Counted from the stretch's first letter, positions 1-64,000 are shown. The stretch is 64,000 bases of DNA from Acidimicrobiia bacterium (GCA_035462175.1 DATHUP010000051.1:4418-68417); one strand, 5' to 3'. Translations and numbers: made by a program. Notes: generated by a model not told the origin, from the sequence alone.

Positions 1-147
1 ATTGACACTCCCACCGTGTTCCGGCCCTCGAACTCGACTTTCTACTTCCGGCACACCCTCACACAGGGGATCGCGGATTCCCAGTTCACCTGGAACGCCG
101 CCGGGTCAGGCTGGCTCCCGGTCTCCGGCGACTTCGGCCTCGACTGA
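1..147 (+). CDS. 3' end of an upstream gene (partial, hypothetical secreted/repeat-type protein)
   Basis: Frame 1 is open from the window edge to TGA at 145-147 and reads IDTPTVFRPSNSTFYFRHTLTQGIADSQFTWNAAGSGWLPVSGDFGLD. Composition is coding-like. No family assigned. Confidence 0.4.
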   Translation: MDTPTVFRPSNSTFYFRHTLTQGIADSQFTWNAAGSGWLPVSGDFGLD

Positions 148-191
148 GCCCGCCCCGAAAGCGGAGAGTTCGGTGAGGAGTACGGCTCGGC

Positions 192-473
192 TCAGCGGCG
201 GCGACGGGCCCCGCCTGCGCCGCCACCAAAAAGGATGCCGGCACCGAGCACGAAGCCGAAGTCGTACCAGTTCCCGTTGTTGTTGACCTCGTAGAAGTTC
301 ACGTTGTCGGTGAACAACGAGATGATGAAGGTGACAGGGGCGATGAAGCCGTGCCAGAGCCCGAAGAGGAACCCGGCGGAGTCGCCTGTGCCCACCGCCG
401 GGTTTTCCCCCGGCGCGCAAGCGGCGAGGACCACCGTGAGGATGACCAGGAAGACAGCGTGATGACGTTTCAT
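192..473 (-). CDS. small hypothetical lipoprotein/membrane protein
   Basis: 93 aa with an N-terminal signal plus lipobox-like LAAC (MKRHHAVFLVILTVVLAACAPG), followed by hydrophobic Gly-rich segments. No recognisable domain. Confidence 0.5.
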   Translation of the reverse strand: MKRHHAVFLVILTVVLAACAPGENPAVGTGDSAGFLFGLWHGFIAPVTFIISLFTDNVNFYEVNNNGNWYDFGFVLGAGILFGGGAGGARRRR

Positions 474-498
474 CGTCGCCCAAACCTAGCCCGTCACC

Positions 499-1863
499 TC
501 AGACCTCGCGGAGGGCGACGAGGGTTTGCTCCAGCGCATCCTTGGCGTCGGCGAAGTACATGAGCGTGTTGTCGTTGTAGAACAGCGGGTTGTCGATCCC
601 GGCGAAGCCCGGGGAGAGGCTTCGCTTGACGACGATCACGGTGCCGGCCCGGTCGACGTTGAGGATCGGCATCCCATAGATCGGTGAGTCCGGATCGTCT
701 CGCGCCGAGGAGTTGACCACGTCGTTGGCGCCGAGAATCAGCACCGCGTCGGTCTGAGGAAGCATTGGATCGGCCTGTTCCAGATCGAGAAGCTGCTCGT
801 AGGACACATCGGCCTCGGCCAGGAGCACGTTCATGTGCCCCGGCATCCGGCCCGCTACCGGGTGGATGGCGTAGTGAACCTTGATCCCCTTCTCCTCGAG
901 CGCCTCGGCCAGATCCCGGGCCGCATGCTGCGCCTGGGCAACGGCGAGGCCGTACCCGGGCACGATCATCACCGATTGCGCATATCCCAGGGCGATGGCC
1001 GCGTCCTCTGCGCCCGCCCGGTTCACCGGACGATCGCTCATGGTTCCCCCTGCGCCACCTTCGCCCGTGCCGAACCCTGCGAAGAGCACATTGGTCAGCG
1101 ACCGGTTCATCGCCTCCGTCATCTGGATGGTGAGGATCAGCCCGGCGGCGCCGACCAGGGCGCCGCCGATGATGAGCGCGTTGTTGGTTATCACGAAGCC
1201 GGCGGCGGCCGCGGCGAGGCCGGAGAACGAGTTGAGCAGTGAGATCACAACCGGCATGTCGGCTCCGCCGATCGGGATCACGGCGAGGACCCCGATGACG
1301 AGCGAGATGGCGGCGATGATCCAGTAGCCGATCGGATCGCCCGAGGTGAGGGTCCAGATCGCCACCCCTATGGCCGCCACGGTCAGAACGCCGTTGACGA
1401 ACTGCTGGCCCCTGAACAGGAGGGGGCGACCCGTGATGATCCCCTGCAGCTTCCCGTAGGCCACGAAGCTGCCGGTGAAGGTGACCGTGCCGATGACGAT
1501 GGAGAGCATGATGGTGACCGCCGTCTCCACGGGGATGGCGTCGGAGCCCGCCTCGACGACTGCCACGGCTGCGACCAACGACGAGGCGATGCCCCCGGAG
1601 CCGTTGAAGGCGGCAACCAGTTGGGGCATGGCGGTCATGCGCACCCTCAGCGCGGCCCAGGCCCCGATGGCGGCACCGACGACGAGGCCGGCCACGATGG
1701 TGTCCCAGTTGAGGATCTGCTCGTCGATGAGGGCCACGACAACGGCGACGAGCATCCCGATCCCGGCGATGAGATTTCCCGACCGGGCCGTGCGCGGGCC
1801 GCTCATGCGCTTCAGCCCGATGATGAACGCCACCGCACACGCCAGGTAGATGAGCTCGATCAC
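499..1863 (-). CDS. pntB: NAD(P) transhydrogenase beta subunit
   Basis: 454 aa with a polytopic N-terminus and a C-terminal NADP(H)-binding domain (GYGLAVAQAQ, HPVAGRMPGHMNVLLAEA, ILGANDVVN). Overlaps the upstream pntAB stop by 4 nt. Confidence 0.93.
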   Translation of the reverse strand: MIELIYLACAVAFIIGLKRMSGPRTARSGNLIAGIGMLVAVVVALIDEQILNWDTIVAGLVVGAAIGAWAALRVRMTAMPQLVAAFNGSGGIASSLVAAVAVVEAGSDAIPVETAVTIMLSIVIGTVTFTGSFVAYGKLQGIITGRPLLFRGQQFVNGVLTVAAIGVAIWTLTSGDPIGYWIIAAISLVIGVLAVIPIGGADMPVVISLLNSFSGLAAAAAGFVITNNALIIGGALVGAAGLILTIQMTEAMNRSLTNVLFAGFGTGEGGAGGTMSDRPVNRAGAEDAAIALGYAQSVMIVPGYGLAVAQAQHAARDLAEALEEKGIKVHYAIHPVAGRMPGHMNVLLAEADVSYEQLLDLEQADPMLPQTDAVLILGANDVVNSSARDDPDSPIYGMPILNVDRAGTVIVVKRSLSPGFAGIDNPLFYNDNTLMYFADAKDALEQTLVALREV

Positions 1864-2162
1864 GCCTCGTCTCGCTCTCGCTGACGGGGTCGTCGGAACA
1901 TGGCCAGCATCCGATCGGTGACCAGGAAGCCCCCGATCACGTTGACCGTCGCCGAGACCACGGCCAGGAATCCGAGAACCTCGGCCGCGGTGCCCATGCC
2001 CAGACCGGCCGCGGTGACCGCACCGAGGATCGTTACGCCGGATATCGCGTTGGCGCCCGACATGAGCGGTGTGTGCAACGTCGGGGGTACCTTGGAGATG
2101 ACCTCGAAGCCGACGAATGCTGCCAGGACGAACACGACGATGCCGACGACCAACTCGTTCAA
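1860..2162 (-). CDS. pntAB: NAD(P) transhydrogenase alpha subunit part 2 (membrane part)
   Basis: About 100 aa and 3 TM (VVGIVVFVLAAFVGFEVISKVP..LHTPLMSGANAISG). A TTG start at 2162 overlaps the TGA stop of pntAA (TTGA). The ORF-track start at 2231 is probably an upstream extension. Confidence 0.85.
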   Translation of the reverse strand: MNELVVGIVVFVLAAFVGFEVISKVPPTLHTPLMSGANAISGVTILGAVTAAGLGMGTAAEVLGFLAVVSATVNVIGGFLVTDRMLAMFRRPRQRERDEA

Positions 2163-3298
2163 GTCTCCGTCTCCAGACCCAGGGAGCGACGGACCACGGG
2201 ATGGAGCACTTTCCCGTCGTGGGTGATACAAGCTTCCGAGATGATCTTGTCGGCGAAATCGAGGGAAAGGCCGCCCTCTTCGTCGGTGAGGAGGGCGAGA
2301 AAGGCGGTCAGGTTTCGGGCGTACATCTGACTTGCGTCGACCGCCACCCGTCCCGGAAGGTCGATCGGCCCGATCACGGTGACACCGTTGTGCACGATGG
2401 TCTGCCCCGCTCTGGTCACCTCGACATTCCCTCCGGCTGGGGCGGCGACATCGACGATCACCGACCCGGGCCTCATCTGTTCCACCATCTCGCTGGAGAT
2501 GAGGAGGGGAGCGGGCATGCCCGGCACCTGGGCGGTGGTGATGACCACGTCCGCCCCGGCGACGTGAGGGGCGAGCGCATCCATCTGACGTCGCTGTGTC
2601 TCGTCGGCTACGCCCTTGGCATAGCCACTGGCCGAGGCGGCCGACTCGTCGACCGGCGCCGACACGAAACGGGCGCCAAGACTCTCGATCTGCTCGCGCA
2701 CCTCGGGCCGAATGTCGTAGGCGGAGACCACTGCACCGAGTCTCCTGGCGGTGGCGATCGCTTGCAGGCCGGCCACCCCGGCGCCGAGGACGAGGAGCTT
2801 GACCGGTGGGATGGTCCCGGCCGCAGTGGTCAGCATCGGGAAGAACCTGGGCGTGGCTGCGGCTGCGGTGAGCACCGCCTGATACCCGGCTGCAGTGGCC
2901 TGTGAGGACATCGCGTCCATGCTCTGGGCCAACGTGGTCCGGGGGACCGCCTCCATGGCGAAGGACGTTATGCGGCGTCTCAGCATCTCGTTGACCAGGT
3001 CCGGGGAGCTGAACGGGTCGAGAAAGCCGATGAGGACCGATCCCTCAGCCATCCTCGTCGCCTGTGCGGTCGTGGCCGGTCCCACCACCAGGACCACCTC
3101 CGCCCCCGGGTAGGGGTCGGCGCTCAGGTCCACTCCCTCGGCACGATAAGCCTCGTCGTCGAACCCGGCGCCCACACCTGCCCCCTCCTGGACGACCACC
3201 CGGTGGCGCTGCTCGATCAGCCTCAGGGCCACCTGCGGCGTCATTGCAACCCGGCGCTCTCCGGGCGCCTCGGCGGGGATCGCGATCTGCATCAGCAC
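2159..3298 (-). CDS. pntAA: NAD(P) transhydrogenase alpha subunit part 1 (alanine-dehydrogenase-like dI domain)
   Basis: 379 aa with the Rossmann motif VLGAGVAGLQAIATARRLGA and AlaDH/PNT N- and C-domain-like sequence. First gene of the pnt operon. Confidence 0.92.
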   Translation of the reverse strand: MLMQIAIPAEAPGERRVAMTPQVALRLIEQRHRVVVQEGAGVGAGFDDEAYRAEGVDLSADPYPGAEVVLVVGPATTAQATRMAEGSVLIGFLDPFSSPDLVNEMLRRRITSFAMEAVPRTTLAQSMDAMSSQATAAGYQAVLTAAAATPRFFPMLTTAAGTIPPVKLLVLGAGVAGLQAIATARRLGAVVSAYDIRPEVREQIESLGARFVSAPVDESAASASGYAKGVADETQRRQMDALAPHVAGADVVITTAQVPGMPAPLLISSEMVEQMRPGSVIVDVAAPAGGNVEVTRAGQTIVHNGVTVIGPIDLPGRVAVDASQMYARNLTAFLALLTDEEGGLSLDFADKIISEACITHDGKVLHPVVRRSLGLETET

Positions 3299-3411
3299 GC
3301 GAGGCTACGGCCAGGCCGGGTCTCCACGCAATCCGGCCCCGCCGGCGCCAGAGCTCTCAGCGTTTGGGCAGCGCGACCATCGGAGTGTTACGGAGCCAAA
3401 GGGTCTACGCG

Positions 3412-3454
3412 TCAGGGGCGTCTCCCAGTTGTCGCACCTGGGAGACGCCCCTGA
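3412..3454. terminator. 17-bp perfect stem hairpin (terminator-like)
   Basis: TCAGGGGCGTCTCCCAG (3412-3428) and CTGGGAGACGCCCCTGA (3438-3454) flank a 9-nt loop. Lies about 20 nt downstream of the lipoprotein gene stop (3475, minus). There is no U tract, so it would be an I-shaped terminator or an RNA-stability element. Confidence 0.5.
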
Positions 3455-3474
3455 AGAGCGGAGACCTCTATCCC

Positions 3475-4065
3475 CTAGTAGTCCAAGTCGTCGCCGGTGG
3501 GCGCTTCCTGGATCGAAGCCTCGGGGCCTTCGATCAGGTTCCCGTCGGTGCCGACCACGAACCAGACCCCGCCAACACCCTGCCCATTGGTGTCGCCGGG
3601 GGCAGCGTCGGGGGTGTACAGGTAGAGAGGCTGGTCGTTCACGGTGAGCTGCTCGCTGCCGTCGTCACGGGTGGTGGTCCCGAAGATGGAGGCATCGAGA
3701 TCGGACCCGATCGCAGTATCGCCAGGGACCGCCGGCCAGTTCTCGATGCAGCCTTCGTTGCATACGCTCGTCCCGCCGGAGTCGTTGGTGAACACGTACA
3801 AGGTGAAGCCTTCGGGATCGACCAGGATGGTGCCTAGGTCTGTCTCGGATCCGTGGACGCTCTCCACCATTTCCTCTGCGGCGGTTGTGGTGGTCGCTTC
3901 GGCTGCTGCGGCCGTTGTGGTGGTCTCTTCCTCGACGGCGGCGGTTGTGGTGGCAGCCAGGGTGTCGGCGACTGTCGTCTCACTGGTTCCCTCCTCGGCA
4001 TCGCCACCGCAGGCGGCGACGATCATCAGGATGGCGGCGGACAGGATCACGGTGTGTCGCTTCAT
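3475..4065 (-). CDS. secreted lipoprotein, COG4315-type (Yx[FWY]xxD repeat)
   Basis: Signal plus lipobox MKRHTVILSAAILMIVAACGG, a T/A/E-rich linker, and two Yx(F/Y)xxD motifs (LYVFTND, LYLYTPD) with CNEGCIENWP. The start is set at the internal ATG (4065), not the ORF-track start 4131. Confidence 0.75.
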   Translation of the reverse strand: MKRHTVILSAAILMIVAACGGDAEEGTSETTVADTLAATTTAAVEEETTTTAAAAEATTTTAAEEMVESVHGSETDLGTILVDPEGFTLYVFTNDSGGTSVCNEGCIENWPAVPGDTAIGSDLDASIFGTTTRDDGSEQLTVNDQPLYLYTPDAAPGDTNGQGVGGVWFVVGTDGNLIEGPEASIQEAPTGDDLDY

Positions 4066-4138
4066 GTCTTCTCCTCTGTCTGTCGCTCCAATACGCAGCG
4101 AAGGCCGCCCATGGTTCACGACCTGGCACAATCCTGTC

Positions 4139-4657
4139 GTGGATCGTGAGGTTCTGGAACGGTTCCGGCTCGGTGACGAAGCTGCTGTAAAGGCTGTCTA
4201 TGACCGATTCGGGGGACCGGTGTTCGCCCTGTCGATGAGCATCCTGGGCGAGCACGGTCTGGCCGCGGACGCCACCCAGCAGACGTTCATCAAGGCGTGG
4301 CGCGCTGCCTCGACCTATGACGCCGAGCGGAGTTTCAGTCCCTGGATCTACGCCATTGCTCGCCGGACTGCCATCGACCTCTATCGGAAGCGCTCCCGTT
4401 TGGTGGTGAGCGACGAGGTCGACCTCGTCTCCTTTCCACCGGGCCTGGAGACCGTCTGGGAGGTCTTCGAGGTGCGTTCGGCTCTCGACCGGCTCCCCGA
4501 CGAAGAGCGTCAGGTGGTCAAGCTGAGCCACTTCGACGGCCTCACCCACGTCGAGATCGCAGCACGGCTCGACATCCCGGTGGGCACGGTCAAGTCCCGG
4601 TCCCATCGGGCTCACAAACGTCTGGTCGAGATGCTCAGACATGTGGAGGAGACGTGA
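4139..4657 (+). CDS. ECF-type RNA polymerase sigma-70 factor
   Basis: Region 2 (FIKAWRAASTYDAERSFSPWIYAIARRTAIDLYRKR) and region 4 HTH (LSHFDGLTHVEIAARLDIPVGTVKSRSHRAHKRL). Start taken at GTG 4139. The long ORF-track N-terminus (from 3644) overlaps the opposite-strand lipoprotein gene. Confidence 0.85.
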   Translation: MDREVLERFRLGDEAAVKAVYDRFGGPVFALSMSILGEHGLAADATQQTFIKAWRAASTYDAERSFSPWIYAIARRTAIDLYRKRSRLVVSDEVDLVSFPPGLETVWEVFEVRSALDRLPDEERQVVKLSHFDGLTHVEIAARLDIPVGTVKSRSHRAHKRLVEMLRHVEET

Positions 4658-5345
4658 CACCAAGCGAACCGGCGCCGAGCGGGCGACGTACTGGAAGAGA
4701 GTGATGACACCCGACGAAGCGCGCGCGCACTACCTGGCATCGGGTTCGGACGCCCCGTCCGACCACGAGCGGCTGGATCTGATCCGTCACGTGCTGGGCG
4801 AAGAGGCGACCTGGGCCGAGCCACCTCCGCTCGTGGCCGACAGCCTTCTGGCGGCATTGGCGGTCGAGGGCGCTCCGGGGTTGTCTGCCACACCCGAACG
4901 TGGGTCCCGCTGGCCCCTGGCCGCTGCCGTGGCCGGGGGCATAGTCGCCGTCGTCGCCCTGGTGTTGAGCACGATCACCGTCCTCGACCAGGAGAGGGAC
5001 ACCGTCGTCGCCATGAGCGGCACCGATCTCGAGGCCTCTGCCTCCGGCCAGGCGGCCGTCAGGTCTACCGACGCCGGCTGGTGGATTCGCCTCGACGTCA
5101 CCGGTCTTTCCCCTGCGCCGGAGGGGAAGTACTACGAAGGCTGGGTGTGGAGCGATGACGACGATGGCGTGAGCATCGGCACCTTCCACCTCAGGGGAGG
5201 AGACGCACCGGTCGTTCTCTGGTCCGGGGTCCCCCTGGCCGATTATCCCTCGATCTGGGTGACCCTGGAGGACGAGAAGGGAGGCCCCGAGGCGTCAGAC
5301 CTGGTGGTCCTGACCGGGCGGCTCCCCGCGCCCCCCGACGACTGA
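4641..5345 (+). CDS. anti-sigma factor, RskA-like C-terminal domain
   Basis: Immediately follows and overlaps the ECF sigma gene. Has a single TM (WPLAAAVAGGIVAVVALVLSTI) and an extracytoplasmic domain (YYEGWVW..SIWVTLEDEKGGPEASDLVVLTG) typical of anti-sigma-K RskA. An alternative ATG lies at 4704. Confidence 0.7.
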   Translation: MWRRRDTKRTGAERATYWKRVMTPDEARAHYLASGSDAPSDHERLDLIRHVLGEEATWAEPPPLVADSLLAALAVEGAPGLSATPERGSRWPLAAAVAGGIVAVVALVLSTITVLDQERDTVVAMSGTDLEASASGQAAVRSTDAGWWIRLDVTGLSPAPEGKYYEGWVWSDDDDGVSIGTFHLRGGDAPVVLWSGVPLADYPSIWVTLEDEKGGPEASDLVVLTGRLPAPPDD

Positions 5346-5347
5346 GG

Positions 5348-5581
5348 TCATTCTCCCCGGAAGAACCGGGAGGCGAGGTTGAGGATGAGGGTTCCCACCA
5401 CGCTCACCACCAGCATCGAGGTGATCGGTATGAACACCGTCGTGCTCTCCGTCTCCCGTCGGATGTCGCCCGGAAGGTGCCCGAACCAGGAGAAGAGCCA
5501 GGGGAAGTAGCGAAGGATCACCCCGATCAAGACGATCAGGGCCCCGACCACGATCAGCAGCCCGGAGGTTCGTGTGCTCAT
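5348..5581 (-). CDS. DUF2905-type small membrane protein
   Basis: 77 aa with two TM segments flanking the HLPGDIRRE motif. The ATG at 5581 overlaps the stop of the upstream oxidoreductase (ATGA). The longer ORF-track extension is Arg/Gly-rich noise. Confidence 0.7.
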   Translation of the reverse strand: MSTRTSGLLIVVGALIVLIGVILRYFPWLFSWFGHLPGDIRRETESTTVFIPITSMLVVSVVGTLILNLASRFFRGE

Positions 5582-6594
5582 TCCGGGTGACGGATGACGA
5601 CCTTGCCTGTCTGCTCGCCGGCATCGAGGAGCTCCAGGGCCTTGGGCAGGTCGGCGAAGTCGAAGACCTCGCTCACCTGAGCCTTCGCTCCGCCTGTGGT
5701 CACCCAAGTGGCAGCTCGGGCGAACTGAGCGTGGTTGGCCATCGAAGACCCGACGAGATGAAGCTGGCGGAAGAAGAGCGTGGGCAGGGTCAGCTCCAAC
5801 TTGGCGCCGCTGGTGGCGCCGCAGATGGCGATGCGACCGCCTTTCTTGGCCGCCCGCATCGACTGGCGCATGGTGGCGGGACCGACGTTGTCGATGACGA
5901 CATCGGCTCCACCAGCGGCGGTCATCTCGGCGCCAAAGTCCGCTTCGGAGTCGAATCCGGCGACGGCCCCCTCGGCGACGGCCCAGTCGATCTTGTCCTT
6001 GGACCTGGAGGTGACATAGACCTTGGCCCGCATCGCGAGGCCCAGATGCAGTGCCGCCGCCGACACCCCTCCGCCGACACCGACCACGAGGAGGGTCTGA
6101 CCCGGTTTGAGCTCTGTCCTCTCGATCATGCGGAGGGCGGTGGCTGTGGCCAGGCCGAACGATCCCGCCACCTCCCAGGGCATCGCCTCGGGCTTGCGCA
6201 CTGCGTTGATCGTCGGGATCACGATCTTCTCGGCGAAGGTTCCGGGTCGATGTTCCCCCAGGATCTGAAAGGAGTCGCAATAGACGATGTCGTCGTTGCG
6301 GCAGTAGGCGCAGTGACCGCAGGAGAAAGACGGGTCGATTATGACCTCGTCGCCGATCTCGAATCCGGCAACTCCATCGCCGATCGCATCCACGTACCCC
6401 GCCCCGTCGGCACCGGTGGTGTGGGGGAGCTGCTTGGGTGCGGGAAGGCCTCGGGAGACCCAGAGGTCGAGGTGATTCAGCGCCGAGTGGCTGATCCGCA
6501 CCCGCACCTCGCCGGGCCCGGGCTCTGGCCCGTCGACATCGTTGAGCGCGAACGACTCGAGCCCTTTGGTGTCGGTGAGCTGCCAGGCCTTCAT
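5578..6594 (-). CDS. zinc-binding alcohol dehydrogenase / quinone oxidoreductase (MDR superfamily)
   Basis: MKAWQL.. N-terminus, GroES-like domain with CGHCAYCRNDD, Rossmann motif LLVVGVGGGVSAAALHLG. Start taken at internal ATG 6594. Confidence 0.85.
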   Translation of the reverse strand: MKAWQLTDTKGLESFALNDVDGPEPGPGEVRVRISHSALNHLDLWVSRGLPAPKQLPHTTGADGAGYVDAIGDGVAGFEIGDEVIIDPSFSCGHCAYCRNDDIVYCDSFQILGEHRPGTFAEKIVIPTINAVRKPEAMPWEVAGSFGLATATALRMIERTELKPGQTLLVVGVGGGVSAAALHLGLAMRAKVYVTSRSKDKIDWAVAEGAVAGFDSEADFGAEMTAAGGADVVIDNVGPATMRQSMRAAKKGGRIAICGATSGAKLELTLPTLFFRQLHLVGSSMANHAQFARAATWVTTGGAKAQVSEVFDFADLPKALELLDAGEQTGKVVIRHPE

Positions 6595-6637
6595 TGTGGC
6601 GAGGGTAGCCTCGGGGGTTCCGAGCAGTGGAGGGGGA

Positions 6638-7063
6638 GTGGCCGTCCAGTTACCAACCGATCGCGAGGTCCACACCTCGTCGGTCAAGGTGCGTTTCTAC
6701 GAGCTGGATCCATACGACCACGTCAATCACACCAACTATTTCTCCTACTTCGAGACGGCTCGAATCGACTATCTGACCCATATGGGGTGGGGGCTGGACC
6801 GGCTCAAGGAACAGGGCTGGCAACTGGTGGTCGTCGAGCTCAATGCCAGGTTCTCCGCTGCCGCCCGATTCGGGGAAGAGCTCACCATCCACACCTGGAT
6901 CGAGGACGTCGGGCGGGTCAAGTCCACCTGGCAGCAGGTGATGCTCCGAGGCGACGAGGAGGTCGCCCGTCTCACCGTGTCGGCCGCCTTCACCGACCTG
7001 GCCGGCAAACCCCGCCGCATCCCCGGAGAGTTCGCCGGTCACATCCGGGGCCTCCTCGGCTAG
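6638..7063 (+). CDS. acyl-CoA thioesterase, 4HBT/YbgC-type hotdog fold
   Basis: VRFYELDPYDHVNHTNYFSYFETARIDYL and later hotdog-fold sequence. GTG start at 6638 is preceded by GGAGGGGGA. Confidence 0.8.
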   Translation: MAVQLPTDREVHTSSVKVRFYELDPYDHVNHTNYFSYFETARIDYLTHMGWGLDRLKEQGWQLVVVELNARFSAAARFGEELTIHTWIEDVGRVKSTWQQVMLRGDEEVARLTVSAAFTDLAGKPRRIPGEFAGHIRGLLG

Positions 7064-7074
7064 GTCCGCCGCCG

Positions 7075-7195
7075 CGAACCTGAGGTTCCCCGTCACGTAT
7101 TCGCTACGTACAGCCTCGAGTTCAGCACGGCCCTTTTTCGTCAGACGAACTCGAGAGCGTTCGTTGCACATATGCCACGGGGAACCTCAGGTTCG
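7075..7195. repeat. 121-bp element bounded by 19-bp perfect inverted repeats, with a nested hairpin
   Basis: CGAACCTGAGGTTCCCCGT (7075-7093) and its exact reverse complement (7177-7195). Each arm contains the palindrome GAACCTNAGGTTC. An inner inverted repeat is CTCGAGTTC (7115-7123) / GAACTCGAG (7147-7155). Lies in the thioesterase-dedA intergenic region. Confidence 0.6.
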
Positions 7196-7204
7196 GGGTA
7201 GACC

Positions 7205-7879
7205 ATGTCTACCGTGGTCGTGCTCCCCACGAGAAAGGTCTGCACGGTGTTGGATGGGTTGGTTGAGTGGGTGACTTCGGTCGTGGAGACCCTCGGCTAT
7301 GGGGGTGTCGCCTTTCTCGTCGCTCTGGAGAATCTGTTCCCCCCCATCCCGTCCGAAGTCGTTCTTCCCTTGGCCGGGTTCGTCGCCGCCGGGGGCCAGG
7401 CGTCGTACGTCGGCATGGTCGTCGCCGCCACCATTGGGTCGGTGGTGGGGGCCTTCGTCCTCTACGGGATCTCTGCCGCGATCGGTCCCATCCGTCTGCG
7501 CGCTCTCGTCGTGCGCTACGGCCGTTGGTTCGGTTTGGACGAAGCCGACCTCGATCGGACCGAGACCTGGTTCGACCGTCGCGCCAATGTCGCGGTCCTG
7601 GTCTGTCGCTGCATCCCGCTGATGCGGTCCCTGATCTCGATCCCGGCCGGCTTCCGGCGGATGGCCCTGGTCCCGTTCTCCCTCTACACCCTGCTCGGGA
7701 GTGTCGTCTGGAACGTTCTGCTGATCGGCGCCGGCTACCTGCTCGGGGAGAGATGGCACCAGGTCGAAGAGCCGCTCGAGTTGTTCCAGGCTGCGGTCCT
7801 CATCGCAATCGGAGTCGCCCTCGCCTGGTTCATCTGGCGGCGCATCGTCAGGCCCCGCCTCAGAAGCGCCGAGAGCTGA
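7205..7879 (+). CDS. DedA-family (SNARE-associated) membrane protein
   Basis: GYGGVAFLVALENLFPPIPSEVVLPLAGF and CRCIPLMRSLISIPAG are typical DedA motifs. 224 aa, polytopic. Confidence 0.85.
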   Translation: MSTVVVLPTRKVCTVLDGLVEWVTSVVETLGYGGVAFLVALENLFPPIPSEVVLPLAGFVAAGGQASYVGMVVAATIGSVVGAFVLYGISAAIGPIRLRALVVRYGRWFGLDEADLDRTETWFDRRANVAVLVCRCIPLMRSLISIPAGFRRMALVPFSLYTLLGSVVWNVLLIGAGYLLGERWHQVEEPLELFQAAVLIAIGVALAWFIWRRIVRPRLRSAES

Positions 7880-8021
7880 CCCAACACTGCGCGGATCCAT
7901 TGCATCGCAGACTTTTGCCGTTAGAGGCCTAAGACCCTCAACTGAGGGGACGAATCCGCCGATCATTGGTTCAAAGAGGAGCAGTCCCCTAATCCCGACT
8001 CAACAAGAATCCCGCTCTCGC

Positions 8022-9677
8022 TTGGGAACAGCAGTACGCATCGGCTCCTTGCTCGTGGCAGTCGTCGCCATTCCCTTCGGGTTCATCCTCCTCTTCGGTC
8101 CTCCGTTCGAGAACCTCACCCTCGCTGGTGTCCTCTACTCGTTCGTCGCAGTGGGGTCGGGAGTGGTCCTGGTTGTGGCCGCGTTCGTCGCCCATGGACG
8201 GGCCCGGATCGCCTGGACCATGGTCGGGGCCGGTGTCCTCGCCTGGGGCGTTGGCGAGGTCATCTGGGTCATGCAGGCTTCGCTCGGAGAGATTCCGTTC
8301 CCGGGTGTCGCCGACTTCTTCTACGTTGCCGGCTATCCACTGATCTTTGCCGGGGTGATCGCCCTGCCCTACCTTCGCCCGGGGCGTTTCGAGCGTATCC
8401 GCCTGGCCATCGACGCGACTGCGGGAACATTGTCTCTCGCCGTGATCATGTGGGTGGTCTATCTGTCCGACGTGGTGAGTCTGGGCTCCGATCCGGTGGA
8501 GAGCTTCCTCAACGTCGCCTACCCCACCGCCGACATCCTTCTGTTTGCGGCACTGATGGTGTTGGCCATGCGCAGGTCCGAGCAACGTCTCGACCTGCGG
8601 ATAGCCCTCCTCGCCGGCGCCATCGCAGTGAGCGCTTTCGGTGATGTCGTCTTCTCGATGCAGACCGCCTCCGACACCTATGTCGAGTGGGGACGGCTGG
8701 ACGCCACATGGTTGTTCAGTTACGGGCTCTTCGCCTTGACCGCCTGGCGGGTAACCAGACCGGCCCGTACCCAGGAGACCACCTATCGCACGGTGAGAGC
8801 CTGGCAGCTGATCGCCCCCTACTCGGCGGTGGCAGCGCTATTCCTGGCCCGCCTCGTCACGAGCACCGGTAACGACTTTCTCCTCAACGTGGCCACGACC
8901 GCTGTGGCGGTCCTGGTGGTGTTGCGTCAGAACCTGGCGGTGAGAGAGAAACGGGAACTGCTCGAGAAGCAACGGGACGATCTGGTTGCTTCGGTGTCCC
9001 ACGAGCTGCGGACGCCACTCACCGGGATCCAGGGTTACGCCCAGATCCTGGGTGAGTCGTGGCAGGACCTGGGCGACGAGGATCGAGACGAAATGCTCGA
9101 GACCATCAACAGCCAGGCCAATCATCTCGGTCACATCGTCAGCGACCTCATCGACGTCGCGCGCGATCGTCTCCAGAACGTGAGCCTGACCCGAGTCGAT
9201 TATCCCGCCGACGAACTGGTCCGGGAGGCGGTCGCCGCGACCGGCGGGGAAGGCAAGGTCCGGGTCGAGGCCGATTCTCACGCCCGAATCTGGGCCGATC
9301 CGGACCGGGCGCGCCAGGTCCTATCCAACCTGATCACCAATGCCATGCGGTATGGAGGGACCGAGATCCTGGTCACCGCCGTCGACCAAGGCCAAATGGT
9401 TGCACTGGCCGTTCACGACAACGGCGACGGAGTGCCCGCCAAGTTCCAGAATGACATGTGGGGCCGCTTCGAGCGTGGCCTTCACAAGGGCAACAGCTCG
9501 GTGTCGGGATCCGGGATCGGCTTGTCGGTGGCGAAGGACCTGGTCATCGCCCATGGCGGGACGATCGAGTACCGGACCTCCGAGCTTCTCGGCGGTGCGT
9601 GTTTCGAGTTCACCATCCCGGTGCCGGACCAGAGCGGGACTCCCCTCGTCGGCTCCGGCGCGACGCTGTCCGGCTGA
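8022..9677 (+). CDS. sensor histidine kinase with polytopic N-terminal sensor domain
   Basis: About 8 predicted TM helices, then the HisKA H-box SHELRTPLTGIQGYAQIL and HATPase_c N/G boxes (LSNLITNAMRYG, DNGDGVP, GSGIGLSVAKDLV). TTG start. No response regulator adjacent. Confidence 0.85.
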   Translation: MGTAVRIGSLLVAVVAIPFGFILLFGPPFENLTLAGVLYSFVAVGSGVVLVVAAFVAHGRARIAWTMVGAGVLAWGVGEVIWVMQASLGEIPFPGVADFFYVAGYPLIFAGVIALPYLRPGRFERIRLAIDATAGTLSLAVIMWVVYLSDVVSLGSDPVESFLNVAYPTADILLFAALMVLAMRRSEQRLDLRIALLAGAIAVSAFGDVVFSMQTASDTYVEWGRLDATWLFSYGLFALTAWRVTRPARTQETTYRTVRAWQLIAPYSAVAALFLARLVTSTGNDFLLNVATTAVAVLVVLRQNLAVREKRELLEKQRDDLVASVSHELRTPLTGIQGYAQILGESWQDLGDEDRDEMLETINSQANHLGHIVSDLIDVARDRLQNVSLTRVDYPADELVREAVAATGGEGKVRVEADSHARIWADPDRARQVLSNLITNAMRYGGTEILVTAVDQGQMVALAVHDNGDGVPAKFQNDMWGRFERGLHKGNSSVSGSGIGLSVAKDLVIAHGGTIEYRTSELLGGACFEFTIPVPDQSGTPLVGSGATLSG

Positions 9678-9683
9678 GCCCAC

Positions 9684-10385
9684 TCAACCGAGGAACGTCT
9701 CCACCCAGTCGTCGGCCGGCCGGGACAGGATCTCCTCGAGGGTTCCGGACTGGACGATTGCGCCATTCCGCATCAGGGCGAGGCGGTCGGACAGCGCCGA
9801 GGCCTCGTCTCGGTCGTGGGTCACCACCAGCGCCGTCACCCCGCGATCTCTGAGTATCGCTCGCGTCTCAACCAGCAGTCGCTCGCGCAGCGACCGGTCG
9901 AGCGCTCCGAGCGGCTCGTCGAGCATGACGAACTTCGGCTCCGGCGCCAGAGTCCGGGCCAGGGCAACCCGCTGTTTCTCGCCTCCGGAGAGATCGGCGA
10001 TCGAGCGGTCCCCGAACCCGGAGAGCCCGACCCACTCCAGAGCGGATTCGACCACCGTGGCGACCTCTCGAGGAGGGGCGCCGCCCATGCGCAACCCGAA
10101 TCCGACATTCCCCGCCACGTCCATGTGAGGGAAAAGGGCATATCCCTGGAACATGAGGCCGAACCCCCGCAGGTGGGTCGGCACCGAGGTGACATTCTTC
10201 CCGTCCCACGTGATCGACCCCGATGCGACAGGGACGAGGCCGGCGATGGCGCGCAGGAGGGTCGACTTGCCCGAGCCCGAAGGCCCGAGGACGGCGACCG
10301 TGTCGCCGTCGGCAACGGTCAGGCTGACGTCTCTCAGGATGTGGTTGCCACCGAGATGGACATCGAGGCCGTCGACACCAAGCAT
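9684..10385 (-). CDS. thiQ: ABC transporter ATP-binding protein (thiamine-type importer)
   Basis: 233 aa with Walker A GPSGSGKST, signature LSGGEKQRV and Walker B FVMLDEP. No C-terminal TOBE domain, as in ThiQ. Last gene of a TPP-riboswitch-controlled operon. The ORF-track 592-aa form is an upstream artefact. Confidence 0.85.
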   Translation of the reverse strand: MLGVDGLDVHLGGNHILRDVSLTVADGDTVAVLGPSGSGKSTLLRAIAGLVPVASGSITWDGKNVTSVPTHLRGFGLMFQGYALFPHMDVAGNVGFGLRMGGAPPREVATVVESALEWVGLSGFGDRSIADLSGGEKQRVALARTLAPEPKFVMLDEPLGALDRSLRERLLVETRAILRDRGVTALVVTHDRDEASALSDRLALMRNGAIVQSGTLEEILSRPADDWVETFLG

Positions 10386-11935
10386 CAGAAGGCGCCGATC
10401 TCCCCGAACTGGGCTCGGTCGATCCACAGGACTATGACGGCTGTCAATGCCGCCAGAAGCACGGCCAGGGCCATGGCCATGGCGAAGGACCCGGCACCGG
10501 GTCGGGTGAGCAGCCGGAAGATCATCACCGGCAGTGTCGCCGTATTGGGTCGGGCGACGAAGGACGTGGCCCCGAACTCGCCGAGGGAGACGACAAAGGC
10601 GAATCCCGACCCGACCAGCGCCGCCCGGCTCACGATGGGCAGGTCGATCTCCCTCCACACCCGAAGCGGGGAGGCGCCGAGCACACGCGCCGCCTCCCTC
10701 GTCTCGGCCGGGATGGATCGCAGCGTCGGAACCATGGTCCTCACCACGAAGGGCACGGCGACCAGGGCGTGGGCGATCGGGACCAGCCAGAACGATGCCC
10801 TCAGGTCCACGGGCCGGTCGAGAGCGACGATGAAGCCGAAGCCGATGGTGACTGCCGAGGTGCCGAGGGGCAGCATCAGGGTCAGGTCGAACCATCGCGA
10901 CAACCGCCCTCTTCTCCCAGTGATGACCGCCGACGCCATCACCCCGATCGACACCGCGATCAGCGCCGCGATCGTGGCATACAACAGGCTGTTGCCGGTC
11001 GAGGCCATGGGCACACCGACCACCGGATCGTCCCGGAACAGGGCGCGGTAGGAGCCCGGCTGGAGGGAGCGCGCCACCAGCATGGCGACGGGGATGGCCA
11101 GGGCGAGCAGCGTCCCCAACACGCTCGCACCGACCAGGATCCCACTCTGACCCGTAGGCCGGACACGTTCCCCCTCGGAACGGAGGGTCCAGGTGGTCGT
11201 ATGACGCTCCTGGTATCGGGAATAGGCGTAGAGGGCGGACGTCACCCCGACCAGTTGCACGACCGCAAGGGCGGCGGCGAGGGGGAGGTCGAACAGGGTC
11301 ACCGCCTGGCGGTAGATCTCCACCTCGAGAGTGGCGTACCGGAACCCGCCGAGGATGAGGACGACCCCGAACGAGGTGAAGGTGAAGAGGAAGACGATGG
11401 CGGCGGCGGCGGCGATTGCCGGCCGGAGCAGGGGGAGGGTGACGGTCCTGAACACCTTCCATTCGCCGGCTCCGAGGACGCGGCCCGCATCGTGGAGATT
11501 GGGGTCGAGACGTGACCAGAGAGCGCCCACGGTGCGGACCACCACCGCGACGTTGAAGAAGACATGGGCGGCGAGGATGGCGCCGATCGAATCTCGCCAG
11601 CCGAGCGCGACGAAAGCCGAGCCCACCACGACCGTGGGCAACACGAATGGGACCGTCACCAGGGCGGTTGCCAACTTCCGTCCCCGGAACTCATATTGGG
11701 AGACCGCCCAGGTCATAGGGGCGGCGGCGAGAAGAGTGAGGATGGTGGACAGTGCCGCCTGCCACAGGGTGAACCAGCCGATGCGAAAGAGACGTGCTTC
11801 CACCCCGTCCGATCCGACTCCCAGCTCCGACAGGCCGAGAGCCAGGATTCGCCCCACCGGATAGAGGAAGAAGTAGCCGATGAATACCGCAGGGACCGCG
11901 GCGACCAGCACCCGACCCCAGCGGATCGGCCGCAT
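10385..11935 (-). CDS. thiP: ABC transporter permease with two BPD_transp_1 domains (ThiP-like)
   Basis: About 516 aa, duplicated permease domain, 12 TM. Start and stop overlap the flanking SBP and ATPase genes. Confidence 0.85.
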   Translation of the reverse strand: MRPIRWGRVLVAAVPAVFIGYFFLYPVGRILALGLSELGVGSDGVEARLFRIGWFTLWQAALSTILTLLAAAPMTWAVSQYEFRGRKLATALVTVPFVLPTVVVGSAFVALGWRDSIGAILAAHVFFNVAVVVRTVGALWSRLDPNLHDAGRVLGAGEWKVFRTVTLPLLRPAIAAAAAIVFLFTFTSFGVVLILGGFRYATLEVEIYRQAVTLFDLPLAAALAVVQLVGVTSALYAYSRYQERHTTTWTLRSEGERVRPTGQSGILVGASVLGTLLALAIPVAMLVARSLQPGSYRALFRDDPVVGVPMASTGNSLLYATIAALIAVSIGVMASAVITGRRGRLSRWFDLTLMLPLGTSAVTIGFGFIVALDRPVDLRASFWLVPIAHALVAVPFVVRTMVPTLRSIPAETREAARVLGASPLRVWREIDLPIVSRAALVGSGFAFVVSLGEFGATSFVARPNTATLPVMIFRLLTRPGAGSFAMAMALAVLLAALTAVIVLWIDRAQFGEIGAF

Positions 11936-12978
11936 CAACCCTCCATCAGGGCAACCCACTCATCGATCCAACGGTCACGATTCTCCGCGATTATGGCCGA
12001 GTCGAGCCGGGCCGGGTCGGCGGGGACGACGGTGTGCTCGACGAACTCGGGAGGAAGCTCCGCCTCCTGGTTCGCAGGGAAGACGAACCAGGTGAGGGGA
12101 ATGGTCTCCTGGAACTCGACCGAGAGCATGAAGTCGATCAGCTCACCGGCTGCCTCCGGGTATTCGGTCCCGGCGAGGACGCCGGCGTACTCCACCTGCC
12201 GATAGCAGCCGGCCTCGATCACACCGGTGGGCGCCTCGTCGACCGGCTCGCTGGCGAAGATCACCTCGGCCGGTGGCGAGGAGGCATAAGAGACCACCAG
12301 CGAGCTCTCGCCCCCATAGGGAACGAAATCTCCGTAATAGGCGGTGTCCCAATCGGGTGCGATGTTGACCCCGCCTGACTTCAGATCGGACCAGAAGCCA
12401 CTCCAGCCCTCTTCCCCGTACTGGACGATGGTGGCCAGGAGGAAGGCCAGCCCGGGCGACGACGTTGCCGGATGTTCGACGGTGAGGACGCCGGCATAGG
12501 CCGGGTCACGCAGCTGATCGAGGTCGGCGGGCACCTCGGTCCCGGTCTCCTCGAACCAACCTTTGTCGTAGTTGAGGCAGACGTCGCCGAAGCTGATCGG
12601 GGTGACCAACTCGCTGGCGGGGACGAGGCCGGGGTCGATGCTCTCCAGCAGCGGGCTGCGGTGCTCGACGAAGATCTCCTCCTCGATGGCCCGTGACAGG
12701 AAGGTGTCGTCCACGCCGAACAGGACGTCGGCCAGCGGGTTCCCGGTGGAGAGGGCAGCCTGGTTGACCATCGACCCGGCGTCGCCGGCGGCGATCATCT
12801 CGACCTCGATCCCGGTCTCCTCCGTGAACGCGGCAAAGGTCTCTTCGTTGACCGATCCGGCGAACGAGTCGTGCGCTATCAGCCGCAGTCTGTCCGGTCG
12901 CTCCGCCTCGTCGTTCCCACAGGCAGCGACGATGACCACCATGGCGATCACACAGAGCGTCTTTCGCATTCTCATCAT
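11935..12978 (-). CDS. thiB: ABC transporter substrate-binding lipoprotein (thiamine/TPP-binding TbpA/ThiB-like)
   Basis: Lipobox VIVAACGN and periplasmic-binding-protein fold sequence of the Fe3+/thiamine family. Sits directly downstream of a TPP riboswitch. Confidence 0.8.
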   Translation of the reverse strand: MMRMRKTLCVIAMVVIVAACGNDEAERPDRLRLIAHDSFAGSVNEETFAAFTEETGIEVEMIAAGDAGSMVNQAALSTGNPLADVLFGVDDTFLSRAIEEEIFVEHRSPLLESIDPGLVPASELVTPISFGDVCLNYDKGWFEETGTEVPADLDQLRDPAYAGVLTVEHPATSSPGLAFLLATIVQYGEEGWSGFWSDLKSGGVNIAPDWDTAYYGDFVPYGGESSLVVSYASSPPAEVIFASEPVDEAPTGVIEAGCYRQVEYAGVLAGTEYPEAAGELIDFMLSVEFQETIPLTWFVFPANQEAELPPEFVEHTVVPADPARLDSAIIAENRDRWIDEWVALMEG

Positions 12979-12989
12979 CTCCTCGGTTC

Positions 12990-13095
12990 ACCGGGAGCGA
13001 TGAGGCGGGTCCCTACGCCGGCATTACCCGGGTCAGGTTCATCGGTCGGGGTCTCCACAGACCCCCTCTCAGCCCGGTCTCACCGAGCTCCCGTA
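12990..13095 (-). promoter_or_regulatory. TPP (THI-box) riboswitch
   Basis: The minus strand reads ..GGUGAGACCGGGCUGAGAGGGGGUCUGUGGAGACCCCGACCGAUGAACCUGACCCGGGUAAUGCCGGCGUAGGGACCCGCC... It contains the conserved CUGAGA, ACCUGA, the pyrophosphate-helix GGGUAAUGCCGGCGUAGGGA and correct helices. The downstream CCUCAUC can pair with the GAUGAG at the start-codon/RBS region. Confidence 0.88.
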
Positions 13096-13103
13096 ATGCG
13101 TTC

Positions 13104-13152
13104 TACGTTATACGTCCTACGTATTACGTACAACGTAGGACGTACAACGAGT
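13104..13152. repeat. heptamer tandem array (7 x NACGTNN) containing a 12-bp inverted repeat
   Basis: Units are TACGTTA TACGTCC TACGTAT TACGTAC AACGTAG GACGTAC AACGAGT. TACGTCCTACGT (13111-13122) pairs with ACGTAGGACGTA (13133-13144). Lies between the fabF-like stop and the riboswitch. Confidence 0.6.
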
Positions 13153-13160
13153 TCTTGTGT

Positions 13161-14348
13161 TCACGCCGGAGGCGTGAAGACAAGAACAGTGTTGTGCCCG
13201 CCGAAGCCGAAGGAGTTGGTGATGGCGGGGCCAGGCCCCCAATCCCTCGGCGCCTCGACGATGTCGGTCAGGGGGATCTCGGGGTCCTGGCTGGTGAGGC
13301 CGATGTTGGGGGGCAGCTCATGTCGGCGCATCGCCTCGACGACGACGGCGGCCTCGATGGACCCGGAGGCGCCGAGTGCATGACCGGTGGTGCCTTTGAT
13401 CGAGGACACGGCTGGTTGGGTCTCGAAGAGGCGGTCGATGACCACCCCCTCGGTGCGATCGTTGAGATCGGTTCCCGTTCCGTGGGCATTGACATACCTC
13501 ACCTCGTCGAGGCCGATCCCGGCGTCTTCGAGGGCCAGTCGCACCGCCCGGGCCGCCCCCTCACCGGTGGGGTGCGGGGCTGTGATGTGGTGTGCGTCAC
13601 CGGTGGAAGCCCCTCCCCTGAGCTCGGCCAGGATGATGGCACCCCTCGCCCTGGCATCCTCCTCGGCTTCGAGGATCAGGATTCCGGCTCCCTCTCCCAT
13701 GACGAAGCCGTCGCGGTCGATGTCGAAGGGACGGGCGGTGCCCGTGGGGGAGAGGGCACGGGCCGCTTTGAATCCCTCGTGGGCGGTGCGGCGGGCTGCG
13801 GCCTCGGTTCCGCCGACAACCGCGGCGTCGGCGTAGCCCCACTGGATCTGGCGCAGACCGTCGAGGATGGCCTGGGTCCCGGCGGCGCAGGCGACTGCCG
13901 GGGTCGAGACCTGGCCGCCGAAACCGTATTTGATCGAGATGCCGGCGGCAGCCGCGTTGGCCATCATCATCGGGATCAGGAACGGCGAGGCGCGTGGGTC
14001 GTCGCCGTCGGAGACATGAACCAACTCCTCCAGTGATTCCAGGCCGCCGATGCCGGTAGCCACCGACACGGTGACCCGGGTCGGGTCGACCTCGAGCGAG
14101 CCGGCTTGCTCCATGGCCTCGTGAGCGGCGACGAGGGCGAACTGGGTGAAGCGATCGAGACGACGATGCTCGCGCTTGGGCAGCCACGGCTCGGGATCCC
14201 AGTCGGTGACGAGACGAGGGCCGGGAATGGCCGGAGGCTCCTGCAGGCCCTTCCACAAGTCGTCCATCCCCACCCCGGGTGCGGCGACGACCCCTGCCCC
14301 GGTCACGACGACTTTCCGCTTGCTCATTGCCCCAACTCTTTCAGCCAC
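13161..14348 (-). CDS. fabF: beta-ketoacyl-ACP synthase II (KAS II)
   Basis: Active-site context PAVACAAGTQAI, His motifs NAHGTGT and KGTTGHALGASG, C-terminal NSFGFGGHN. An alternative ATG lies at 14327. Confidence 0.88.
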   Translation of the reverse strand: MAERVGAMSKRKVVVTGAGVVAAPGVGMDDLWKGLQEPPAIPGPRLVTDWDPEPWLPKREHRRLDRFTQFALVAAHEAMEQAGSLEVDPTRVTVSVATGIGGLESLEELVHVSDGDDPRASPFLIPMMMANAAAAGISIKYGFGGQVSTPAVACAAGTQAILDGLRQIQWGYADAAVVGGTEAAARRTAHEGFKAARALSPTGTARPFDIDRDGFVMGEGAGILILEAEEDARARGAIILAELRGGASTGDAHHITAPHPTGEGAARAVRLALEDAGIGLDEVRYVNAHGTGTDLNDRTEGVVIDRLFETQPAVSSIKGTTGHALGASGSIEAAVVVEAMRRHELPPNIGLTSQDPEIPLTDIVEAPRDWGPGPAITNSFGFGGHNTVLVFTPPA

Positions 14349-14349
14349 C

Positions 14350-15120
14350 TCATGCTGGAAAAACAGTCCGCTGCAGCTTTCTCATTCCCCCGATCCAGCG
14401 TTCGTAATCGTCGGCCTTGTTCCGGAAGAACCGGGAGACCTCCGGATGGGGGAGGATGAGGAAGCTCTCCGCGGCGAGGCCGGCCACCACCGTCTCGGCC
14501 ACCTCATCCGGCTCCAGGGCGTCGGCGTCCAACAAGGCGTGGAACTCGTCGGCCGCGTCCAGCAGCGGCGTCTTGACCCCCATCGGGCAGAGACAACTCA
14601 CGGTCACCCCCTGGTCGCCATAGGTTATCGAAAGCCACTCGGCAAAGGCCAGGGCGGCGTGTTTGGTCACCGAGTACTGGGCCGCCTTGAGGTTGGTGAG
14701 CAACCCCGCGGCAGAGACCGTGGCCAGGAAGTACCCCTCGCCCCGGGCCAGCCACGCCGGGACGAGGCGGCGGGCGGCGTGAACATGGGACATCACGTTG
14801 ACCTGCCACATGTGCTCCCACCGATCCGGCGGGGTCTGCTCGTCACCGGCGAACCCGATCCCGGCATTGGCACAGAACAGGTCGATCGGGCCGAATCGGT
14901 CCTCGGTCTCGTCGAGCATTCGGTCGTTGGAGAGTGGGTCCGCCACGTCGGCCTGGAGGGCGACGGCACCGATCCCGGCCGCAACTTCCCGGGCGGAGTC
15001 GAGATCGAGGTCGGCGAGTACCAGCGCCCGTGGGCCCTCGGCGGCGAAACGCCGTGCCATCGCGGCACCGATGCCGCTTCCGGCGCCGGTGATCACGACG
15101 ACTCGGTCATTGAGCCTCAA
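14350..15120 (-). CDS. SDR-family oxidoreductase
   Basis: TGAGSGIGAAMA cofactor motif, NAGI, and catalytic YSVTK (YxxxK). Confidence 0.85.
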   Translation of the reverse strand: MRLNDRVVVITGAGSGIGAAMARRFAAEGPRALVLADLDLDSAREVAAGIGAVALQADVADPLSNDRMLDETEDRFGPIDLFCANAGIGFAGDEQTPPDRWEHMWQVNVMSHVHAARRLVPAWLARGEGYFLATVSAAGLLTNLKAAQYSVTKHAALAFAEWLSITYGDQGVTVSCLCPMGVKTPLLDAADEFHALLDADALEPDEVAETVVAGLAAESFLILPHPEVSRFFRNKADDYERWIGGMRKLQRTVFPA

Positions 15121-15145
15121 AGCGACGCGAGCCTAGAGGTAGGGG

Positions 15146-16930
15146 TCAGAAGCGGGCCTGGTCGAGCAGTTCGATGCCACCCTTCACTGCGGGGACCTGA
15201 CCGTTGGCCTCGGGAAGGAGCTGCTCCCCGTAGAAGCGGGCCGTGGTCACCTTCTCGGAGAGAAACGACGGGTCGAATTCGGGTGGGTTGCCCAGGGCCG
15301 TAGCTGCCGCCCGGGCCATGAGCCATCCTCCGAGCACGGTTCCGAACTGGCGGAGGTATGGGGACGCCCCGGCCAGGGCAGACGCGACGTCTCCGTCTCT
15401 GAGCTTCTGAGCGATCCAGGTCGAGCTTTCGGTGAGACCTTGGATGGCGATGGCCAGCTCCTCCCGGAAGAGGTCGAGCTCGGAGTGGCCCTCCATGGCG
15501 GCCAGCTCGGCCGTCATCTCCCCGATCAAGGCGGCCGCTACCGCCCCGTCTTCGAGGGGGAGCTTGCGCAGGACGAGATCGATCGCCTGTATCCCGTTTG
15601 TCCCCTCGTAGATGGGTGCGATCCGGGAGTCACGCAAGAGCTGAGCCGCCCCGGTTTCCTCGATGTAACCCATCCCGCCGTGTACCTGGAGACCGAGGGA
15701 GGCGATCTCCACGCCCAGGTCGGTGCACCACGCCTTCACGATGGGGGTGAGCAGGGCGAGCCGGTTGGAGGCGAGCCGGCGACGTTCCTCGCTTTCGGCG
15801 CGTGCCTGGTGGTCCGCCTCGCCTGCGGTGAAGTAGAGCAGGGACCGCATCGCCTCGACCTGCGCCTTCATCGTCAGCAGCATCCGTCGCACATCGGGAT
15901 GTTCGATGATGGGCACGCTCTCCTTGGCGTCGGCGCCCACGGGACGACCCTGGATCCGGTCCCTGGCGTGGCCGAGGGCCAGCTGGTAGGCGCGCTCACC
16001 GATGGCGACGCCTTCCATTCCCACCGCCACCCGGGCCGCGTTCATCATGGTGAACATGTTGCGCATGCCCTGCTGCTCCTCACCGATCAGGTAGCCGACC
16101 GCTCCTTGGCCGCGGTCACCGAATGAGATGACACAGGTAGGTGAGGCGTGGATGCCCAGCTTGTGCTCGAGGGAGACGATCTGGAAATCGTTTCGCTCAC
16201 CGGGCCGACCGTTCTCGTCGAGGAGGAACTTGGGGACGAGGAACATCGATATCCCCTTGGTCCCCGGAGGTGCCTCCGGGGTTCGGGCCAGGACCAGGTG
16301 GAGGATGTTCTCCGTCAGGTCTTGGTCGCCCCAGGTGATGAAGATCTTGGTCCCGAAGAGAAGGTAGGTGCCGTCGTCCTGACGGACCGCACGGGTGCGA
16401 AGCGCCCCGACATCGGAGCCGGCTTCGGGCTCGGTGAGGTTCATGGTGCCGGCCCACTCGCCGCTGACCAGCTTCTCGATGTAGAGCCCCTTCATCTCGT
16501 CGGATCCGTGACGCTCCAGGGCCTCGACTGCCCCGTGTGTCAGCGTCGGGGCCAGCGAGAAGGCCATGTTGGCCGTCTTGAACATCTCTTGGATGACCAC
16601 ACCCACCATGTAGGGGAGCCCGCCACCGCCCCAGCGCTGGGGCAGGTGCGCCGAGGCCCATCCCGACTCGACGTACTTGTCGTAGGCATCCTTGAACCCG
16701 TCCGGTGTCTTCACCGTGCCGTCTTCGGTCAGGACCGACCCCTGCTCGTCGCCGACCCGGTTGAGCGGGGCTATCACCTCGGCAAAGAACCGACCCGCCT
16801 CTTCGAGGATGGTTCCCACCGTGTCGGGGTCGGCGTGCTGGTAGCCGTCGAGCTTTGCCACCTCTTCGAGACCGGCGACATGGGTCAGGGTGAAGACGAT
16901 GTCGTCGAGTCTCGGCTGGTACTCGGCCAT
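15146..16930 (-). CDS. acyl-CoA dehydrogenase (long, about 594 aa, FadE-type with extra C-terminal domain)
   Basis: ACAD N/M/C domain sequence (GTMNLTEPEAGSDVGALRT, KIFITWGD, IYEGTNGIQAIDLV). Start set at ATG 16930. The ORF-track N-terminal 113 aa are Arg-rich noise. Confidence 0.88.
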   Translation of the reverse strand: MAEYQPRLDDIVFTLTHVAGLEEVAKLDGYQHADPDTVGTILEEAGRFFAEVIAPLNRVGDEQGSVLTEDGTVKTPDGFKDAYDKYVESGWASAHLPQRWGGGGLPYMVGVVIQEMFKTANMAFSLAPTLTHGAVEALERHGSDEMKGLYIEKLVSGEWAGTMNLTEPEAGSDVGALRTRAVRQDDGTYLLFGTKIFITWGDQDLTENILHLVLARTPEAPPGTKGISMFLVPKFLLDENGRPGERNDFQIVSLEHKLGIHASPTCVISFGDRGQGAVGYLIGEEQQGMRNMFTMMNAARVAVGMEGVAIGERAYQLALGHARDRIQGRPVGADAKESVPIIEHPDVRRMLLTMKAQVEAMRSLLYFTAGEADHQARAESEERRRLASNRLALLTPIVKAWCTDLGVEIASLGLQVHGGMGYIEETGAAQLLRDSRIAPIYEGTNGIQAIDLVLRKLPLEDGAVAAALIGEMTAELAAMEGHSELDLFREELAIAIQGLTESSTWIAQKLRDGDVASALAGASPYLRQFGTVLGGWLMARAAATALGNPPEFDPSFLSEKVTTARFYGEQLLPEANGQVPAVKGGIELLDQARF

Positions 16931-16983
16931 GCCCCAAGGGTACCGATCGCGCCGTTTTGGGACCAGGTGCGGGCTGAGGCCGA

Positions 16984-17970
16984 TCAGGCTGGAGGCGGGG
17001 GATTGACCTGCAACTCGAAGGTCGTCGTGCCGTGTATCGCCTCGTACCCGAGGTTCTCGTAGAGACTGAATGCGCCGGTCGGGTTCTCGGCGTCGACTCC
17101 GATCATGGTGTGGGTCAGACCTGCGTCTCGAAACGCGACGAAAGAAGTGGCGAGCAGAGCCTTGGCCACTCCCTTGCCCCGCCAGGGCCGCAGCACTGCC
17201 AGGGTCATCACCCATCCCTCGCGGCGTCCGGTGACTGCCTCGTCTTCGGGGTACACGGCATTGAGGCACACCCCGACCACCTCGTCTCCGGCCAGGGCCA
17301 GAAAAGAGAGGTCGAGACGGCTGCCTTCGCCTTCGAGACGGTGACGGAACGTGTCGGCGTCGACCGGCGTCGAGCCCCAGTGGTCGCGGAATGCCTCGTT
17401 GGTGGCGATACGGGCACGCTCGTCGAGCTCACGGTCCCAGGGGACGATTTCGATCCCGGGGACGGCGGCGATTTCCACCGCAACGTCGAGCGGCCGGAGC
17501 ATCTCTCTCATGTAGCGGACCGGCTTCAGCCCGAAACGTCGATGAAGACGGTGGGCGTCTTCGATCCAGTCCCACTCGTTGGCCCTTATGTACCAGGGAA
17601 GCGACGGTTCGCACCCGGCCAGACTCTCCCGGGCCCGGTCGATCTCCCAGGCCAGGAGGTGTCTCCCGATCCCCTGGCCTCGGAAGTCGGGATCGACCAG
17701 ACCCATGAGGTAGGCCCGTTCCTGGCGCTCCCCACTGGGGCGATGCCATACGAACCCGTAGGCCACCATTTTCCCGTCGAGCCAATAGCCCCGGGTGTCG
17801 ACGGAGAGATCGGTGAACGGCTCGGTCATCTCGTCTTCGACGACCGACTCCGAGGAGACGAGGGGCAATTGCCAATGCCGCTCGAACCGGTTGATCAGCC
17901 TGGTGAGCTCGGGGATGTCGTCGAGGGTGAGTGCCCGGATTTCCATGGCGTCAAGGTATTGCCCCGGCAC
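16984..17970 (-). CDS. GNAT N-acetyltransferase with two tandem GNAT domains (MshD-like architecture)
   Basis: Two acetyltransferase cores (VDPDFRGQGIGRHLL and VLRPWRGKGVAKALL). Size and architecture resemble mycothiol synthase. An alternative ATG lies at 17946. Confidence 0.75.
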   Translation of the reverse strand: MPGQYLDAMEIRALTLDDIPELTRLINRFERHWQLPLVSSESVVEDEMTEPFTDLSVDTRGYWLDGKMVAYGFVWHRPSGERQERAYLMGLVDPDFRGQGIGRHLLAWEIDRARESLAGCEPSLPWYIRANEWDWIEDAHRLHRRFGLKPVRYMREMLRPLDVAVEIAAVPGIEIVPWDRELDERARIATNEAFRDHWGSTPVDADTFRHRLEGEGSRLDLSFLALAGDEVVGVCLNAVYPEDEAVTGRREGWVMTLAVLRPWRGKGVAKALLATSFVAFRDAGLTHTMIGVDAENPTGAFSLYENLGYEAIHGTTTFELQVNPPPPA

Positions 17971-18032
17971 GACTGGTGCCGTCCAATTTGTCGACGACCA
18001 ACCCTGGTCTCCAGCCTCATACCATCGGATCG

Positions 18033-18959
18033 ATGAGAGCTTTCCGTTTCGGCGCCCAGCTCGGGGCGACCACAGGCGACGAGTGGCTACACCAGCTCGG
18101 TTCGGCAGCGGACCTCGGGTATTCGATCGTCACCCTCGCCGATCACTTCGGGGGACGGTTGGCACCGCTCACCGCCCTGGCCGCTGCCGTCGGTCGGACC
18201 GAGCTCCGTCTAGGCACTCTTGTCCTCGCCAACGACTTCCGTCACCCGGCGGTGCTGGCCAAAGAGATCGCCAGCCTGGACCGGTTGTCGGGGGGGCGCT
18301 GCGAGCTCGGAATCGGCGCCGGTTGGCTGGCCGAGGACTATCTGGCCTCGGGGATCCCGATGGAGGCCCCTGGGGTTCGGATCGATCGGCTGGAGGAGGC
18401 GATAGCCATCGTCAAGGGTCTGTGGGGAGAGAGCCGCTTCAGCTACCAGGGCCGGCACTACTCGGTCGATCTCGACGGCGAACCCAAGCCGGTGCAGAGG
18501 CCCCATCCACCGCTCCTCATCGCCGGCGGCAGCGAGAGGATCCTGAAGCTGGCGGGCCGGGAAGCCGACATCGTCGGGATCAGCGTTCGTCTCGACGAGG
18601 GTCACCGCGCCCAACTCGACAAGGGCGTGGTCTCGGCGACGGGTGATCTGGTCGAGCAGAAGCTGAAGTGGATCCGGGACGGAGCCGGAGACAGATATGA
18701 CGACCTCGAGCTCAACGTCCTCGTGTTCGAGGCTCATGTGACCGACTCTCCCAGGGCCGTCCTCGACCGGATCGGCAACGAGACCGGGACCGATCCGGAG
18801 GTGGTCGGGCAGTCGCCTCAGGTGCTGGTGGGCTCGGTCGAGGAGATCTGCGAGACGATGGAGCGACGCCGGGAGCTGTTCGGGATCTCCTACTACACCT
18901 TCTACGAGCCGGACCTGGTCACCATGGCCCCCGTGGTGGAGAGGCTCACCGGCGTTTAG
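18033..18959 (+). CDS. luciferase-like monooxygenase family, probable F420-dependent oxidoreductase
   Basis: MRAFRFGAQL.., LGTLVLANDFRHPAVLAKEIASLDRLSGGRCELGIGAGW is typical of the LLM class. Start set at ATG 18033. Confidence 0.8.
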   Translation: MRAFRFGAQLGATTGDEWLHQLGSAADLGYSIVTLADHFGGRLAPLTALAAAVGRTELRLGTLVLANDFRHPAVLAKEIASLDRLSGGRCELGIGAGWLAEDYLASGIPMEAPGVRIDRLEEAIAIVKGLWGESRFSYQGRHYSVDLDGEPKPVQRPHPPLLIAGGSERILKLAGREADIVGISVRLDEGHRAQLDKGVVSATGDLVEQKLKWIRDGAGDRYDDLELNVLVFEAHVTDSPRAVLDRIGNETGTDPEVVGQSPQVLVGSVEEICETMERRRELFGISYYTFYEPDLVTMAPVVERLTGV

Positions 18960-19788
18960 GGGCGAGCAGGCCGTCGACGATGTCGGGTAACACATCGCCG
19001 ATGGCGGCGTCCAACTTGACCGAGGCAAGCATGTCCGCCTCGGTGGCTCCCCTGTTGACGACGACGATGGGGAGCGAGCGAAGGGCGCCGCGCATCACCA
19101 CGTCCGACGCCGGCCACACCGCGACGGTGGATCCCAGGACGAGAAGGGCGTCGGACATGGCCAGGAACTGCATCGCCTTGCCCATCTCCCGCTCGGGGAG
19201 GAGCTCGCCGAACATGACCGTGGCCGTCTTCACCATCCCGCCGCAGTCGGGGCAGTCCGGGTCCAGCTCTCCCGCCTCCACCCTGGTGAGAACGTCCTCG
19301 GTGGCCCAGGTCGAGCCGCAATCCACACAATGACTCCCCCGCACGTTCCCGTGCAGCTCGGCCACCATGTCGTCGTCGAGACCCGACTCGTGGTGGAGAC
19401 CGTCGACGTTCTGGGTCACTACCCCGGCCAGCCTCCCCCCGTCGGCCAGACGTTTGATCGCCTGGTGACCGGAGTTCGGCCGGACCGTCGACCGCGCCCC
19501 CCACAACTCGCCGTCGAGATGCATCTTCCAGCCCTTCATCCTCAGCTCGGCGCTGGCCCTGAACCGATCGATGTGGAAGTCCTCGGGGTCGACCTTGGTC
19601 CACAGCCCGTCGGGGCCGCGGAAGTCGGGGATGCCCGACTCGGTCGAGATCCCGGCACCGGTGAAGACCAAGATCCTCGATGCCGGTCTGAGGATCTCGA
19701 TCGCCAACCCGATGTCGTCGTTTCTGCTCACAACTGGATTATCCGGTTGGGAAGGGACTATCTCAACGAGACCGCGGTTTCCAACCAA
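18946..19788 (-). CDS. NAD-dependent protein deacylase, Sir2 family
   Basis: VFTGAGISTESGIPDFRGPDGLW, QNVDGLH, and the zinc ribbon CVDCGS..CPDCGG. Confidence 0.88.
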   Translation of the reverse strand: MVGNRGLVEIVPSQPDNPVVSRNDDIGLAIEILRPASRILVFTGAGISTESGIPDFRGPDGLWTKVDPEDFHIDRFRASAELRMKGWKMHLDGELWGARSTVRPNSGHQAIKRLADGGRLAGVVTQNVDGLHHESGLDDDMVAELHGNVRGSHCVDCGSTWATEDVLTRVEAGELDPDCPDCGGMVKTATVMFGELLPEREMGKAMQFLAMSDALLVLGSTVAVWPASDVVMRGALRSLPIVVVNRGATEADMLASVKLDAAIGDVLPDIVDGLLAPKRR

Positions 19789-19819
19789 AGGCTCACTGCT
19801 CGGGGCTTACGATGACCCG

Positions 19820-20212
19820 GTGAACCGAGCAGACGTCCGCACCTGGCTCGACGGCTATGTCGAGGCGTGGAGGAGCAGGGACCCCGAGCAGATCGGTGCC
19901 TTGTTCACCGAGGACGCGCTCTACCGCTACCGGCCCTATCCGGGGGGTAGGACCCTCTACGGGAACGCCGACATCATCCAGGCCTGGCTTGCCCACTCCG
20001 ACGGTCCCGACGACTGGGAGGCGTCCTATCAGGTCTTCACCGTCGAGGGAGACCGTGCGGTGGCGGTGGGGACCACCCGCTACTTCGGCACCGACGAGGT
20101 GCCCGATGACGTCTTCCACAACTGTTTCCTGCTCAGGTTCGGAGCCAACGGCCGTTGCGCCGAGTTCACCGAGTACTGGATGCCCGAACCGAAGGAGGAT
20201 GAGCCGGGATGA
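19820..20212 (+). CDS. SnoaL-like / NTF2-fold protein
   Basis: VRTWLDGYVEAWRSRDPEQIGALFTEDALYRY is typical of the SnoaL_2 family. The conserved part has no ATG. GTG at 19820 is the proposed start and is uncertain. Confidence 0.6.
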   Translation: MNRADVRTWLDGYVEAWRSRDPEQIGALFTEDALYRYRPYPGGRTLYGNADIIQAWLAHSDGPDDWEASYQVFTVEGDRAVAVGTTRYFGTDEVPDDVFHNCFLLRFGANGRCAEFTEYWMPEPKEDEPG

Positions 20213-21435
20213 CCGATCCCGAGTCGGAGATGATGCGTCTGGGCTGGGATCCGAAGGACGGGCTCGATTCTCTCAAGCCACCCCTCTTCCACACCTCCAC
20301 CTTCGTCTTCGACTCTTCGCGATCAGCCGAGCGCCTCTTCGACATCGTTTACGGGGGCGAGAAACCGGAGCCGGGCGAGGACGTGGGGTTCATCTACACG
20401 AGGATGGATCATCCCAATCTGGTCATCGTGGAGGGCCGTCTCGCCGTCTGGGATGGAGCCGAAGCCGCCCTCCTCTTCTCCAGCGGAGTCTCGGCCATCT
20501 TCACCACGTTCCTGACCCACGTCCGTCCCGGCACCCTGATCCTTCACAGCACGCCGTTGTACGGGGGCACCAACACCATGCTCTACGAGGTGTTGGCGCC
20601 GCTCGGCTACGAGTTGGCGTCGTTCGGCCCGGGGGCGAGCCGCTCCGAGATCGAGTCCCTGGTGGGCGACCGGAGCCTCGGCGCCGTGTATGTGGAGACC
20701 CCGGCCAACCCGAGCAACGCCGTGTTCGACATCGAGCTCGCCTCCAGTGTCGCCGCCGACGCCTCGACCTCCGGCCACGCGGTTCCCACCATCGTGGACA
20801 ACACGTTTCTCGGGCCCTATGCGCAACGACCACTGCACAACGGGGCCGACCTGGTCGTCTACTCGGCGACCAAGTACTTCGGCGGCCACAGTGATCTCGT
20901 CGCCGGGGTGGTCACCGGGTCGACCCGGCTGATCGAGCCGCTCAAGACCATGCGCTACCGGATCGGGACCACGGCCGACGCCCACACCGCCTGGCTATTG
21001 GGACGGAGCATGGAGACCTACGCCATAAGGGTGGAGCGACAAACGGCGAACGCAGCCCGTGTCGCCGCGTTTCTCGAAGGGCACCCCAAGGTGGCGGTTG
21101 TGCGCTACCTCGGCCGGATAGACGACGACGACCCGCAGTCGGACCTGGCCAGACGGCAGTGGACTTCGGGAGGGGCGATGATCTCGTTCGACGTGGCGGG
21201 TGGTCGTGACGAGGCGTTCCGGTTGCTCGACTCCATGAGCCTGATCGTCAACACCACCTCCCTGGGCGGGACCGAGTCGATCGCCTGCCATCCCTGGAGC
21301 ACGACCCACTCCAATGTCGACGCCGAGACCAAGCGGGAGATCGGGGTCACCGAGGCCATGATCCGCCTTTCCATCGGGATCGAGACTGCCGATGACCTCA
21401 TCGCCGACCTCGACCGGGCACTAGCGCGAGTCTGA
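20209..21435 (+). CDS. Cys/Met-metabolism PLP-dependent enzyme (methionine gamma-lyase / cystathionine lyase-synthase family)
   Basis: PLP-lysine context YSATKYFGGHSDLVAG, C-terminal SLGGTESI and IRLSIGIE. ATGA overlap with the upstream gene. Confidence 0.88.
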   Translation: MTDPESEMMRLGWDPKDGLDSLKPPLFHTSTFVFDSSRSAERLFDIVYGGEKPEPGEDVGFIYTRMDHPNLVIVEGRLAVWDGAEAALLFSSGVSAIFTTFLTHVRPGTLILHSTPLYGGTNTMLYEVLAPLGYELASFGPGASRSEIESLVGDRSLGAVYVETPANPSNAVFDIELASSVAADASTSGHAVPTIVDNTFLGPYAQRPLHNGADLVVYSATKYFGGHSDLVAGVVTGSTRLIEPLKTMRYRIGTTADAHTAWLLGRSMETYAIRVERQTANAARVAAFLEGHPKVAVVRYLGRIDDDDPQSDLARRQWTSGGAMISFDVAGGRDEAFRLLDSMSLIVNTTSLGGTESIACHPWSTTHSNVDAETKREIGVTEAMIRLSIGIETADDLIADLDRALARV

Positions 21436-21499
21436 TCGCATAGGTCTATCAACCCATTCATCTCGGGGGCACTCCCGGCAATAATCAGCGACGGACGCG

Positions 21500-21749
21500 C
21501 TTGGGAGGCGCGAGTGAGGGAGAGGTATGAGTAACGGGCCGCTTGTCTTTCGGGGGCTCACCCGGATCGTCTCCCAACCGCGCCACCTCCACCGAGCCCG
21601 ACCGCTCCAGTCTTCTTCCGCCCGCGAATAGCGGTCGGGAGTAGCAGGTGCTCCTACCCAATGGAGCCAGCGGTGGGCGGCCCTTCGGGGCCGCCCCCGC
21701 CAACTGCCTTCCTAATGCATGGCGTCACGCATGTGTGACGCACTGCATT
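21500..21749. other. string of four GC-rich hairpins in a 324-nt convergent intergenic region (candidate structured RNA, family unknown)
   Basis: A long imperfect hairpin spans 21500-21592. CCCGACCGCT/AGCGGTCGGG lies at 21597-21639. GCGGTGGGCGGCCC-TTCG-GGGCCGCCCCCGC lies at 21670-21700. AATGCA..GCGTCAC-GCATGT-GTGACGC..TGCATT lies at 21714-21749. There is no credible ORF. Confidence 0.3.
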
Positions 21750-21759
21750 GAGAATGGGA

Positions 21760-22728
21760 TCAGTCTTCGGCGACGTGACGGGGAGGGAGGCCGACCCGCT
21801 CGTTCAATGCCTCGGCCCTGTCGTTGACGATTCGCCGGGCGATGCCATGGGCGGCATGGCTGAGCCACATCGCCGTGTGTGACGACTCGGAGTAGTCCGC
21901 CTCGCCGAACGCGTCGACCCGATCCTGTTCCAGGAGGCGCGCCGCCTGCTCGAACTCGCCCTGCGAGCCCGGCCGGTACACGGCGTAGGTGCGCCCGCCG
22001 TTGGCCTCCACGACCGAGAAGACCGGGACGTCCGATGGTCCGTCGGCGATGTAGATCATGTTCTGGAACGGGACCCTCCGGTCCTCTGGGGCCATCTTGG
22101 CGTTGACGTCGATCGCCGGATTCCTGTTGGTTCCCTTGTTGATCTCGAAGAGGGCCCGGGTCTTGCTGGTGTTGTCGATGGTGTAGATCAGCTGACGGAC
22201 CTCGCCGTCGGGCGAGAACAGCTGACCCTGCTGATCCCGATAGCCGGGTGGGGCGACCATCTCTGTGAACTCACAGGCCCACACGTCGTCCACGAACGGG
22301 GCGATCGCTGAACCGAGGATCATCTGACGAAGACCGGTGGACACGATGTAGTGCTCGACCTTGATCTGATGCTCGGCGAAGCGCGGCTCAGACTCGATCG
22401 ACTTGCGCACCTGCTCCAGGAAATCGGGGATACCCCGATGGAAGGTGATCTCGGCCCCGAGACTGCGCAAGAGGTCATTGCTCAGCCCTGGCATCCGCCC
22501 TTCACGCACATAGGTGAGGATGTGGTCCAGGTAGAGGCGGTCCCTGGCGATCAGGTCCGCACCTCTAGCCGTGTACCACTCTTCGAGACCGTCCACCTCG
22601 TCCCAGAAAGCGGCTTCTTCGATGCCGAAATGGCGGAACAGAGGGCCTTGCATGTTGCCCGGGATGAGTGTCTTGTCGAAGTCCCAGATAATGGCGATGA
22701 CCGTCTGGGGGAAGAGCTGTCGGTTCAT
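21760..22728 (-). CDS. HAD-superfamily hydrolase-like protein
   Basis: N-terminal DxDxT motif (IIWDFDKTLIPG) and a late acidic motif (IYIADGPSDVPVF). 322 aa with a large cap region. Confidence 0.65.
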   Translation of the reverse strand: MNRQLFPQTVIAIIWDFDKTLIPGNMQGPLFRHFGIEEAAFWDEVDGLEEWYTARGADLIARDRLYLDHILTYVREGRMPGLSNDLLRSLGAEITFHRGIPDFLEQVRKSIESEPRFAEHQIKVEHYIVSTGLRQMILGSAIAPFVDDVWACEFTEMVAPPGYRDQQGQLFSPDGEVRQLIYTIDNTSKTRALFEINKGTNRNPAIDVNAKMAPEDRRVPFQNMIYIADGPSDVPVFSVVEANGGRTYAVYRPGSQGEFEQAARLLEQDRVDAFGEADYSESSHTAMWLSHAAHGIARRIVNDRAEALNERVGLPPRHVAED

Positions 22729-22786
22729 GGAATTGCCTCGCTGACCCCGAGGCTATCCGGTTTTCCACAGGTGGCAATGGTGGGGG

Positions 22787-23251
22787 TCAGGCAGCAAGTC
22801 GCCCGGCGATCGCCTCGGCGAGCTCGGCGATCCCGGCGATCACGTCCGATGAGGGCTCCTCGAGACCGGAGAAGACGGTGACCGAGTACACCCGCCCGCC
22901 CGCCCTGACCACCAGCTCTCGGGCGCCGGTGTCGTTGGGGTAGAAGGCTTCGTCACCCAGATCGTCCACGTCGGTCACACCACCCCGGTTGTCCACGAAA
23001 CCTCGACGAGTCGAGTTCCAGTCGTCGGCCTCGCCGTAGTCGAACATGGTGACGGCGAGCACCGTCCCGCCCTCGATCGCGAAGTCGCAGTTGAGGAAGT
23101 CCCCTTCGACGCCTTCAGCCACGGTCCCTTCGAAGAAGCTCCCGACCATCTCGGCGTCGGCCAGATCGCAAGGTGAGGAGATCTCGTTCCCGCCGTCGCA
23201 GGCCACAGCCGACACGAGCACGAGGCCGACGAGCCAGATGGGTCTCGACAT
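22787..23251 (-). CDS. putative secreted lipoprotein
   Basis: Signal plus lipobox LVLVSAVACDGG. An acidic 154-aa protein with no recognised domain. Confidence 0.6.
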   Translation of the reverse strand: MSRPIWLVGLVLVSAVACDGGNEISSPCDLADAEMVGSFFEGTVAEGVEGDFLNCDFAIEGGTVLAVTMFDYGEADDWNSTRRGFVDNRGGVTDVDDLGDEAFYPNDTGARELVVRAGGRVYSVTVFSGLEEPSSDVIAGIAELAEAIAGRLAA

Positions 23252-23382
23252 TGTGTCCGAGAGTAGTGGTGCGCTTTGGGATGGGACCGAACTCGGAAAT
23301 GGGACTTTCTTGAGCCGGTCTTAGGGCGGTCTTGAGTCCCCGGGTGGCACCTTGACACTGGTCGAGAAAAGGAGTTGTCGCC

Positions 23383-23658
23383 ATGACCAAGGTTTGGATC
23401 GACGCCGACGCCTGCATGGGCGCCGGCACCTGCGCCCAGATCGTGTCCGATGTCTTTCAGGCACGGCACGATGGCACCTGGGCGGTCAAGGAGGAGTCGG
23501 CTCACTTCGGAGAGACCTTCGTGTTCGACGGGCTGGCCGGAGCTGGGCACGGCCCGGACGGTTTCGACGGAAAGGCCCGTATCCCGGAGAGCCTGGTGGA
23601 CCTCGTGGCCGAGGCCGCCGAAGAGTGCCCGGGCGAGTGCATCTTCGTGGAGCTCTAG
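23383..23658 (+). CDS. ferredoxin (single-cluster, actinobacterial 3Fe-4S/4Fe-4S type)
   Basis: IDADACMGAGTCAQIV (C-x5-C) and C-terminal ECPGECIFV (CP motif). RBS AAAGGAG lies upstream. The stop abuts the next start (TAGATG). Confidence 0.8.
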   Translation: MTKVWIDADACMGAGTCAQIVSDVFQARHDGTWAVKEESAHFGETFVFDGLAGAGHGPDGFDGKARIPESLVDLVAEAAEECPGECIFVEL

Positions 23659-24210
23659 ATGGGCCGGCCTGAACGCTCTCCAGCCGGAGCGAAGCGAAGC
23701 GTTTCGATCTCCGTGCTCGTCGGCCTGGTCTTGGTGCCCCTGAGCGCCTATGCCGCCACGATCCTGGTCGGCGACCGCACCCCGGCCGAATCGGAGGCGT
23801 CCATACCGGCGCCCGTGGCCACATCGGCGATTGTCACCGACTTCGCCACCCAGACCGCGAGCGCAGCCGACCTCGAAGCCGCCTGTGGCGATGCCGGGCT
23901 CGGCATGGTGTCTGCCGAGACAAGCGGCTCCATCGGCGGCATCGAGCAGGCGGCCCTGGACGCGCTGCGGGAGATCTGTGCCCAAGAAGGGATGCCCCTT
24001 CCCGGAAAGGCGGTGTCTCCACCCATCACCCAGACCGTGGTTCTCGCCGACAACGGGCCTGCCCCGAGGGTGGGGAGCGAGGTCGAGTGGGAGGTCGAAT
24101 ACGACGACGACTGGGACGACGACGACTGGGACGACGACGACTGGGACGACGACGACCGGGATGACGACGATCGGGATGACGACGATCGGGACGACGAGGA
24201 CGACGATTGA
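23659..24210 (+). CDS. membrane-anchored hypothetical protein with a polyacidic (DDDW)3(DDDR)3 C-terminal tail
   Basis: One N-terminal TM (VSISVLVGLVLVPLSAYAATILV), a roughly 110-aa unknown domain with 2 Cys, then YDDDWDDDDWDDDDWDDDDRDDDDRDDDDRDDEDDD. Confidence 0.6.
   Translation: MGRPERSPAGAKRSVSISVLVGLVLVPLSAYAATILVGDRTPAESEASIPAPVATSAIVTDFATQTASAADLEAACGDAGLGMVSAETSGSIGGIEQAALDALREICAQEGMPLPGKAVSPPITQTVVLADNGPAPRVGSEVEWEVEYDDDWDDDDWDDDDWDDDDRDDDDRDDDDRDDEDDD
24103..24207 (+). repeat. 15-nt tandem repeat, 7 units, in-frame within the CDS
   Basis: GACGACGACTGGGAC x3, then GACGACGACCGGGAT, GACGACGATCGGGAT, GACGACGATCGGGAC, and a degenerate GACGAGGACGACGAT. Confidence 0.9.
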
Positions 24211-24539
24211 GCCGTTTTCCCTTTCAGGTCGCGGCAGGGCTCCTCGTGCTGATCGCCGGGCTGGCAGTGGTCTACACCACCGTCGTCGCCCCGGAGCACG
24301 AGCAAGGCCCCGTCGTGCAGCGAGTGGTGTCCTCCTCGTCACCGACCCAGGTGGTCGAAATGCCCCCACCCACCCTGGAAGGAGTGGACCCGGTGGTGCA
24401 ACGCGTTCTGTTCGCGACCGGTAGGGCCGAGGCGTTCACCGCCGATGAGCTGACCCAGCTCCCGGCTGAGGTCGCCCGTGTCCTCGTGTTCTACGGGACA
24501 ACCATCACCGTCCCCATCGAGGCCGGAGCCGAGCCATGA
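24207..24539 (+). CDS. hypothetical single-TM protein
   Basis: TTG start overlaps the upstream stop (TTGA). One TM (VAAGLLVLIAGLAVVYTTVV) and an internal PVVQRV duplication. No domain recognised. Confidence 0.5.
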   Translation: MSRFPFQVAAGLLVLIAGLAVVYTTVVAPEHEQGPVVQRVVSSSSPTQVVEMPPPTLEGVDPVVQRVLFATGRAEAFTADELTQLPAEVARVLVFYGTTITVPIEAGAEP

Positions 24540-24874
24540 GCCGATTCGACGAGGGCCGGTGGAATCGGATCCTGATCTGGACCGGCGCAGCCCTGGCCTG
24601 GGGAACCGCCCTGATCGCAGCCCGGATAGACGAGAAGGCACAGCCAGAGCCGACCCAACCGTCGGAAGGCCAGATCGCCTCGGTCTTCCACCAATCGGCC
24701 CTGCCGGTGGCACCTGCCCAGGGCTTGGTGATACTGCGATTCACCCCCACGGAGACCCCCGAGCCTCGAGTGATCACGGTCGAGGTGGGGAGGGCCACAT
24801 CTCCGCAGTCACCCGCGCCGGCACCGGTGGTCACCCCACCGCCTGCACCCGAACCTTCGAGCAGTGGCTCATGA
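24536..24874 (+). CDS. hypothetical single-TM, Pro-rich protein
   Basis: ATGA overlap at both ends. One TM (ILIWTGAALAWGTALIAARI) and a P/T/E-rich tail. No domain recognised. Confidence 0.5.
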   Translation: MSRFDEGRWNRILIWTGAALAWGTALIAARIDEKAQPEPTQPSEGQIASVFHQSALPVAPAQGLVILRFTPTETPEPRVITVEVGRATSPQSPAPAPVVTPPPAPEPSSSGS

Positions 24875-25716
24875 TCCAGGTCACCTTCAATGCGATGGGT
24901 ACGGGGGTGGAGGCATGGTGCCCCGACGAGGCAGCGGCCGCCGGGCTGCGAGCGTGGTTCGAGGACGTCGAGGCGACGTGCAGCCGGTTTCGCCCTGATA
25001 GCGAATTGAGCCGGGTCAACCGGGCACCAGGCGCCGAAGTGGTCATCTCGCAGCGGTTCGCCGACGTGATGCGCGCTGCCGACAGGGCGCGAAGGCTGAC
25101 CGAGGGGCTCGTCGATGCCGGGGTGGGGGCGGCAGTGGCCGGTTGGGGGTACGACCGCAGCTTCGAGATGGTGCGGGGGCTGGACCAGGCCCCCTCGACC
25201 ATCCCGGCACCGCAGTGGGAGCTCCGTTCCCGGAATCTGCTCCGCCCTCCGCACACCCGCTTCGACCTGGGAGGCATCGCCAAGGGCTGGTCCTGTGATC
25301 GTGCCGTCGAGCTCGGGCTGGCCAGCGTCGTCTCCGCCGGCGGCGATATCAGAAGCAACGACCCGGAAACCACGGTTTCGGTTATCGATCCCTGGGGAGC
25401 GACCGCGGTTCGGATCCGGCTCGGAGAAGGGGGCCTGGCCACCAGCTCGACCGCGAGACGCCGATGGAAGGCGGGGACTCGCGAAGTCTCTCATGTGATC
25501 GATCCCAGGTCGATGGAGCCGGTCACCACGCCGATCCTGAGCGCGACTGTGGTCGCAGCATCGGCGGCGGATGCCGAGGCGGGGTCGAAAGCCGTGCTTC
25601 TCCATGGCGAGGACGGTCTGGCCTGGGCGGCGGAGCTCGACTGGATCGAGGCGGCGGTCGTCGTCTGGCACGACGGATCCGTCTATGCAACTCCCGGGAT
25701 CGAGGTGGCGGCGTGA
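24871..25716 (+). CDS. apbE: FAD:protein FMN transferase (ApbE family)
   Basis: Core ApbE sequence (SRFRPDSELSRVN, FDLGGIAKGW, GGDI, SGT-like region, HVIDPR). No signal peptide or lipobox at the N-terminus (MIQVTFNAMGT). Confidence 0.85.
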   Translation: MIQVTFNAMGTGVEAWCPDEAAAAGLRAWFEDVEATCSRFRPDSELSRVNRAPGAEVVISQRFADVMRAADRARRLTEGLVDAGVGAAVAGWGYDRSFEMVRGLDQAPSTIPAPQWELRSRNLLRPPHTRFDLGGIAKGWSCDRAVELGLASVVSAGGDIRSNDPETTVSVIDPWGATAVRIRLGEGGLATSSTARRRWKAGTREVSHVIDPRSMEPVTTPILSATVVAASAADAEAGSKAVLLHGEDGLAWAAELDWIEAAVVVWHDGSVYATPGIEVAA

Positions 25717-26279
25717 GTGTCGAATGGCTCGTCATCCGGGGATCAGGAGTGGCCGCTTTTGCCCTTCTCACCGCGGCCACGATCTGGGGTCTCCTGGTGA
25801 GCTCGAAGCTGCTGGGACGCCTGGTCAAGGCCAAGCCTCTCACCTGGTTCCACGAGTCGTTGGGTGTGGGGGCGTTGATCGCCACGATGGTCCACGTCGT
25901 GGTCCTCTCCGTCCACGACTTCCTCGACTTCAGCTGGGCCGAAATCCTGGTCCCGGGTGTCTCCGACTGGCGCCCTCTCGCGGTGGGGATGGGCATTGCC
26001 GCCTTCTACGGGATGGTGGTCGTGGCCGGCAGCTTCTACGTGAAGCGTTGGATAGGGCAGAAGCGGTGGCGCGCCATTCATTTCGCCTCCCTCGGCGTGT
26101 TCGTCTCGTCCCTGATCCACGGGATTTGGGCGGGAACCGACACCTCGAGCCCGATGATGATCGGTCTCTACCTGGGATCGGCCATCGTGGTGTTCAGCCT
26201 GGTCGCGCTTCGGATCACCGAGGACATGTCGAAGACTGCCGAGGCGGCGCGAGCGGCGAGCGAGAGGGCCGGCGTCTGA
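25713..26279 (+). CDS. ferric-reductase-like transmembrane (bis-heme b) protein
   Basis: GTG start overlaps the apbE stop (GTGA). Polytopic, with H-x13-H (FHESLGVGALIATMVH) and H-x12-H (IHFASLGVFVSSLIH) as in NOX/FRE/MsrQ-type domains. Confidence 0.75.
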   Translation: MSVEWLVIRGSGVAAFALLTAATIWGLLVSSKLLGRLVKAKPLTWFHESLGVGALIATMVHVVVLSVHDFLDFSWAEILVPGVSDWRPLAVGMGIAAFYGMVVVAGSFYVKRWIGQKRWRAIHFASLGVFVSSLIHGIWAGTDTSSPMMIGLYLGSAIVVFSLVALRITEDMSKTAEAARAASERAGV

Positions 26280-26313
26280 CGCGATCCGGGCCCAGCGGGC
26301 TCTCTCTCGACGC

Positions 26314-26664
26314 TCAATGAGAAGAACGGGTTCTCGACTCCACGGATTCCTTGAGCCCATCGAGCATGGTCGACCAGTTGGACTCGTAGTCCTCGCGATG
26401 TCGCCGGTCTGCCTCACTCGTTCCGCCTTGCAGGTTCGACTGCTTCAGTTCCACCTCGGTCCCATCCTCGGCATCAGAGAGGGTGATGGTCACGACGTGG
26501 TAGTGCTCCGGCGAGTCTTCGGTCCCGGTCGTCGGGCTCCAGTGTGAATAGCTCAACAACTCTCCGGGCTCGACCGCCAGGATCTCGCCTTTGTCGGTGT
26601 AGGCGGTGCCCTTCCACTCACCTGACCATGTGATCGGGCTCCCCACTTGCCAGTCTGTCGACAC
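26314..26664 (-). CDS. SRPBCC-fold protein (AHSA1/Aha1-like), N-terminus uncertain
   Basis: TDWQVGSPITWSGEW..GEILAVEPGELLSYSHW..VTITLSD..GTEVELKQ fits the AHSA1 family. The same frame stays open upstream (..DPTIVSEYYLGATV) without a standard start, so the true start or integrity is unclear. Confidence 0.65.
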   Translation of the reverse strand: MSTDWQVGSPITWSGEWKGTAYTDKGEILAVEPGELLSYSHWSPTTGTEDSPEHYHVVTITLSDAEDGTEVELKQSNLQGGTSEADRRHREDYESNWSTMLDGLKESVESRTRSSH

Positions 26665-26876
26665 GGTTGCCCCCAGGTAGTACTCGGAGACGATGGTGGG
26701 GTCGGTGCCCGCCGAGACCGGGCCGCAAAACCGGGATCTCCGGGGATCACCTGATGTCGCATGAGTTCTCTTCGCTGCATCGAATCGGGCCCTAGTGGGT
26801 AGGTGTGGTCAGGAGTCGCAGACAAGGCGTCCGAGCGGTGATGCCGTTCGGAGAGTGAGAGACAGAGGAGGCACCG

Positions 26877-27083
26877 ATGTGCTACACGTGCGGATGCAAA
26901 CTGCCTTATGAGGATCACGGCGACCCGGCCAACATCGTGGAGGCCCACCTCGAGGCCGCCGGTCAGACCGACACCATCGAGGGCGCCGGAGTGGAGGCGG
27001 CCAAGGAGAACCTCCTCGAGCTGATCCAGCTGCAGAGAGACGCTGGCGACCTCTCAGGGCCAAAGCAGGACTACAACCAATGA
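26877..27083 (+). CDS. small Cys/His-rich hypothetical protein (68 aa)
   Basis: ATG is preceded by GAGGAGG. The N-terminus is MCYTCGCKLPYEDHGD, followed by an acidic helical-looking remainder. Confidence 0.6.
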   Translation: MCYTCGCKLPYEDHGDPANIVEAHLEAAGQTDTIEGAGVEAAKENLLELIQLQRDAGDLSGPKQDYNQ

Positions 27084-27136
27084 CCTGCAGGACCCGGCTG
27101 TGAACCTACCCGGCTCGACGTTTACTACCAGCCCTA

Positions 27137-29446
27137 TCAGCGACTCCGCAGAGCCCGCCACACCCGCTCGGCGGTGAACGGGGTCTCGGTCAGCCAGATG
27201 CCGGTGGCGTCGTGGATGGCGTTGGCGATGGCGGGGATGGGGGCGTTGATCCCGATCTCGGCCACCGACTTGGCCCCCATCGGCCCGGTTGGCTCGAACG
27301 AATCGACCAGGATGGTCTCGATCCGGGGCAGGTCCTCGGGGCCGGGGATCTTGTAACGGGCGTAGTCCGTGGTCTTGAGCCTGCCCCAAGCGTCGAAGAC
27401 CATCTCCTCGAACAGGGCGTAGCCGATGCCGTTGGCCACCGCCCCCTCGACCTGGCCTTCCACCAATTTCGGGTTGATCGGAGTGCCGCAGTCGACGGCG
27501 GCGACGAAGCGGAGCACCTCCACGCGGCCGGTGTCCTCGTCGACGGCCACCTCGCAGAAAGCAGCTAGGAACGGGGGCGGCGAGAGCTCGGGGGTGAACG
27601 AGTGGATGGCTGCGATCTGCCGCTGCTCGGTGCCGTAGAGGGTCCGTATCCCGATTTCTGCGAGTGAGGCCGACGTCCCGTCCGCTGCGGTCACCCGCTC
27701 GTCCTCCAGGGTGAGTGACGCGGGCTCGACATCCAACATGTCGCCGGCCACCTCCAGGATCTGGGCACGCACGTCCTCGGCCGCCCTCGCCACCGCGGTT
27801 CCCGACACGTAGGTGGTCGAGCTGGCGTAGGCCCCGACGTCGAAGGGGGTGAGGTCGGTGTCCGATGAGATGACGACGATCTTGTCCAAGGGCACGGCGA
27901 GGACTTCGGCTGCGATCTGGCCGAGGATGGTGTCCGACCCTGTTCCGAGGTCGGTGGCGCCTACCGCCAGGTTGAACGAGCCGTCGTCGTTCATCTTGAT
28001 GGAGGCAGACCCCATGTCGATCAGGGGGATTCCTGAGCCCTGCATGTGAGTCGACATACCCACCCCGTGGACCCAGGATCCGTGGCGTTCCCGCTTGCCT
28101 CGCCTCTCGGTCCAGCCGATTCTCTCCGCGCCCTGCCGGATGCACTCGTCGAGGGCGCATGAGGTGATGGTCTGCTCCACTCCTTCCCGGCCCTCGCCCA
28201 GGGCGGCGAAGATGGGCGAGGTCTCCCCTTCGCGGATGTGATTGCGCATCCGCCACTCCAAGGCATCGATGCCGAGGTCGGCGGCGAGCCGGTCGACCGC
28301 CGTCTCCAGGGCGAAATAGCCCTGGGTGGCGCCATACCCCCGATAGGCGCCTGCCACCGGGAGGTTGGTGTAGACGACGTCCCCGGAGAACCTGACGTGG
28401 GGCGCCTTGTTGTACAGGGGCAGGGTCTTCGATCCCGCATTGGAGAGGACGGTGAGGCTGTGGGCCCCGTAGGCGCCTGTGTTGGAGAGGACCTCCATCT
28501 GGAGGGCATGGAGCCGGCCGTCTGCCTTGGCCCCGAGCTTGACCCGGACCCGCATCGGGTGCCTGGTCCGCGAGGAGACGAATTCCTGCTCCCGGCTGTA
28601 CAGCATCTGGGCCGGGCGCCCGGTCTGCAAGGTCACCCAGGCGGGCAGGTCCTCGATGAGCACCTCCTGTTTCACCCCGAAGCCGCCACCGATCCTGGGC
28701 TTGATCACCCTGATCCGGTGGATGGGGACGTCGAGCAGCATCCCGATGATGCGGCGCACGTGGAACGGGACCTGGGTGGAGGTCACGATGACGAGACGCC
28801 CGTTCTCGTCGAGATGGGTGGTGGCGATGTGAGGCTCGAGCGGGGCGTGCTGGCCGTATTGGGTCTCGGTGGTGACCTCGACCACCGCGTCCGATTCGGC
28901 GAAGCCTTGCTCGACGTCACCTGCGACGGCCACCACGTGGGCGGCGAGGTTCCTAGGTGCGTCCCAGACGTCGAGGGCGTCGTCCTCGTCGTGGATCACC
29001 GGCGCCCCCTCGGCGATGGCCTGGTCGATGGTCAGCACCGGCTCCAGCACCTCGTACTCGACCTCGATCGTCTCCAGTGCCCGTTGCGCTTCGAGCAGGG
29101 AGTCGGCGGCGACGGCGGCGACGCGGTCGCCCACCCAACGCACCTTTGTGTCGAACATCCGCGCGTCGTACGGCGAGGGTTCTGGGTATCCCTGGCCGGC
29201 GGTGGTGTATCGCTTCTCGGGGGTGTTCCGGTGGTCCAGGACCAGTGCCACCCCAGGCATCGCTTCGGCCCGTGTGGTGTCCATCGCCCTGATCCGGGCG
29301 TGAGCGTGAGGGCTGGTGAGCAGGGCGATGTGGAGCAGGTCGACGGGTTTGGCGAAGTCGTCGGCGAAGACCGGCCTCCCGGTGACCAGGCCGCGCCCGT
29401 CCACACGATGCAAGGAGATCCCTACGACGTCGTACTTGTCAGCCAT
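27137..29446 (-). CDS. xanthine dehydrogenase/aldehyde oxidase-family molybdopterin-binding large subunit
   Basis: 769 aa with IGGGFGVKQ, GAYRGYGATQG and C-terminal Moco-binding domains. Overlaps the 2Fe-2S subunit gene. Confidence 0.92.
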   Translation of the reverse strand: MADKYDVVGISLHRVDGRGLVTGRPVFADDFAKPVDLLHIALLTSPHAHARIRAMDTTRAEAMPGVALVLDHRNTPEKRYTTAGQGYPEPSPYDARMFDTKVRWVGDRVAAVAADSLLEAQRALETIEVEYEVLEPVLTIDQAIAEGAPVIHDEDDALDVWDAPRNLAAHVVAVAGDVEQGFAESDAVVEVTTETQYGQHAPLEPHIATTHLDENGRLVIVTSTQVPFHVRRIIGMLLDVPIHRIRVIKPRIGGGFGVKQEVLIEDLPAWVTLQTGRPAQMLYSREQEFVSSRTRHPMRVRVKLGAKADGRLHALQMEVLSNTGAYGAHSLTVLSNAGSKTLPLYNKAPHVRFSGDVVYTNLPVAGAYRGYGATQGYFALETAVDRLAADLGIDALEWRMRNHIREGETSPIFAALGEGREGVEQTITSCALDECIRQGAERIGWTERRGKRERHGSWVHGVGMSTHMQGSGIPLIDMGSASIKMNDDGSFNLAVGATDLGTGSDTILGQIAAEVLAVPLDKIVVISSDTDLTPFDVGAYASSTTYVSGTAVARAAEDVRAQILEVAGDMLDVEPASLTLEDERVTAADGTSASLAEIGIRTLYGTEQRQIAAIHSFTPELSPPPFLAAFCEVAVDEDTGRVEVLRFVAAVDCGTPINPKLVEGQVEGAVANGIGYALFEEMVFDAWGRLKTTDYARYKIPGPEDLPRIETILVDSFEPTGPMGAKSVAEIGINAPIPAIANAIHDATGIWLTETPFTAERVWRALRSR

Positions 29447-29918
29447 CGGCCTCGCCCTCCCTCATGATGGCGGCCGCCATCTCGATCGCATCGATCTGCT
29501 TGACATAGCCGGTGCAGCGACAGAGGTTGCCGGCGAGATAGGAACCGATCTCGTCACGGGTGGGCTCGGGGTTGCGGGCGAGGAGGTCGACGGCGGTGAG
29601 GATCATGGCGGGGATGCAGAACCCGCATTGAACGCCACCGGCGTCGAGCATCGTCTGCTGCAGCGGGTGATATGCCGCATCCTTTCCGTCCAGGCCGTCG
29701 ATCGTGGTGATCTCGCTGCCCTCGGCTTGTGCGGCGAACACCAGGCAAGAGGCGACGGCCCTCCCGTTGAGGAGCACGGCGCAGGCGCCGCAGTCGCCGT
29801 TGGCACAACCGTTCTTGACGCTGGTGTGACCGTTGGCACGGAGTGCCTCGAGCAAAGTGTCACCCGGCGCGAGCTCGAGGGGCTCACTCTTCCCGTTGAC
29901 GGTGAGGTCGACTCTCAT
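29439..29918 (-). CDS. (2Fe-2S)-binding small subunit of the molybdenum hydroxylase
   Basis: 159 aa with CANGDCGACAV and CGFCIPAM..CRCTGY cluster motifs. ATGA overlap with the FAD subunit gene. Confidence 0.92.
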   Translation of the reverse strand: MRVDLTVNGKSEPLELAPGDTLLEALRANGHTSVKNGCANGDCGACAVLLNGRAVASCLVFAAQAEGSEITTIDGLDGKDAAYHPLQQTMLDAGGVQCGFCIPAMILTAVDLLARNPEPTRDEIGSYLAGNLCRCTGYVKQIDAIEMAAAIMREGEADG

Positions 29919-30766
29919 CGGCTCAGCCTCTCCGCGACGGTGGTAAGGCACCGGGCGACCAGCACCTCGACCAGATGGCTGCGATATTCGGCCGAAGCCA
30001 CCCACCCCGTCCCGGTCGGAATCTCTTCGCCGGCGAGTCGGGAGGCGGTCTCGATGGCCGACGGGGACAGCCCATCGGACTTGACCGATGCCTCCGCCCG
30101 TGCCGCCCGTTGGGCGAGGTGTGGGGTCGCCCCACAGACGATCCGAACCTGGTCGACTCCTCCGGGGCCGAGATCCACCCGGCAGCATGCGTTGAGGATG
30201 GGGAAGTCGAAGGCGGTCCGGGCCTGTCGCTGGAAGGCCGCGGCCGAGCTCGCGGGGAGGGCGGGGAGCAGGACCTCGGTGAGGATGTGGGGCCGGGTGT
30301 TGTGTCCCTCGGAGAGGTAGCGGGACAGGGACATCGAGGTCTGGCCCCCATCCCGGTGGATGCGAACCTCGGCGTCGAGGGCGATGAGCACCGGCACCAC
30401 ATCGGAGAGCCGGCCTCTGGCGAGATGGCCGCCGATCGTGGCCGAGTTGCGAAGAAGCGGGCTGCCCACCTGCACCATCATCTCGGCGATGACTCCGCCG
30501 CCGTGGGCGACGAGCTGCTGATGCTCCAGGATCGCGGTCAGGGTTGCACCCGCGCCGATCTGGATCGATCCGTCGTCCTTGGCGGAGACGGCGGAGTCGA
30601 GGGCTTTCCTCAGGTCGACCAGTGTGGTCACCTCGGGTGGGGCGCTTATGGTGAGGTCGCTGCCACCGGAGAGGAGCCGGACGGTGGGGGCGCCGTCGGC
30701 GATGGATCGCCACGCCTCCTCGAGGGACTCGGGACGCAGATACTCGGTGATCCCGGGCCGGCTCAC
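29915..30766 (-). CDS. FAD-binding (CoxM/XdhB-like) medium subunit of the molybdenum hydroxylase
   Basis: FAD_binding_5-type sequence (LLSGGSDL.., ATIGGHLA) and a CO-dehydrogenase flavoprotein C-domain-like end. GTG start at 30766 overlaps the upstream stop (GTGA). Confidence 0.85.
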   Translation of the reverse strand: MSRPGITEYLRPESLEEAWRSIADGAPTVRLLSGGSDLTISAPPEVTTLVDLRKALDSAVSAKDDGSIQIGAGATLTAILEHQQLVAHGGGVIAEMMVQVGSPLLRNSATIGGHLARGRLSDVVPVLIALDAEVRIHRDGGQTSMSLSRYLSEGHNTRPHILTEVLLPALPASSAAAFQRQARTAFDFPILNACCRVDLGPGGVDQVRIVCGATPHLAQRAARAEASVKSDGLSPSAIETASRLAGEEIPTGTGWVASAEYRSHLVEVLVARCLTTVAERLSR

Positions 30767-32223
30767 GATGCGGCCGCCCTGTCGTTGAAGTCTTCGATGA
30801 GACGGTCGATCGGCCCGATCATGCCCTGGATCTCGGCCCAGTAGGTGGGGTCGTGCCACTGGCGATCCAGCTCGGCGACCTCCTTGCCCTGCTGTTCCAC
30901 CCAGGTGAAGTACTTGAGGTTGTGGATCCGGCGCCGGTCCCAGTGGCCCAGCTCCTCCACGTGCGCGGTCGACTCGCCGAGCAGCCAGCGCTGATGGGCG
31001 ACCGCGGCGTCGGTGGAGGTGAAGTCACCCAGCCGGTCCCGTTCCTCCACAAGCCGGCTCTGATACATGTCCATGGAGTCGGTGGCGATGGTGAGCACCA
31101 CGTCGTTGCTCCCCATCTCGAACCACTTGGCCAGCTTGATCGCCGAGAGCAGGTTGGCGATCGAGGAGATGCCCAGCTCGGGGAGCCGGGTCACCAGCGT
31201 CTCAGGCAAACCCCGGGAGACGAGGTAGTCGATGCCCGCCGGCTCGTTGAAGAGACGGATCAGGGCCATGGGCCCGGCATCGTCGATGCCGGTGACCACA
31301 TCGGTGTTGCGCACGTTGTGGATCCAGGGGACGTGCTTGTCGCCGATGCCCTCGATGCGGTGGCTGCCATAGCCGTTCCACATCAGCGTGGGGCACTGCA
31401 GGGCCTCGGAGGCGGCGACCTTCACCGTCGGGTAGTGCCGTCTGAGGAAGTCGGCCGAGGCGATGGTGCCCGCCGATCCCGTGGAGTAGGTAACTGCCGC
31501 CAGTCGGTCGCCGTCGCCGGCCACCGTCTCGAACACCTCGTGCATGGCGGGCCCGGTCACGGTGTAGTGCCACAGGTAGTTGCCGAATTCGTCGAATTGG
31601 TTGAAGACCACGATGTCCTCTCCCGAGGCGCGCAGCTCGGCGCACTTGTCGAAGATCTCCTTGACGTTGCTCTCCGAGCCCGGGGTCTTGATCACCTCTC
31701 CGGCGACGCTCTCCAGCCAGGCGAAGCGCTCGGCGCTCATCCCCTCGGGGAGGATGGCGATCGACTCGCAGGCGAGGAGGTTGGCGTCGTATGCCCCACC
31801 CCGGCAGTAGTTGCCGGTTGAGGGCCAGGCCGACTTCTGGGTGGTGGGGTCGAACTGGCCGGTGACGAGACGGGGAACAAGGCAGCCGAAGGCGGCGCCC
31901 ACCTTGTGGGCCCCGGTGGGGAACCATTTGCCGACCAGGGCCACGATCCTGGCGGCGACCCCGGTCAACTCCGAGGGGAACTCGATCCTGTTCACCTCAC
32001 CGAAGCGGCCACCCTTCTCCACGGGCTGGTTGTGCCAGGTGATCCGGAACAGGTTGAGCGGGTCGAGGTCCCAAAGCCCCACCGATTCGAGGCGACCCCC
32101 CACCTCAGCGGGGATGGTGCCCGGGTCGCGCATCTGGGCAAAGGTGGGGATGACGATGTCCCGTTCCCGTGCCCGCGAGATCGCGTGCTCGAGGCCGGCC
32201 TGGTCGATGGTGAGATCGATCAT
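30763..32223 (-). CDS. PLP-dependent enzyme, tryptophan-synthase-beta (fold type II) superfamily, 486 aa, function unknown
   Basis: PLP-lysine context FPTGAHKVGAAFG and glycine-rich loop STGSAGT. Long N- and C-terminal extensions relative to CysK. The real start, ATG 32223, overlaps the upstream stop (ATGA). The 879-aa ORF-track form is an artefact. Confidence 0.8.
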   Translation of the reverse strand: MIDLTIDQAGLEHAISRARERDIVIPTFAQMRDPGTIPAEVGGRLESVGLWDLDPLNLFRITWHNQPVEKGGRFGEVNRIEFPSELTGVAARIVALVGKWFPTGAHKVGAAFGCLVPRLVTGQFDPTTQKSAWPSTGNYCRGGAYDANLLACESIAILPEGMSAERFAWLESVAGEVIKTPGSESNVKEIFDKCAELRASGEDIVVFNQFDEFGNYLWHYTVTGPAMHEVFETVAGDGDRLAAVTYSTGSAGTIASADFLRRHYPTVKVAASEALQCPTLMWNGYGSHRIEGIGDKHVPWIHNVRNTDVVTGIDDAGPMALIRLFNEPAGIDYLVSRGLPETLVTRLPELGISSIANLLSAIKLAKWFEMGSNDVVLTIATDSMDMYQSRLVEERDRLGDFTSTDAAVAHQRWLLGESTAHVEELGHWDRRRIHNLKYFTWVEQQGKEVAELDRQWHDPTYWAEIQGMIGPIDRLIEDFNDRAAAS

Positions 32224-33470
32224 CCTGTCCACTCCTCCAATGCGGTGGCCACCGAGTCCAGGTCGGGGGCGACGTGGTGGGCCCGGATCCCGGCGGTGGA
32301 GACGGCCCGCATTGCCGCGGGGATGTCTTTGAGCCCGGTGCCGGTGGATATGGCGACGACCAGGTCGCCTGCCGAGATCACCCCGGTTTCCCTGGCCACC
32401 TCGACACCGGCCCAGGAGGCGGCGGCAGCAGGCTCGGGGAAGACCCCGGCCTGGGAGGCGACGGTGGGGATGGCGGCGAGGATTTCGTCGTCTGTGACGG
32501 TGACGAAGGCCCCGTCGCTGTTGACGATCGCCCGCATCGCCTTGATTCGGTCCCGGGGGAGACCGGCGGAGATGGAGTCGGCAACGGTCTCGGGGTGGAT
32601 CGGCGGCTTGGTGAGTACGTCTTCTCCGCTCTCCCATGCCTCGGCAAGGAAGGCGGAACCGGCGGCCTGCACCCCGATGATCCGAGGGATCCCTCCGATC
32701 CATCCCAGCTCGAGTAGGTCGGTGAAGCCCTTCCACAGGCTTCCCACGATGCAGCCGTCGCCCACCGAGACGAAGACCGCATCCGGCATGTGCCAGTCGA
32801 GCTGCCGGGCGATCTCGTGGGCGACCGTTTTCTTTCCCTCGGACATGTAGGGGTTGAACCCTGTGGTCCGGTTGTACCAGTCGAACTTCTCGGCGGAGCG
32901 GAGACAGAGCTCGACCGCCTCGTCGTAGCTGCCATCTACGAGCAGCACCTTCGCCCCATAGGCGAGGAGCTGCGCCACCTTTGCCTCCGGGGCGGCTGTG
33001 GGGACGAAGATGACGGTGGCTCGGCCCACCGAGGCGGCGACCCCGGCAAGCGCGGCAGCGGCGTTGCCGGTGGAGGCGGTGGTGATCACCCCTGCTTTTC
33101 GCTCGTCCGCCTTGACGATCGCCATCGCCGAGGCTCGGTCCTTGAGCGATCCGGTGGGTTGCACCCCTTCGTCCTTGATCCAGACCTCGGCCACCCCGGC
33201 CCGCTGCGCCAGTCGCGGCGACTGATAAAGGGGGGTGCCGCCGATGCGAAGCGGGGGCAGGGTGGCCCCCTCGCCGACGGGCAGTAGCGGTCGAAGCGCC
33301 CACATGTCGTCTCCGGCGATCGCCTCCCGGTCGAGAGTGGCGCCGATCCGCTCGTAGTCGTAGACCACGTCGAGGATGCCGTCGTCCCCGTGGTTTGGGC
33401 ACACGTAGTCCACCTGGTCGGGCCGGTAGGTCTTGGCACAGACCAGACAGGAGAGGTGGAGAACGTTCAT
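32220..33470 (-). CDS. threonine-synthase-like PLP enzyme with an N-terminal Cys-rich ribbon
   Basis: CLVCAKTY..CPNHG ribbon, PLP-lysine motif PTGSLKDRAS, and TASTGNAAAA. ATG 33470 overlaps the carbamate kinase stop (ATGA). Confidence 0.85.
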   Translation of the reverse strand: MNVLHLSCLVCAKTYRPDQVDYVCPNHGDDGILDVVYDYERIGATLDREAIAGDDMWALRPLLPVGEGATLPPLRIGGTPLYQSPRLAQRAGVAEVWIKDEGVQPTGSLKDRASAMAIVKADERKAGVITTASTGNAAAALAGVAASVGRATVIFVPTAAPEAKVAQLLAYGAKVLLVDGSYDEAVELCLRSAEKFDWYNRTTGFNPYMSEGKKTVAHEIARQLDWHMPDAVFVSVGDGCIVGSLWKGFTDLLELGWIGGIPRIIGVQAAGSAFLAEAWESGEDVLTKPPIHPETVADSISAGLPRDRIKAMRAIVNSDGAFVTVTDDEILAAIPTVASQAGVFPEPAAAASWAGVEVARETGVISAGDLVVAISTGTGLKDIPAAMRAVSTAGIRAHHVAPDLDSVATALEEWTG

Positions 33471-34411
33471 CGGTGGATCCTCGTGCCGGTCTCCTCGCGC
33501 ATTGCCCGCTCCAGATTCTGCGGGTTGGTGATGATGGCTTCCCTGCCCCCGGCCTCGAGGAAGTCGATGACGGCTTCGATCTTTGGTGCCATCGAGCCCT
33601 TGAGGAAGTGGGTGCCCTCGGCGAGGCGAGATTTGGCTTCCTCCAGGCTGAGCTCGGAGACCCACCGCTGCTCCGGCTTTCCGAAGTTCAGGGCCACCTG
33701 CTCCACCGAAGTGCTGATCAGCAGCAGATCGGCGTCAACCTCGTTGGCCAGCATCGCCGAGGCACGGTCCTTGTCGATGACGGCGGCCACCCCGTGGAGG
33801 GCTCCGGTGCCGTCCGCAACCACCGGGATCCCCCCGCCACCGGCGGCGATCACCACCAACCCGGCGTCGATCAGGGTCTTGATGGCATCGATTTCGACGA
33901 TCCGCTTCGGAATCGGCGAAGCCACCACCCGGCGCCAGCCACGGTTGGAGTCCTCTGCGATGTCCCACCCTTCCCCGTCCCGTCGTTTGATGGCGTCGGC
34001 TTCGCTGAAGAACGACCCGATCGGCTTCGACGGGGCGTCGAAGGCGGGATCGGCGGCATCGACCTCGACCTGGGTCACCACCGTGACCACTCCCTTGTGG
34101 ATCGACATCCGCATGAAGTCGTTGGTCAGGTTCTGCTGCAGGATGTAGCCGATGGCCCCCTGGGTGTCGGCGCCACACACGTCGAGGGGCACTTCGTGGA
34201 GCTCGTGGGAGGCCAGGTCGGAGCGGCGCAGGATGAAGCCGATCTGCGGGCCGTTGCCGTGGGTGATGACCACGTCCCAGCCATCGGCCACCAGCCCGGC
34301 GATGTGATGATCGGTCTCGGCGGCGGCCAGGTATTGGTCCTCGACGGTTTGATGCTGGGGGTCGGTGATCAGGCTGTTGCCGCCGATCGCCACCACAACT
34401 CGCTTGCTCAT
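33467..34411 (-). CDS. arcC: carbamate kinase
   Basis: 314 aa with VVAIGGNSL, THGNGPQIG and GGGGIPV motifs of the amino-acid-kinase-family carbamate kinases. Confidence 0.9.
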   Translation of the reverse strand: MSKRVVVAIGGNSLITDPQHQTVEDQYLAAAETDHHIAGLVADGWDVVITHGNGPQIGFILRRSDLASHELHEVPLDVCGADTQGAIGYILQQNLTNDFMRMSIHKGVVTVVTQVEVDAADPAFDAPSKPIGSFFSEADAIKRRDGEGWDIAEDSNRGWRRVVASPIPKRIVEIDAIKTLIDAGLVVIAAGGGGIPVVADGTGALHGVAAVIDKDRASAMLANEVDADLLLISTSVEQVALNFGKPEQRWVSELSLEEAKSRLAEGTHFLKGSMAPKIEAVIDFLEAGGREAIITNPQNLERAMREETGTRIHR

Positions 34412-34418
34412 CCCGGCA

Positions 34419-35393
34419 TCACATGGTCAAGGCCATGACGGCCTTCTGGACGTGGAGCCGGTTCTCCGCCTCGTCGAACACCCAACTGTTCGGGCCGTCG
34501 ATGACCTGGTCGGTGACCTCGATGCCACGATCGGCGGGTAGACAGTGCATGTACCCCACCGAGTCCGAGGCTCGGGCCAGCCGGGTCTCGTCGGCGATCC
34601 AGTCCTGGTACTTGGCGGCGATGTCGGCCGACTCCTCCTGGTCGGAGGTGGTGAGCATGCATCCCCACGACTTTGGGTAGACCACGTCGGCTCCGTCGAA
34701 GCCGGCGTCGAAGTCGTCGAGGATCTCCAGCGACCCGTTCCCTACCCTGGCGTTCTCCTCTGCCTGGGCAATGATCTCGTCCTGGAGAAGGAACTCAGGA
34801 GGATGGGTGAGCCGGACGTCCATCCCGAAGCGGGGAAGGAGGAGGATCAGGCTCTGCGGCACCGAAAGCGGCTTCTGATACGAGGAGGCATAGGCCCAGG
34901 AGATGTTGACGGTGAGACCGCGCGGGTCGCCTTTCTTCTCCACGATGGTGAGAAGGTCGGCGAGGGCCTGGAACGGGTGGTACCAGTCGCACTGCATGTT
35001 GAGCACCGGCACCCGCGAGGCCTCGGCCACATCCCGGATGTAGCGATTGCCCAGGTCCCAATCCACTTGTCTGATGGCGAGGCCGTCGTTGTAGCGGCCC
35101 AGGATCTCGCCGATCTCCGTCGCCGTGTCGCCGTGGGCGATCTGGGTCGTCTTCGACTCGATGAACTGGGCGTGCCCTCCGAGCTGGGCCATGCCCGCCT
35201 CGAAGCTGGCCCGGGTCCGGGTCGAGGAGAAGAAGAAGAGCATGGCCAGGACCTTGTCCCGGAGCAGGGCGTGCTCCTCCCCGAGGGCGCGGCGTCGCTT
35301 AAGGTCGAGGGCGATCTCGAGGACGGTGTCGATCTCGTCCTTGGTCCACTCCTGGGTGGTGATCATGTCCCGGCCGCGTAGATGCGTTTGCAT
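34419..35393 (-). CDS. YgeW-like / OTC-fold carbamoyltransferase of unknown second substrate
   Basis: STRTRASFE (carbamoyl-P), HPFQALADL, HCLPADRG. YPKSWG occupies the place of the OTCase SMG ornithine motif. 324 aa. Confidence 0.85.
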   Translation of the reverse strand: MQTHLRGRDMITTQEWTKDEIDTVLEIALDLKRRRALGEEHALLRDKVLAMLFFFSSTRTRASFEAGMAQLGGHAQFIESKTTQIAHGDTATEIGEILGRYNDGLAIRQVDWDLGNRYIRDVAEASRVPVLNMQCDWYHPFQALADLLTIVEKKGDPRGLTVNISWAYASSYQKPLSVPQSLILLLPRFGMDVRLTHPPEFLLQDEIIAQAEENARVGNGSLEILDDFDAGFDGADVVYPKSWGCMLTTSDQEESADIAAKYQDWIADETRLARASDSVGYMHCLPADRGIEVTDQVIDGPNSWVFDEAENRLHVQKAVMALTM

Positions 35394-35395
35394 GC

Positions 35396-36349
35396 CTACT
35401 CCACCCCTCCGAGGACCAGGGAGAGGAGGGCCATCCGCATCACCACGCCGTAGTAGGCCTCTTGCCAGTAGCGGGCGTGCCGGGTGCCGTCGACGTCCGG
35501 GGGCAGCTCGTCCATGCGGGGCAACGAGTGGAGGATGATCGCGCCCGGCTTGGCCGACTCGGAAAGCAACTCCCGGGTGACCCGATAGTTGTCCGGCGTG
35601 GTGGGCAGCTCATCGCCACGCTGGTCGACTCCCTTGGTGTAGTCGGCCTGGACCACCGGCTCCATGTAGATCACGTCGGCCTCTGAGATCACGTCCCGCA
35701 CGTGCTCGGCCTCCCGGATCGTCAGGTTCTGCTCGGCCAACTCCTTCTTGAAGTCGTCGGTGAGCGACATCTCGGGGGGAGCGATGGCGATCATCTCCGC
35801 ATCGAACTGGGTGAGGGCGTAGCCGATCGAATGCATCGTCCGCATCCGCATATCGCCGATGCAGAGGAAGGTGAGCCCGTCGACGGTGCCCAGCTCCCGC
35901 TGCACCGTGTACAGGTCGGTGAGCACCTGGGTGGGGTGCTCCCCCCAGCCGTCGCCGGCGTTGATCACCGGGACCGATGACCACTTTGCCGCCTCATGGG
36001 GGGCTCCCTGTTGGAAGTGGCGCATCACTATGACGTCGCCGTAGTACTCCAGCATGTGGACGGTGTCCTTGATCGACTCCTGGTAGAAGTCGCCGGCGCG
36101 GGTCATCTTGGCGTCGGTGAACCCGGTGACCTGGCCCCCGAGACGGATCATGGCCGCCTCGTGGGCGAGTCGGGTCCGGGTCGAGGGCTGATAGAAGGCT
36201 GTGACCAGGGTCTTTCCGGTGAGGAGGTCGGTGTTCCGTCTCTCCCGGGCGATCGGTCCGAGCTCGTCGGCCACGGAGAACACATGGTCGAACTCCGCTC
36301 TCTCGAACCCGTTCAGCGACAGGATGTCGCGACCTGAGAAGCTGCGCAT
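35396..36349 (-). CDS. PyrB-like carbamoyltransferase with a non-canonical second-substrate site
   Basis: STRTRLAHE, HPTQVLTDL, GDMRMRTMHS, LHSLPRMDEL. The ATCase RxQxER motif is replaced by ..YMEPVVQADY... Start taken at ATG 36349 (MRSFSGRDILSL, RBS AAAGGA). GTG 36400 is an alternative. Confidence 0.85.
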   Translation of the reverse strand: MRSFSGRDILSLNGFERAEFDHVFSVADELGPIARERRNTDLLTGKTLVTAFYQPSTRTRLAHEAAMIRLGGQVTGFTDAKMTRAGDFYQESIKDTVHMLEYYGDVIVMRHFQQGAPHEAAKWSSVPVINAGDGWGEHPTQVLTDLYTVQRELGTVDGLTFLCIGDMRMRTMHSIGYALTQFDAEMIAIAPPEMSLTDDFKKELAEQNLTIREAEHVRDVISEADVIYMEPVVQADYTKGVDQRGDELPTTPDNYRVTRELLSESAKPGAIILHSLPRMDELPPDVDGTRHARYWQEAYYGVVMRMALLSLVLGGVE

Positions 36350-36400
36350 GAGGTCCTTTCGGGGCTTGTGTCCAAAGTACCCGGGGCGGCGGATGGCCAC

Positions 36401-36434
36401 ATAGGGCCTATTGCCACTGGATCTAGGGACCTAT
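36401..36434. promoter_or_regulatory. two related palindromes in the divergent promoter region (candidate operator)
   Basis: ATAGGgCCTAT (36401-36411) and cTAGGgaCCTAt (36423-36434), with centres about 22 bp apart. They lie between the two divergent operons of the catabolic locus. Confidence 0.35.
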
Positions 36435-36539
36435 CCGCAGGGTGAGGGGCGGGCTATGTCACTCCGACAAGGGTCTTTCGTCTCTGGCCGGTGGAGAGGA
36501 CGCTTGTGACGATGGTGACAACCAGCAAGGGACTGTCTC

Positions 36540-37562
36540 TTGTCATCGATCACACCGGGCCTGGTCTGCGGGCACCATCATCTCTATTCGGCGCTGGCCC
36601 GGGGCATGCCCTCACCCCCGGCAACCCCGACCAGCTTCGGGGAGATCCTCGAGTTGGTCTGGTGGCGTCTCGACCTCGCCCTCGACCTGGAGATGATCCG
36701 ATGGTCTGCCATGTTGGGAGCTCTGGAGGCTTTGGAGCACGGGACCACCGGCATCGTCGATCACCATGAGAGCCCGAATGCCATCGAGGGGAGCCTCGAC
36801 GTCATAGCCGAGGCCTGCGCCGAGGTCGGGGTCCGGGTGGTGTGCGCATATGGGGTGACCGATCGTCACGGCCCCGAAGGAGCGCGCAGGGGGTTGGAGG
36901 AGAATCGGCGTTTCCTGACCGAGGGCGGGAGGGGGCTGGTCGGGATCCACGCCGCCTTCACCTGCAGCGACGACACCCTCCACACGGCCGCAGCGGTAGC
37001 TGCCGACCTGGGGGTGGGGGTCCATGTCCATGTCTGCGAAGGCCCGGAGGATGCCGGTGCTCCGGAACGGCTCCGTGACTTGGCCCGGTCCGACTGGCTG
37101 CTCGCCCACTGTGTCCACCTTCCCGAGGACCCGGGCCTGCCCGGCACCATCGCCCACAACCCTCGGTCCAATCTGAACAACGCCGTGGGTTACGCCCGGC
37201 CCACCAGGTTCGGCAACCCGGTGGTCCTGGGCTCGGATGGGATCGGGGCGGCCATGCTCGAGGAGTTCCAAATCGCCTATCTGTGCCACCGGGATGCAGA
37301 TGTGACCGCTTCCCCGGACACCGCCTGGAGTTGGCTGGAGAACGGCCGGGCGCTGATCCCAGAGACCGCCGACGACATCGTGACCTGGTCCTACGACCCG
37401 ATGGAAACCTGGCATGTCGCTTTCACCCCCGCCATTCGCCCGCTGCAGGTGGAGATCGGTGGGGAGGTTGTGCTCAAAGACGGGCTCGCGACCCGGGTCG
37501 ATCCGGTAGAGGTCCGGGCCAAAGCCGCAGAACAAGCCGCACGGCTGCACTCGAGATTGTGA
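36540..37562 (+). CDS. SsnA-like amidohydrolase (chlorohydrolase/aminohydrolase superfamily), N-terminally short
   Basis: ITPGLVCGHHHLYSALARGMP (HxH metal site) sits almost at the N-terminus. Later metal ligands are HAAF, HVHVCE, HCVH and GSDG. TTG start at 36540. See the finding on a possible upstream frame. Confidence 0.8.
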   Translation: MSSITPGLVCGHHHLYSALARGMPSPPATPTSFGEILELVWWRLDLALDLEMIRWSAMLGALEALEHGTTGIVDHHESPNAIEGSLDVIAEACAEVGVRVVCAYGVTDRHGPEGARRGLEENRRFLTEGGRGLVGIHAAFTCSDDTLHTAAAVAADLGVGVHVHVCEGPEDAGAPERLRDLARSDWLLAHCVHLPEDPGLPGTIAHNPRSNLNNAVGYARPTRFGNPVVLGSDGIGAAMLEEFQIAYLCHRDADVTASPDTAWSWLENGRALIPETADDIVTWSYDPMETWHVAFTPAIRPLQVEIGGEVVLKDGLATRVDPVEVRAKAAEQAARLHSRL

Positions 37563-37569
37563 GGCGACT

Positions 37570-39351
37570 ATGACCGACCGCACCCCACCACTCACCCCTT
37601 ATCCATTGCGAGTGCTCCTCGGTCGCGTCGCTCATGAGTGGGAGACGAGGCACCGCATCTTCGACCTCCCCATCGCCCGGATCTTCGACGTCTCGGAGGG
37701 CCCCGATCTCGGCGCCGAGTTCATGGGGCGCCCTGCGGCGACACCAATCGGGCCGGCGGCAGGCCCTCACACCCAGATGGCGCAGAACATCGTGCTCGCC
37801 TGGCTGGGCGGCGCCCGAATCATGGAGCTGAAGACGGTGCAGGTCCTCGACGAGCTGGAGATCTCCCGACCCTGCATCGACATGGAGACCGTGGGCTACA
37901 ACGTGGAATGGAGCCAGGAGCTCAAGATCCGCCAGTCCCTCGAGGAGTACGTGAAGGCCTGGATGATGATCGAGATCCTGCGCGGGTGGCCGGAGTTGGA
38001 GCCGCACCTCGGCGCCGACCCTGGCCCCCACATCTTCGACATCTCGGTCGGTTACGACCTTGCCGGGATCTCCTCCCCGGAGATCGCAGGGTTCATCGAA
38101 GGGCTCGAGGACGCCACCGAGGTCATCGATCGTCTCCGAGTCGAAATCCCCGAGCCCTTCACGGCCTGGCGGGGCCACACTTTCCCGACCCGTGTCGCAG
38201 ACACGGTCACCCTGTCCACCTTCCACGGCTGCCCTCCAGGCGAGATCGAATCGATCACCAAGCACCTGATGACCCGGCATGGGCTCGACGTGGTGGTCAA
38301 GCTGAACCCGACCCTGCTCGGGTTCGAAGGCGTGGGGCAGATCGTCCACGAGCTTCTCGGCTACGAAGAGGTCGGCCTGCGCAAGGAGGACTTCGACGCC
38401 GATCTCCAGTTCGATCGGGGAGTGGAGCTGATCGACGGGCTGGCTCGTTTCGCCGCCGCCGAGGGGCGCCGGTTCGGGGTCAAGCTGTCCAACACCCTGG
38501 TGGTCGACAACCATCGCGATCGTCTCCCCGACACCCCGATGTATCTCTCCGGTCAGCCCCTGCATGTGGTCACCACTACCCTGCTCGGCAAGCTCGACCA
38601 AGCCCTCCCCGGGCTGCTCGGGGTGAGCGGCAGGGAGGGCCCGGTCCAGGTCAGCTTCTCGGCGGGGCTGACCAAGGACAACCTGGCCTCGGTCGCCGCT
38701 CTCGGGTTGACCCCGATGACGGTGTGCTCGGATTTGCTCAAACCCGGTGGCTACGGGCGGATCAAGCCGATGCTGGAAGGGTTGCAGAGGACGATGGAGA
38801 AGGCAGGTTGCCCCGATCTCGCCGCCTGGCGCCGACAGGCCGGGCCCGAGGCGGTCGCCGGCTATGTCGAGGGGCTGCGTCGTCCCGAGCAGGTCGAGCA
38901 CTACAGCCGGGCCGGGACCAGCAAGATGCCCAGGTCTGTCGACAGCGTGCTCGAGCGGTGGGGCTGTGTTGCCTGCAACTTCTGCGTCACCGTCTGCCCC
39001 AACGACGCTTTCGTCCGCCTACCCACCCCGGAGGGGATGGAGGTGGAGGGTCGGCAGCAGTACTTCTGTCTCGCCGAGCTGTGCAACGAGTGCGGCAACT
39101 GCACCACCTTCTGCCCCGAGATCGGCGAGCCCTGGCTGGTCAAGCCCCGGCTGTTCCTCGACGCCGGGCGTTTCGCCGCCGAGCCGGCCTCGCGGCCGGG
39201 CTTCCTGATCGAGGCCTTCGGTGATCGGATCTCGGTTACCCCCAAACCCGGCTACGAGGCCGACGTTGTCCCGCTCACCGACATCCTCAACGCCGAGGAG
39301 GGACTACCCATCCGCCCCGCCGATCTGGTGACGGCCTCAACCGTCGGCTGA
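37570..39351 (+). CDS. YgfK N-terminal-like protein: dihydropyrimidine/dihydroorotate-dehydrogenase-like barrel plus 2x[4Fe-4S] domain
   Basis: 593 aa. IGPAAGPHTQMAQNIVLAWLGGARIMELKTVQ resembles YgfK/DPD-like TIM barrels. Two CxxCxxCxxxCP motifs are present (CVACNFCVTVCP, CNECGNCTTFCP). No GltD-like NAD(P)H/FAD C-terminal module. Confidence 0.8.
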   Translation: MTDRTPPLTPYPLRVLLGRVAHEWETRHRIFDLPIARIFDVSEGPDLGAEFMGRPAATPIGPAAGPHTQMAQNIVLAWLGGARIMELKTVQVLDELEISRPCIDMETVGYNVEWSQELKIRQSLEEYVKAWMMIEILRGWPELEPHLGADPGPHIFDISVGYDLAGISSPEIAGFIEGLEDATEVIDRLRVEIPEPFTAWRGHTFPTRVADTVTLSTFHGCPPGEIESITKHLMTRHGLDVVVKLNPTLLGFEGVGQIVHELLGYEEVGLRKEDFDADLQFDRGVELIDGLARFAAAEGRRFGVKLSNTLVVDNHRDRLPDTPMYLSGQPLHVVTTTLLGKLDQALPGLLGVSGREGPVQVSFSAGLTKDNLASVAALGLTPMTVCSDLLKPGGYGRIKPMLEGLQRTMEKAGCPDLAAWRRQAGPEAVAGYVEGLRRPEQVEHYSRAGTSKMPRSVDSVLERWGCVACNFCVTVCPNDAFVRLPTPEGMEVEGRQQYFCLAELCNECGNCTTFCPEIGEPWLVKPRLFLDAGRFAAEPASRPGFLIEAFGDRISVTPKPGYEADVVPLTDILNAEEGLPIRPADLVTASTVG

Positions 39352-39439
39352 ACTCGGCACCCCGACTAGCCATTGGCGGTTTGGCGCGGCAATAACTGGG
39401 GAATGACTAGAAGCAAGCAGCCCAGGAGGGACCCGCATC

Positions 39440-40207
39440 ATGTACGTATTTGCCCAAGTCGATTTAGGAGAGACCCTCGGAAACGCCTGGGCCCGGGTGG
39501 TCGAACTGACCCCTCAGATCGCCCTCTTCCTGATCATTCTGATCGCAGGCTGGTTCGTGGCCAAGCTCATTGCGCGACTTCTCGACACCGTCTTGGAGAA
39601 GGTCGGCTTCGACCGATGGGTCGAGCGGGGCGGTGTGCGCAGGGCCTTGGGTCATACCACGTATGACGCCAGTGACCTGTTGTCCAAGATCGTCTTCTAT
39701 GCCCTGTTCCTGATCGTCCTGCAATTGGCGTTCGGTGTGTTCGGGGAGAATGCGGTGTCGGACCTGATCGATGGAATAGTTGCCTACCTGCCCAACATCT
39801 TCGTGGCCATCCTCATCATGGTGGTGGCCGCTTATCTGGCGACTGCGGTACGGGACATCGTGCGGGGGGCCATTGGCGGGACCCAGTACGGCAATCTCCT
39901 CGCAACCGGCGCTTACGCTGCGGTGCTGGTCATCGGCGTGTTCGCCGCCCTCGACCAGTTGAACATCGCCCCCAGTATCACCACCGGCCTGTTCTATGCC
40001 CTCCTGGCCATCGTCGCCGGGTCTGCCATCGTGGCCATCGGCGGAGGCGGCATCGTCCCGATGAGGAGCCGGGTCGAGCGGTGGTTGAGTTCGGTCGAGA
40101 GCGACATGGGCCGAGCCGACGCCTCACGCACGGCCGCGGCAACGCGACCTATCGAAGGGGAGCCAGCGCTGCCCCAGGATGAGGCTCGTCACAGACCAGA
40201 TCACTGA
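39440..40207 (+). CDS. membrane protein with repeated conserved-TM-helix motifs (CmpX-like)
   Basis: Four repeats of a TM helix plus amphipathic linker (QIALFLIILIAGWFVAKLIARLLD.., KIVFYALFLIVLQLAF.. etc.). RBS GGAGGGA. Confidence 0.7.
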   Translation: MYVFAQVDLGETLGNAWARVVELTPQIALFLIILIAGWFVAKLIARLLDTVLEKVGFDRWVERGGVRRALGHTTYDASDLLSKIVFYALFLIVLQLAFGVFGENAVSDLIDGIVAYLPNIFVAILIMVVAAYLATAVRDIVRGAIGGTQYGNLLATGAYAAVLVIGVFAALDQLNIAPSITTGLFYALLAIVAGSAIVAIGGGGIVPMRSRVERWLSSVESDMGRADASRTAAATRPIEGEPALPQDEARHRPDH

Positions 40208-40243
40208 CGTCCTCCCGTGAGGCAGAAGAAGGGAGAGCGGCGC

Positions 40244-40317
40244 GGTCGGGGTGCCGTTCGTCTCCTTCTTTGTCCCCTCGTGTCCTCCTTTGCGTTTGTA
40301 GGTTTGTTTGCACTGCC
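40244..40317. repeat. intergenic repeat copy A (related to 41532-41674)
   Basis: GTCTCCTTCTTTGTCCCCTCGTGTCCT (40260-40286) matches GTGTCCTTCTGCGTCCTCACGTGTCCT (41614-41640) at 22 of 27 positions. The flanking ..TGCG..TTTG(T/C)AG..GTTTG..CAC also aligns. Confidence 0.55.
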
Positions 40318-40326
40318 CGAAACGGA

Positions 40327-41298
40327 TTAGCCCGAGACGGATCGGGTGACGACCCATCTCGACACCGCTTCGAGATAAGAGCCGGGACACTCCTCGTGTG
40401 ACACGTGCCCGCAATCGGGGATGACGACCAGCTCAGACTCGGGCAGACCGCCGGCGAGTTCCACAGTTACATCAGTTGGCACCCAAGTGTCTTCCCCACC
40501 GGTGATGACGAGCAAAGGCTGGGACAATTCGGCCAGGCGGTCGCGAATGGAGTCCAAGTGTGGGGCGGCAGCTAAATGGGCGAGACCGATGTCCCAGGCG
40601 TGGGCTCCGAACGGCTGCCGGTACCCACCCAAGATGTCCTCGGTGATGCGCGTCGGGTCGTGATAGGCGGACTGCAGAAGTTGATCGACTCGATCGGCCG
40701 CCCGCCGGCCGACGAAACGAACGACTCTTTCACCCTGAGGTGTAGCCAGAAGCAGCCGCGCCAATCCACCCGGACCGGAGTCGAGGGCCGGTGACTCCAG
40801 CACCAGAGCGGTGACACGATCGGAATGGTCCAGGGCAAGGGCCGCCCCGATCTCGGCACCAGCCGAGTGACCTATCACTATCGCCTCTCTGATGTTGAGC
40901 TTATCGAGCAGCGAGATGGCGAGCCCGACCTGAGCGGGACTCCCGTAAGGGCTGTCACCGTCCCATTCCATGGGCCGCTCTGTGAGGCCAAAACCCACCC
41001 GGTCGAATGCCACAACCCTTCCTTGGCTGGCCAGGCCTTCCAACACCGGGTCCCAGCTGCGGGCGCTGGCTCCGAACCCGTGCAGGAGGAGGTAGACCGA
41101 CTCACCGGATCCGGCCTCCCGGTAGCGAACCTCGATTCCATTCAGCTTGACGAATCGGTCTTCGGGGTCGGCGAGCTCTCGAGGCGGGACTGTTTCGAGG
41201 TCAGGGAGGGGCAGCAGAAAGGGCACGATGAGAAGAAGGCCGGCGAGGGCCGTTGCGCTCCAGGCGATCCACCTCAGCCAGCGCGGTTGTTTCGCCAT
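40327..41298 (-). CDS. alpha/beta-fold hydrolase
   Basis: Signal-anchor N-terminus, HGFGAS oxyanion region, nucleophile elbow GHSAG, and late ..DCGHVSHEE catalytic His. Start set at ATG 41298. Confidence 0.85.
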   Translation of the reverse strand: MAKQPRWLRWIAWSATALAGLLLIVPFLLPLPDLETVPPRELADPEDRFVKLNGIEVRYREAGSGESVYLLLHGFGASARSWDPVLEGLASQGRVVAFDRVGFGLTERPMEWDGDSPYGSPAQVGLAISLLDKLNIREAIVIGHSAGAEIGAALALDHSDRVTALVLESPALDSGPGGLARLLLATPQGERVVRFVGRRAADRVDQLLQSAYHDPTRITEDILGGYRQPFGAHAWDIGLAHLAAAPHLDSIRDRLAELSQPLLVITGGEDTWVPTDVTVELAGGLPESELVVIPDCGHVSHEECPGSYLEAVSRWVVTRSVSG

Positions 41299-41449
41299 GC
41301 GGTGATCGTGGCAGGATGGTTGCCCTCGGCTCAATACGGACCGGTGGCCTGTTCGAAGGATCGTTTCGGTGGCGGTAGTTGGCTGTGGCGACGCAGATGG
41401 CCAAGAGCTCTCCGGTGCCCGTCGCATCTCCACCCCTGCGGGCTCATGG

Positions 41450-41477
41450 GAGTCGTCGACACCTCCGTAGACGACTC
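41450..41477 (-). terminator. hairpin immediately 3' of the displaced tRNA-Lys fragment
   Basis: GAGTCGTC (41450-41457) and GACGACTC (41470-41477) flank a 12-nt loop, 9 nt beyond the tRNA-fragment 3' end on the minus strand. Confidence 0.45.
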
Positions 41478-41486
41478 TCTAGTGGG

Positions 41487-41528
41487 TGGGTCCCGTGGGA
41501 CTCGAACCCACAACCAACGGGTTAAAAG
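41487..41528 (-). repeat. 42-nt exact copy of the 3' part of tRNA-Lys (anticodon loop to discriminator): att-type direct repeat
   Basis: tgggtcccgtgggactcgaacccacaaccaacgggttaaaag is identical to 42869-42910. Identity stops exactly at the anticodon loop. Confidence 0.88.
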
Positions 41529-41531
41529 ATC

Positions 41532-41674
41532 GCCGGGGCTCGTTGCGGTTGGTGTCCTCTGGTGTCCTTCTGTGAGGCATACGAGAGGAAATCCTCGCTG
41601 CCGAAGCTGGTTTGTGTCCTTCTGCGTCCTCACGTGTCCTTGCGGGCGTTTGCAGATCGGTTTGCACGACTGGC
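41532..41674. repeat. intergenic repeat copy B with four GTGTCCT motifs, adjacent to the att repeat
   Basis: GTGTCCT occurs at about 41553, 41563, 41614 and 41634. Copy B is related to copy A at 40244-40317 but carries an extra internal insert. Confidence 0.55.
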
Positions 41675-41891
41675 TGACGCGGTCTCTCCTGAACCCCTCA
41701 GCGCTGCCGTGCGTGGTTTACGTTCGGGAATGCCGTCTGGACCGTGACTTGCAAGCCGGCTAATTGACCTGTCTCGCCCTGATCCGGCGCGCACTCGGTG
41801 GGATTGCGGTTCTGGTGATCGCGGCATCCTCGTCGGACCCGTGCCACCATTGGGGACATGGAGTCCCGCGTAGTGCTGGCCAGGGACGGTC

Positions 41892-42665
41892 GTGATCGGT
41901 TCCGGTGAACATCCGCAGAGTCTGGACGGAGTAGTCGAAGCCATCGCCGACGTGGTGCGGGAGGCGAAGGACTCGGGGAGTCGTGTCGGGTTCTTTGCAG
42001 CCATGTACAGCGGCGTGACGGTGCAGGTCCGAGCGGGTGTGGAGTCCGATCTATTCGAGGACGGCCCTCGGATGGAGAGGTTGGCCACCACGTTCGCCGC
42101 CCGGTACCTCGACGCCCTGAATCAGTTCCGCGGTGGGAATCAGCCAAGTAGGTGTTGGGACTTCGCTTTCCGGTCGGCGGAAATGTGGCGGCCCCTCATC
42201 CTCCAGCACCTCCTGTTGGGAATAAACGCGCACATCAACCTCGACCTCGGTATTGCAGCCGCCCAGACCTCGCCTGGCGATGATCTTCCAGACCTTCGAA
42301 ACGACTTCGTGGAGATCAACCGTGTGTTGTCTCGCCAGGTAGACGGAATCCGGGAAACGATCGGAGAACTCTCTCCCTGGATTGGGCTCCTCGATCGGGT
42401 CGATCCAACCGCCGGGCGAGCCATAGTCAATTTCAGTATCGAGCGAGCACGAGAGCAGGCCTGGACCGTAGCCGAGCTCCTCGCTGGCCTTCCGGAGGAA
42501 CGATGGCCCGGGCACGTCGATGTCCTAGACAGGAATGCCCTGTCACTTGCCCGGTTGGTCCGCGACCCTCCCGGCGTGATCCTCAAGGCTGGTCTGCGCC
42601 TCATCCGGGTTCGAGAAGTGAACGACGTCCGGCAGGCGATCGAGAGGCTCGAAAAGCCGGCATAG
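41892..42665 (+). CDS. conserved hypothetical protein (resembles DUF5995-type proteins; from memory, needs HMM confirmation)
   Basis: 257 aa with a GTG start. Motifs RVGFFAAMYSGVT, FAARYLDA and LQHLLLGINAHINLDLGIAAA. It is the only ORF between the tRNA-Lys gene and its displaced 3' copy. Confidence 0.6.
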   Translation: MIGSGEHPQSLDGVVEAIADVVREAKDSGSRVGFFAAMYSGVTVQVRAGVESDLFEDGPRMERLATTFAARYLDALNQFRGGNQPSRCWDFAFRSAEMWRPLILQHLLLGINAHINLDLGIAAAQTSPGDDLPDLRNDFVEINRVLSRQVDGIRETIGELSPWIGLLDRVDPTAGRAIVNFSIERAREQAWTVAELLAGLPEERWPGHVDVLDRNALSLARLVRDPPGVILKAGLRLIRVREVNDVRQAIERLEKPA

Positions 42666-42868
42666 GGTGAACGCCCCGTCAGCGATCAGACCACGAGTCG
42701 GGTCACAGCTCCTTGGTGTCGGTGACGTCCCAACCGCCCTGAACCGGGTCCCGGGACCCCATCCGGTTCAGTGGGAACGTAGGTGATCCTCCTCCTCCTC
42801 CCGCTTTTCGGCGGATCGAGTTGGTGCGAGCCCCGGTAGCCAAGGTGCGACTCTCGACCTTTCTGAAG

Positions 42869-42941
42869 TGGGTCCCGTGGGACTCGAACCCACAACCAAC
42901 GGGTTAAAAGCCCGCTGCTCTACCAATTGAGCTAGAGACCC
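42869..42941 (-). tRNA. tRNA-Lys (anticodon UUU)
   Basis: 73 nt: GGGUCUC UA GCUC AAUUGGUA GAGC A GCGGG CUUUUAA CCCGU UGGUU GUGGG UUCGAGU CCCAC GGGACCC A. All four stems pair, the T-loop is UUCGAGU, and CCA is not encoded. Confidence 0.93.
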
Positions 42942-43281
42942 GGGGTGCGCGAGATCTCTCGAGAAAACGCACAGAAAAGGGCCGCGAGAAAAGAATACCG
43001 CTCCCGGTACCCGAGCCAGAAGGTGACTCGCCGATCGGGGGAGGCATCACCATGATGGTGCCGTACCCTCACCTGAATGCCAGCACTCGACCGGTGGGAC
43101 CACGTAAGCCAAGGGTCTGTTGAGAGTGCCCGCTGACCTGCGTCGTGTTGCCAAGGATCCTGTCGGAAGTCGATACGAGATCGTCGGCGTTGCCAAGGAT
43201 TGGAGGCTTGGCACAGGCTCAGTTTTGCTTTAGAAAAGCAAGACGCCCGGTAGAGCCAGTTTCCCTGCTCCGCTCACCGGC

Positions 43282-44460
43282 TCAGGGGCCTCGGGGGTCG
43301 ACGGTGTATTTGAGGCCGAGGGGGCTGGTCCACTGGTATACGCCGGTTTGCAGCTTTTCGAGGTTCCAGCCGGCGTGTTTGAGCTGGTGGTCGTGTCGGC
43401 ATAGTGGCTCGAGGTTGTCTTCTTCGGTGGGCCCTCCGTCGGTCCAGGCCTGTCGGTGGTCGAGGTCCGACTCCCGGGCGGGCATCCGGCAGCCGGGAAA
43501 GACACAGGTGTGGGCGGTGGCCTCGACTTTGCGTCTCTGTGTGATGGTGGGCCGTCTCCGGGTGGTGCCGACATGGACCACGTCTCCACTCTGATCGGTG
43601 ACGGTGATCCGCCACTCCGACTTCTCCTGTTCGTTCACTACCTGTCGGGCGATGTCGGCGATGACCGGCCCCCAGCCGGGTATCTCGGCCGGGTTGTCGT
43701 CGAGTCCGGTCAGGGTGGTCAGGTCGACCCTGATGTCGACCACGGCTCCATCACCCTGGGACTGTTCGGGATGCCGTCCGTTGAGCAGGTCGAGCAGAAT
43801 GTCGGCTCGGATCTGATCGAGAGTGCGGGGATCGTCGGCTGTCTTGGCGGATCGGGCGAGTCGGTTGATTCGACTCATGGCGGCGTTGGTGTCGGCGGCG
43901 GGAAGGTCGAGGCCGAACAGGTTGGCGGTGCCGGTCTCGGTGGCCTCGACCACCACCCGCCGGTCTGCCAGTTTCGCCTCGTAACGTTCCCGGGCCGAAT
44001 CCGGGTCGACGGCGATCACCAGCCGCCGGATTCGGGCTCGTAGCTGACCGGTGGTCTCCCCACCGGCCTTCTCCAGAGCGGTGTCGGCGATCTTCCGGGC
44101 CGTTGTCTCATCGAGATGTGAGGTCTGGTCGACGATCACCCGGACTCTGGGCAGGTCGATCTCCCCCTGATGCAACGCCTCCCAGACCGAGGGATGACGT
44201 TCCAGCAGACTCCGGGCCAGATCCAGCTGAGCGTCGGCGGCACGACGAGTCAGACTCAGGGCAGCCCGGATCTCAGAAGCGGCCAGATCCTCGGCCAACT
44301 CAACATCACCACCCGCCCTAGCCGCGGCCGCATCAGCCACACCGATCATCGAGGAGTACAACTCGGCCTGAGCATGGGCCAGCTGCCGGGCCCACGCCCG
44401 CATGACGATCACCTGATCCGGCTCCGCCAGCCGAGTCCAGTCCACCGTTGCCAGAGCCAA
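43282..44460 (-). CDS. HNH endonuclease with DUF222 N-terminal region (REP13E12-like)
   Basis: C-terminal HNH motif CVFPGCRMPARESDLDHRQAWTDGGPTEEDNLEPLCRHDHQLKH and a DUF222-like helical N-terminus. TTG start at 44460. Confidence 0.85.
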   Translation of the reverse strand: MALATVDWTRLAEPDQVIVMRAWARQLAHAQAELYSSMIGVADAAAARAGGDVELAEDLAASEIRAALSLTRRAADAQLDLARSLLERHPSVWEALHQGEIDLPRVRVIVDQTSHLDETTARKIADTALEKAGGETTGQLRARIRRLVIAVDPDSARERYEAKLADRRVVVEATETGTANLFGLDLPAADTNAAMSRINRLARSAKTADDPRTLDQIRADILLDLLNGRHPEQSQGDGAVVDIRVDLTTLTGLDDNPAEIPGWGPVIADIARQVVNEQEKSEWRITVTDQSGDVVHVGTTRRRPTITQRRKVEATAHTCVFPGCRMPARESDLDHRQAWTDGGPTEEDNLEPLCRHDHQLKHAGWNLEKLQTGVYQWTSPLGLKYTVDPRGP

Positions 44461-44579
44461 TCCGAGATCGGCACCCGGGCCTCATCCCAGCCAAACCCGT
44501 TGGCAGCAAAACCGGACCATCGGATCTGCTCATGGTTGCCGTCCCCGCCGACGGCCCCTCCACTCGGTCTCCCCACGAA

Positions 44580-44595
44580 TCGAACATCTGTTCGC
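44580..44595. promoter_or_regulatory. LexA-type SOS box (Cheo box)
   Basis: TCGAACATCTGTTCGC equals CGAAC-N4-GTTCG with both half-sites perfect. It lies about 120 nt upstream of the HNH/DUF222 start and about 95 nt upstream of the divergent aldo/keto reductase start. Confidence 0.6.
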
Positions 44596-44690
44596 TACGC
44601 TACAAGATGGCCCTGACAGATTCCATACCCTTGTCCGGGATTTCTTGCGCGTTTGTTGTCCCAGCGGTCGACCCGCCTAGGTTTTGGCCA

Positions 44691-45656
44691 ATGGAAACGC
44701 GAATGCTCGGATCGCTTTGGCCGGTGAGCTCGCTGACCATTGGCGGGGGCGGGATCGGCCAGGTGTGGGGACCGACCAGCAGAGACGAGGCGGTGGCCAC
44801 CCTGCGCGAGGCGGTCGAGTCCGGCATCACCCTCATCGACGTTGCCCCGACCTATGGGAAAGGAGAGGCGGAGAACGTGGTGGGAGAGGCCTTTGGAGGA
44901 AGCCTGCCCGACGGCGTGAGGATCTCCACGAAAAGCCACGTCCCCCAGGAGCCGGATGAGGTCTACGAGCCGCTGGTCATGGCTCTCGATCAAAGCCTCG
45001 ACCGGATGAAGCTCTCCTACGTAGACATCTTCATCCTCCACAGCCAGATCCTCCCCCAACCGGACACGGAGCGACAGTCGTGGACGACAGACCTCGACTC
45101 GTTTCAGGAGAAGACCCGGCCCGCAATGGAGAAACTGGTGGAGCAGGGCCGGATTGGCGCTTGGGGAATCACCGCCACCCAGTTTCCCCAGGTCCTGGAG
45201 ACAGTGTTCTCGGCCGATCCTGCTCCGGCTGTCGCCCAGATGGTGGCCAACGTGATGGACGCCCCCGGTGACATGAAGTGGTCCGAAGGCCCGGTCCGTC
45301 CCCGCCAGCTCGTCGCTATGGCCGCCCAAAACGGGATCGGGGTCATGGGGATTCGGGCCGTCCAGGCCGGTGCGCTCACCGACACCCTCGACCGTGACCT
45401 CGAGCCGGGCCACCCCGCCCGGGTCGACTTCGAGCGCGCGGCTCCCTTCCGTGCTCTGGCCGCCGAGTTGGGCGAGTCGGCCGCCTCCCTCGCCCATCGC
45501 TATGCCCTCTCCATGAGTGGGGTGGACACAGTCGTCCTCGGAGTGAAGAACCGGGCCGAGCTGGCGGAGTGCGTGAAGTCCGCGGAGTTGGGACCGCTAC
45601 CCGCCGACGTCATCACCATGGTCGACGAGGGGATGCAACCCCTCCGGACGGACTGA
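44691..45656 (+). CDS. aldo/keto reductase
   Basis: METRMLG.., LIDVAPTYGKGEAENVVGEA, YVDIFILHS, and a C-terminal AKR-like sequence. Start set at ATG 44691. Confidence 0.88.
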   Translation: METRMLGSLWPVSSLTIGGGGIGQVWGPTSRDEAVATLREAVESGITLIDVAPTYGKGEAENVVGEAFGGSLPDGVRISTKSHVPQEPDEVYEPLVMALDQSLDRMKLSYVDIFILHSQILPQPDTERQSWTTDLDSFQEKTRPAMEKLVEQGRIGAWGITATQFPQVLETVFSADPAPAVAQMVANVMDAPGDMKWSEGPVRPRQLVAMAAQNGIGVMGIRAVQAGALTDTLDRDLEPGHPARVDFERAAPFRALAAELGESAASLAHRYALSMSGVDTVVLGVKNRAELAECVKSAELGPLPADVITMVDEGMQPLRTD

Positions 45657-45685
45657 CGACTGACGGACCACGGTAACGGCGAGAA

Positions 45686-45706
45686 GGAGCGGCGGCCGGC
45701 CGCTCC
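45686..45706. terminator. GC hairpin between convergent genes
   Basis: GGAGCGGC-GGCCG-GCCGCTCC, located 30 nt after the AKR stop. Confidence 0.5.
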
Positions 45707-45747
45707 TCCTCATCCGTTCCGGATGTGGCATCGGCCCGCTCCCACAC

Positions 45748-46428
45748 CTATGCCCGCTTACCCGAGCCCTGAAACAGTCGGCGGACCGCGGCGACCGATC
45801 CTGCCACCAATCCCACGACCACCCCTCGCCTCAGCCAGCGCGCCCGAGGTCGGGATGCCGGGCCGTGATCGGACACGGCGACCGTGCGCCGAGCCGAGTT
45901 GTCGATCCGGGTCCGGACGATCGGCTTGCGTTTCGGTACCTCGACCGAGGCGATGATCAGCTCCGGGTCGGGGCAGGGGTGGCATGGAGCCGTCACCAGG
46001 TCTGCGACGGGCGATTCCTCGGTAGCGACGATGACGGGGACTTCGCGTATCCGACTGGCCTGGGCCTGATCCGGATCCTCGGTCGCAATGGCCGCCACCT
46101 CCTCCTCGCCGTAGGCCAAGGTCACCAGGACGGATAGACCCCGTCTGCCGGTGAGGTCGACCTCGGTCGGCGTCTTCACCACGATCTCCCGCCCACAGCA
46201 GTCCAGCGCCACCCCGGGCTGCACCACGACCGCACCCGAGGGTGGGTCGGTTGGCACCACGGCCAGCCCGCACACCACGCCGTGACCGTGGAGACGGTTG
46301 TGGAAGCGAATCCGGTCGAGGATGTACTTCTGCTCGGCGCGGAAGTCCTCGGCTTGGAGGAGTTGGCCGGAGAAGTAGCGGAGACGCTCGGTCACGCCGT
46401 CTCCGCTGCAAGGATGCGGTTCGGTCAT
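45748..46428 (-). CDS. hypothetical C-terminally membrane-anchored protein with an RYF-GQ-L..DF..EQ.Y motif
   Basis: 226 aa from ATG 46428 (GTG 46458 is an alternative). N-terminal RLRYFSGQLLQAEDFRAEQKYILDRIRFHNRLHGHGVVCGLAV and a C-terminal TM (GVVVGLVAGSVAAV). No family assigned. Confidence 0.6.
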   Translation of the reverse strand: MTEPHPCSGDGVTERLRYFSGQLLQAEDFRAEQKYILDRIRFHNRLHGHGVVCGLAVVPTDPPSGAVVVQPGVALDCCGREIVVKTPTEVDLTGRRGLSVLVTLAYGEEEVAAIATEDPDQAQASRIREVPVIVATEESPVADLVTAPCHPCPDPELIIASVEVPKRKPIVRTRIDNSARRTVAVSDHGPASRPRARWLRRGVVVGLVAGSVAAVRRLFQGSGKRA

Positions 46429-46602
46429 TTGATGCCCTTTGTCGACGTTGCGCGCCACCGCCGCTCACGTGGCTCTACCGACCGACCTTATCGCCCACCC
46501 GTGTAGGGGTGACTGCCCGTCGAGACCGGTTGATAGTCTCAGTGGCACCGCTTGCCGAGCCGATTCACGAGCCGTGGGGAGCGCTGCTCGTCTGAGGTCT
46601 AC

Positions 46603-47316
46603 ATGCCCGACACTGCTTTCGATCCGGCGATCCACGGCTTCCGCTTCCCCAACCGTTTCCCCGGCGGGGCAGTGATCGCCGAGCTCAACCGGCAAGAGCG
46701 TCTCACCGAGTTGACCGGGATCGGAGTCCCCAATGCGGTGCGTCATCTGGCCGACATGGCCCAGCAAGCCCGGTTCTGGGGCACTTTCGGCCTGTGCGGG
46801 GGAATGAGCTGGGCGGCCCTCGACCGGTTCTTCGCCGGTCGGCAAGCACCCGACGAGCCGGTCTCGCCCCCGCCGGGCAGCGCTCTCTTCTCGGAGCTGG
46901 TGAAGCGCCAGGTCGACTCGATGCGAGGCCAGCAGATGATCGCTCGTTGTCTCACCTGGCAGCTCCTCCCGGCCAAGACACCGTGGTGGATCCCCTGGGC
47001 CAAGGGCATACAGCAGAGGACGGGCAAGCAGGAGTGGCCCGCCCTGAAGAGGTCACTGGATCGTGAGGTGCCGGCCTCGCTCACGCTGATCAGGGTGGCC
47101 GGGGTGGCCGACCCCTCGGACAACCATCAGGTGGTGGCCACCGGCTACCGGATGGGGGCCGAAGGCAACGTCATCATCGGTCTCTACGACCCGAACCACC
47201 CTCGATCCAAGGTGTCGCTTCGCCTCCGCTTCGACTCGAAGAGGAGCATGACAGGTTGCGCCCAATCGACCGGTGAGCCGGTCAGAGGGTTCTTCGTCTG
47301 GCCCTACCACGGCTGA
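46603..47316 (+). CDS. hypothetical protein with a papain-like Cys...His arrangement (possible cysteine peptidase)
   Basis: 237 aa from ATG 46603. Contains FGLCGGMSWAALDRF (candidate nucleophile), DNHQVVATGY (candidate His) and GLYDPNHP. The assignment is inference only. Confidence 0.55.
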   Translation: MPDTAFDPAIHGFRFPNRFPGGAVIAELNRQERLTELTGIGVPNAVRHLADMAQQARFWGTFGLCGGMSWAALDRFFAGRQAPDEPVSPPPGSALFSELVKRQVDSMRGQQMIARCLTWQLLPAKTPWWIPWAKGIQQRTGKQEWPALKRSLDREVPASLTLIRVAGVADPSDNHQVVATGYRMGAEGNVIIGLYDPNHPRSKVSLRLRFDSKRSMTGCAQSTGEPVRGFFVWPYHG

Positions 47317-47330
47317 GCCGGGTGGCCGGG

Positions 47331-48449
47331 TCAAGTCTTTCGCCGTGCATCGGTCAGGTCGATGGGCCGGAGACGCTCGTCTTGGAAACGCCAGAGCTGA
47401 CGTCTCTCACCCCGGAAGACGATGGCGATGCTGCCCAACGGGGTGTTCTGATCGTCGAGATCGTGGGTGTAGTAGACCTGATGCTCCCAGTCGTCCTGAC
47501 GCTGGGTCGGGGTGTGATGAGTGGCGATCGGTTCTTTGACCTCCCTGATCACCTCTTGAGTCAGCAAATGGGGAAAGCCGTGGCTGCTCGTCCCTCGGGC
47601 CCGGCTCGATATCAGGACGATGGCCGCGGAGAACCGCTCCATCAGCTCCAGGCTGACTCCTCGTTTCGAGCCGTGATGTGAAACCTTGACCACATCGGTG
47701 TTGAGGAGGTCCTTGGTCCCGGTGGCGGCGGCAATGGCTCTCGCCGCCTCGCTGTTCGAGGAGGGCAGGTAGGGGAAGTCGACCATCACGTATGACCAGG
47801 ACAGGGTCTGGGCGTCACCGCCGAGTATCAGGGTCGATGTTGGCCCGCCCACCTCCCGCAGGCGGCCCTGCTCGTCGCGTGTCGTCGATCGGGCCGCCGG
47901 GTGGTCGATCCGCAACGAGATCGACGAGTCGTTGATCTCGGTCCCGTAGGAGTCGAAACGGTTGCGAAGGCCGACCGCAGGCGAGAGCACGGTGACCAGG
48001 GTGCCGCCTATCCATCGTCGCAGCCCGGCCGTGGGCTGTGCGTAGACGATGGTGGCGTGCCGGTCCTGCAACTCCTTCATCAGCGTCATGTACGCAGAGA
48101 TGGGGTGGTAGTACCCCGGATCCCAGAACTCGGCGATCCGGTGCCCATGGGTGCGGAACAGGTTGGGCATGTTGCTGATGTGGTCCTGATGCGGATGCGT
48201 GGCGACCACCAGGGCGATGTCGTCCTGACCGTCGAGAATGCCCCGGCTGGTCAACTCGGTGATGAGACGCACCACCTTGTCCGTATAGGCGTCGACGACG
48301 ATCGCCTTGCGCCGGCCATCCAGTTCCGGCAACAACACCAATTGGGAGTCCCCGTCGCCGACATTGCACAAGAAGTAGACCCAGGAGTCTGCGTCGAGCG
48401 AGCCCAGGAAATCCTCGGCCACCAGCAGGTTCGCAGGGATGTTCGTCAT
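47331..48449 (-). CDS. MBL-fold metallo-hydrolase, ComEC/Rec2 C-terminal-domain type, standalone
   Basis: VGDGDS, ATHPHQDHISN (HxHxDH) and VVKVSHHGSKRG motifs. 372 aa with no membrane domain. The ATG lies 3 nt after the upstream stop. Confidence 0.8.
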   Translation of the reverse strand: MTNIPANLLVAEDFLGSLDADSWVYFLCNVGDGDSQLVLLPELDGRRKAIVVDAYTDKVVRLITELTSRGILDGQDDIALVVATHPHQDHISNMPNLFRTHGHRIAEFWDPGYYHPISAYMTLMKELQDRHATIVYAQPTAGLRRWIGGTLVTVLSPAVGLRNRFDSYGTEINDSSISLRIDHPAARSTTRDEQGRLREVGGPTSTLILGGDAQTLSWSYVMVDFPYLPSSNSEAARAIAAATGTKDLLNTDVVKVSHHGSKRGVSLELMERFSAAIVLISSRARGTSSHGFPHLLTQEVIREVKEPIATHHTPTQRQDDWEHQVYYTHDLDDQNTPLGSIAIVFRGERRQLWRFQDERLRPIDLTDARRKT

Positions 48450-48452
48450 CGG

Positions 48453-49064
48453 TCACACGCTCGGGCTGGCCACAGAGCCTGGCACCGAGGGCCGGGGCGG
48501 CTCGTCGGTCGCCTCAGGAGCGGAGCCGGTGTCTATTGCCTCTTCCGCAACTTCGTCGTCCAGCTCGGCACCCGCCGTGATCAGATCGCCCGGGGCTTGC
48601 GATGATCCGGTGACGGCCCAGGCCATGGCCGCCTTTGCCTCTCCGCGGGCGGCGTAGGTGATGTCGACGATCTGTCCCATGAGCTTCGACCCGTCCAGCG
48701 GGAGCCAGTCGGGGTCAGGCCGGAACCAGAACACATCCCCGACTCGAAGCGGCCGATCGGCCGCGGGCTGTTGCCTGCTCGTTCTCTCCCGGGTAACGGT
48801 GGCATGGAAGGCGGCCCCGTCCAGGATCAACTCGGAGTCGGAGGGATCATCGAGCCTCTCCCCATCCCCCGATGCCCGGGCCGGGAAGACGAGCCGGTTC
48901 CCGGAGTCCACCGACGGCCAAGGCGAGATCACGATCCGGACCGTGTTCCCGTCGATCTCGTCGACCGTGAGGTAGCGGTCCTTTTTCAGCGTGCGTATCT
49001 CGTCGAAGGGGTTGCTGGCTCCCTCGGGGGCGGTGGGATTCCACAACTTCTTGCCTTTGGCCAT
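48453..49064 (-). CDS. hypothetical protein (203 aa) coupled to the MBL hydrolase
   Basis: Good RBS (GGAGAGGA), an acidic/Pro-rich C-terminal tail, and no recognisable domain. Confidence 0.55.
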   Translation of the reverse strand: MAKGKKLWNPTAPEGASNPFDEIRTLKKDRYLTVDEIDGNTVRIVISPWPSVDSGNRLVFPARASGDGERLDDPSDSELILDGAAFHATVTRERTSRQQPAADRPLRVGDVFWFRPDPDWLPLDGSKLMGQIVDITYAARGEAKAAMAWAVTGSSQAPGDLITAGAELDDEVAEEAIDTGSAPEATDEPPRPSVPGSVASPSV

Positions 49065-49457
49065 GCGCGTCCTCTCCGTCGGTGCTCACCGCGAGTCGAG
49101 CCCGAGGCGCTTCCGGGCAGGCTGCTTCGAGCCGGGCGCTAGACCCGGATGAGGTCGGCAGACGTGTCACTCAGGGTCGATCTCGATGATGACCAGGCAC
49201 ACGCTGCGTCCCTCGCCCACCGACTCGACGAGTGTCGCGCCGCGGCCGAACCCCTGTCAAGGAGGGTGACCCCACGCCCGGTCTCGGGTCACCTGGATGA
49301 CGGTCTCTCAACGACGGCTCCCTCGGCGCGCGCTGGGCGGAGGTTCTCGATCACGCCGACCAGCCCAAGCGCCGCTGCGGCCATCGCCACCACCGGGGCC
49401 CGAACCGGCAGCCTCGCGGCACAGGGGCAGGTGGTGCTGTCGTAGGCTGGGACGGTC

Positions 49458-51341
49458 ATGCGAGGTGCCAGGCTCGGAGCGCTGCTGACGGCGCTGGTTT
49501 TCGTGCTCGGGATGGAGATGGTCCGCTTCCACCTCGGGTCCCTGGGCTGGTACCAGCGTGACACACTGGGGGTCGGGGCGCTCGACCTGATCCCTTTGGC
49601 CATGGCACCGTTCTTGGCCGGGTTGACCCTCCCCGTCATCTCCCGACTGCTCACCCTTCGCTACAGCCTCGGGCTCGGCGCTGTCGCATTGGTCGCCGCT
49701 CGCATCGCCAACCAAGTGGTGGACGACTCGGGCGCCGACCACTGGACCTCGGCGATAGCGGTGGCTGCATTCGTCGGGCTACTCCCCCTCCTTCTCAGTC
49801 TGGGCCGGGAGGTGATGGTGGGCGGGGTGCTCATGGGGATCACTGTGGACTCGGCCATAAAGGGCCTGGGATCGAGCCTCGATCTCGTCTACCGGCCCGG
49901 CGTCGCGGCTCTGGCCGCCACCGTCGCCATGGCCGCCGCCGTTCTCTACCTCACCGTGACGGTCCCGATCCCGGCCCGAGCCGGTCCCCGCTGGGCCTCG
50001 GCGCTCACCCTGATCGGGCTCGGGCCTTTTCTGTTCGCCCAGTACCTCGTCCTCCAATCGCCTGGGTGGATCTCAGAACTGAGCGGCGTGGCCGCCGGTC
50101 TGGTGATGGTCGGGATCACCGGGCTGAATGTGGCGGGCATCTGGCTGGCGGAACGCTTCGGGGGGCTTCGCCCGATGGTGGCTTTGGCCGCGCTGTTGGT
50201 GGCGGCGGCGGTGGTGTTCGCCGAAGGGCCTTCTGTCGTCTTCGTGGTGCTCGTCGTGCTGGGCATTCCCGCCGCAGGGGTCCTGTGGGCGGGGCTGGTT
50301 CCCGACGCGTCGGGCACCGCGGTGACCCCCGCCGCGGTGATGTCGACCACGGGTGCGGTCCTGTTCCTGATGGTCGGCTTCGGCTACTACCTGCCCCTCG
50401 ACCTCGATCTCGGTTTCAGCCAGGCCCAGGCCCGCATCGCCGGGGCGGTGCTGTTGCTGTTGTTCGGCCTCGCCGCGGCAGCCTCCCGTCGTCCCCCGCC
50501 TGCGGAGACGGTCACGGCGGGGATGCCACTACTTGCCTCGATGGCGCTGCTCCTCCCCCTGGTCGGGTTGGTTGGCGAGGGGCAGCTCCCCGCTCCGCCC
50601 GAGGAAGGTCCGGTCCGGTACATGGCGTACAACCTCCATCAGGCCTTCGGGACCAGCGGCGAAATGGACGTCGAGGCGATCGCTCAGGTCATCGTCGACA
50701 GCGGCGCCACAGTGGTTGGTCTCCAGGAGGTGGCTCGTGGTGGTCTGCTCAATGCGAACACCGACCTGGTCCACCTGCTCGGTGACAGGCTCGGCTGGGA
50801 GCATGTCGTCTTCTTCGGCACCACCGACCCGGTCTGGGGCAACGCCATCCTCAGCCGATACCCGCTCGGTGAGACAGAGCGTCGTGAGCTCCCCACCGTG
50901 GGCACCCCCTACCGGCGTGGCTATCTCGCCGCCCCGGTGGCCACCCCAGACGGGGAGGTGCTGTTCATCTCCACCCATCTCCAGCACATCAACGATCCCG
51001 ACACCCACGACGAGGACCCCGAGGCCGACCTCTATCCGGTGCATACCGAGCAGCTGGGCGTGATCCTCGAGGAGTGGGACGGCCGGCAGCCGGCGGTGCT
51101 CGTCGGTGACCTCAACGCCCGACCGGGGTGGCGTCAGGTGGAGGAGCTGCTCTCCGCCGGCTGGGTCGACGCCTGGTCCGAAGCCGGGTCAGGCGACGGG
51201 TTCACCGCCAACGCCGCCGACCCCCGCTTTCGGATCGACTACGTGTTCCACACCCCCGACCTGGCCACGGTCGAAGTGGAGGTAGTCGAGTCGCAGGCAT
51301 CGGACCACTTCGCGGTGGTCGCCGATCTGAGCGCCGAATAG
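49458..51341 (+). CDS. fusion of a polytopic membrane domain with an endonuclease/exonuclease/phosphatase (EEP) domain
   Basis: The N-terminal ~380 aa are highly hydrophobic (10 or more TM). The C-terminal ~240 aa carry EEP motifs (YMAYNLH, VVGLQEV, ISTHL, GDLNA, SDHFAVVADL). Confidence 0.8.
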   Translation: MRGARLGALLTALVFVLGMEMVRFHLGSLGWYQRDTLGVGALDLIPLAMAPFLAGLTLPVISRLLTLRYSLGLGAVALVAARIANQVVDDSGADHWTSAIAVAAFVGLLPLLLSLGREVMVGGVLMGITVDSAIKGLGSSLDLVYRPGVAALAATVAMAAAVLYLTVTVPIPARAGPRWASALTLIGLGPFLFAQYLVLQSPGWISELSGVAAGLVMVGITGLNVAGIWLAERFGGLRPMVALAALLVAAAVVFAEGPSVVFVVLVVLGIPAAGVLWAGLVPDASGTAVTPAAVMSTTGAVLFLMVGFGYYLPLDLDLGFSQAQARIAGAVLLLLFGLAAAASRRPPPAETVTAGMPLLASMALLLPLVGLVGEGQLPAPPEEGPVRYMAYNLHQAFGTSGEMDVEAIAQVIVDSGATVVGLQEVARGGLLNANTDLVHLLGDRLGWEHVVFFGTTDPVWGNAILSRYPLGETERRELPTVGTPYRRGYLAAPVATPDGEVLFISTHLQHINDPDTHDEDPEADLYPVHTEQLGVILEEWDGRQPAVLVGDLNARPGWRQVEELLSAGWVDAWSEAGSGDGFTANAADPRFRIDYVFHTPDLATVEVEVVESQASDHFAVVADLSAE

Positions 51342-51353
51342 AGAGCCTGGCGG

Positions 51354-51788
51354 CTACTCCACGCTGTCGACGTCTATGACGTCGACGTCCTCTCCCCACC
51401 CGCCCCGTGTCGGACGGTTGGCGGAGAACACCGTCATCCGGGCCGAGAACCGTCGGGTGAGGAAGACGTGGACCGAACCCTGCACCGCGGGCAGGAGGAG
51501 GAGAAACCCGAGTGAATCGGTGATGAAACCGGGTGAGATCAGGAATGCTCCGGCGACGAGGATGGCGGCGCCTTCGCTGAGCTCCCGCCCGGGAAGCTGA
51601 CCTTGGTTCACCTTGAGGCGTATCCGGCTCCACGCCGAGAGCCCGGCCCGTCGAACCAGGGAAGCGCCGATCAGGGCGGTGGCGACGGCAAGCGCCAACG
51701 CCCAGATCAACCCGATCTTCGACCCGACCCAGAAGAAGGTCGCCACCTCGGCGAGGGCCACCAGAGCGAACGCAGTCAGAAATCGCAT
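51354..51788 (-). CDS. fxsA: FxsA-family membrane protein
   Basis: MRFLTAFALVALAEVATFFWVGSKIG.. and LISPGFITDSLGFLLLLP are typical FxsA. Start set at ATG 51788. Confidence 0.8.
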   Translation of the reverse strand: MRFLTAFALVALAEVATFFWVGSKIGLIWALALAVATALIGASLVRRAGLSAWSRIRLKVNQGQLPGRELSEGAAILVAGAFLISPGFITDSLGFLLLLPAVQGSVHVFLTRRFSARMTVFSANRPTRGGWGEDVDVIDVDSVE

Positions 51789-51854
51789 CGGTTCAACGCT
51801 ACAAGGGATACAGGACAATCGACCCGCCCCGGTGGAGGAAGACGCTTCGGGCAG

Positions 51855-52397
51855 TTAGATCCGCTCGAGCTCTGCCCTCTCCGTCTCGAGGGCCGCGATC
51901 ATGTCCTCGAGAGTGCCGTCGGCAACGGCGAGGGCGATCACGAGCCGGTCTCTGACCGTCCGGGCGAAGCCAGCCCGATAGATGAAGCCGGAGGTGTTCT
52001 TCCGGTTGGACACCTCGATATATGAGGAACTCCACCCTTGGGCGACCGTGTCCGAGTGGAAGACGTCAACAGCTTTGGCGTACTCCCAGGTTCGGTTGCG
52101 GTTGGGGAACTTGTAGACGACCCGATGGGTGGTGATGATCGCCGTCCCGCCTGAGTTGGTGATTCGCTGCACTTCGGACCTGGAGACATAGGTGTCATCG
52201 TGCGCGCCGGCCCGGTAGGAGACACCCATGGTTACCCGGTAACCCACACCCCGGGGACCTCCCGAATCCCCTGTTGCCTTGAGCTCGACGATGCCGGAGC
52301 CGGGGAGAACCATGAGCACCTGCTCCGTCCCCTTGAGCTCGACGCCGAGCTCCCCCGGCTCCACCCGGGGCGACAGCTTGTCGAGGTTTCTCGCCAT
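51855..52397 (-). CDS. hypothetical protein (possible bacterial PH-like domain)
   Basis: 180 aa. The segment GGTAIITTHRVVYKF..WEYAKAVDV resembles bPH-type domains. The same frame is open about 60 codons upstream without a standard start codon. Confidence 0.5.
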   Translation of the reverse strand: MARNLDKLSPRVEPGELGVELKGTEQVLMVLPGSGIVELKATGDSGGPRGVGYRVTMGVSYRAGAHDDTYVSRSEVQRITNSGGTAIITTHRVVYKFPNRNRTWEYAKAVDVFHSDTVAQGWSSSYIEVSNRKNTSGFIYRAGFARTVRDRLVIALAVADGTLEDMIAALETERAELERI

Positions 52398-52599
52398 GAA
52401 GAGCAGCTCATCGACATGGCTCTTTTCCTCATGCCAGGCAGCGAGATCACGATCGAAGTCAGCCGTATCGGATATATAGCGCCCTTTGATGCCCCTAAAG
52501 ATCTCGCACCTCCAGATCGCCCTCGCTTCGGGACATTCTCCTTGAGTGGCCGGAAGGCATCAAACCGGGCCTGCCGTACGGCTGATCGAGGTTTCGCCC

Positions 52600-53511
52600 C
52601 TACTGAGTGTTCCCGGCGCTCAGAGCGATCCCGTTGGTGACGGCTACGCGGAAGTTGCGGAAGTCGCCCCAGGTCGGATCGTTGATCTCCCCGCTCGTCA
52701 CGGCGGCGAGGAAGAAGTCGAGGGTGGCCTGGGTCTTGGGCTGGAGCCATCCCTGATCCCAGGCGTGTTGCACCAGATCTCGACCAACGGTCAGGTAATG
52801 CCACATCCCGTCCTCCTCTCCAGCCTGTCGGTCACTTGGAATAACCCGGCGCATCGTGCCGATTGTCGGGCCGAGCTCCCCAATGGTCTCGGTGCGCAGC
52901 CCTGACATGGGATTCGACTTGCCGTCCCATTTGGGATCGGGCTTTCGTCTGGTCCACTCGCGGTGACCGATCACCCTGGTGTCGGGGTCCCAACGCATGA
53001 ACTCACAGATCGCGGCGTTGGTGACGATCAGCGCCCGATGCATGACTTCCAGCAACGGCGAAGCGTCCCCGGGGTGTTGCACCTCGATGTCGATGAAGAA
53101 AGGGTTGCCCAGGACGCCAGGGTTGGCTCCGCCCGGGACCGGATCAGGCTTGAGGGTCTTGTAGGTGTCGGTCGGTTCGGGCCGTGGGGCGTCGCTTCGC
53201 ACCGCCTCCAAGACGAGCCTGTCGCCCCACCCCGAGTCATGAGCCCATCCGGCATTGAGCAGGCACACTGCCCCATCCGGATTGCGGATCGAGATGTTGC
53301 ACTTGCTCGTCAGCCGGTCGAGGGGGAAAGGCACCGGCGGCGCGGTGTGGTGGTCGATGACTCCGATCGGCTCGTACCTGCCGCCGTTCGCTTTCTTCGA
53401 CGCCCGGCTGGTTCGGGCGCGCCAGCCGTCGAACTTGACGACGGGAAGGCCTGCCTGACTGGCGCGGACTGCCACATGATCGAGACAGGGACCGAGGATG
53501 GCATTGCTCAT
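52600..53511 (-). CDS. N-acetylmuramoyl-L-alanine amidase (amidase_2/PGRP type) with an unknown C-terminal domain
   Basis: GVIDHHTA and VIGHREWTRRKPDPKW zinc-ligand contexts are typical of amidase_2 lysins. No signal peptide. Confidence 0.72.
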   Translation of the reverse strand: MSNAILGPCLDHVAVRASQAGLPVVKFDGWRARTSRASKKANGGRYEPIGVIDHHTAPPVPFPLDRLTSKCNISIRNPDGAVCLLNAGWAHDSGWGDRLVLEAVRSDAPRPEPTDTYKTLKPDPVPGGANPGVLGNPFFIDIEVQHPGDASPLLEVMHRALIVTNAAICEFMRWDPDTRVIGHREWTRRKPDPKWDGKSNPMSGLRTETIGELGPTIGTMRRVIPSDRQAGEEDGMWHYLTVGRDLVQHAWDQGWLQPKTQATLDFFLAAVTSGEINDPTWGDFRNFRVAVTNGIALSAGNTQ

Positions 53512-53619
53512 GGCGCATCATATGCGTCGAGACGCTGGGCACGCCATAGGGGATTCCCCTGGTCTCTGTCCGACTCCGAGCTGCGGCGACTCGGCTCCCC
53601 GAGCTGCTCCCCCGGGCCG

Positions 53620-54774
53620 CTAGACGACCGGGGTGACCCTCTCCCACGCCCCCGTTTCGGCGGAGACCAGGGCGGCATGGATCACTTCCTGGGCGCGGAG
53701 CCCGTCGGCGAAACTCGGTGATGCCTGCTTGCCGGTGTCGATCGCCTCCATCAGCTCCCGGAAATGGACGATGATCGTCTCGGCGAATCCGACCCCGAGC
53801 CCACCGAGGGTCCAGACCAGGCCACCGTCCTGGGCGGGGCCGACGATGATCCTGGTGAAACCACCGCCCGGGGCGTTCCGCGTAGACAGTTGGAGCTCGT
53901 TGAGCCGCTCGTAGTCGAAGACGATGGCGCCCTCCGTCCCGCTGACCTCGATGGTGCAGAAGTTCTGCCTCCCCGAATGGACCCGGCTCAGCTCGAGGAC
54001 ACCGGTGACCCCGGAGCCGGTCCTGAGCAGAAACGCACCCGAGTCGTCGATGTCCACCGGCGCCATCTCCACCGGTCCCGTCTGGGCCGCATAGGTGTCC
54101 CGGCCCGTGGGTAGCGGACGTTCCTCGATCAGGGTGCTGGTGGTGGCCACCACCTCGGCGATGTTCCCGACCAGAAAGTGGGCAAGGTCGACGAGATGAC
54201 AGCCGAGACTGAGCATGGGCCCGCCTCCGGACCGGGCCTTCTCGAACTTCCACGACCTGGGTATGGACGGGTCGAGACCCCAGTCCTGGAGAAAGGTGCC
54301 GCGGACGCCCACGATCTCGCCGATGGCTCCCTGGTCGATCAGCTCACGGGCGTACCGGATCGCCGGGATCGAGCGGTAGTTGAGATTCACGCTGTGAACC
54401 ACTCCCGCCTCCTCCACTGCCGCCAGCATCCGGCGCCCTGCTTCGACGTCGTTGGCCAGCGGCTTCTCGGACAAGACGTGTTTGCCCGCCTGCGCCGCGG
54501 CCACGGCCACCGTCTCGTGCTGGTCGTTGGGCACCGCGATGGTGATCAGGTCGATCCCGTCGTCCTCGACCAGGGACATCCAGTCGCTGGTCCAGCGATC
54601 GACCCCGTAGGCCCGGGCGGCCTGCTCTGCGGCCTCGGGGACCACGTCGGCGATCGCCACCACTTCGGGGGCACGGCCGTCTCCACCGAAGTAGGAGCGG
54701 AGGGCCCTGACCGCGATGACATGGGCTTTGGCGATGCTGCCACCGCCGACGACACCGACCCGTAGCTGACTCAT
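53620..54774 (-). CDS. Gfo/Idh/MocA-family oxidoreductase
   Basis: N-terminal Rossmann VGVVGGGSIAKAHV, EKPLA motif, and a C-terminal alpha/beta domain. Confidence 0.88.
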   Translation of the reverse strand: MSQLRVGVVGGGSIAKAHVIAVRALRSYFGGDGRAPEVVAIADVVPEAAEQAARAYGVDRWTSDWMSLVEDDGIDLITIAVPNDQHETVAVAAAQAGKHVLSEKPLANDVEAGRRMLAAVEEAGVVHSVNLNYRSIPAIRYARELIDQGAIGEIVGVRGTFLQDWGLDPSIPRSWKFEKARSGGGPMLSLGCHLVDLAHFLVGNIAEVVATTSTLIEERPLPTGRDTYAAQTGPVEMAPVDIDDSGAFLLRTGSGVTGVLELSRVHSGRQNFCTIEVSGTEGAIVFDYERLNELQLSTRNAPGGGFTRIIVGPAQDGGLVWTLGGLGVGFAETIIVHFRELMEAIDTGKQASPSFADGLRAQEVIHAALVSAETGAWERVTPVV

Positions 54775-54804
54775 GACGCTCCTCGCCGACTGTAAGGGCT
54801 CGCT

Positions 54805-54845
54805 ATCGGAAACGGGGGGCGACAGTCACCGCCGTCGCCCCCCGT
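54805..54845 (-). terminator. rho-independent terminator
   Basis: 12-bp stem ACGGGGGGCGAC / GTCGCCCCCCGT (54812-54845), followed on the minus strand by UUUCC. Lies 14 nt after the TRAP SBP stop. Confidence 0.7.
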
Positions 54846-54858
54846 CGTCACTGTCTGC

Positions 54859-56079
54859 TCAGCCGAACCGGGCCGCGCACCTCTCGGTGGCCGTCTCGCC
54901 GAAGGTGGACGTTGCTTCTTTCTCACCCACCGTCGCCACGAACTGGTCGTAGAACTCTTCGGCTCCGGTGGTGCCGCCGGCCTCGGTGTCGGCGATCCAC
55001 TGCTGCTTGACCACCTCGGCGGCGGCGTCGGCGAAGCGCTGCGCCTCCTCTTCGGGCCAGATGACCAGGGACTCGAGCCCGCCGTTGATGGCGTTGTCAC
55101 AGGCGACTTCCATCTGCGGGAAGTAGTAGGTGTCGAAGAACTCGGCGCTCACCTGGGCGGAGAGCTCGGCGAGGATGGCCTGCTCCTCTTCGGTCAGCTG
55201 GTCGAGGGCACGCTGGCTGACGGCGGTGGCGATGGTGACGTACTCGCCGGCGCCGAGGTCGTGCCAGTGGCTGCTCACTTCGAAATGGCTGTTGTCGAGG
55301 GCGGCTCCGTCCAGGGTCGAGGCGTAGAAGGCGTCGATGGTGCCTCTCTGCATCGCCTCGTACACCTCGGCATTGGAGATTGCCACGGCGTTGGCGCCCA
55401 CCGCGTCGAGGGCCTGGGTGAAGTAGCCGGTGGCCCGGATCGACTTGTTCTCCATCCACTCGATGTTCTCGACCGGCTCGTTGGCGCCGAGCACGGCGGG
55501 ACCGATCGAGGAGAACCAGAGCGGGCGCATGCCCTGTGCGTCCCATTCGGCGCTGAACTGCTCGTGGTTGGCGGCCAGCTCGTTGAACGCATCGCTGTGC
55601 GCCTGGGTGTCACGACTGATGAACAGCACTGACCCGATGCTGGAGTAGGGAAGGAACGATGGCTGCTGCACCGGGAGGAAGAGGCCGAAGTCGGCCCGAC
55701 CGTCCTTGATGCAGTCGAAGATGTCGGCGAAGGCGCACAACGAGCCGGCGTGGAACTGCTCGATGGTGACCCGCCCGTTGGTCCGGGTGTCCATCTCCTC
55801 GGCCAACCAGGCGAAGGCCTGCGAATGAGGGCTGTCCTCGACGGCGAACGACGCGTACACCAGCCGGACCGGGTCGCCGGCAGCCTCGGCGGTGGTGGTG
55901 GTCTCCTCCGGTTCGGGGGCGGCGGTGGTGGCCGGGGCTTCGGTGCTCCCCGGCTCCGAGGGCACGGTGGTAGTGCCCGGCTCGGCCTCACCCCCACAGG
56001 TAGCGGCGATCAGCGCCACCACCAGGAGTGGGACAAGGCGAGAGGTCAAGACGCGCCAAAGCGGTCTTCTGGTTCTCAT
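54859..56079 (-). CDS. TRAP transporter substrate-binding lipoprotein (DctP family)
   Basis: Lipobox LIAATCGG, a T/E/P linker, then DctP-like sequence. ATG 56079 is preceded by GAGGAGGAA. Confidence 0.85.
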   Translation of the reverse strand: MRTRRPLWRVLTSRLVPLLVVALIAATCGGEAEPGTTTVPSEPGSTEAPATTAAPEPEETTTTAEAAGDPVRLVYASFAVEDSPHSQAFAWLAEEMDTRTNGRVTIEQFHAGSLCAFADIFDCIKDGRADFGLFLPVQQPSFLPYSSIGSVLFISRDTQAHSDAFNELAANHEQFSAEWDAQGMRPLWFSSIGPAVLGANEPVENIEWMENKSIRATGYFTQALDAVGANAVAISNAEVYEAMQRGTIDAFYASTLDGAALDNSHFEVSSHWHDLGAGEYVTIATAVSQRALDQLTEEEQAILAELSAQVSAEFFDTYYFPQMEVACDNAINGGLESLVIWPEEEAQRFADAAAEVVKQQWIADTEAGGTTGAEEFYDQFVATVGEKEATSTFGETATERCAARFG

Positions 56080-56126
56080 CGATTCCTCCTCATTGAGATG
56101 ACGCGGCACCGCATCGATCGTGTAGA

Positions 56127-56137
56127 GTATATAATAC
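56127..56137. promoter_or_regulatory. AT-rich palindrome GTAT-ATA-ATAC (candidate GntR-type operator and/or -10 region)
   Basis: The only AT-rich palindrome in the divergent dctP/cupin promoter region. It contains TATAAT and a GT..AC core typical of GntR-family operators. Confidence 0.35.
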
Positions 56138-56186
56138 CCTGTGGGATGTCAACCGGCCTTCGAACCCGGCCGAGGAGGATCAGGCG

Positions 56187-56522
56187 ATGCCCATCATCGA
56201 CTTCGAAACCATGCCCAAGATGGCGATCACCGAGAAGCACTCCGACGCCTTCGGGGAGCTTCTCACCGGATCGACCATCGAGATCGGGCGGCTCCACTTC
56301 AAAGCCGGGCAACGAGCCGAGCCGCACACCCATGTCCAGGAGCAGATCGTGCTCGTCATCGAGGGCCGGGTCGAGATCAACTTCGACGGTGAGCTGAAGG
56401 AGGTCGGCCCCGGCGGCGGGTTCCATGCCCCCTCGTGGGTCCCCCACGGTGTCACCGCGATCACCGACTGTGTCATGCTCAGCTGCAAGAACGTGATCGA
56501 AGGTGTCGGTCACGAGCTGTGA
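56187..56522 (+). CDS. cupin-domain protein
   Basis: 111 aa with the cupin motif GQRAEPHTHVQEQIVLVIEG..PSWVPHGV. RBS GAGGAGGA. Confidence 0.75.
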   Translation: MPIIDFETMPKMAITEKHSDAFGELLTGSTIEIGRLHFKAGQRAEPHTHVQEQIVLVIEGRVEINFDGELKEVGPGGGFHAPSWVPHGVTAITDCVMLSCKNVIEGVGHEL

Positions 56523-57454
56523 GAGGGGTCCTGCTCCGGGAGATCGGGGTCGTCGAGATGGTCGATCTCGAGGAGCCGGAGCCCGGGCCCGGGGAAGTAG
56601 TGGTGGAGGTGTCCGCCGCCGGGATCTGCGGCAGCGACATCCACGCCGCCCGTGACGGCGGATTGCTCCGCACTCCCCCCATAGTGATGGGCCACGAGTT
56701 CTCCGGCACCGTCGACGGGCGGCGAGTGGTGGTCAACCCCATCATCAGCTGCGGTATCTGCGACGGCTGCCAACGGGGTCAGCCCCATCTATGCCGGCAG
56801 AGGAGCATCATCGGGATCCAACGTCCCGGAGCCCTGGCGGCCAGGGTGGCGGTCCCTGAATCGTGTCTGGTCGATCTCCCCGACAAGGTCTCCATGGATG
56901 CCGGGGCCATGGTCGAGCCGCTGGCCGTGGCCCGTCATGCCGTCGAATTGTGCCCGCCGTCGGCCTCCGACCGGGTCGGCATCCTCGGCGCGGGCACGAT
57001 CGGCCTCCTCGTCGCCTTTCTCTGCACCTCGATCACCGATGATCTCTCCGTCGCCGATCCCCATGCCTCCCGGCGCCAGCTCGCCTCCGACCTCGGGGTC
57101 CCCGCCACCGGCGATCGGCTGGAGGGCGAGTTCGACATCATCTTCGACTGTGTCGGCAACGAGGCAACCCACCGCCTCTCCCTGGAGCACCTGAGACCGG
57201 GCGGGACCACGGTATGGGTGGGAAACGAGAGCGCCGAGCCCACCTTCGACGCCCAGTTGCTGGTCCGGATCGAACAGCGCATCATCGGGTCCGCCGCCTA
57301 CTCACCGGAGGACTTCGCGGCGGCGGCGCAGCTGATCGACGACCGGGTCCTGGAATGGGCCACGGTCCGTGAGCTCGAAGAGGCCCCCGAGGTGTTCTAC
57401 GAGCTGATGGGGCCATCGGCAGGCGGGCCGGTCAAGGTCCTGTTCCGCCCCTAG
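56519..57454 (+). CDS. zinc-dependent alcohol/polyol dehydrogenase (MDR)
   Basis: GICGSDIH, GHEFSG, structural-zinc CGICDGCQRGQPHLC, and Rossmann ILGAGTIGLL. GTG start overlaps the cupin stop (GTGA). Confidence 0.85.
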   Translation: MRGVLLREIGVVEMVDLEEPEPGPGEVVVEVSAAGICGSDIHAARDGGLLRTPPIVMGHEFSGTVDGRRVVVNPIISCGICDGCQRGQPHLCRQRSIIGIQRPGALAARVAVPESCLVDLPDKVSMDAGAMVEPLAVARHAVELCPPSASDRVGILGAGTIGLLVAFLCTSITDDLSVADPHASRRQLASDLGVPATGDRLEGEFDIIFDCVGNEATHRLSLEHLRPGGTTVWVGNESAEPTFDAQLLVRIEQRIIGSAAYSPEDFAAAAQLIDDRVLEWATVRELEEAPEVFYELMGPSAGGPVKVLFRP

Positions 57455-57481
57455 CCAGTTCGACGACCAGGAAGGAAAACC

Positions 57482-57961
57482 ATGTTCAACACGGTCAACC
57501 ATACCGGCCTCACGGTGTCATCGGTGGAGCAATCGCTCAGGTTCTATCGAGACGCCCTCGGGCTCACCGTCGAAGAGGCCAGGTCGGGCGAGTGGTCCGG
57601 CGAGTTCCTCAGCCATCTCATCGGCTACGAGGGCACCCACCTCCGCATCGCCATGGTCCAGTGCAAGGACGGCTCTCGGATCCAACTCGAGGAGTTCGTC
57701 CACCCGGTCCTGGAAAAGCACGAGGTGGAGTGGGGCCAACCCGGCGCCTGGCATCTCTGCGTCGAGGTGAGCGACATCTTCGAGGTGTTCGAGGCAGTGA
57801 AGAACGGGGGCTACCGGATCGTGTCCGATCCCCCCGAGCCGGTCCCCCTGCCCGAGGAGAGCATCCACTACGGCGGCTACTTCCTCGGTGTGCTCGACCC
57901 GGACGGACACGTCATCGAGGTCCTGCAGCCGCCGGCCCAGTACGACCAGCGGTACACCTGA
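57482..57961 (+). CDS. VOC-family (glyoxalase/bleomycin-resistance/dioxygenase) protein
   Basis: NHTGLTVSSVEQSLRFYRDALGL and GAWHLCVEV..DPDGHVIEV are typical VOC repeats. RBS GGAAGGAAAA. Confidence 0.8.
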   Translation: MFNTVNHTGLTVSSVEQSLRFYRDALGLTVEEARSGEWSGEFLSHLIGYEGTHLRIAMVQCKDGSRIQLEEFVHPVLEKHEVEWGQPGAWHLCVEVSDIFEVFEAVKNGGYRIVSDPPEPVPLPEESIHYGGYFLGVLDPDGHVIEVLQPPAQYDQRYT

Positions 57962-57991
57962 CCTGACAGGTCTTGTCGCGGTGGTGGAGAC

Positions 57992-58915
57992 GTGGTCGTG
58001 GAGATGAGCGCTCGCCGCTCCCAATTCTCGGCGACCAACGTCGTCCAGATCGCCGCGCTCGGGCTGATCTGGGGCTTCACCTTCCTCTTCATCAAGGTTT
58101 CGGTGGAGGGGTTGACCCCGCTGTGGCTGGTGTCGGTTCGCACCCTCTCCGGTTTCGTCGTCCTCGCCGTCGTGGTCTGGGCCCGGCGGGTGCCGCTGCC
58201 ACGGGGCCGATCGACCTGGTGGCATCTCGCCTTCCTCGCCCTGCCCGCCAACGTGATCCCATGGGCCATGGTCGCCTGGGCGCAGCAGGGGGTCACCTCG
58301 GCTATGACCGCGGTGCTCTACTCGCTGATCCCGTTGATGACCTTGGTCATCGCGGTGGCCATCTCCCTCGAGGTGTTCACCCTGAGGAAGCTGGCCGGGC
58401 TGGTGTTGGCCTCGATCGGGACCGGTCTGGCGGTGGGCTACGACCTCGACGCTCCGGGGACGGCCAGCGCCGTGGCGGCGGTGTTGGTGGCCTGCGCCTT
58501 CCTGGCGGCGGGCGCGGTCTATGCCAAGAGGTTCGTGACCCCACACGTCGCCGCCTTGCCCATGGCCGCGGCCCAGATCGGGGTGGCGGGGCTGATCTCG
58601 ACTCCTCTCGCCTTCTTCGCCGACGGGCCGCCGCAATGGGATCTCCTCACCCCGGCCGTGCTCGGCGCCTCCCTCACGCTGGGAGCGGTGGGCACCGGTG
58701 TCGCCTTCGTCCTCTATTACCTGCTCATCGAGCGGGTCGGGGCCACCAATGCCACCATGATCACCTACATCACCCCGGTGATCGGGATCATCGCCGGCTG
58801 GGCCATCCTCGACGAGCCGATCCCACCGTCACTCCTCGGCGGGGCCGCCGCCATCGTCGTCGGCATCTGGATCGCCCAGAGTGTGCGCAAGGAGACCGTC
58901 GATGTGCTTCCCTAG
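57992..58915 (+). CDS. EamA/DMT-family transporter
   Basis: 10 TM and two EamA repeats. Exact start is uncertain (GTG 57992/57998 or ATG 58004). Confidence 0.85.
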   Translation: MVVEMSARRSQFSATNVVQIAALGLIWGFTFLFIKVSVEGLTPLWLVSVRTLSGFVVLAVVVWARRVPLPRGRSTWWHLAFLALPANVIPWAMVAWAQQGVTSAMTAVLYSLIPLMTLVIAVAISLEVFTLRKLAGLVLASIGTGLAVGYDLDAPGTASAVAAVLVACAFLAAGAVYAKRFVTPHVAALPMAAAQIGVAGLISTPLAFFADGPPQWDLLTPAVLGASLTLGAVGTGVAFVLYYLLIERVGATNATMITYITPVIGIIAGWAILDEPIPPSLLGGAAAIVVGIWIAQSVRKETVDVLP

Positions 58916-58986
58916 CCGGCATCGATCCAGTTATCCTGTCATTTATCTTGCACTATGTATTATGTGCGAAGTGAGGGGCTCGGCTC

Positions 58987-59628
58987 ATGGTCGCTGAGCT
59001 GGCTCCCCGACCCGCCCAACCCGGTTGGATAACCGCGGTTCGCAGTCTGGGGCGGAACACCGCCCTGCTCCGTTCCGTGGTGACCGGGATGATCATGCTC
59101 GGCATCGTCGGCGACGTGGTGCGGCGATCGCTCACCGGTCGCTCCATCCCGGGCATGATCGAGCTGGTCGAGACCTTCATGGCCCTCGAGGTCTTCCTCG
59201 GGCTTGCCCACGCCGAGGCTCAGGGCGTCCATGTCCGGATGAGCCTGGCCACCAACCTGATGCCGTTCCCGGTGCGCCGCGCCGTCAAGACCTTCGGGAT
59301 GGTTACCTGCCTGCTCGGCTCGGCCTGGTTCGCCTGGGGCTCGATCGTCAGGGCGATCGACGCCACCGCAGTAGGTGAGGTCAAACCGGGGCTGCTCAGG
59401 TTCCCGGTGTATCCGGCGAGATGGGCCATCGCCTTCGGTTTCTTCATCCTCATCTTCGAGTACGTGGCGCGAGCCTGGGAGGAGTGGCACGCCGAGCCGA
59501 CCGAGGCCGCTCTGGCCCCGACCACACCGGTCGACATCGAGAAGTCGGCCCTGGCCACAGACGAGGAGCGCGTCGACCGGATCGTCGAAACCCTCGACCG
59601 TCTCAACCGAGAGGACGAGGAGCGATAG
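58987..59628 (+). CDS. TRAP transporter small permease (DctQ family) with an acidic C-terminal extension
   Basis: 4 TM and typical position directly upstream of, and abutting, the large permease gene. Confidence 0.75.
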   Translation: MVAELAPRPAQPGWITAVRSLGRNTALLRSVVTGMIMLGIVGDVVRRSLTGRSIPGMIELVETFMALEVFLGLAHAEAQGVHVRMSLATNLMPFPVRRAVKTFGMVTCLLGSAWFAWGSIVRAIDATAVGEVKPGLLRFPVYPARWAIAFGFFILIFEYVARAWEEWHAEPTEAALAPTTPVDIEKSALATDEERVDRIVETLDRLNREDEER

Positions 59629-60944
59629 TGGAGGCCGGGACCATCCTCGTCATCGTCGCCCTGATCTTCGTCGTGCTCCTCGTCTCAGAGGTGCCCATCG
59701 CCTTCGTCCTCGCCCTGGCCGGGGCGATCGGCATCCTCCTGACCCGCGGTCTCGAGGTGACCACGGCCGCAGTGGGCAACGTGCCCTACACCGCGGTGGC
59801 CAACTACAGCCTGAGCATCGTCCCGATGTATGTCCTGGTCGGGGTCTTCGCCGTGTTCGCCCGCATCGCCGAGCATGTGTACACCGTCGCCGACCGCCTC
59901 CTCTTCCGGGTCCGCGGCGGGCTGGGTGTGGCCACCATCAGCGCCTGTGCCGGGTTTGCCGCCGTCACCGGCTCGAGTGTGGCCACCGCGGCCACCATCG
60001 GCCGTCTCGCCATAGAGGAGATGCGCAAACGGGGCTACTCCGACACTCTGGCCGCCGGTCTCGTCGCCGCCGCCGGCACCCTGGGGATCATGATCCCTCC
60101 CTCGATCATCCTGGCCATCTACGGGATCCTCACCCGGGAGTCGATCGCCTCACTGCTGCTGGCCGGGGTCATCCCCGGAATCGTCTCCGCCGTTTTCTAC
60201 ATCGTCTACATCGTGCTCAAGGGAACCGGGAAGGGAAAGCGAACCACCGACCTCGACGTCATGAAACGATCGGTGAGGAGTCTGCCCTGGCGTGGCGTGG
60301 TCCGGGTGGCGATCATCTTCCTCCTCGTCATGGGCGGGGTCTACGGCGGGTGGTTCACCGTCACTGAGTCGGGCGCCCTCGGCGCCTTCTTCGCCCTGAT
60401 CATCATGCTGGTCGAGCTGAGGACCGAGGGGATCAGGAGGGTGTTCGCCGTGCTCAAGGCCGCCTTCCTCGAGGTGGCCGCGGTGACCAGCATGTCGTTC
60501 TTCATCTTCATCGGATCGTCGATCTTCACCTTCTACCTGGTCTCGGCGGGGATCCCGACCGCTTTCCTCCGCTGGGTGACCGGTCTCCAGGCCGAACCGG
60601 TGCTGGTGGTCGCCCTGCTCCTCCTCGTCCTCATCCCGATGGGGATGGCGCTCGACTCGTTGTCGATCCTGGTCATATTCGTCCCTCTCACCTATCCGGT
60701 GGTCAGCGCCCTCGGCTTCGACGGGATCTGGTTCGGCATCCTGGTGGTGAAGGGCATCGAACTGGGCCAGATCTCCCCACCGGTCGGGATCAACGCTTAT
60801 GTCGTCTCCGGGGTGAGCGGGATACCGCCGGAGCGGGTCTTCCGGGGCGTCTGGCCCTTCGCCAGCCTCGATGTCGCCCTCGGCGTCGTCCTCTTCCTCT
60901 TCCCGGCGATCATCCTCTGGCTACCCAACCTGGTCGGCTCATGA
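59628..60944 (+). CDS. TRAP transporter large permease (DctM family)
   Basis: 438 aa from GTG 59628, which overlaps the dctQ TAG by 1 nt. Typical DctM sequence (TGSSVATAATIG, GTLGIMIPPS, GIxxPPV-like region). Confidence 0.9.
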   Translation: MEAGTILVIVALIFVVLLVSEVPIAFVLALAGAIGILLTRGLEVTTAAVGNVPYTAVANYSLSIVPMYVLVGVFAVFARIAEHVYTVADRLLFRVRGGLGVATISACAGFAAVTGSSVATAATIGRLAIEEMRKRGYSDTLAAGLVAAAGTLGIMIPPSIILAIYGILTRESIASLLLAGVIPGIVSAVFYIVYIVLKGTGKGKRTTDLDVMKRSVRSLPWRGVVRVAIIFLLVMGGVYGGWFTVTESGALGAFFALIIMLVELRTEGIRRVFAVLKAAFLEVAAVTSMSFFIFIGSSIFTFYLVSAGIPTAFLRWVTGLQAEPVLVVALLLLVLIPMGMALDSLSILVIFVPLTYPVVSALGFDGIWFGILVVKGIELGQISPPVGINAYVVSGVSGIPPERVFRGVWPFASLDVALGVVLFLFPAIILWLPNLVGS

Positions 60945-62686
60945 GCGCCGGCGAGGATCCGGCGGCCGGCGTCGAGATGCGCATCGAATGGGACCTTCCC
61001 GTCCCCACCGACGACGGCCTCGTGCTCCGGGCCGACGTCTATCTGCCCGTCGAGCCCGGCGTCTACCCGGTCTTGTTGAGCTACGGCCCGTACGGCAAAG
61101 GTCTCGCCTTCCAGGAGGCCTACAAGCCGCAATGGGACTACATGATCGAGCACTACCCCGAGGTGGGCGAGGGCACCTCCAACCAGTACCAGAACTGGGA
61201 GGTGGTCGACCCCGAGAAGTGGGTCCCCGACGGCTATGTCTGCGTCCGGGTCGACTCGAGGGGCACCGGCCGCTCCCCGGGCGAGGTCGACGTCTGGTCG
61301 AGGCGGGAAGCACTCGACCTCTACCAGTGCATCGAATGGGCAGCGGAACAGCCGTGGAGCAACGGGCGGATCGGTCTGGCCGGGATCTCCTACTACGCCA
61401 TGAACCAGTATCAGGTGGCGGCATTGAACCCGCCTCATCTCGCCGCGATATGCCCCTGGGAGGGGGCGTCGGACTGGTATCGGGAGTTCGCCCGGCACGG
61501 GGGTATCCTCTGTGAGTTCGCCGCCGACTGGTATCCGAGACAGGTCGAGAACGTCCAGCACGGGGTGGGCGAACGGGGCTACACCTCGGCGGTCACCGGC
61601 GAGCTGGTAGCCGGCCCCGACACCCTCGACTCCGACGAGCTGGCCCCGCGCCGCGCCGATCTCGCCGCCGACGTCAAGAGCCGCCCCCTGATCGACGACT
61701 GGTATCGGGAGCGGAACCCGGATTGGGCCTCGGTGACGGTGCCGATGCTGTCGGCGGCGAACTGGGGTGGTCACGGGCTCCACGCCCGGGGGAACATCGA
61801 GGCGTTCGTCCGGGCAGCCTCGGAGCAGAAGTGGCTGGAGGTCCACGGCGACGCCCACTGGGTCGACTTCTACACCGACCGTGGTGTCGCCCTGCAGAAG
61901 GAGTTCTTCGATCATTTCCTCAAGGGCGAGGACAACGGATGGGACCGGCGTCCCCCGGTGCAGCTCCGGGTTCGTCACGCCGACGGCTCGCTGGTCGACC
62001 GGATGGAGAATGAGTGGCCTCTGGCCAGGACCGAATGGACCGAATACCACCTGACCGGTGAGGGCGGACTGGAGGTCGACATGCCGGCGGAGGCCAAGGT
62101 GGCCTACGACACCAGCGGCGACGGGATCACCTTCCGGACGGCGCCGTTCCAGTCGACGACGGAGATCACCGGGCCGATGGCCGCCAAGCTCTTGATCTCC
62201 TCGGAGACCAGCGACGCCGACCTGTTCCTGGTGGTCGGCCTGTTCGACCCCGACGGCGAGGAGATCACCTTCATGGGGGCGCTCGACCCCAACACCCCGG
62301 TGGCCCAGGGCTGGCTTCGTGCCTCCCATCGTGAGCTCGACCCGGACCTGACCCTCCCCTACCGGCCCTATCACACCCACACCCGCTCCGAGCCGCTGGT
62401 TCCCGGCGAGGTCTACGAGCTCGATGTCGAGATCTGGCCGACGTCGATCGTGGTTCCGGCCGGCTACCACATCGGGCTGACGGTCCGAGGCAGCGACTAC
62501 CGCTACGACGGTGAGCTGACCGAGTTCGCCAAGACCTTCCACTACGCCAACCGTGGTATCGGGCCGTTCACTCACACCGACCCCGACGACCGCCCCTCCG
62601 AGATCTTCGACACCCGGGTGACCCTGCATCTGGGCGGTTCCACCGCCTCACGTCTTCTTCTCCCCATCATCCCCACCGCCATCTGA
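60941..62686 (+). CDS. CocE/NonD-family hydrolase (X-Pro dipeptidyl-peptidase S15 fold)
   Basis: YLPVEPGVYPVLLSYGPYGKG, nucleophile context GLAGISYYA, and a C-terminal galactose-binding-like domain. ATGA overlap with dctM. Confidence 0.88.
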   Translation: MSAGEDPAAGVEMRIEWDLPVPTDDGLVLRADVYLPVEPGVYPVLLSYGPYGKGLAFQEAYKPQWDYMIEHYPEVGEGTSNQYQNWEVVDPEKWVPDGYVCVRVDSRGTGRSPGEVDVWSRREALDLYQCIEWAAEQPWSNGRIGLAGISYYAMNQYQVAALNPPHLAAICPWEGASDWYREFARHGGILCEFAADWYPRQVENVQHGVGERGYTSAVTGELVAGPDTLDSDELAPRRADLAADVKSRPLIDDWYRERNPDWASVTVPMLSAANWGGHGLHARGNIEAFVRAASEQKWLEVHGDAHWVDFYTDRGVALQKEFFDHFLKGEDNGWDRRPPVQLRVRHADGSLVDRMENEWPLARTEWTEYHLTGEGGLEVDMPAEAKVAYDTSGDGITFRTAPFQSTTEITGPMAAKLLISSETSDADLFLVVGLFDPDGEEITFMGALDPNTPVAQGWLRASHRELDPDLTLPYRPYHTHTRSEPLVPGEVYELDVEIWPTSIVVPAGYHIGLTVRGSDYRYDGELTEFAKTFHYANRGIGPFTHTDPDDRPSEIFDTRVTLHLGGSTASRLLLPIIPTAI

Positions 62687-62759
62687 CAAAATGGCCCATA
62701 GGATGCAGACAAGGGGCCAGGGTAGGATTTGCCCCATCAACGTGAAGGGTCAGGAATAG

Positions 62760-63458
62760 ATGCTGCGACCAACGACAGCCAGAGAGTTCGTGCGCGACCA
62801 GCTTCGCCAGCAGATTCTGTCGGGTGAGGTCCCGGGTGGCGCTCGTCTCGTCCAGACCCAGGTGGCCAGCGACTTCAAGGTGAGCACCACTCCGGTGCGC
62901 GAGGCCCTGCTCGACCTGGCCTCGGAGGGTCTGGTCCGGTTCGACTCCCACCGCGGGGCGGTGGTCAGCCAGCCCAACATCGAGGAGTTGTGGGAGACCT
63001 TCGAGCTGCGCCGGGTGCTCGAGCCGATGGTGATGAGACTGGCGGTGCCGAAGATGACACCTGACATCGCCGATCGTCTCGACCATCTCTGCGACCGGAT
63101 GGAGGCAACGACGAATCCCGTGGAGTGGGTGCCGCTGAACAGGGAGTTCCACGGCGTGTTCATGGACATATGTCAGAGCCCCCGGTTGGCCGCCTTCGTG
63201 GGGGTCCTCCACGACAGCGCCATGACCTTCCTCACCACCGCCATGCGCTTTCGCCCCGAGATGATGGACTACGGCAACCGTGACCACCGGATCATGGCCA
63301 ACGCCGCTAGGGAAGGCGACATGGAGACGGCGACCACTTGCGCCAGCGACCACATGAACATCACCATGACCGCGGCCAAGGGCCTCTTCGGCGGGTCGGC
63401 CCCGGTCACTGAGGCGGCCATGGCGTCGCTCTCCGAGGTTTCCTCGCCTACCAGCTGA
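62760..63458 (+). CDS. GntR-family transcriptional regulator with an FCD ligand domain
   Basis: N-terminal wHTH (LVQTQVASDFKVSTTPVREALLDLASEGLV) and an FCD-type helical C-domain with His residues. Confidence 0.85.
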   Translation: MLRPTTAREFVRDQLRQQILSGEVPGGARLVQTQVASDFKVSTTPVREALLDLASEGLVRFDSHRGAVVSQPNIEELWETFELRRVLEPMVMRLAVPKMTPDIADRLDHLCDRMEATTNPVEWVPLNREFHGVFMDICQSPRLAAFVGVLHDSAMTFLTTAMRFRPEMMDYGNRDHRIMANAAREGDMETATTCASDHMNITMTAAKGLFGGSAPVTEAAMASLSEVSSPTS

Positions 63459-63547
63459 CCTAGGCGAACCCTGATCCGGGACCCTGAGCCGACGATCCGG
63501 GGTTCCCCCGATGGCCGCATTTCGAGTCGGGACGAAGACTTGGGTGC

Positions 63548-64000
63548 ATGAGCACCTACAGACACGCCCTCGACCTGGCCGGGAAGACCCCCACCAGTCG
63601 CAACCGTTATGTCGACTTCCTCCGGGCCGCCTCGATCATCGTGGTGGTGCTCGGTCACTGGCTGATGGCCGCACCTCACGTGGTGCCGGGAGGGCTCGAG
63701 TACAACGTCCTGCTCTCGGAGGCGAGCTGGACCCGCTACCTGACCTGGATCCTCCAGGTGATGCCGATCTTCTTCCTGGTGGGTGGCTACGCCAACGCGG
63801 TGAGCTGGCGTTCTGCCATGCGCAGGGACGAGTCCTACGGGATCTGGCTGAGGGCCCGGCTGCGACGTCTCCTGCTCCCGGTGCTGCCCCTGCTCGCGGT
63901 GTGGACCGTCGGCGCGTACATACTGCTGCAGACCGGGTACGACCGCTCCTTGCTTCAATTCGGGTCGCAGGGGGCACTGGTCCCGGTGTGGTTCCTCGCC
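63548..64000 (+). CDS. acyltransferase-3 (OafA-like) family membrane protein, 5' part (runs off the window)
   Basis: ATG 63548, reading MSTYRHALDLAGKTPTSRNRYVDFLRAASIIVVVLGHWLM..MPIFFLVGGYA. The RxxxxDxLR..HW start is typical of acyltransferase 3. The frame is open to the window end. Confidence 0.7.
   Translation, partial: MSTYRHALDLAGKTPTSRNRYVDFLRAASIIVVVLGHWLMAAPHVVPGGLEYNVLLSEASWTRYLTWILQVMPIFFLVGGYANAVSWRSAMRRDESYGIWLRARLRRLLLPVLPLLAVWTVGAYILLQTGYDRSLLQFGSQGALVPVWFLA

Follow-up and report, generated by a model that had tools for sequence, protein, structure and literature searches.

The window, a stretch of 64,000 nucleotides from an Acidimicrobiia bacterium, carries six genes on its plus strand between positions 23383 and 26279. 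Each gene abuts or overlaps the next, with junctions of TAG/ATG at 23656-23661, TTGA at 24207-24210, ATGA at both 24536-24539 and 24871-24874, and GTGA at 25713-25716; on rechecking the coordinates, all five were found exactly where an earlier reading of this DNA (the sequence-only reading) had put them. GC-content at the third codon position tracks the six called frames, switching frame at every junction, and the same six genes were predicted when genes were called independently on the source contig. Synteny in other genomes had been put forward as a check on the cluster, and the order of the six genes proved to be kept in 10 other Acidimicrobiia loci, among which the ApbE protein is 66-82% identical. 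Because this order is conserved, the operon is not a chance juxtaposition: it is real, and its genes are translationally coupled and conserved as a block.

Upstream of the operon lie three CTTRR pentamers, direct repeats spaced 11 nt apart (CTTGAgccggtCTTAGggcggtCTTGA, plus strand, 23309-23335), with a fourth pentamer, CTTGA, about 20 nt further downstream. The window contains a single copy of the triple repeat, where 100 shuffles gave an expectation of zero, and the block is also conserved ahead of the ferredoxin gene across the aligned Acidimicrobiia loci. In Geobacillus, and at one locus of Chloroflexota, the cluster is followed by OmpR-family regulator genes; the repeats are a candidate binding site for what may be an OmpR/PhoB-type response regulator.

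The first gene (23383-23658), preceded at 7 nt by an AAGGAG ribosome-binding site, encodes a ferredoxin of 91 amino acids. The sequence-only reading had called it a single-cluster ferredoxin, and the match to Pfam Fer4_15 (51.2 bits, cut-off 22.4; E=2e-13) bears this out. Read directly from the sequence, its cysteines follow the pattern C11-x2-A-x2-C17 ... C82-P, and a three-cysteine C-x2-A-x2-C ... C-P pattern is typical of [3Fe-4S] ferredoxins. The gene holds the same position in 10 loci. A sister clade, described below, likewise has a Fer4_15 ferredoxin in its version of the cluster, adjoining a NuoF-like protein, which makes the earlier suggestion that the ferredoxin is the electron donor plausible; we regard it as the probable cytoplasmic donor. 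By Pfam, the window cluster has the ferredoxin only, with neither a fused NAD-binding domain nor a NuoF-like gene to serve as a cytoplasmic NAD(P)H module, whereas the sister clade possesses such a module (Complex1_51K and NADH_4Fe-4S).

The last two genes are adjacent and overlap. The first of them (24871-25716) encodes an ApbE-family FAD:protein FMN transferase of 281 amino acids, which matches PF02424 at 149.5 bits (cut-off 25.6; E=1.7e-43) over model positions 1-264 of 266, and the NCBIfam ApbE equivalog only partially (55 bits, cut-off 498). Its domain begins at residue 9, eight residues after the start of the protein, which leaves no room for a signal peptide or a lipobox; the earlier statement that both are missing therefore stands. 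All ApbEs of the clade begin 5-6 residues ahead of F-x-A-M-G, hydrophobic stretches are missing from the upstream reading frames, and no signal peptide was seen at any of about 90 loci from three phyla, as judged by eye and from in-frame stop codons. The motif SHVIDP aligns with SHIIDP of Vibrio cholerae ApbE (6nxi), placing His208 (CAT, 25492-25494) at the position of the catalytic base, His257, which is replaced by glycine in 6nxj. The motifs SRF..DSEL, GYDRSFE, DLGGIAKG, GGD, ATS and H.IDP are kept across clades. The catalytic motifs are thus intact, and transfer of FMN is predicted.

The second (25713-26279) encodes a ferric-reductase-like membrane protein of 188 amino acids, of the MsrQ/NOX bis-haem type. 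It scores 24.7 bits against Ferric_reduct (PF01794), just below the cut-off of 28, and haem proteins from related clusters exceed the cut-off (33.0 bits in L113, 28.5 bits in L020). The H-x13-H and H-x12-H signature pointed out by the sequence-only reading is present as H47-x13-H61 and H123-x12-H136, and all four histidines are invariant in an alignment of eight sequences across three phyla; they are predicted to ligate two b haems. Our own reading of hydropathy and flanking charge, the basis of topology and signal-peptide calls throughout, gives the window protein five hydrophobic helices with the N-terminus outside, and not the six expected of the PF01794 type. The Bacillota proteins also have five, and the Chloroflexota homologues a sixth, N-terminal one. 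No sequence relative of the haem protein was found in the PDB.

Between the ferredoxin and ApbE lie three genes whose products, p2, p3 and p4, match no Pfam or NCBIfam family in profile searches. The first, p2 (23659-24210; 183 amino acids), is a secreted accessory protein: a signal peptide with a conserved cleavage-type site, LVPLSAYA|A, precedes a small three-helix domain (residues 69-109; Cys76 invariant, Cys107 nearly so) and an Asp-rich tail that ends in DDEDDD-COOH (about nucleotides 24094-24207). An acidic tail had been noticed earlier as (DDDW)3(DDDR)3; the tail is there and reads Y-DDDW-(DDDDW)2-(DDDDR)3-DDEDDD, with a tandem repeat of 15 nt as its coding sequence. All 59 homologues of p2 are unnamed and lack a Pfam family. 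AlphaFold predicts helices only (pLDDT about 85), the remainder being disordered, and Foldseek gives no significant match. PepSY (PF03413) has no Pfam match in p2 from the window and only a weak one in its Chloroflexota counterpart (L013, 5088-5618; E=0.05, 14 bits, cut-off 24); the Chloroflexota analogues likewise end in Asp-rich tails.

The next protein, p3 (24207-24539; 110 amino acids), is a single-pass membrane protein, oriented N-in according to flanking charge, with a short conserved helical C-terminal part, VDPxVQRVL...EL..LPxEVARVL. It has 15 homologues and no family, and its AlphaFold model, of low confidence, consists of a membrane helix and short helices, without beta sheet. No counterpart was found in the Chloroflexota, Bacillota or sister-clade clusters, and p3 is specific to this Acidimicrobiia clade. 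The description of p3 and p4 as two Pro-rich proteins of about 110 residues clearly fits p4, and p3 much less so.

The frame of p4 (24536-24874; 112 amino acids) is supported by GC-content at third codon positions. The 110 homologues returned by a first search all lack a Pfam family and a functional name, and a profile search extended the family to 122 representatives at 50% identity. Its invariant parts are the N-terminus, MSRFDxxRWxRIL, and a membrane helix at about residues 12-30, WTGAALAWGTA; the Pro-rich, disordered tail that follows holds a conserved strand, GLVILRFTP. The N-terminal flank of the helix is more positive than the C-terminal flank in every one of the 110 members, and the helix is accordingly predicted to lie N-in with the tail outside.

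The combination of ApbE with a bis-haem membrane protein had been taken to imply transmembrane electron transfer to a covalently flavinylated acceptor. This logic holds, and it directs attention to the acceptor itself. The published flavinylation motif is [S/T]GA[S/T] (PMC8238504, PMC12052999). No FMN-binding domain had been visible by eye, and Pfam agrees: FMN_bind, DUF2271 and DUF3570 are absent from the cluster proteins scanned, both in the window and in the related loci examined, and a search of p2, p3 and p4 suggested by the sequence-only reading showed none of the three to be a standard FMN-binding protein. The strict motif, D..[ST]GA[ST], occurs in no open reading frame of the 64-kb window. 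The looser [ST]GA[ST] has four matches there, among them a histidine kinase and an endonuclease/phosphatase-family protein.

The best candidate for the missing acceptor is, we propose, the extreme C-terminus of p4. The codons AGC AGT GGC TCA (24860-24871, plus strand) specify Ser109-Ser110-Gly111-Ser112-COOH, a putative C-terminal flavinylation tag with Ser112 as FMN acceptor; no other acceptor candidate was found among the cluster proteins scanned. All 110 homologues that the first search returned end in S-x-G-S-COOH, as do nearly all of the full-length proteins in the wider family recovered by the deeper profile search. In the window p4 ends P-S-S-S-G-S, and 16 of the 110 relatives end S-G-G-S. 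Orthologues differ by synonymous codon changes within the motif, and the locus L018 retains the SSGS ending although its small gene is not followed by apbE; for both reasons we take the motif to be selected at the level of the protein. Set against the published motif, S-S-G-S departs at the Gly and Ala positions, and the upstream aspartate is absent everywhere, from window p4 and from the tails of its relatives alike. Published Gly-to-Ala and Ala-to-Val changes in the motif halve flavinylation, as measured with a different ApbE. If the last serine of p4 is the likely flavin carrier, this would explain why the operon has no FMN-binding domain.

A core comprising a small-tail gene, a signal-less ApbE and a haem protein recurs well beyond the Acidimicrobiia. 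It is found at 71 of 80 related Chloroflexota loci, with ApbE directly upstream of the haem-protein gene; in the Bacillota genera Geobacillus, Heyndrickxia and Bacillus; and, besides L023, at nine further loci of a sister Acidimicrobiales/Actinomycetes clade. The tails differ between groups. Those of Chloroflexota end T-x-S-S-R, those of Bacillota T-R-R-S or G-H-A-S, and those of the sister clade VSSGAS, VSTGAS or VQSGAS (VSSGASS at one locus), so that in the last group the canonical motif, as S-G-A-S or T-G-A-S, occupies the same position within the same architecture. A motif [ST]-x-[STG]-S within three residues of the C-terminus occurs in 45 of 46 Chloroflexota proteins, compared with 71 of 903 background reading frames (8%). 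At the Chloroflexia locus L020 the haem protein is itself fused, at its own C-terminus, to a membrane helix and a Ser/Thr-rich tail ending TGHS, right before apbE. Together these observations suggest that single-membrane bacteria of three phyla possess a type of ApbE target not described before.

On balance we favor a reading, drawn from sequence comparison, in which the operon would be a transmembrane electron conduit whose outer redox center is a flavin on the p4 tail, attached in the cytoplasm before export. ApbE would move FMN from FAD onto Ser112, the last serine of p4, and the tail would serve as a minimal, naturally occurring flavin tag where other systems use a folded FMN-binding domain. 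Electrons would pass from the cytoplasmic ferredoxin through two haems across the membrane to the tethered FMN at the outer face, and thence to an external acceptor. The weakest step concerns the terminal substrate, which may be a metal cation, for example Fe(III) or Cu(II). A metal-reductase role is suggested by the Asp/His-rich composition of the p2 tail, by the ferric-reductase lineage of the haem protein and by a near-threshold heavy-metal-type regulator beside the Geobacillus cluster.

The compartments conflict: the p4 tail is predicted to lie outside, yet ApbE lacks a signal peptide at about 90 loci. On the simplest interpretation, the tail receives its flavin in the cytoplasm and is exported afterwards. 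Such a route would be feasible because the tail is unfolded and at the extreme C-terminus, and because the protein is short enough to be finished before it inserts. To our knowledge, the export of an already flavinylated chain has no precedent, and the fusion tail of L020 follows a seven-helix protein that is probably inserted co-translationally, which would leave a cytoplasmic enzyme little time. A synthetic precedent comes from E. coli, where a truncated, cytosolic ApbE brings short unstructured tags at the C-terminus to full flavinylation (PMC9400968; PMC12052999).

The same serine of p4 could instead be flavinylated outside, by an ApbE exported unconventionally (piggy-back or leaderless) and supplied by a FAD exporter encoded elsewhere. 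All well-studied envelope flavinylation is carried out by exported ApbE outside the cytoplasm, where the p4 tail is predicted to be, and the L020 tail looks hard to reach from within. However, a hydrophobic N-terminus is lacking in about 90 ApbEs from three phyla, and fusions to a membrane anchor do not occur among them. Inspection of p2, p3 and p4 shows no twin-arginine motif, and the cluster has no flavin exporter; we consider this route unlikely. There is a slim chance that ApbE serves a cytoplasmic FMN-binding target elsewhere in the genome, for example a soluble enzyme of the fumarate-reductase type, while the end of p4 functions in docking, processing or glycosylation. Known cytoplasmic ApbEs do modify soluble reductases, S-S-G-S is noncanonical, and our view covers 64 kb of the genome; but this reading sits poorly with the adjacency of the small gene, apbE and the haem-protein gene across three phyla, with a canonical S-G-A-S at the same spot in the sister clade, and with the fusion of tail and haem protein right before apbE in L020.

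Still less credible is a scheme in which ApbE is no transferase and nothing is flavinylated, the protein being a FAD-binding or FAD-hydrolysing helper at the cytoplasmic face that provides the haem protein with non-covalent flavin. ApbE-family proteins bind FAD, one spirochaete homologue reportedly hydrolyses it, and the window lacks a canonical target, yet the catalytic-base histidine and transferase motifs are conserved, and the invariant serine-ending tails and the canonical S-G-A-S of the sister clade would be left unexplained. Finally, p2 or p3 might be a cryptic, strongly diverged FMN-binding domain, making this an ordinary MsrQ-like flavinylation cluster. Both are predicted to face outward; close p3 orthologues carry Y-G-A-T near the C-terminus, and p2 contains ETSGSIGG, which the sequence-only reading had named as the nearest thing to an acceptor motif. 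That assignment was wrong: the position is occupied by EMEGSITD, EANHSISG or EAGESISD in orthologues, and ETSGSIGG was rejected as unconserved. Over ten genome loci ETSGS varies freely and YGAT changes to HGAA, QGIT or HDAA. Neither protein matches Pfam or NCBIfam, the AlphaFold models contain short helices and no alpha/beta fold, Foldseek is empty, and the Bacillota and sister-clade versions of the system dispense with both proteins, all of which renders a cryptic domain highly improbable.

The closest known relatives of the favored arrangement, a conduit ending in a flavinylated p4 tail, are the MsrQ-like clusters (Meheust et al. 2021, eLife, PMC8238504; models in Huang et al. 2024, PMC11334425), which likewise place apbE beside a PF01794-type bis-haem protein, are found mostly in Actinobacteria, and can include among their cytoplasmic donors a NuoF-like protein, as in the sister clade. 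In both systems the proposed electron path starts in the cytoplasm and leads to a flavin attached covalently on the outside. The published clusters carry a gene or fusion for an FMN-binding domain, whereas here FMN_bind, DUF2271 and DUF3570 are lacking and we propose as acceptor a tag of four residues at the C-terminus of a disordered protein tethered to the membrane; the haem protein also differs in having no NAD-binding domain and, in this clade, five helices rather than six. The published survey retained a gene only when a signal peptide or lipidation site was predicted for it (PMC8238504); signal-less ApbEs were discarded, so that the present system would be missed. Flavinylated FMN reductases (PMC11334425) similarly bear the acceptor serine in a C-terminal extension outside the classical domain, but there the extension folds back onto a flavoprotein with an FMN pocket, and p4 has no predicted folded domain.

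Signal-less, cytoplasmic ApbEs of the kind proposed here are known from Klebsiella pneumoniae, where one acts with a soluble fumarate reductase, and from trypanosomatids, as a domain of fumarate reductase (PMC12052999). What they modify, however, are soluble enzymes of the cytoplasm that contain a folded FMN-binding domain, and the partners here are membrane and secreted proteins. The synthetic Flavin-tag (PMC9400968; reviewed in PMC12052999) demonstrates that a short unstructured terminal peptide suffices and that a signal-less cytoplasmic ApbE works. The engineered tag is a canonical D-x-x-S-G-A-T within 7-12 residues; by contrast, the proposed natural tails lack the aspartate, are variable where the motif has Gly and Ala (S-x-G-S, T-R-S-S-R, T-R-R-S) and form the very end of the polypeptide. 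Flavin-based extracellular electron transfer of the Listeria type (PMC9973259) also operates in a single-membrane bacterium, where covalently flavinylated surface proteins pass electrons outward. It relies on a lipoprotein ApbE outside the cell (FmnB), on the folded FMN-binding domains of PplA, on a route linked to quinones and on an ECF transporter dedicated to exporting FAD, none of which is present here. Flavinylation before export would save single-membrane bacteria from having to export FAD.

The six genes within 23383-26279 are co-directional with stop/start overlaps at all junctions, as the sequence-only reading had listed. Third-position GC follows the six called frames and shifts at each junction, and gene calling done independently on the source contig (66% GC, from an Acidimicrobiia bacterium of a soil metagenome) returned the same six products. 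These are a ferredoxin (Fer4_15 in Pfam), a secreted acidic-tail protein (p2, 23659-24210), a single-pass membrane protein (p3, 24207-24539), a small protein of 112 residues (p4, 24536-24874), ApbE (Pfam E=1.7e-43, domain from residue 9) and a ferric-reductase-like membrane protein (the haem protein, 25713-26279). The last matches Ferric_reduct below threshold (24.7 bits against a Pfam cut-off of 28) and found no match in a PDB sequence search; it carries the histidine pairs H47-x13-H61 and H123-x12-H136, all four invariant in an alignment of Acidimicrobiia, Chloroflexota and Bacillus sequences. p2, p3 and p4 have no match in Pfam or NCBIfam.

The operon is a self-contained unit: a divergent gene for a lipoprotein-like protein bounds it upstream, and 34 nt downstream lies a convergent gene of the AHSA1 family. 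The divergent gene, 22787-23251 (-), encodes a 154-aa protein whose N-terminus is of the lipoprotein type (LVSAVAC); it matches no Pfam family, and only L001, the closest relative, keeps it beside the operon. On the other side a 68-aa ORF, 26877-27083 (+), begins MCYTCGCKLPYEDHGD, has a Cys/His-rich N-terminus and no Pfam family, and is identical on other contigs with the region. It lies between the operon and a three-gene molybdenum hydroxylase cluster of the xanthine-dehydrogenase/CO-dehydrogenase type (27137-30859 (-); molybdopterin, [2Fe-2S] and FAD-binding subunits by precomputed Pfam families), which is not kept beside the operon in other genomes.

A search for transcription evidence found the window sequence in DNA metagenome runs only, and consensus promoter and terminator scans gave no match. 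Upstream of the ferredoxin gene, CTTRR pentamers form direct repeats 11 nt apart (23309-23335, with a further CTTGA at about 23356) and are conserved across those Acidimicrobiia loci that were aligned. As a triple repeat the block occurs once in the window, against 0 expected by chance; it looks like an OmpR-family site and is a candidate response-regulator site. A TGGCAC in the same upstream region was considered as a sigma-54 site and rejected: the spacing is wrong, and Actinomycetota are not known to have sigma-54.

An ApbE scan of species-representative genomes gave 12 close Acidimicrobiia loci, and the six genes stand in identical order in all 10 that have enough flanking sequence. In remoter matches, from Chloroflexota and a Bacillus, the pair of ApbE and haem protein is kept. 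With an alignment of Chloroflexota haem proteins as query, 228 matches were confirmed and 80 retained; ApbE lies directly upstream of the haem protein in 71 of the 80, including loci from cultured Chloroflexus, cultured Herpetosiphon and Roseiflexus assemblies. The cluster is also found in Geobacillus and Heyndrickxia. Four loci with the six-gene cluster (L003, L006, L010 and L012) come from records titled 'uncultured Acidobacteriota'; their ApbE is 66-71% identical to that of Acidimicrobiia genomes, and the taxon label is probably wrong. Run-on or truncated frames at three loci (L012 4550-7404, L008 5667-6056 and L023 5902-6696), in which genes are fused across p3 to the haem protein, the p4 stop is read through or ApbE is shortened, are probably assembly frameshifts and not real fusions.

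The sequence-only reading had seen no canonical [ST]GA[ST] acceptor motif in any neighbour of ApbE, and a search of every ORF of the window bore this out: D..[ST]GA[ST] has no strict match, and of four loose [ST]GA[ST] matches the two that were checked lie in a histidine kinase and an endonuclease/phosphatase-family protein. A hidden FMN-binding fold was sought in p2, with Pfam, NCBIfam, AlphaFold and Foldseek all negative, and in p3, with Pfam, NCBIfam and AlphaFold negative and a model too poor for Foldseek. The same reading had named ETSGSIGG of p2 as the nearest approach to an acceptor site, but it is not conserved in orthologues; nor is a Y-G-A-T in p3, a protein confined to the window's Acidimicrobiia clade. 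Its electron-transfer logic stands; its acceptor site gives way to the C-terminus of p4, which appears the better candidate.

When p4 orthologues are aligned, the N-terminal membrane helix proves invariant (MSRFD..R..RI..WTGAALAWG), the Pro-rich middle varies apart from a single conserved strand (GLVILRFTP), and the extreme C-terminus is again invariant. All 110 database homologues, down to 40% identity, end S-x-G-S-COOH (SSGS in 86, SGGS in 16). Among 1.8 billion representatives a profile search picked out 122 members of the family; those of full length nearly all end [ST]-x-G-S, and the exceptions are mostly truncated or frameshifted. It might be argued that SSGS arises only from the ATGA overlap or a ribosome-binding site, and we reject this on three points: orthologues vary the Ser and Gly codons synonymously, the second position is variable among the 110 homologues, and the small gene of L018 (7072-7581), which lies between apbE and the haem-protein gene and so has no apbE after it, also ends in SSGS (KKSSGS). 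At this locus coiled-coil proteins precede apbE, the last with an acidic tail at its end, and a response regulator and histidine kinase pair follows.

Comparable tails occur in the other clades. In Chloroflexota the ORF ending at the apbE start encodes a small protein whose N-terminus is strongly positive; it has a single membrane helix and a tail rich in Pro that ends T-x-S-S-R (ARTRSSR, ITRTQSSR and STHSSR, for instance). [ST]-x-[STG]-S lies no more than 3 residues from the end in 45 of 46 non-identical examples, compared to 8% of background ORFs. The small proteins end NRTRRS in Geobacillus and IRGHAS in Heyndrickxia. In a sister clade (Acidimicrobiales and Actinomycetes; L023, L111-L119) the small gene, a signal-less ApbE and the haem protein occur in that order, and the cluster continues with a NuoF-like protein and a Fer4_15 ferredoxin. 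Here the small proteins end VSSGAS, VSTGAS, VQSGAS or VRSGAS, and thus match, at the very C-terminus, the published flavinylation motif [S/T]GA[S/T] (PMC8238504, PMC12052999). Two loci have two tandem small tail proteins before a single ApbE (L117 2177-2518 and 2590-3060; L119 2120-2461 and 2533-3060), ending KVSSGAS and PVQSGAS or PVRSGAS, in what looks like a duplication of the putative flavin carrier. Judged from these sequences, the general tail motif is a C-terminal [S/T]-x-x-S with the spacing of [S/T]-G-A-[S/T], of which S-S-G-S in the window is a degenerate form, and the presumed acceptor is the final Ser.

Besides the sister-clade endings, a second finding connects the tail with ApbE: a fusion, which also bears on where the tail resides. 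The haem protein of L020, from Chloroflexia (4845-5906, directly upstream of apbE), continues at its C-terminus through a basic linker and a seventh membrane helix into a tail rich in Ser/Thr that ends VVTGHS, which joins tail and haem protein physically. It also places the tail outside, as the haem domain with its six helices has its end in the cytoplasm. This agrees with the charge asymmetry of the small proteins, in which the N-flank is more positive than the C-flank in 110 of 110 p4 homologues and 43 of 46 Chloroflexota examples.

The enzyme, by comparison, seems to stay inside. The window ApbE aligns with that of V. cholerae, with His208 as the catalytic-base histidine, and this residue and the core motifs are kept in all clades. 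No signal peptide was found in ApbE at about 90 loci, where the protein begins 5 or 6 residues before F-x-A-M-G, the strand that opens the domain; open frames upstream of apbE are an Arg-rich out-of-frame read of the small gene with no hydrophobic stretch. A longer ApbE ORF starting from GTG at 24478 (+131 residues) was rejected: GC3 there favours the p4 frame, the added stretch lacks a hydrophobic segment, and in several orthologues a stop codon closes the frame shortly before the ATG.

We suggest that ApbE would place FMN on Ser112, the last residue of p4; that the ferredoxin would deliver electrons to the inner haem, from which they would traverse the membrane via the two haems; and that the tethered FMN would be reduced by the outer haem and oxidised by an external acceptor. 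With the enzyme cytoplasmic and the tail ending up outside, the favoured order is flavinylation before export. This order fits a substrate that is unfolded, a site that leaves the cytoplasm last, a protein short enough to be completed before insertion, and the translational coupling of the p4 and ApbE genes. Since short tags at a protein terminus become fully modified by an engineered cytosolic ApbE in E. coli, the chemistry is plausible. Modification in the cytoplasm is nevertheless a tentative sub-step, given that export of a modified chain is itself a proposal and that the L020 fusion hinders cytoplasmic access. That the signal-less ApbE gets outside by an unconventional route seems to us quite improbable. 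The sequence data themselves show a conserved gene set, the residues for catalysis and haem ligation, the motif of the tail and the fusion. The complete proposal is that a cytoplasmic ApbE puts FMN on the last residue of a small unfolded protein, which is then threaded through the membrane to become a disordered flavin tether of ~80 residues, recharged by the bis-haem protein beneath; we consider it possible but doubtful.

The external acceptor may be a metal cation, a lead suggested by three weak pointers: tails that are acidic or rich in His, the haem protein's ferric-reductase ancestry and the nature of a Geobacillus regulator. In p2 the signal peptide has a conserved A-x-A site, and two cysteines are conserved in a three-helix domain; the tail combines Asp with Trp/Arg or His and is encoded in the window by a 15-nt tandem repeat (24101-24201; 6.7 copies, 93% match). 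Orthologues differ widely in the length and composition of this tail, from Asp/Trp/Arg in the window to His/Gly/Arg/Asp (HGRHGGDDDD) elsewhere. In Chloroflexota the small gene is preceded by one for a membrane-anchored protein that has a PepSY-like segment scoring below threshold and a tail of Asp/Glu/His, likewise ending DD (44 of 56 loci by a strict rule and the rest by eye, against 6% of background ORFs), and the Geobacillus cluster includes a secreted protein with an acidic stretch. Directly after the latter cluster (L108 2802-3470; L109 4547-5215) is an OmpR-family response regulator, whose best NCBIfam matches, RppA (247 bits against a cut-off of 250) and a heavy-metal regulator family, are both just sub-threshold.

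Of known systems the MsrQ-like flavinylation cluster of Actinobacteria comes closest, and the operon would resemble it in its working. Unlike those clusters, the operon has neither a gene for an FMN-binding domain nor an exported ApbE, and the window has no NAD(P)H module; for these three missing defining features we set it outside the MsrQ-like clusters, as a variant. We found no prior description of the cluster, or of a natural C-terminal flavin tag, in the full-text literature of an incomplete library. The cluster is missing from an earlier flavinylation survey because the filter used there discards a signal-less ApbE.

Genome mining for flavinylation seeks FMN_bind, DUF2271 and DUF3570 domains and exported ApbEs. 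A domain-less C-terminal tag with a signal-less ApbE escapes both rules, and could explain some of the genomes reported with an 'orphan' apbE (PMC8238504). Natural pairs of tag and enzyme (S-x-G-S, T-R-S-S-R, S-G-A-S) could yield shorter or orthogonal versions of Flavin-tag labelling. Direct testing is feasible in culturable hosts, namely Chloroflexus, Roseiflexus, Herpetosiphon, Oscillochloris and Geobacillus; the hosts also include abundant, little-studied Acidimicrobiia and Chloroflexota of soil and sediment. If true, this would be a first on two counts, a natural substrate of ApbE that lacks a folded domain and flavinylation that precedes export, and four residues at the end of a disordered chain would be enough for a redox cofactor site. 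The route would be one of extracellular electron transfer needing no FAD exporter: the ~80-residue tether could span or enter the cell wall of single-membrane bacteria, and those with thick walls could place flavin outside without secreting FAD.

Follow-up and report, generated by a model that had tools for sequence, protein, structure and literature searches.

A ten-gene Acidimicrobiia cassette as a probable, hitherto undescribed form of the reductive urate degradation pathway

The ten-gene locus at positions 27137–39351 of a contig from a soil-type actinobacterium (Acidimicrobiia) raises the question of which heterocycle its products would degrade and by which enzymes. The reductive urate pathway was solved in 2025 in E. 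coli and Clostridium, and the E. coli ygeW-xdhD region and the Clostridium uric acid cluster encode XdhD-YgfM, YgfK, SsnA, HyuA, YgeW, YqeA, YgeY, and YgeX (PMC12507026; bioRxiv 10.1101/2025.04.24.650524). Since the pathway was reconstituted in that year, the description of the ygeW-ygfK region as incompletely understood in a first-pass annotation of this DNA is outdated. Its assignment of the locus to a ygeW/ssnA/ygfK-family cluster for catabolism of an N-heterocycle (purine) is supported by homology to the pathway enzymes. We consider it likely that the products of the cassette carry out a modified form of the reductive urate (2,8-dioxopurine, "yanthine") pathway, and we infer each step from active-site residues, gene co-occurrence, or homology to the corresponding E. 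coli and Clostridium enzymes.

A discrete cassette of ten genes

ORF calls and domain searches bore out the ten genes in the order given by the first-pass annotation, together with its four start/stop overlaps of 4 nt (ATGA at 33467–33470, 32220–32223, and 29915–29918; GTGA at 30763–30766). The ENA gene call for an identical contig, made independently, gives matching product lengths (324, 314, 416, 486, 283, 159, and 769 aa). The junctions between the eight minus-strand genes either overlap or measure 2 to 8 nt, in keeping with a single transcriptional unit; the carbamate kinase stop overlaps the ThrC-like start, the stop of the second PLP gene overlaps the FAD-subunit start, and the Mo-subunit start overlaps the Fe-S-subunit stop by 8 nt. 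The SsnA and YgfK genes, spaced 7 nt apart, diverge from the intergenic (promoter) region that they have in common with the minus-strand operon (36350–36539). This region carries a palindrome, ATAGGGCCTAT, at 36401–36411, which is invariant in an alignment of four orthologous intergenic regions. Its pattern occurs once in the window (the whole 64-kb stretch of DNA that was analysed), where 0 chance matches are expected, and in only 3 of 163 fetched loci, those with the same gene arrangement.

The GC content of approximately 66% and the closest relatives, which are Acidimicrobiia MAGs, agree with the high-GC actinobacterial background proposed earlier. In two related MAGs from Acidimicrobiia, with nucleotide identities of 92% and 81%, the match to the window is confined to 27137–39361 and the flanks are unrelated. 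Nine or ten of the ten genes are present in seven species-level genomes, a result opposite to the lack of a conserved unit that the first-pass annotation had named as grounds for rejecting its proposal. The locus is thus a discrete 12.2-kb cassette inherited as one block.

With the E. coli and Clostridium clusters, the cassette shares an XdhD-type Mo enzyme and its FAD subunit, the FMN/Fe-S domain of YgfK, SsnA, a YgeW-type carbamoyltransferase, and a YqeA-type kinase. HyuA, YgeY, and YgeX homologues are missing from the gene set, which instead contains a second, ATCase-fold carbamoyltransferase and a pair of ThrC-fold and CysK-fold PLP enzymes. As noted in the first pass, equivalents of ygeX, ygeY, and hyuA are lacking, and we found no homologue of them anywhere in the 64-kb window. 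The YgeV-type regulator, purine permease, and YqeB/YqeC/MocA genes of the known systems are also missing nearby. The cassette itself is without transporter, regulator, selenium, or Mo-cofactor accessory genes, which counts against the urate reading.

Enzymes predicted to act on the purine ring

The Mo (molybdopterin) subunit (769 aa; 27137–29446, minus strand; Pfam Ald_Xan_dh_C, MoCoBD_1, and MoCoBD_2) belongs to an XdhD-type (2,8-dioxopurine dehydrogenase/urate reductase-type) hydroxylase. It is 43% identical to the Mo domain of E. coli XdhD versus 35% to XdhA, and it carries an XdhD-only insertion, (L/I)GEG, that includes the equivalent of XdhD Glu606, is invariant in eight orthologues, and has no counterpart in the Mo proteins found at other loci, which are approximately 30% identical. 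Li et al. tied this Glu-containing, XdhD-specific insertion to 2,8-dioxopurine formation. The score of the subunit lies below the NCBIfam equivalog cut-off; judged by identity and insertion, the protein is specifically XdhD-type and clearly nearer XdhD than XdhA. The 2×[2Fe-2S] subunit (159 aa; 29439–29918, minus strand; Pfam Fer2 and Fer2_2) shares 46% identity with XdhC and 37% with residues 1–150 of XdhD; this part is a fused domain in E. coli XdhD, whereas in the cassette it is a separate subunit and the Mo enzyme is split in three. The FAD subunit, a YgfM/XdhB equivalent with a GTG start (283 aa; 29915–30766, minus strand; Pfam FAD_binding_5 and CO_deh_flav_C), shares 25% identity with XdhB and, over a partial length only, 28% with YgfM. 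The hydroxylation of a heterocycle envisaged in the first-pass annotation does not fit the 2025 pathway, in which the XdhD-type Mo enzyme acts reductively, stripping urate of its 6-oxo group to give 2,8-dioxopurine (PMC12507026; bioRxiv 10.1101/2025.04.24.650524). The three-subunit enzyme of the cassette would likewise convert urate to 2,8-dioxopurine by reduction at C6.

Reduction of the pyrimidine ring would fall to the YgfK-type protein (593 aa; 37570–39351, plus strand), which matches TIGR03315 over positions 5–398 of 1012 with 412 bits and is 37% identical to YgfK residues 5–406. The first-pass annotation saw the N-terminal module only; a C-terminal 2×[4Fe-4S] ferredoxin domain is matched as well (39% identity to residues 898–990), with CxxCxxCxxxC motifs at 466–476 and 505–515. 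Compared with E. coli YgfK, the central GltD-like FAD/NAD(P)H module (residues ~407–897) is missing. More than 579 relatives were found in a genome scan, and almost every one of the 80 retained loci aligns over the full 593-aa query, consistent with a widespread short form. In E. coli, PreA and PreT constitute a split dihydropyrimidine dehydrogenase in which PreA consists of a FMN barrel and a 2×[4Fe-4S] domain. The cassette protein has this PreA-like layout without a GltD-like partner domain, but its family is YgfK, not PreA, and no PreT/GltD-like partner gene is present in the cassette or the 64-kb window. Lacking its own FAD/NAD(P)H module, the protein would have to receive electrons from a partner, for which the operon's own FAD/Fe-S subunits and a ferredoxin are candidates. 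In a C. difficile variant of the pathway, UacX replaces YgfK and UacY replaces YgeW/YqeA (PMC12507026), showing that a reductase without its own FAD/NAD(P)H domain is possible and that ureido-cleaving enzymes are interchangeable modules; the reductase is a PydA/UacX homologue there and a truncated YgfK here.

The compact SsnA-type amidohydrolase (340 aa; 36540–37562, plus strand) matches SsnA models over positions 57–354 of 444, scores 241 bits against a cut-off of 444, and is 35% identical to residues 54–355 of E. coli SsnA, than which it is 100 aa shorter. A longer N-terminus is excluded because of an in-frame stop at 36516–36518, and Acidimicrobiia orthologues are of equal length. The catalytic motifs HxH, HxH..E, AH, HNxRSN, and LG(S/T)DG are kept, and the protein would open the reduced ring hydrolytically, with 2,3-diureidopropionate as the end product. 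As HyuA homologues are missing from the cassette, the window, and 149 of 157 related loci, either SsnA would open both rings or an unlinked enzyme would open the second; the missing HyuA counts against the urate reading.

Predicted ureido removal and the PLP enzyme pair

Two carbamoyltransferases precede the carbamate kinase. The compact YgeW-like ("knotted"-type) enzyme (324 aa; 34419–35393, minus strand; Pfam OTCace_N and OTCace) is 33% identical to YgeW and has the YgeW motifs PLSVPQ, YPKSW, and QCDxxHPxQ, without the YgeW insertions. It falls below every NCBIfam cut-off (OTC, 257 versus 306; YgeW, 175 versus 453), and OTC/AOTC models outscore the YgeW model, a correction to its earlier description as YgeW-like. 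The second enzyme (317 aa; 35396–36349, minus strand) has an ATCase fold (TIGR00670, 253.8 versus a cut-off of 236.95), probably without the site for the aspartate β-carboxylate. All 27 orthologues keep R167, L267/P268, and the ligands of carbamoyl phosphate unchanged, and all have Tyr in place of K84 and Pro in place of R229, in the motif YMEPVVQ(P/A)DYT. In ATCase, K84 and R229 contact the β-carboxylate. The YgeW motifs of the one enzyme and the substituted active site of the other set both apart from the ordinary PyrB and ArgF orthologues that the first-pass annotation had considered.

Among 52 loci with a YgeW-type carbamoyltransferase, 28 have the ATCase-fold enzyme and 13 a YgeY homologue, with no overlap (Fisher p=4e-6), suggesting that the former apparently replaces YgeY. 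It is accompanied by carbamate kinase in 27 of 30 loci. The kinase of the cassette is of YqeA/ArcC type (314 aa; 33467–34411, minus strand; TIGR00746, 366.9 versus a cut-off of 358.25; NF009007, 391.5 versus 266) and is 48% identical to E. coli YqeA. We propose that the YgeW-like enzyme phosphorolyses one ureido group, probably the 3-ureido, and that the ATCase-fold enzyme phosphorolyses the other, a job done in E. coli by YgeY through hydrolysis. Retention of the α-carboxylate ligand and loss of the β-carboxylate ligands would fit N-carbamoyl-2,3-diaminopropionate as its substrate, that is, attack on the 2-ureido group. Carbamate kinase would then use both carbamoyl phosphates, yielding up to 2 ATP per urate versus 1 in E. 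coli; C. difficile departs in the opposite direction, with wholly hydrolytic cleavage and no ATP gain. Phosphorolysis of a ureido group by a carbamoyltransferase, with substrate-level ATP from the kinase, resembles the arginine deiminase pathway (catabolic OTC and carbamate kinase), from which the cassette differs in substrates, in carbamoyltransferase subfamilies, and in having two such enzymes feed one kinase.

The ThrC-fold PLP enzyme (416 aa; 32220–33470, minus strand; Pfam PALP) has an N-terminal Zn-ribbon and scores 180.6 against 167.1 for TIGR00260 and below the NF006050 cut-off. Alignment to four ThrC structures shows K61 kept and T88 changed to Ala, N154 to Thr, S155 to Gly, R160 to Met, and N188 to Asp; all 71 orthologues retain VGDG and STGNA. 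The lost residues bind phosphate in ThrC, and the enzyme is predicted to be without the ThrC phosphate pocket. Its partner (486 aa; 30763–32223, minus strand; Pfam PALP) represents an uncharacterised, highly conserved CysK/CBS-fold family. Its nearest PDB sequences are CysK (E~1e-15), and an AlphaFold2 model (pLDDT 80) matches structures of CBS, CysK, β-cyanoalanine synthase, and SbnA at 18–24% identity; it scores 81 bits against cysK, for which the cut-off is 351. Across phyla it is 64–70% identical, and 98 orthologues conserve the PLP lysine (GAHKVG), the Asn loop (PSTGNY), and EGIGDKHVPW. Source annotations label it "cysteine synthase."

The two PLP enzymes occur together in 71 of 99 loci, and the CysK-fold enzyme is found in none of six loci with a YgeX homologue; one locus, L065, that holds a fragment of it as well as a YgeX homologue counts against replacement. 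At L142 (SsnA, YgeY, 67% YgeW, and YgfK), L140 (HyuA, SsnA, and YgeY), and L048, the pair occupies the place of YgeX in otherwise canonical clusters. The coupled pair thus apparently replaces YgeX and would convert 2,3-diaminopropionate, or a mono-ureido form of it, to pyruvate and ammonia. Two PLP enzymes are present here versus one that suffices in E. coli, a point counted against the urate reading. The first-pass annotation recognized the extra carbamoyltransferase and both PLP enzymes and missed their apparent role as specific YgeY and YgeX replacements.

Competing readings of the locus

The same genes might serve a heterocycle other than urate/2,8-dioxopurine, for instance a different purine, an oxidised one such as bases derived from 8-oxoguanine, or something pyrimidine-like. 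The Mo enzyme would prepare this compound and YgfK and SsnA would reduce and open it, a diureido or ureido amino acid still feeding the lower module. We regard this as rather unlikely. Identity to the E. coli enzymes is just 35–43% for SsnA, YgfK, and the Mo subunit, all of which score below equivalog cut-offs. HyuA is missing, and the transporters at many related loci are nucleoside/purine ABC systems of the BMP type, not urate permeases of the UacT type. Moreover, in most Acidimicrobiia loci the compact SsnA and short YgfK accompany a different Mo enzyme, approximately 30% identical and without the XdhD insertion, which means that members of the family differ in their entry substrate. Against this, the Mo subunit of the cassette is the XdhD-like form with the Glu-containing insertion, and the combination of SsnA, YgfK, XdhD, a YgeW-like enzyme, and YqeA is so far known from the urate pathway only.

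It is improbable, in our estimate, that the cassette is instead a fusion of two separate units, a purine-ring module (XDH, SsnA, and YgfK) and an independent module of the two carbamoyltransferases, carbamate kinase, and two PLP enzymes that degrades some other ureido amino acid, for example one like citrulline, albizziin, or carbamoyl-aspartate. The first-pass annotation was right that the genes are conserved as a unit but overlooked that these lower five also form a widespread separate module, found in Chloroflexota and some Acidimicrobiia in conserved order, with a GntR/UTRA regulator of its own and with neither SsnA nor YgfK inside 10 kb. The PLP pair also occurs in unrelated contexts, alone or beside cydAB, and hence its substrate is not necessarily purine-derived. 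Yet in the cassette the overlap with the FAD-subunit start couples translation of the module to that of the XDH genes, L019, L023, and L029 join it to SsnA and YgfK in one co-directional string, the entire 12.2 kb is inherited together, and distant phyla place the PLP pair within otherwise canonical YgeW/YgeY/SsnA/YgfK clusters. The upstream module should, in addition, deliver exactly two ureido groups. That ordinary housekeeping genes (PyrB, ArgF, ThrC, CysK, and xanthine dehydrogenase) are neighbours by chance is hardly credible. The thresholds passed would name an aspartate carbamoyltransferase (TIGR00670) and a threonine synthase (TIGR00260), and the source names a cysteine synthase, but the ATCase-invariant K84 and R229 are missing in 27 of 27 orthologues, the ThrC-fold enzyme would lack the phosphate pocket, and the cysK score is far below its cut-off. 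This reading is contradicted further by overlapping genes, an order conserved across phyla, and movement of the cassette as a unit.

The urate reading retains the logic of the E. coli and Clostridium systems, namely ring reduction, opening, ureido removal with ATP gain, and a PLP-dependent finish. The outline given in the first pass (reduction, opening, two ureido phosphorolyses, ATP from carbamate kinase, and PLP-dependent processing of a C3 remnant) closely matches the pathway demonstrated there. The pathway in E. coli and Clostridium is that of gut anaerobes, whereas the host of the cassette is a free-living, high-GC Acidimicrobiia lineage. The cassette seems to represent a form of oxygen-free uric acid breakdown not described before, in which uncharacterised enzymes have apparently taken the place of three from the known pathway.

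Extent and conservation of the gene cassette

ORF listing together with Pfam and NCBIfam scans bore out the ten genes of the first-pass annotation in both coordinates and order, in a window of uniform GC content (~66%). Eight genes lie on the minus strand: those for the molybdenum (Mo, 27137-29446), Fe-S (29439-29918) and FAD (29915-30766) subunits of a xanthine dehydrogenase (XDH)-type hydroxylase, a 486-aa pyridoxal phosphate (PLP) enzyme of CysK/CBS fold (G4, 30763-32223), a ThrC-like PLP enzyme (G5, 32220-33470), carbamate kinase (33467-34411), a YgeW-like carbamoyltransferase (G7, 34419-35393) and a carbamoyltransferase resembling aspartate carbamoyltransferase (ATCase; G8, 35396-36349). 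Genes for an SsnA-like protein (36540-37562) and a YgfK-like protein (37570-39351) run divergently on the plus strand, separated by a 7-nt spacer. Seven product lengths (324, 314, 416, 486, 283, 159 and 769 aa) agree with those that ENA called independently for a contig encoding an identical 486-aa protein. The four 4-nt overlaps reported previously are exact (ATGA at 33467-33470, 32220-32223 and 29915-29918; GTGA at 30763-30766), the start of the Mo gene additionally overlaps the stop of the Fe-S gene by 8 nt, and the two carbamoyltransferase genes are spaced by 2 nt.

The first-pass annotation had treated these genes as a single locus, and they are conserved as a unit in L083 and L084, two of the related loci fetched from other genomes. 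The window DNA aligns with L083 (2865-15087; 92.5%) only over 27137-39361 and with L084 (839-13029; 81%) only over 27137-39329, a span bounded by the stop codons of the Mo and YgfK-like genes. Because the alignment ends at the borders of the ten-gene block and the flanks of L083 and L084 are unrelated to those of the window, the genes make up a discrete 12.2-kb cassette, and the cluster behaves as a transferable one; integrase, transposase or other mobile-element genes were found at its borders neither in the window nor in L083. Nine or ten of the ten genes are carried by seven distinct species-level genomes. Gene order is identical in L001, L083 and L084, and in three further loci (L019, L023 and L029) the carbamoyltransferases, kinase, PLP pair, SsnA and YgfK form one co-directional string with the XDH genes divergent, the kinase gene being missing between the carbamoyltransferases and the PLP pair in L023 and L029, both otherwise complete.

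When genomes were scanned with the YgfK-like protein as query, more than 579 relatives were returned; the 80 loci kept came mostly from Acidimicrobiia metagenome-assembled genomes (MAGs), and also from Myxococcota, Planctomycetota, KSB1, Sumerlaeota, Acidobacteriota and Alphaproteobacteria. The corresponding scan with G4 returned more than 594 relatives (64-94% identity) from Acidimicrobiia, Chloroflexota, Polyangiaceae, Burkholderiaceae, Desulfobacterales and Terriglobia. Loci of both Chloroflexota and Acidimicrobiia conserve the order G8-G7-carbamate kinase-G5-G4, which we call the lower module, often with a GntR/UTRA regulator ahead of it. Other genes seen in related loci encode BMP-type ABC transporters, PucR-type regulators, ureidohydrolases of the CN-hydrolase or M20 type and, at times, glutamate dehydrogenase.

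The cassette itself contains no regulator gene. Its divergent intergenic region carries the palindrome ATAGGGCCTAT at 36401-36411, which has no second copy in the window (by chance, 0 matches would be expected) and which, among the 163 fetched loci, occurs only in L001, L083 and L084, the loci with the same gene arrangement, where it is invariant while the neighbouring intergenic DNA has diverged; we consider it a candidate operator. An Rfam scan of 20-45 kb found no riboswitch in the divergent region, its matches being a tRNA and a sub-threshold sRNA, and promoter and terminator matches did not rise above those in shuffled sequence, such a scan being uninformative for this high-GC genome. The tRNA gene (42869-42941, minus strand, 74 bits) adjoins a DUF222/HNH endonuclease ORF (43282-44460, minus strand) ~3.5 kb past the cassette.

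Putative upper-pathway enzymes and the published urate pathway

The ygeW-ygfK region had been described in the first-pass annotation as incompletely understood, a statement outdated by two 2025 studies that reconstituted the pathway (PMC12507026; bioRxiv 10.1101/2025.04.24.650524; commentary PMC12990295). Urate is reduced to 2,8-dioxopurine by XdhD-YgfM (DOPDH), followed by ring reduction by YgfK; SsnA then opens the ring, chiefly to ureidomethylhydantoin, and HyuA acts on the second ring to give 2,3-diureidopropionate (PMC12507026; 10.1101/2025.04.24.650524). YgeW phosphorolyses one ureido group, YqeA converting the carbamoyl phosphate to ATP, YgeY hydrolyses the other, and YgeX turns 2,3-diaminopropionate into pyruvate and ammonia (PMC12507026; 10.1101/2025.04.24.650524). 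The two studies disagree on which ureido group YgeW attacks (the order of Li et al. versus that of Liu et al.). Published variants include UacX, UacY, an F420 reductase in Chloroflexota and SsnA in Actinomycetota, and the neighbourhood analysis of Li et al. scored any PF00291 protein as 'YgeX'.

Searches of the 64-kb window, by tblastn with E. coli protein queries and by Pfam scans of the remaining large ORFs, returned no homologue of the second-ring hydantoinase HyuA, of the peptidase YgeY or of the diaminopropionate ammonia-lyase YgeX, in agreement with the absence claimed earlier, nor of YqeB, YqeC, MocA or a GltD-like protein; the sole match to YgeX was a weak one (23%) to the ThrC-like gene. 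The gut pathway is selenium-dependent, and in one Chloroflexia MAG a gene for the selenocysteine elongation factor SelB (L131 18390-20288) lies near the lower module together with a HyuA homologue.

Direct comparison of the window proteins with those of E. coli K-12 showed that the Mo subunit is 43% identical to the Mo domain of XdhD versus 35% to XdhA. It has the XdhD-only insertion '(L/I)GEG' with the equivalent of Glu606, the XdhD residue singled out by Li et al. for urate orientation. Eight orthologues carry the insertion unchanged, and it is missing from the ~30%-identical Mo proteins beside SsnA/YgfK in most other loci. Judged by its sequence, the subunit is thus XdhD-type (DOPDH), not XdhA-type; its score on TIGR03313 (704) is below the cut-off (1102), a shortfall due in part to the Fe-S domain having its own gene. 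A commoner Acidimicrobiia variant (L002-L030, most of the Acidimicrobiia loci from the scan with the YgfK-like protein) has the same compact SsnA and short YgfK with another Mo enzyme without the XdhD insertion. It further carries a BMP-type ABC transporter, a PucR-like regulator and CN-hydrolase-type enzymes, one or two in number, and looks like a hydrolytic sister version, possibly with another entry substrate.

Canonical YgfK is a single ~1030-aa protein with an FMN domain, Fe-S clusters and a FAD/NAD(P)H module, whereas the window protein does not have that full set. Only the N-terminal YgfK module had been noticed at first, but the protein covers both residues 5-406 (37% identity) and 898-990 (39%) of YgfK, and the missing part is the central one. 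It therefore corresponds to YgfK minus the central GltD-like FAD/NAD(P)H module, with the FMN and 2x[4Fe-4S] parts present and two CxxCxxCxxxC motifs. Its score on TIGR03315 is 412 (cut-off 835), and matches in a PDB sequence search were confined to the ferredoxin domain. Full-length YgfK (1113-1188 aa) stands beside compact SsnA and the lower module in some Acidimicrobiia (L095 13490-17056; L106 12566-15907), so within the class only certain lineages have lost the FAD/NAD(P)H module.

The YgfK-like reductase would draw on an external electron donor. Directly downstream of the Mo gene (23383-26279, plus strand) lie genes for a small 4Fe-4S ferredoxin, an ApbE flavin transferase and a membrane protein resembling ferric reductases, plus two ORFs that Pfam did not match; these could be electron-transfer partners. 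A luciferase-like oxidoreductase gene (17931-18959, plus strand) lies 8 kb from the cassette, outside it; in Chloroflexota, F420-dependent luciferase-family reductases stand in for YgfK (Li et al.). In L083 and L084 the cassette is accompanied neither by the ferredoxin/ApbE/ferric-reductase genes nor by the luciferase-like gene, and we dropped both as candidate electron donors or reductases.

The SsnA-like protein is 35% identical to SsnA 54-355 and keeps the metal and catalytic motifs. It is without the N-terminal ~55 residues and several loops, a compact form common to Acidimicrobiia orthologues; an in-frame TGA at 36516-36518 limits the ORF to 340 aa at most, and the score on NF005540 is 241 (cut-off 444).

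Carbamoyltransferases and the PLP enzyme pair

The carbamate kinase passes TIGR00746 and shares 48% identity with YqeA. The earlier designation of G7 as YgeW-like holds for the motifs PLSVPQ, YPKSW and QCDxxHPxQ, which are common to YgeW, but not for the family models, among which OTC and AOTC outscore YgeW and none is passed; G7 scores 175 on the YgeW equivalog model (cut-off 453), and the YgeW insertions are missing.

The second carbamoyltransferase, G8, passes TIGR00670 over the whole protein, so automatic annotation will mislabel it. In ATCase, K84, R229 and Q231 hold the beta-carboxylate of aspartate (PALA complex). Across 27 G8 orthologues (E. coli numbering), the carbamoyl-phosphate ligands S52, T53, R54, T55, R56, R105, H134 and Q137 are invariant, as are the alpha-carboxylate ligand R167 and L267/P268, while K84 is always Tyr, R229 is always Pro, position 231 is Arg or Val, and the motif reads YMEPVVQ(P/A)DYT. 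The K84 and R229 replacements led us to reject a housekeeping PyrB (aspartate carbamoyltransferase) and point to an enzyme of ATCase fold whose substrate is an alpha-N-carbamoyl amino acid lacking a distal carboxylate; 2-ureido-3-amino(or ureido)propionate would fit. When presence and absence were scored over 157 related loci, each covering the hit and 10 kb on either side of it, G8 was found in 28 and YgeY in 13 of the 52 loci with a YgeW-type carbamoyltransferase, with an overlap of 0 (Fisher p=4e-6; the loci are phylogenetically related, which makes p indicative only), and carbamate kinase accompanied G8 in 27 of 30 loci. This co-occurrence pattern indicates that G8 replaces YgeY.

A similar pattern indicates that G5 and G4 together replace YgeX. 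G5 stands alongside G4 in 71 of 99 loci, and G4 was found in 0 of 6 loci with a YgeX homologue, the exception being L065, by tblastn only. The pair is also present inside otherwise canonical clusters without YgeX (L142, L140, L048 and L073) that contain YgeW (58-67% identical), YgeY, SsnA, YgfK and at times HyuA. A role for G4 as a HyuA substitute was rejected, since G4 stands beside HyuA homologues in L048, L062, L073 and L140. The pair occurs alone in L099, and in two Burkholderiaceae MAGs (L133 7953-13772; L152 8638-13772) it lies directly upstream of cydAB (cytochrome bd oxidase), with multihaem cytochromes near and no purine genes nearby.

Aligned to four solved threonine synthases, G5 keeps the PLP lysine and carries the substitutions T88A, N154T, S155G, R160M and N188D (T. 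thermophilus numbering) at residues that all four solved enzymes keep and that we take to form the phosphate pocket for O-phosphohomoserine. These substitutions are conserved in 71 orthologues. G5 passes TIGR00260 and fails NF006050; with all five presumed pocket positions replaced, threonine synthase was rejected as its function. Cysteine synthase (CysK/CysM) was likewise rejected for G4, which reaches 81 bits against a cysK cut-off of 351 and whose 486 aa are unlike the ~300-aa CysK/CysM architecture. G4 has the PLP lysine, Asn loop and EGIG motif of CysK/CBS enzymes, flanked by helical extensions of ~85 aa (N-terminal) and ~100 aa (C-terminal), and its AlphaFold2 model (pLDDT 80, pTM 0.87) matches structures of CBS, CysK, beta-cyanoalanine synthase and SbnA at 18-24% identity; by sequence, the nearest solved structure is at E~1e-15. 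The family is compact and strongly conserved, with only 334 clusters at 50% identity with E<=1e-30 among 1.84 billion representatives, and its source labels are only 'cysteine synthase' or 'PLP-dependent enzyme'.

Interpretation as a probable variant of the reductive urate pathway

From homology, active-site residues and co-occurrence, we think it probable that the cassette encodes a variant of the reductive urate pathway, in which phosphorolysis of both ureido groups would yield up to two ATP and the PLP pair would act in place of the YgeX step. The cassette might instead serve a different heterocyclic substrate, which we regard as unlikely: the missing HyuA homologue for the second ring would favour it, but the Glu606 equivalent of the Mo subunit, tied to urate orientation, speaks against it. 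Fusion of two independent modules by chance appears less likely still; in its favour, the lower module is also found where SsnA and YgfK are absent within 10 kb, and against it, the 12.2 kb are inherited as one block. That these are housekeeping genes is highly improbable, given the replaced active-site residues of G8 and G5, even though both proteins pass the corresponding family models.

Beyond a variant reductive urate pathway in this cassette, we tentatively propose, as a possibility that we would not yet favour, that an 'all-phosphorolytic' version operates in free-living Acidimicrobiia and, where the lower module is shared, also in Chloroflexota, Polyangiaceae, Terriglobia and others. 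In that version a new ATCase-derived 2-ureido carbamoyltransferase would replace YgeY, a two-enzyme PLP system would replace YgeX and one FAD/Fe-S module would feed both reductive steps. G8 would then act specifically on the 2-ureido group of (3-amino or 3-ureido)-2-ureidopropionate, the PLP system would combine a ThrC-fold and a CysK-fold enzyme in a way not recognised before, and the ATP yield would be doubled relative to the YgeY route. If G8 attacks the alpha-N-carbamoyl group, its YgeW-type partner must attack the 3-ureido group, which would settle the disagreement between the two 2025 studies on cleavage order and would favour the order of Liu et al. over that of Li et al.

The system is of a known kind, and its central problem was solved in 2025. 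In the literature we found no mention of a truncated YgfK, an ATCase-like second carbamoyltransferase or a ThrC/CysK-type pair, nor any account of the variant itself. Three uncharacterised enzyme families are mislabelled by automatic annotation as PyrB, ThrC and CysK. The mutual exclusion of the ATCase-like enzyme and YgeY makes a direct prediction, as does the PLP pair at the YgeX position in canonical clusters, and the ATCase-like active site offers an independent handle on which ureido group YgeW takes first. For groups that engineer probiotics to degrade urate, an all-phosphorolytic variant that yields two ATP per urate could be of interest. Published work has until now portrayed the pathway as characteristic of anaerobes from the gut and other host settings (10.1101/2025.04.24.650524; PMC12990295). 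The cassette and its relatives suggest that a differently equipped pathway is common in environmental bacteria, which would extend it to free-living phyla.
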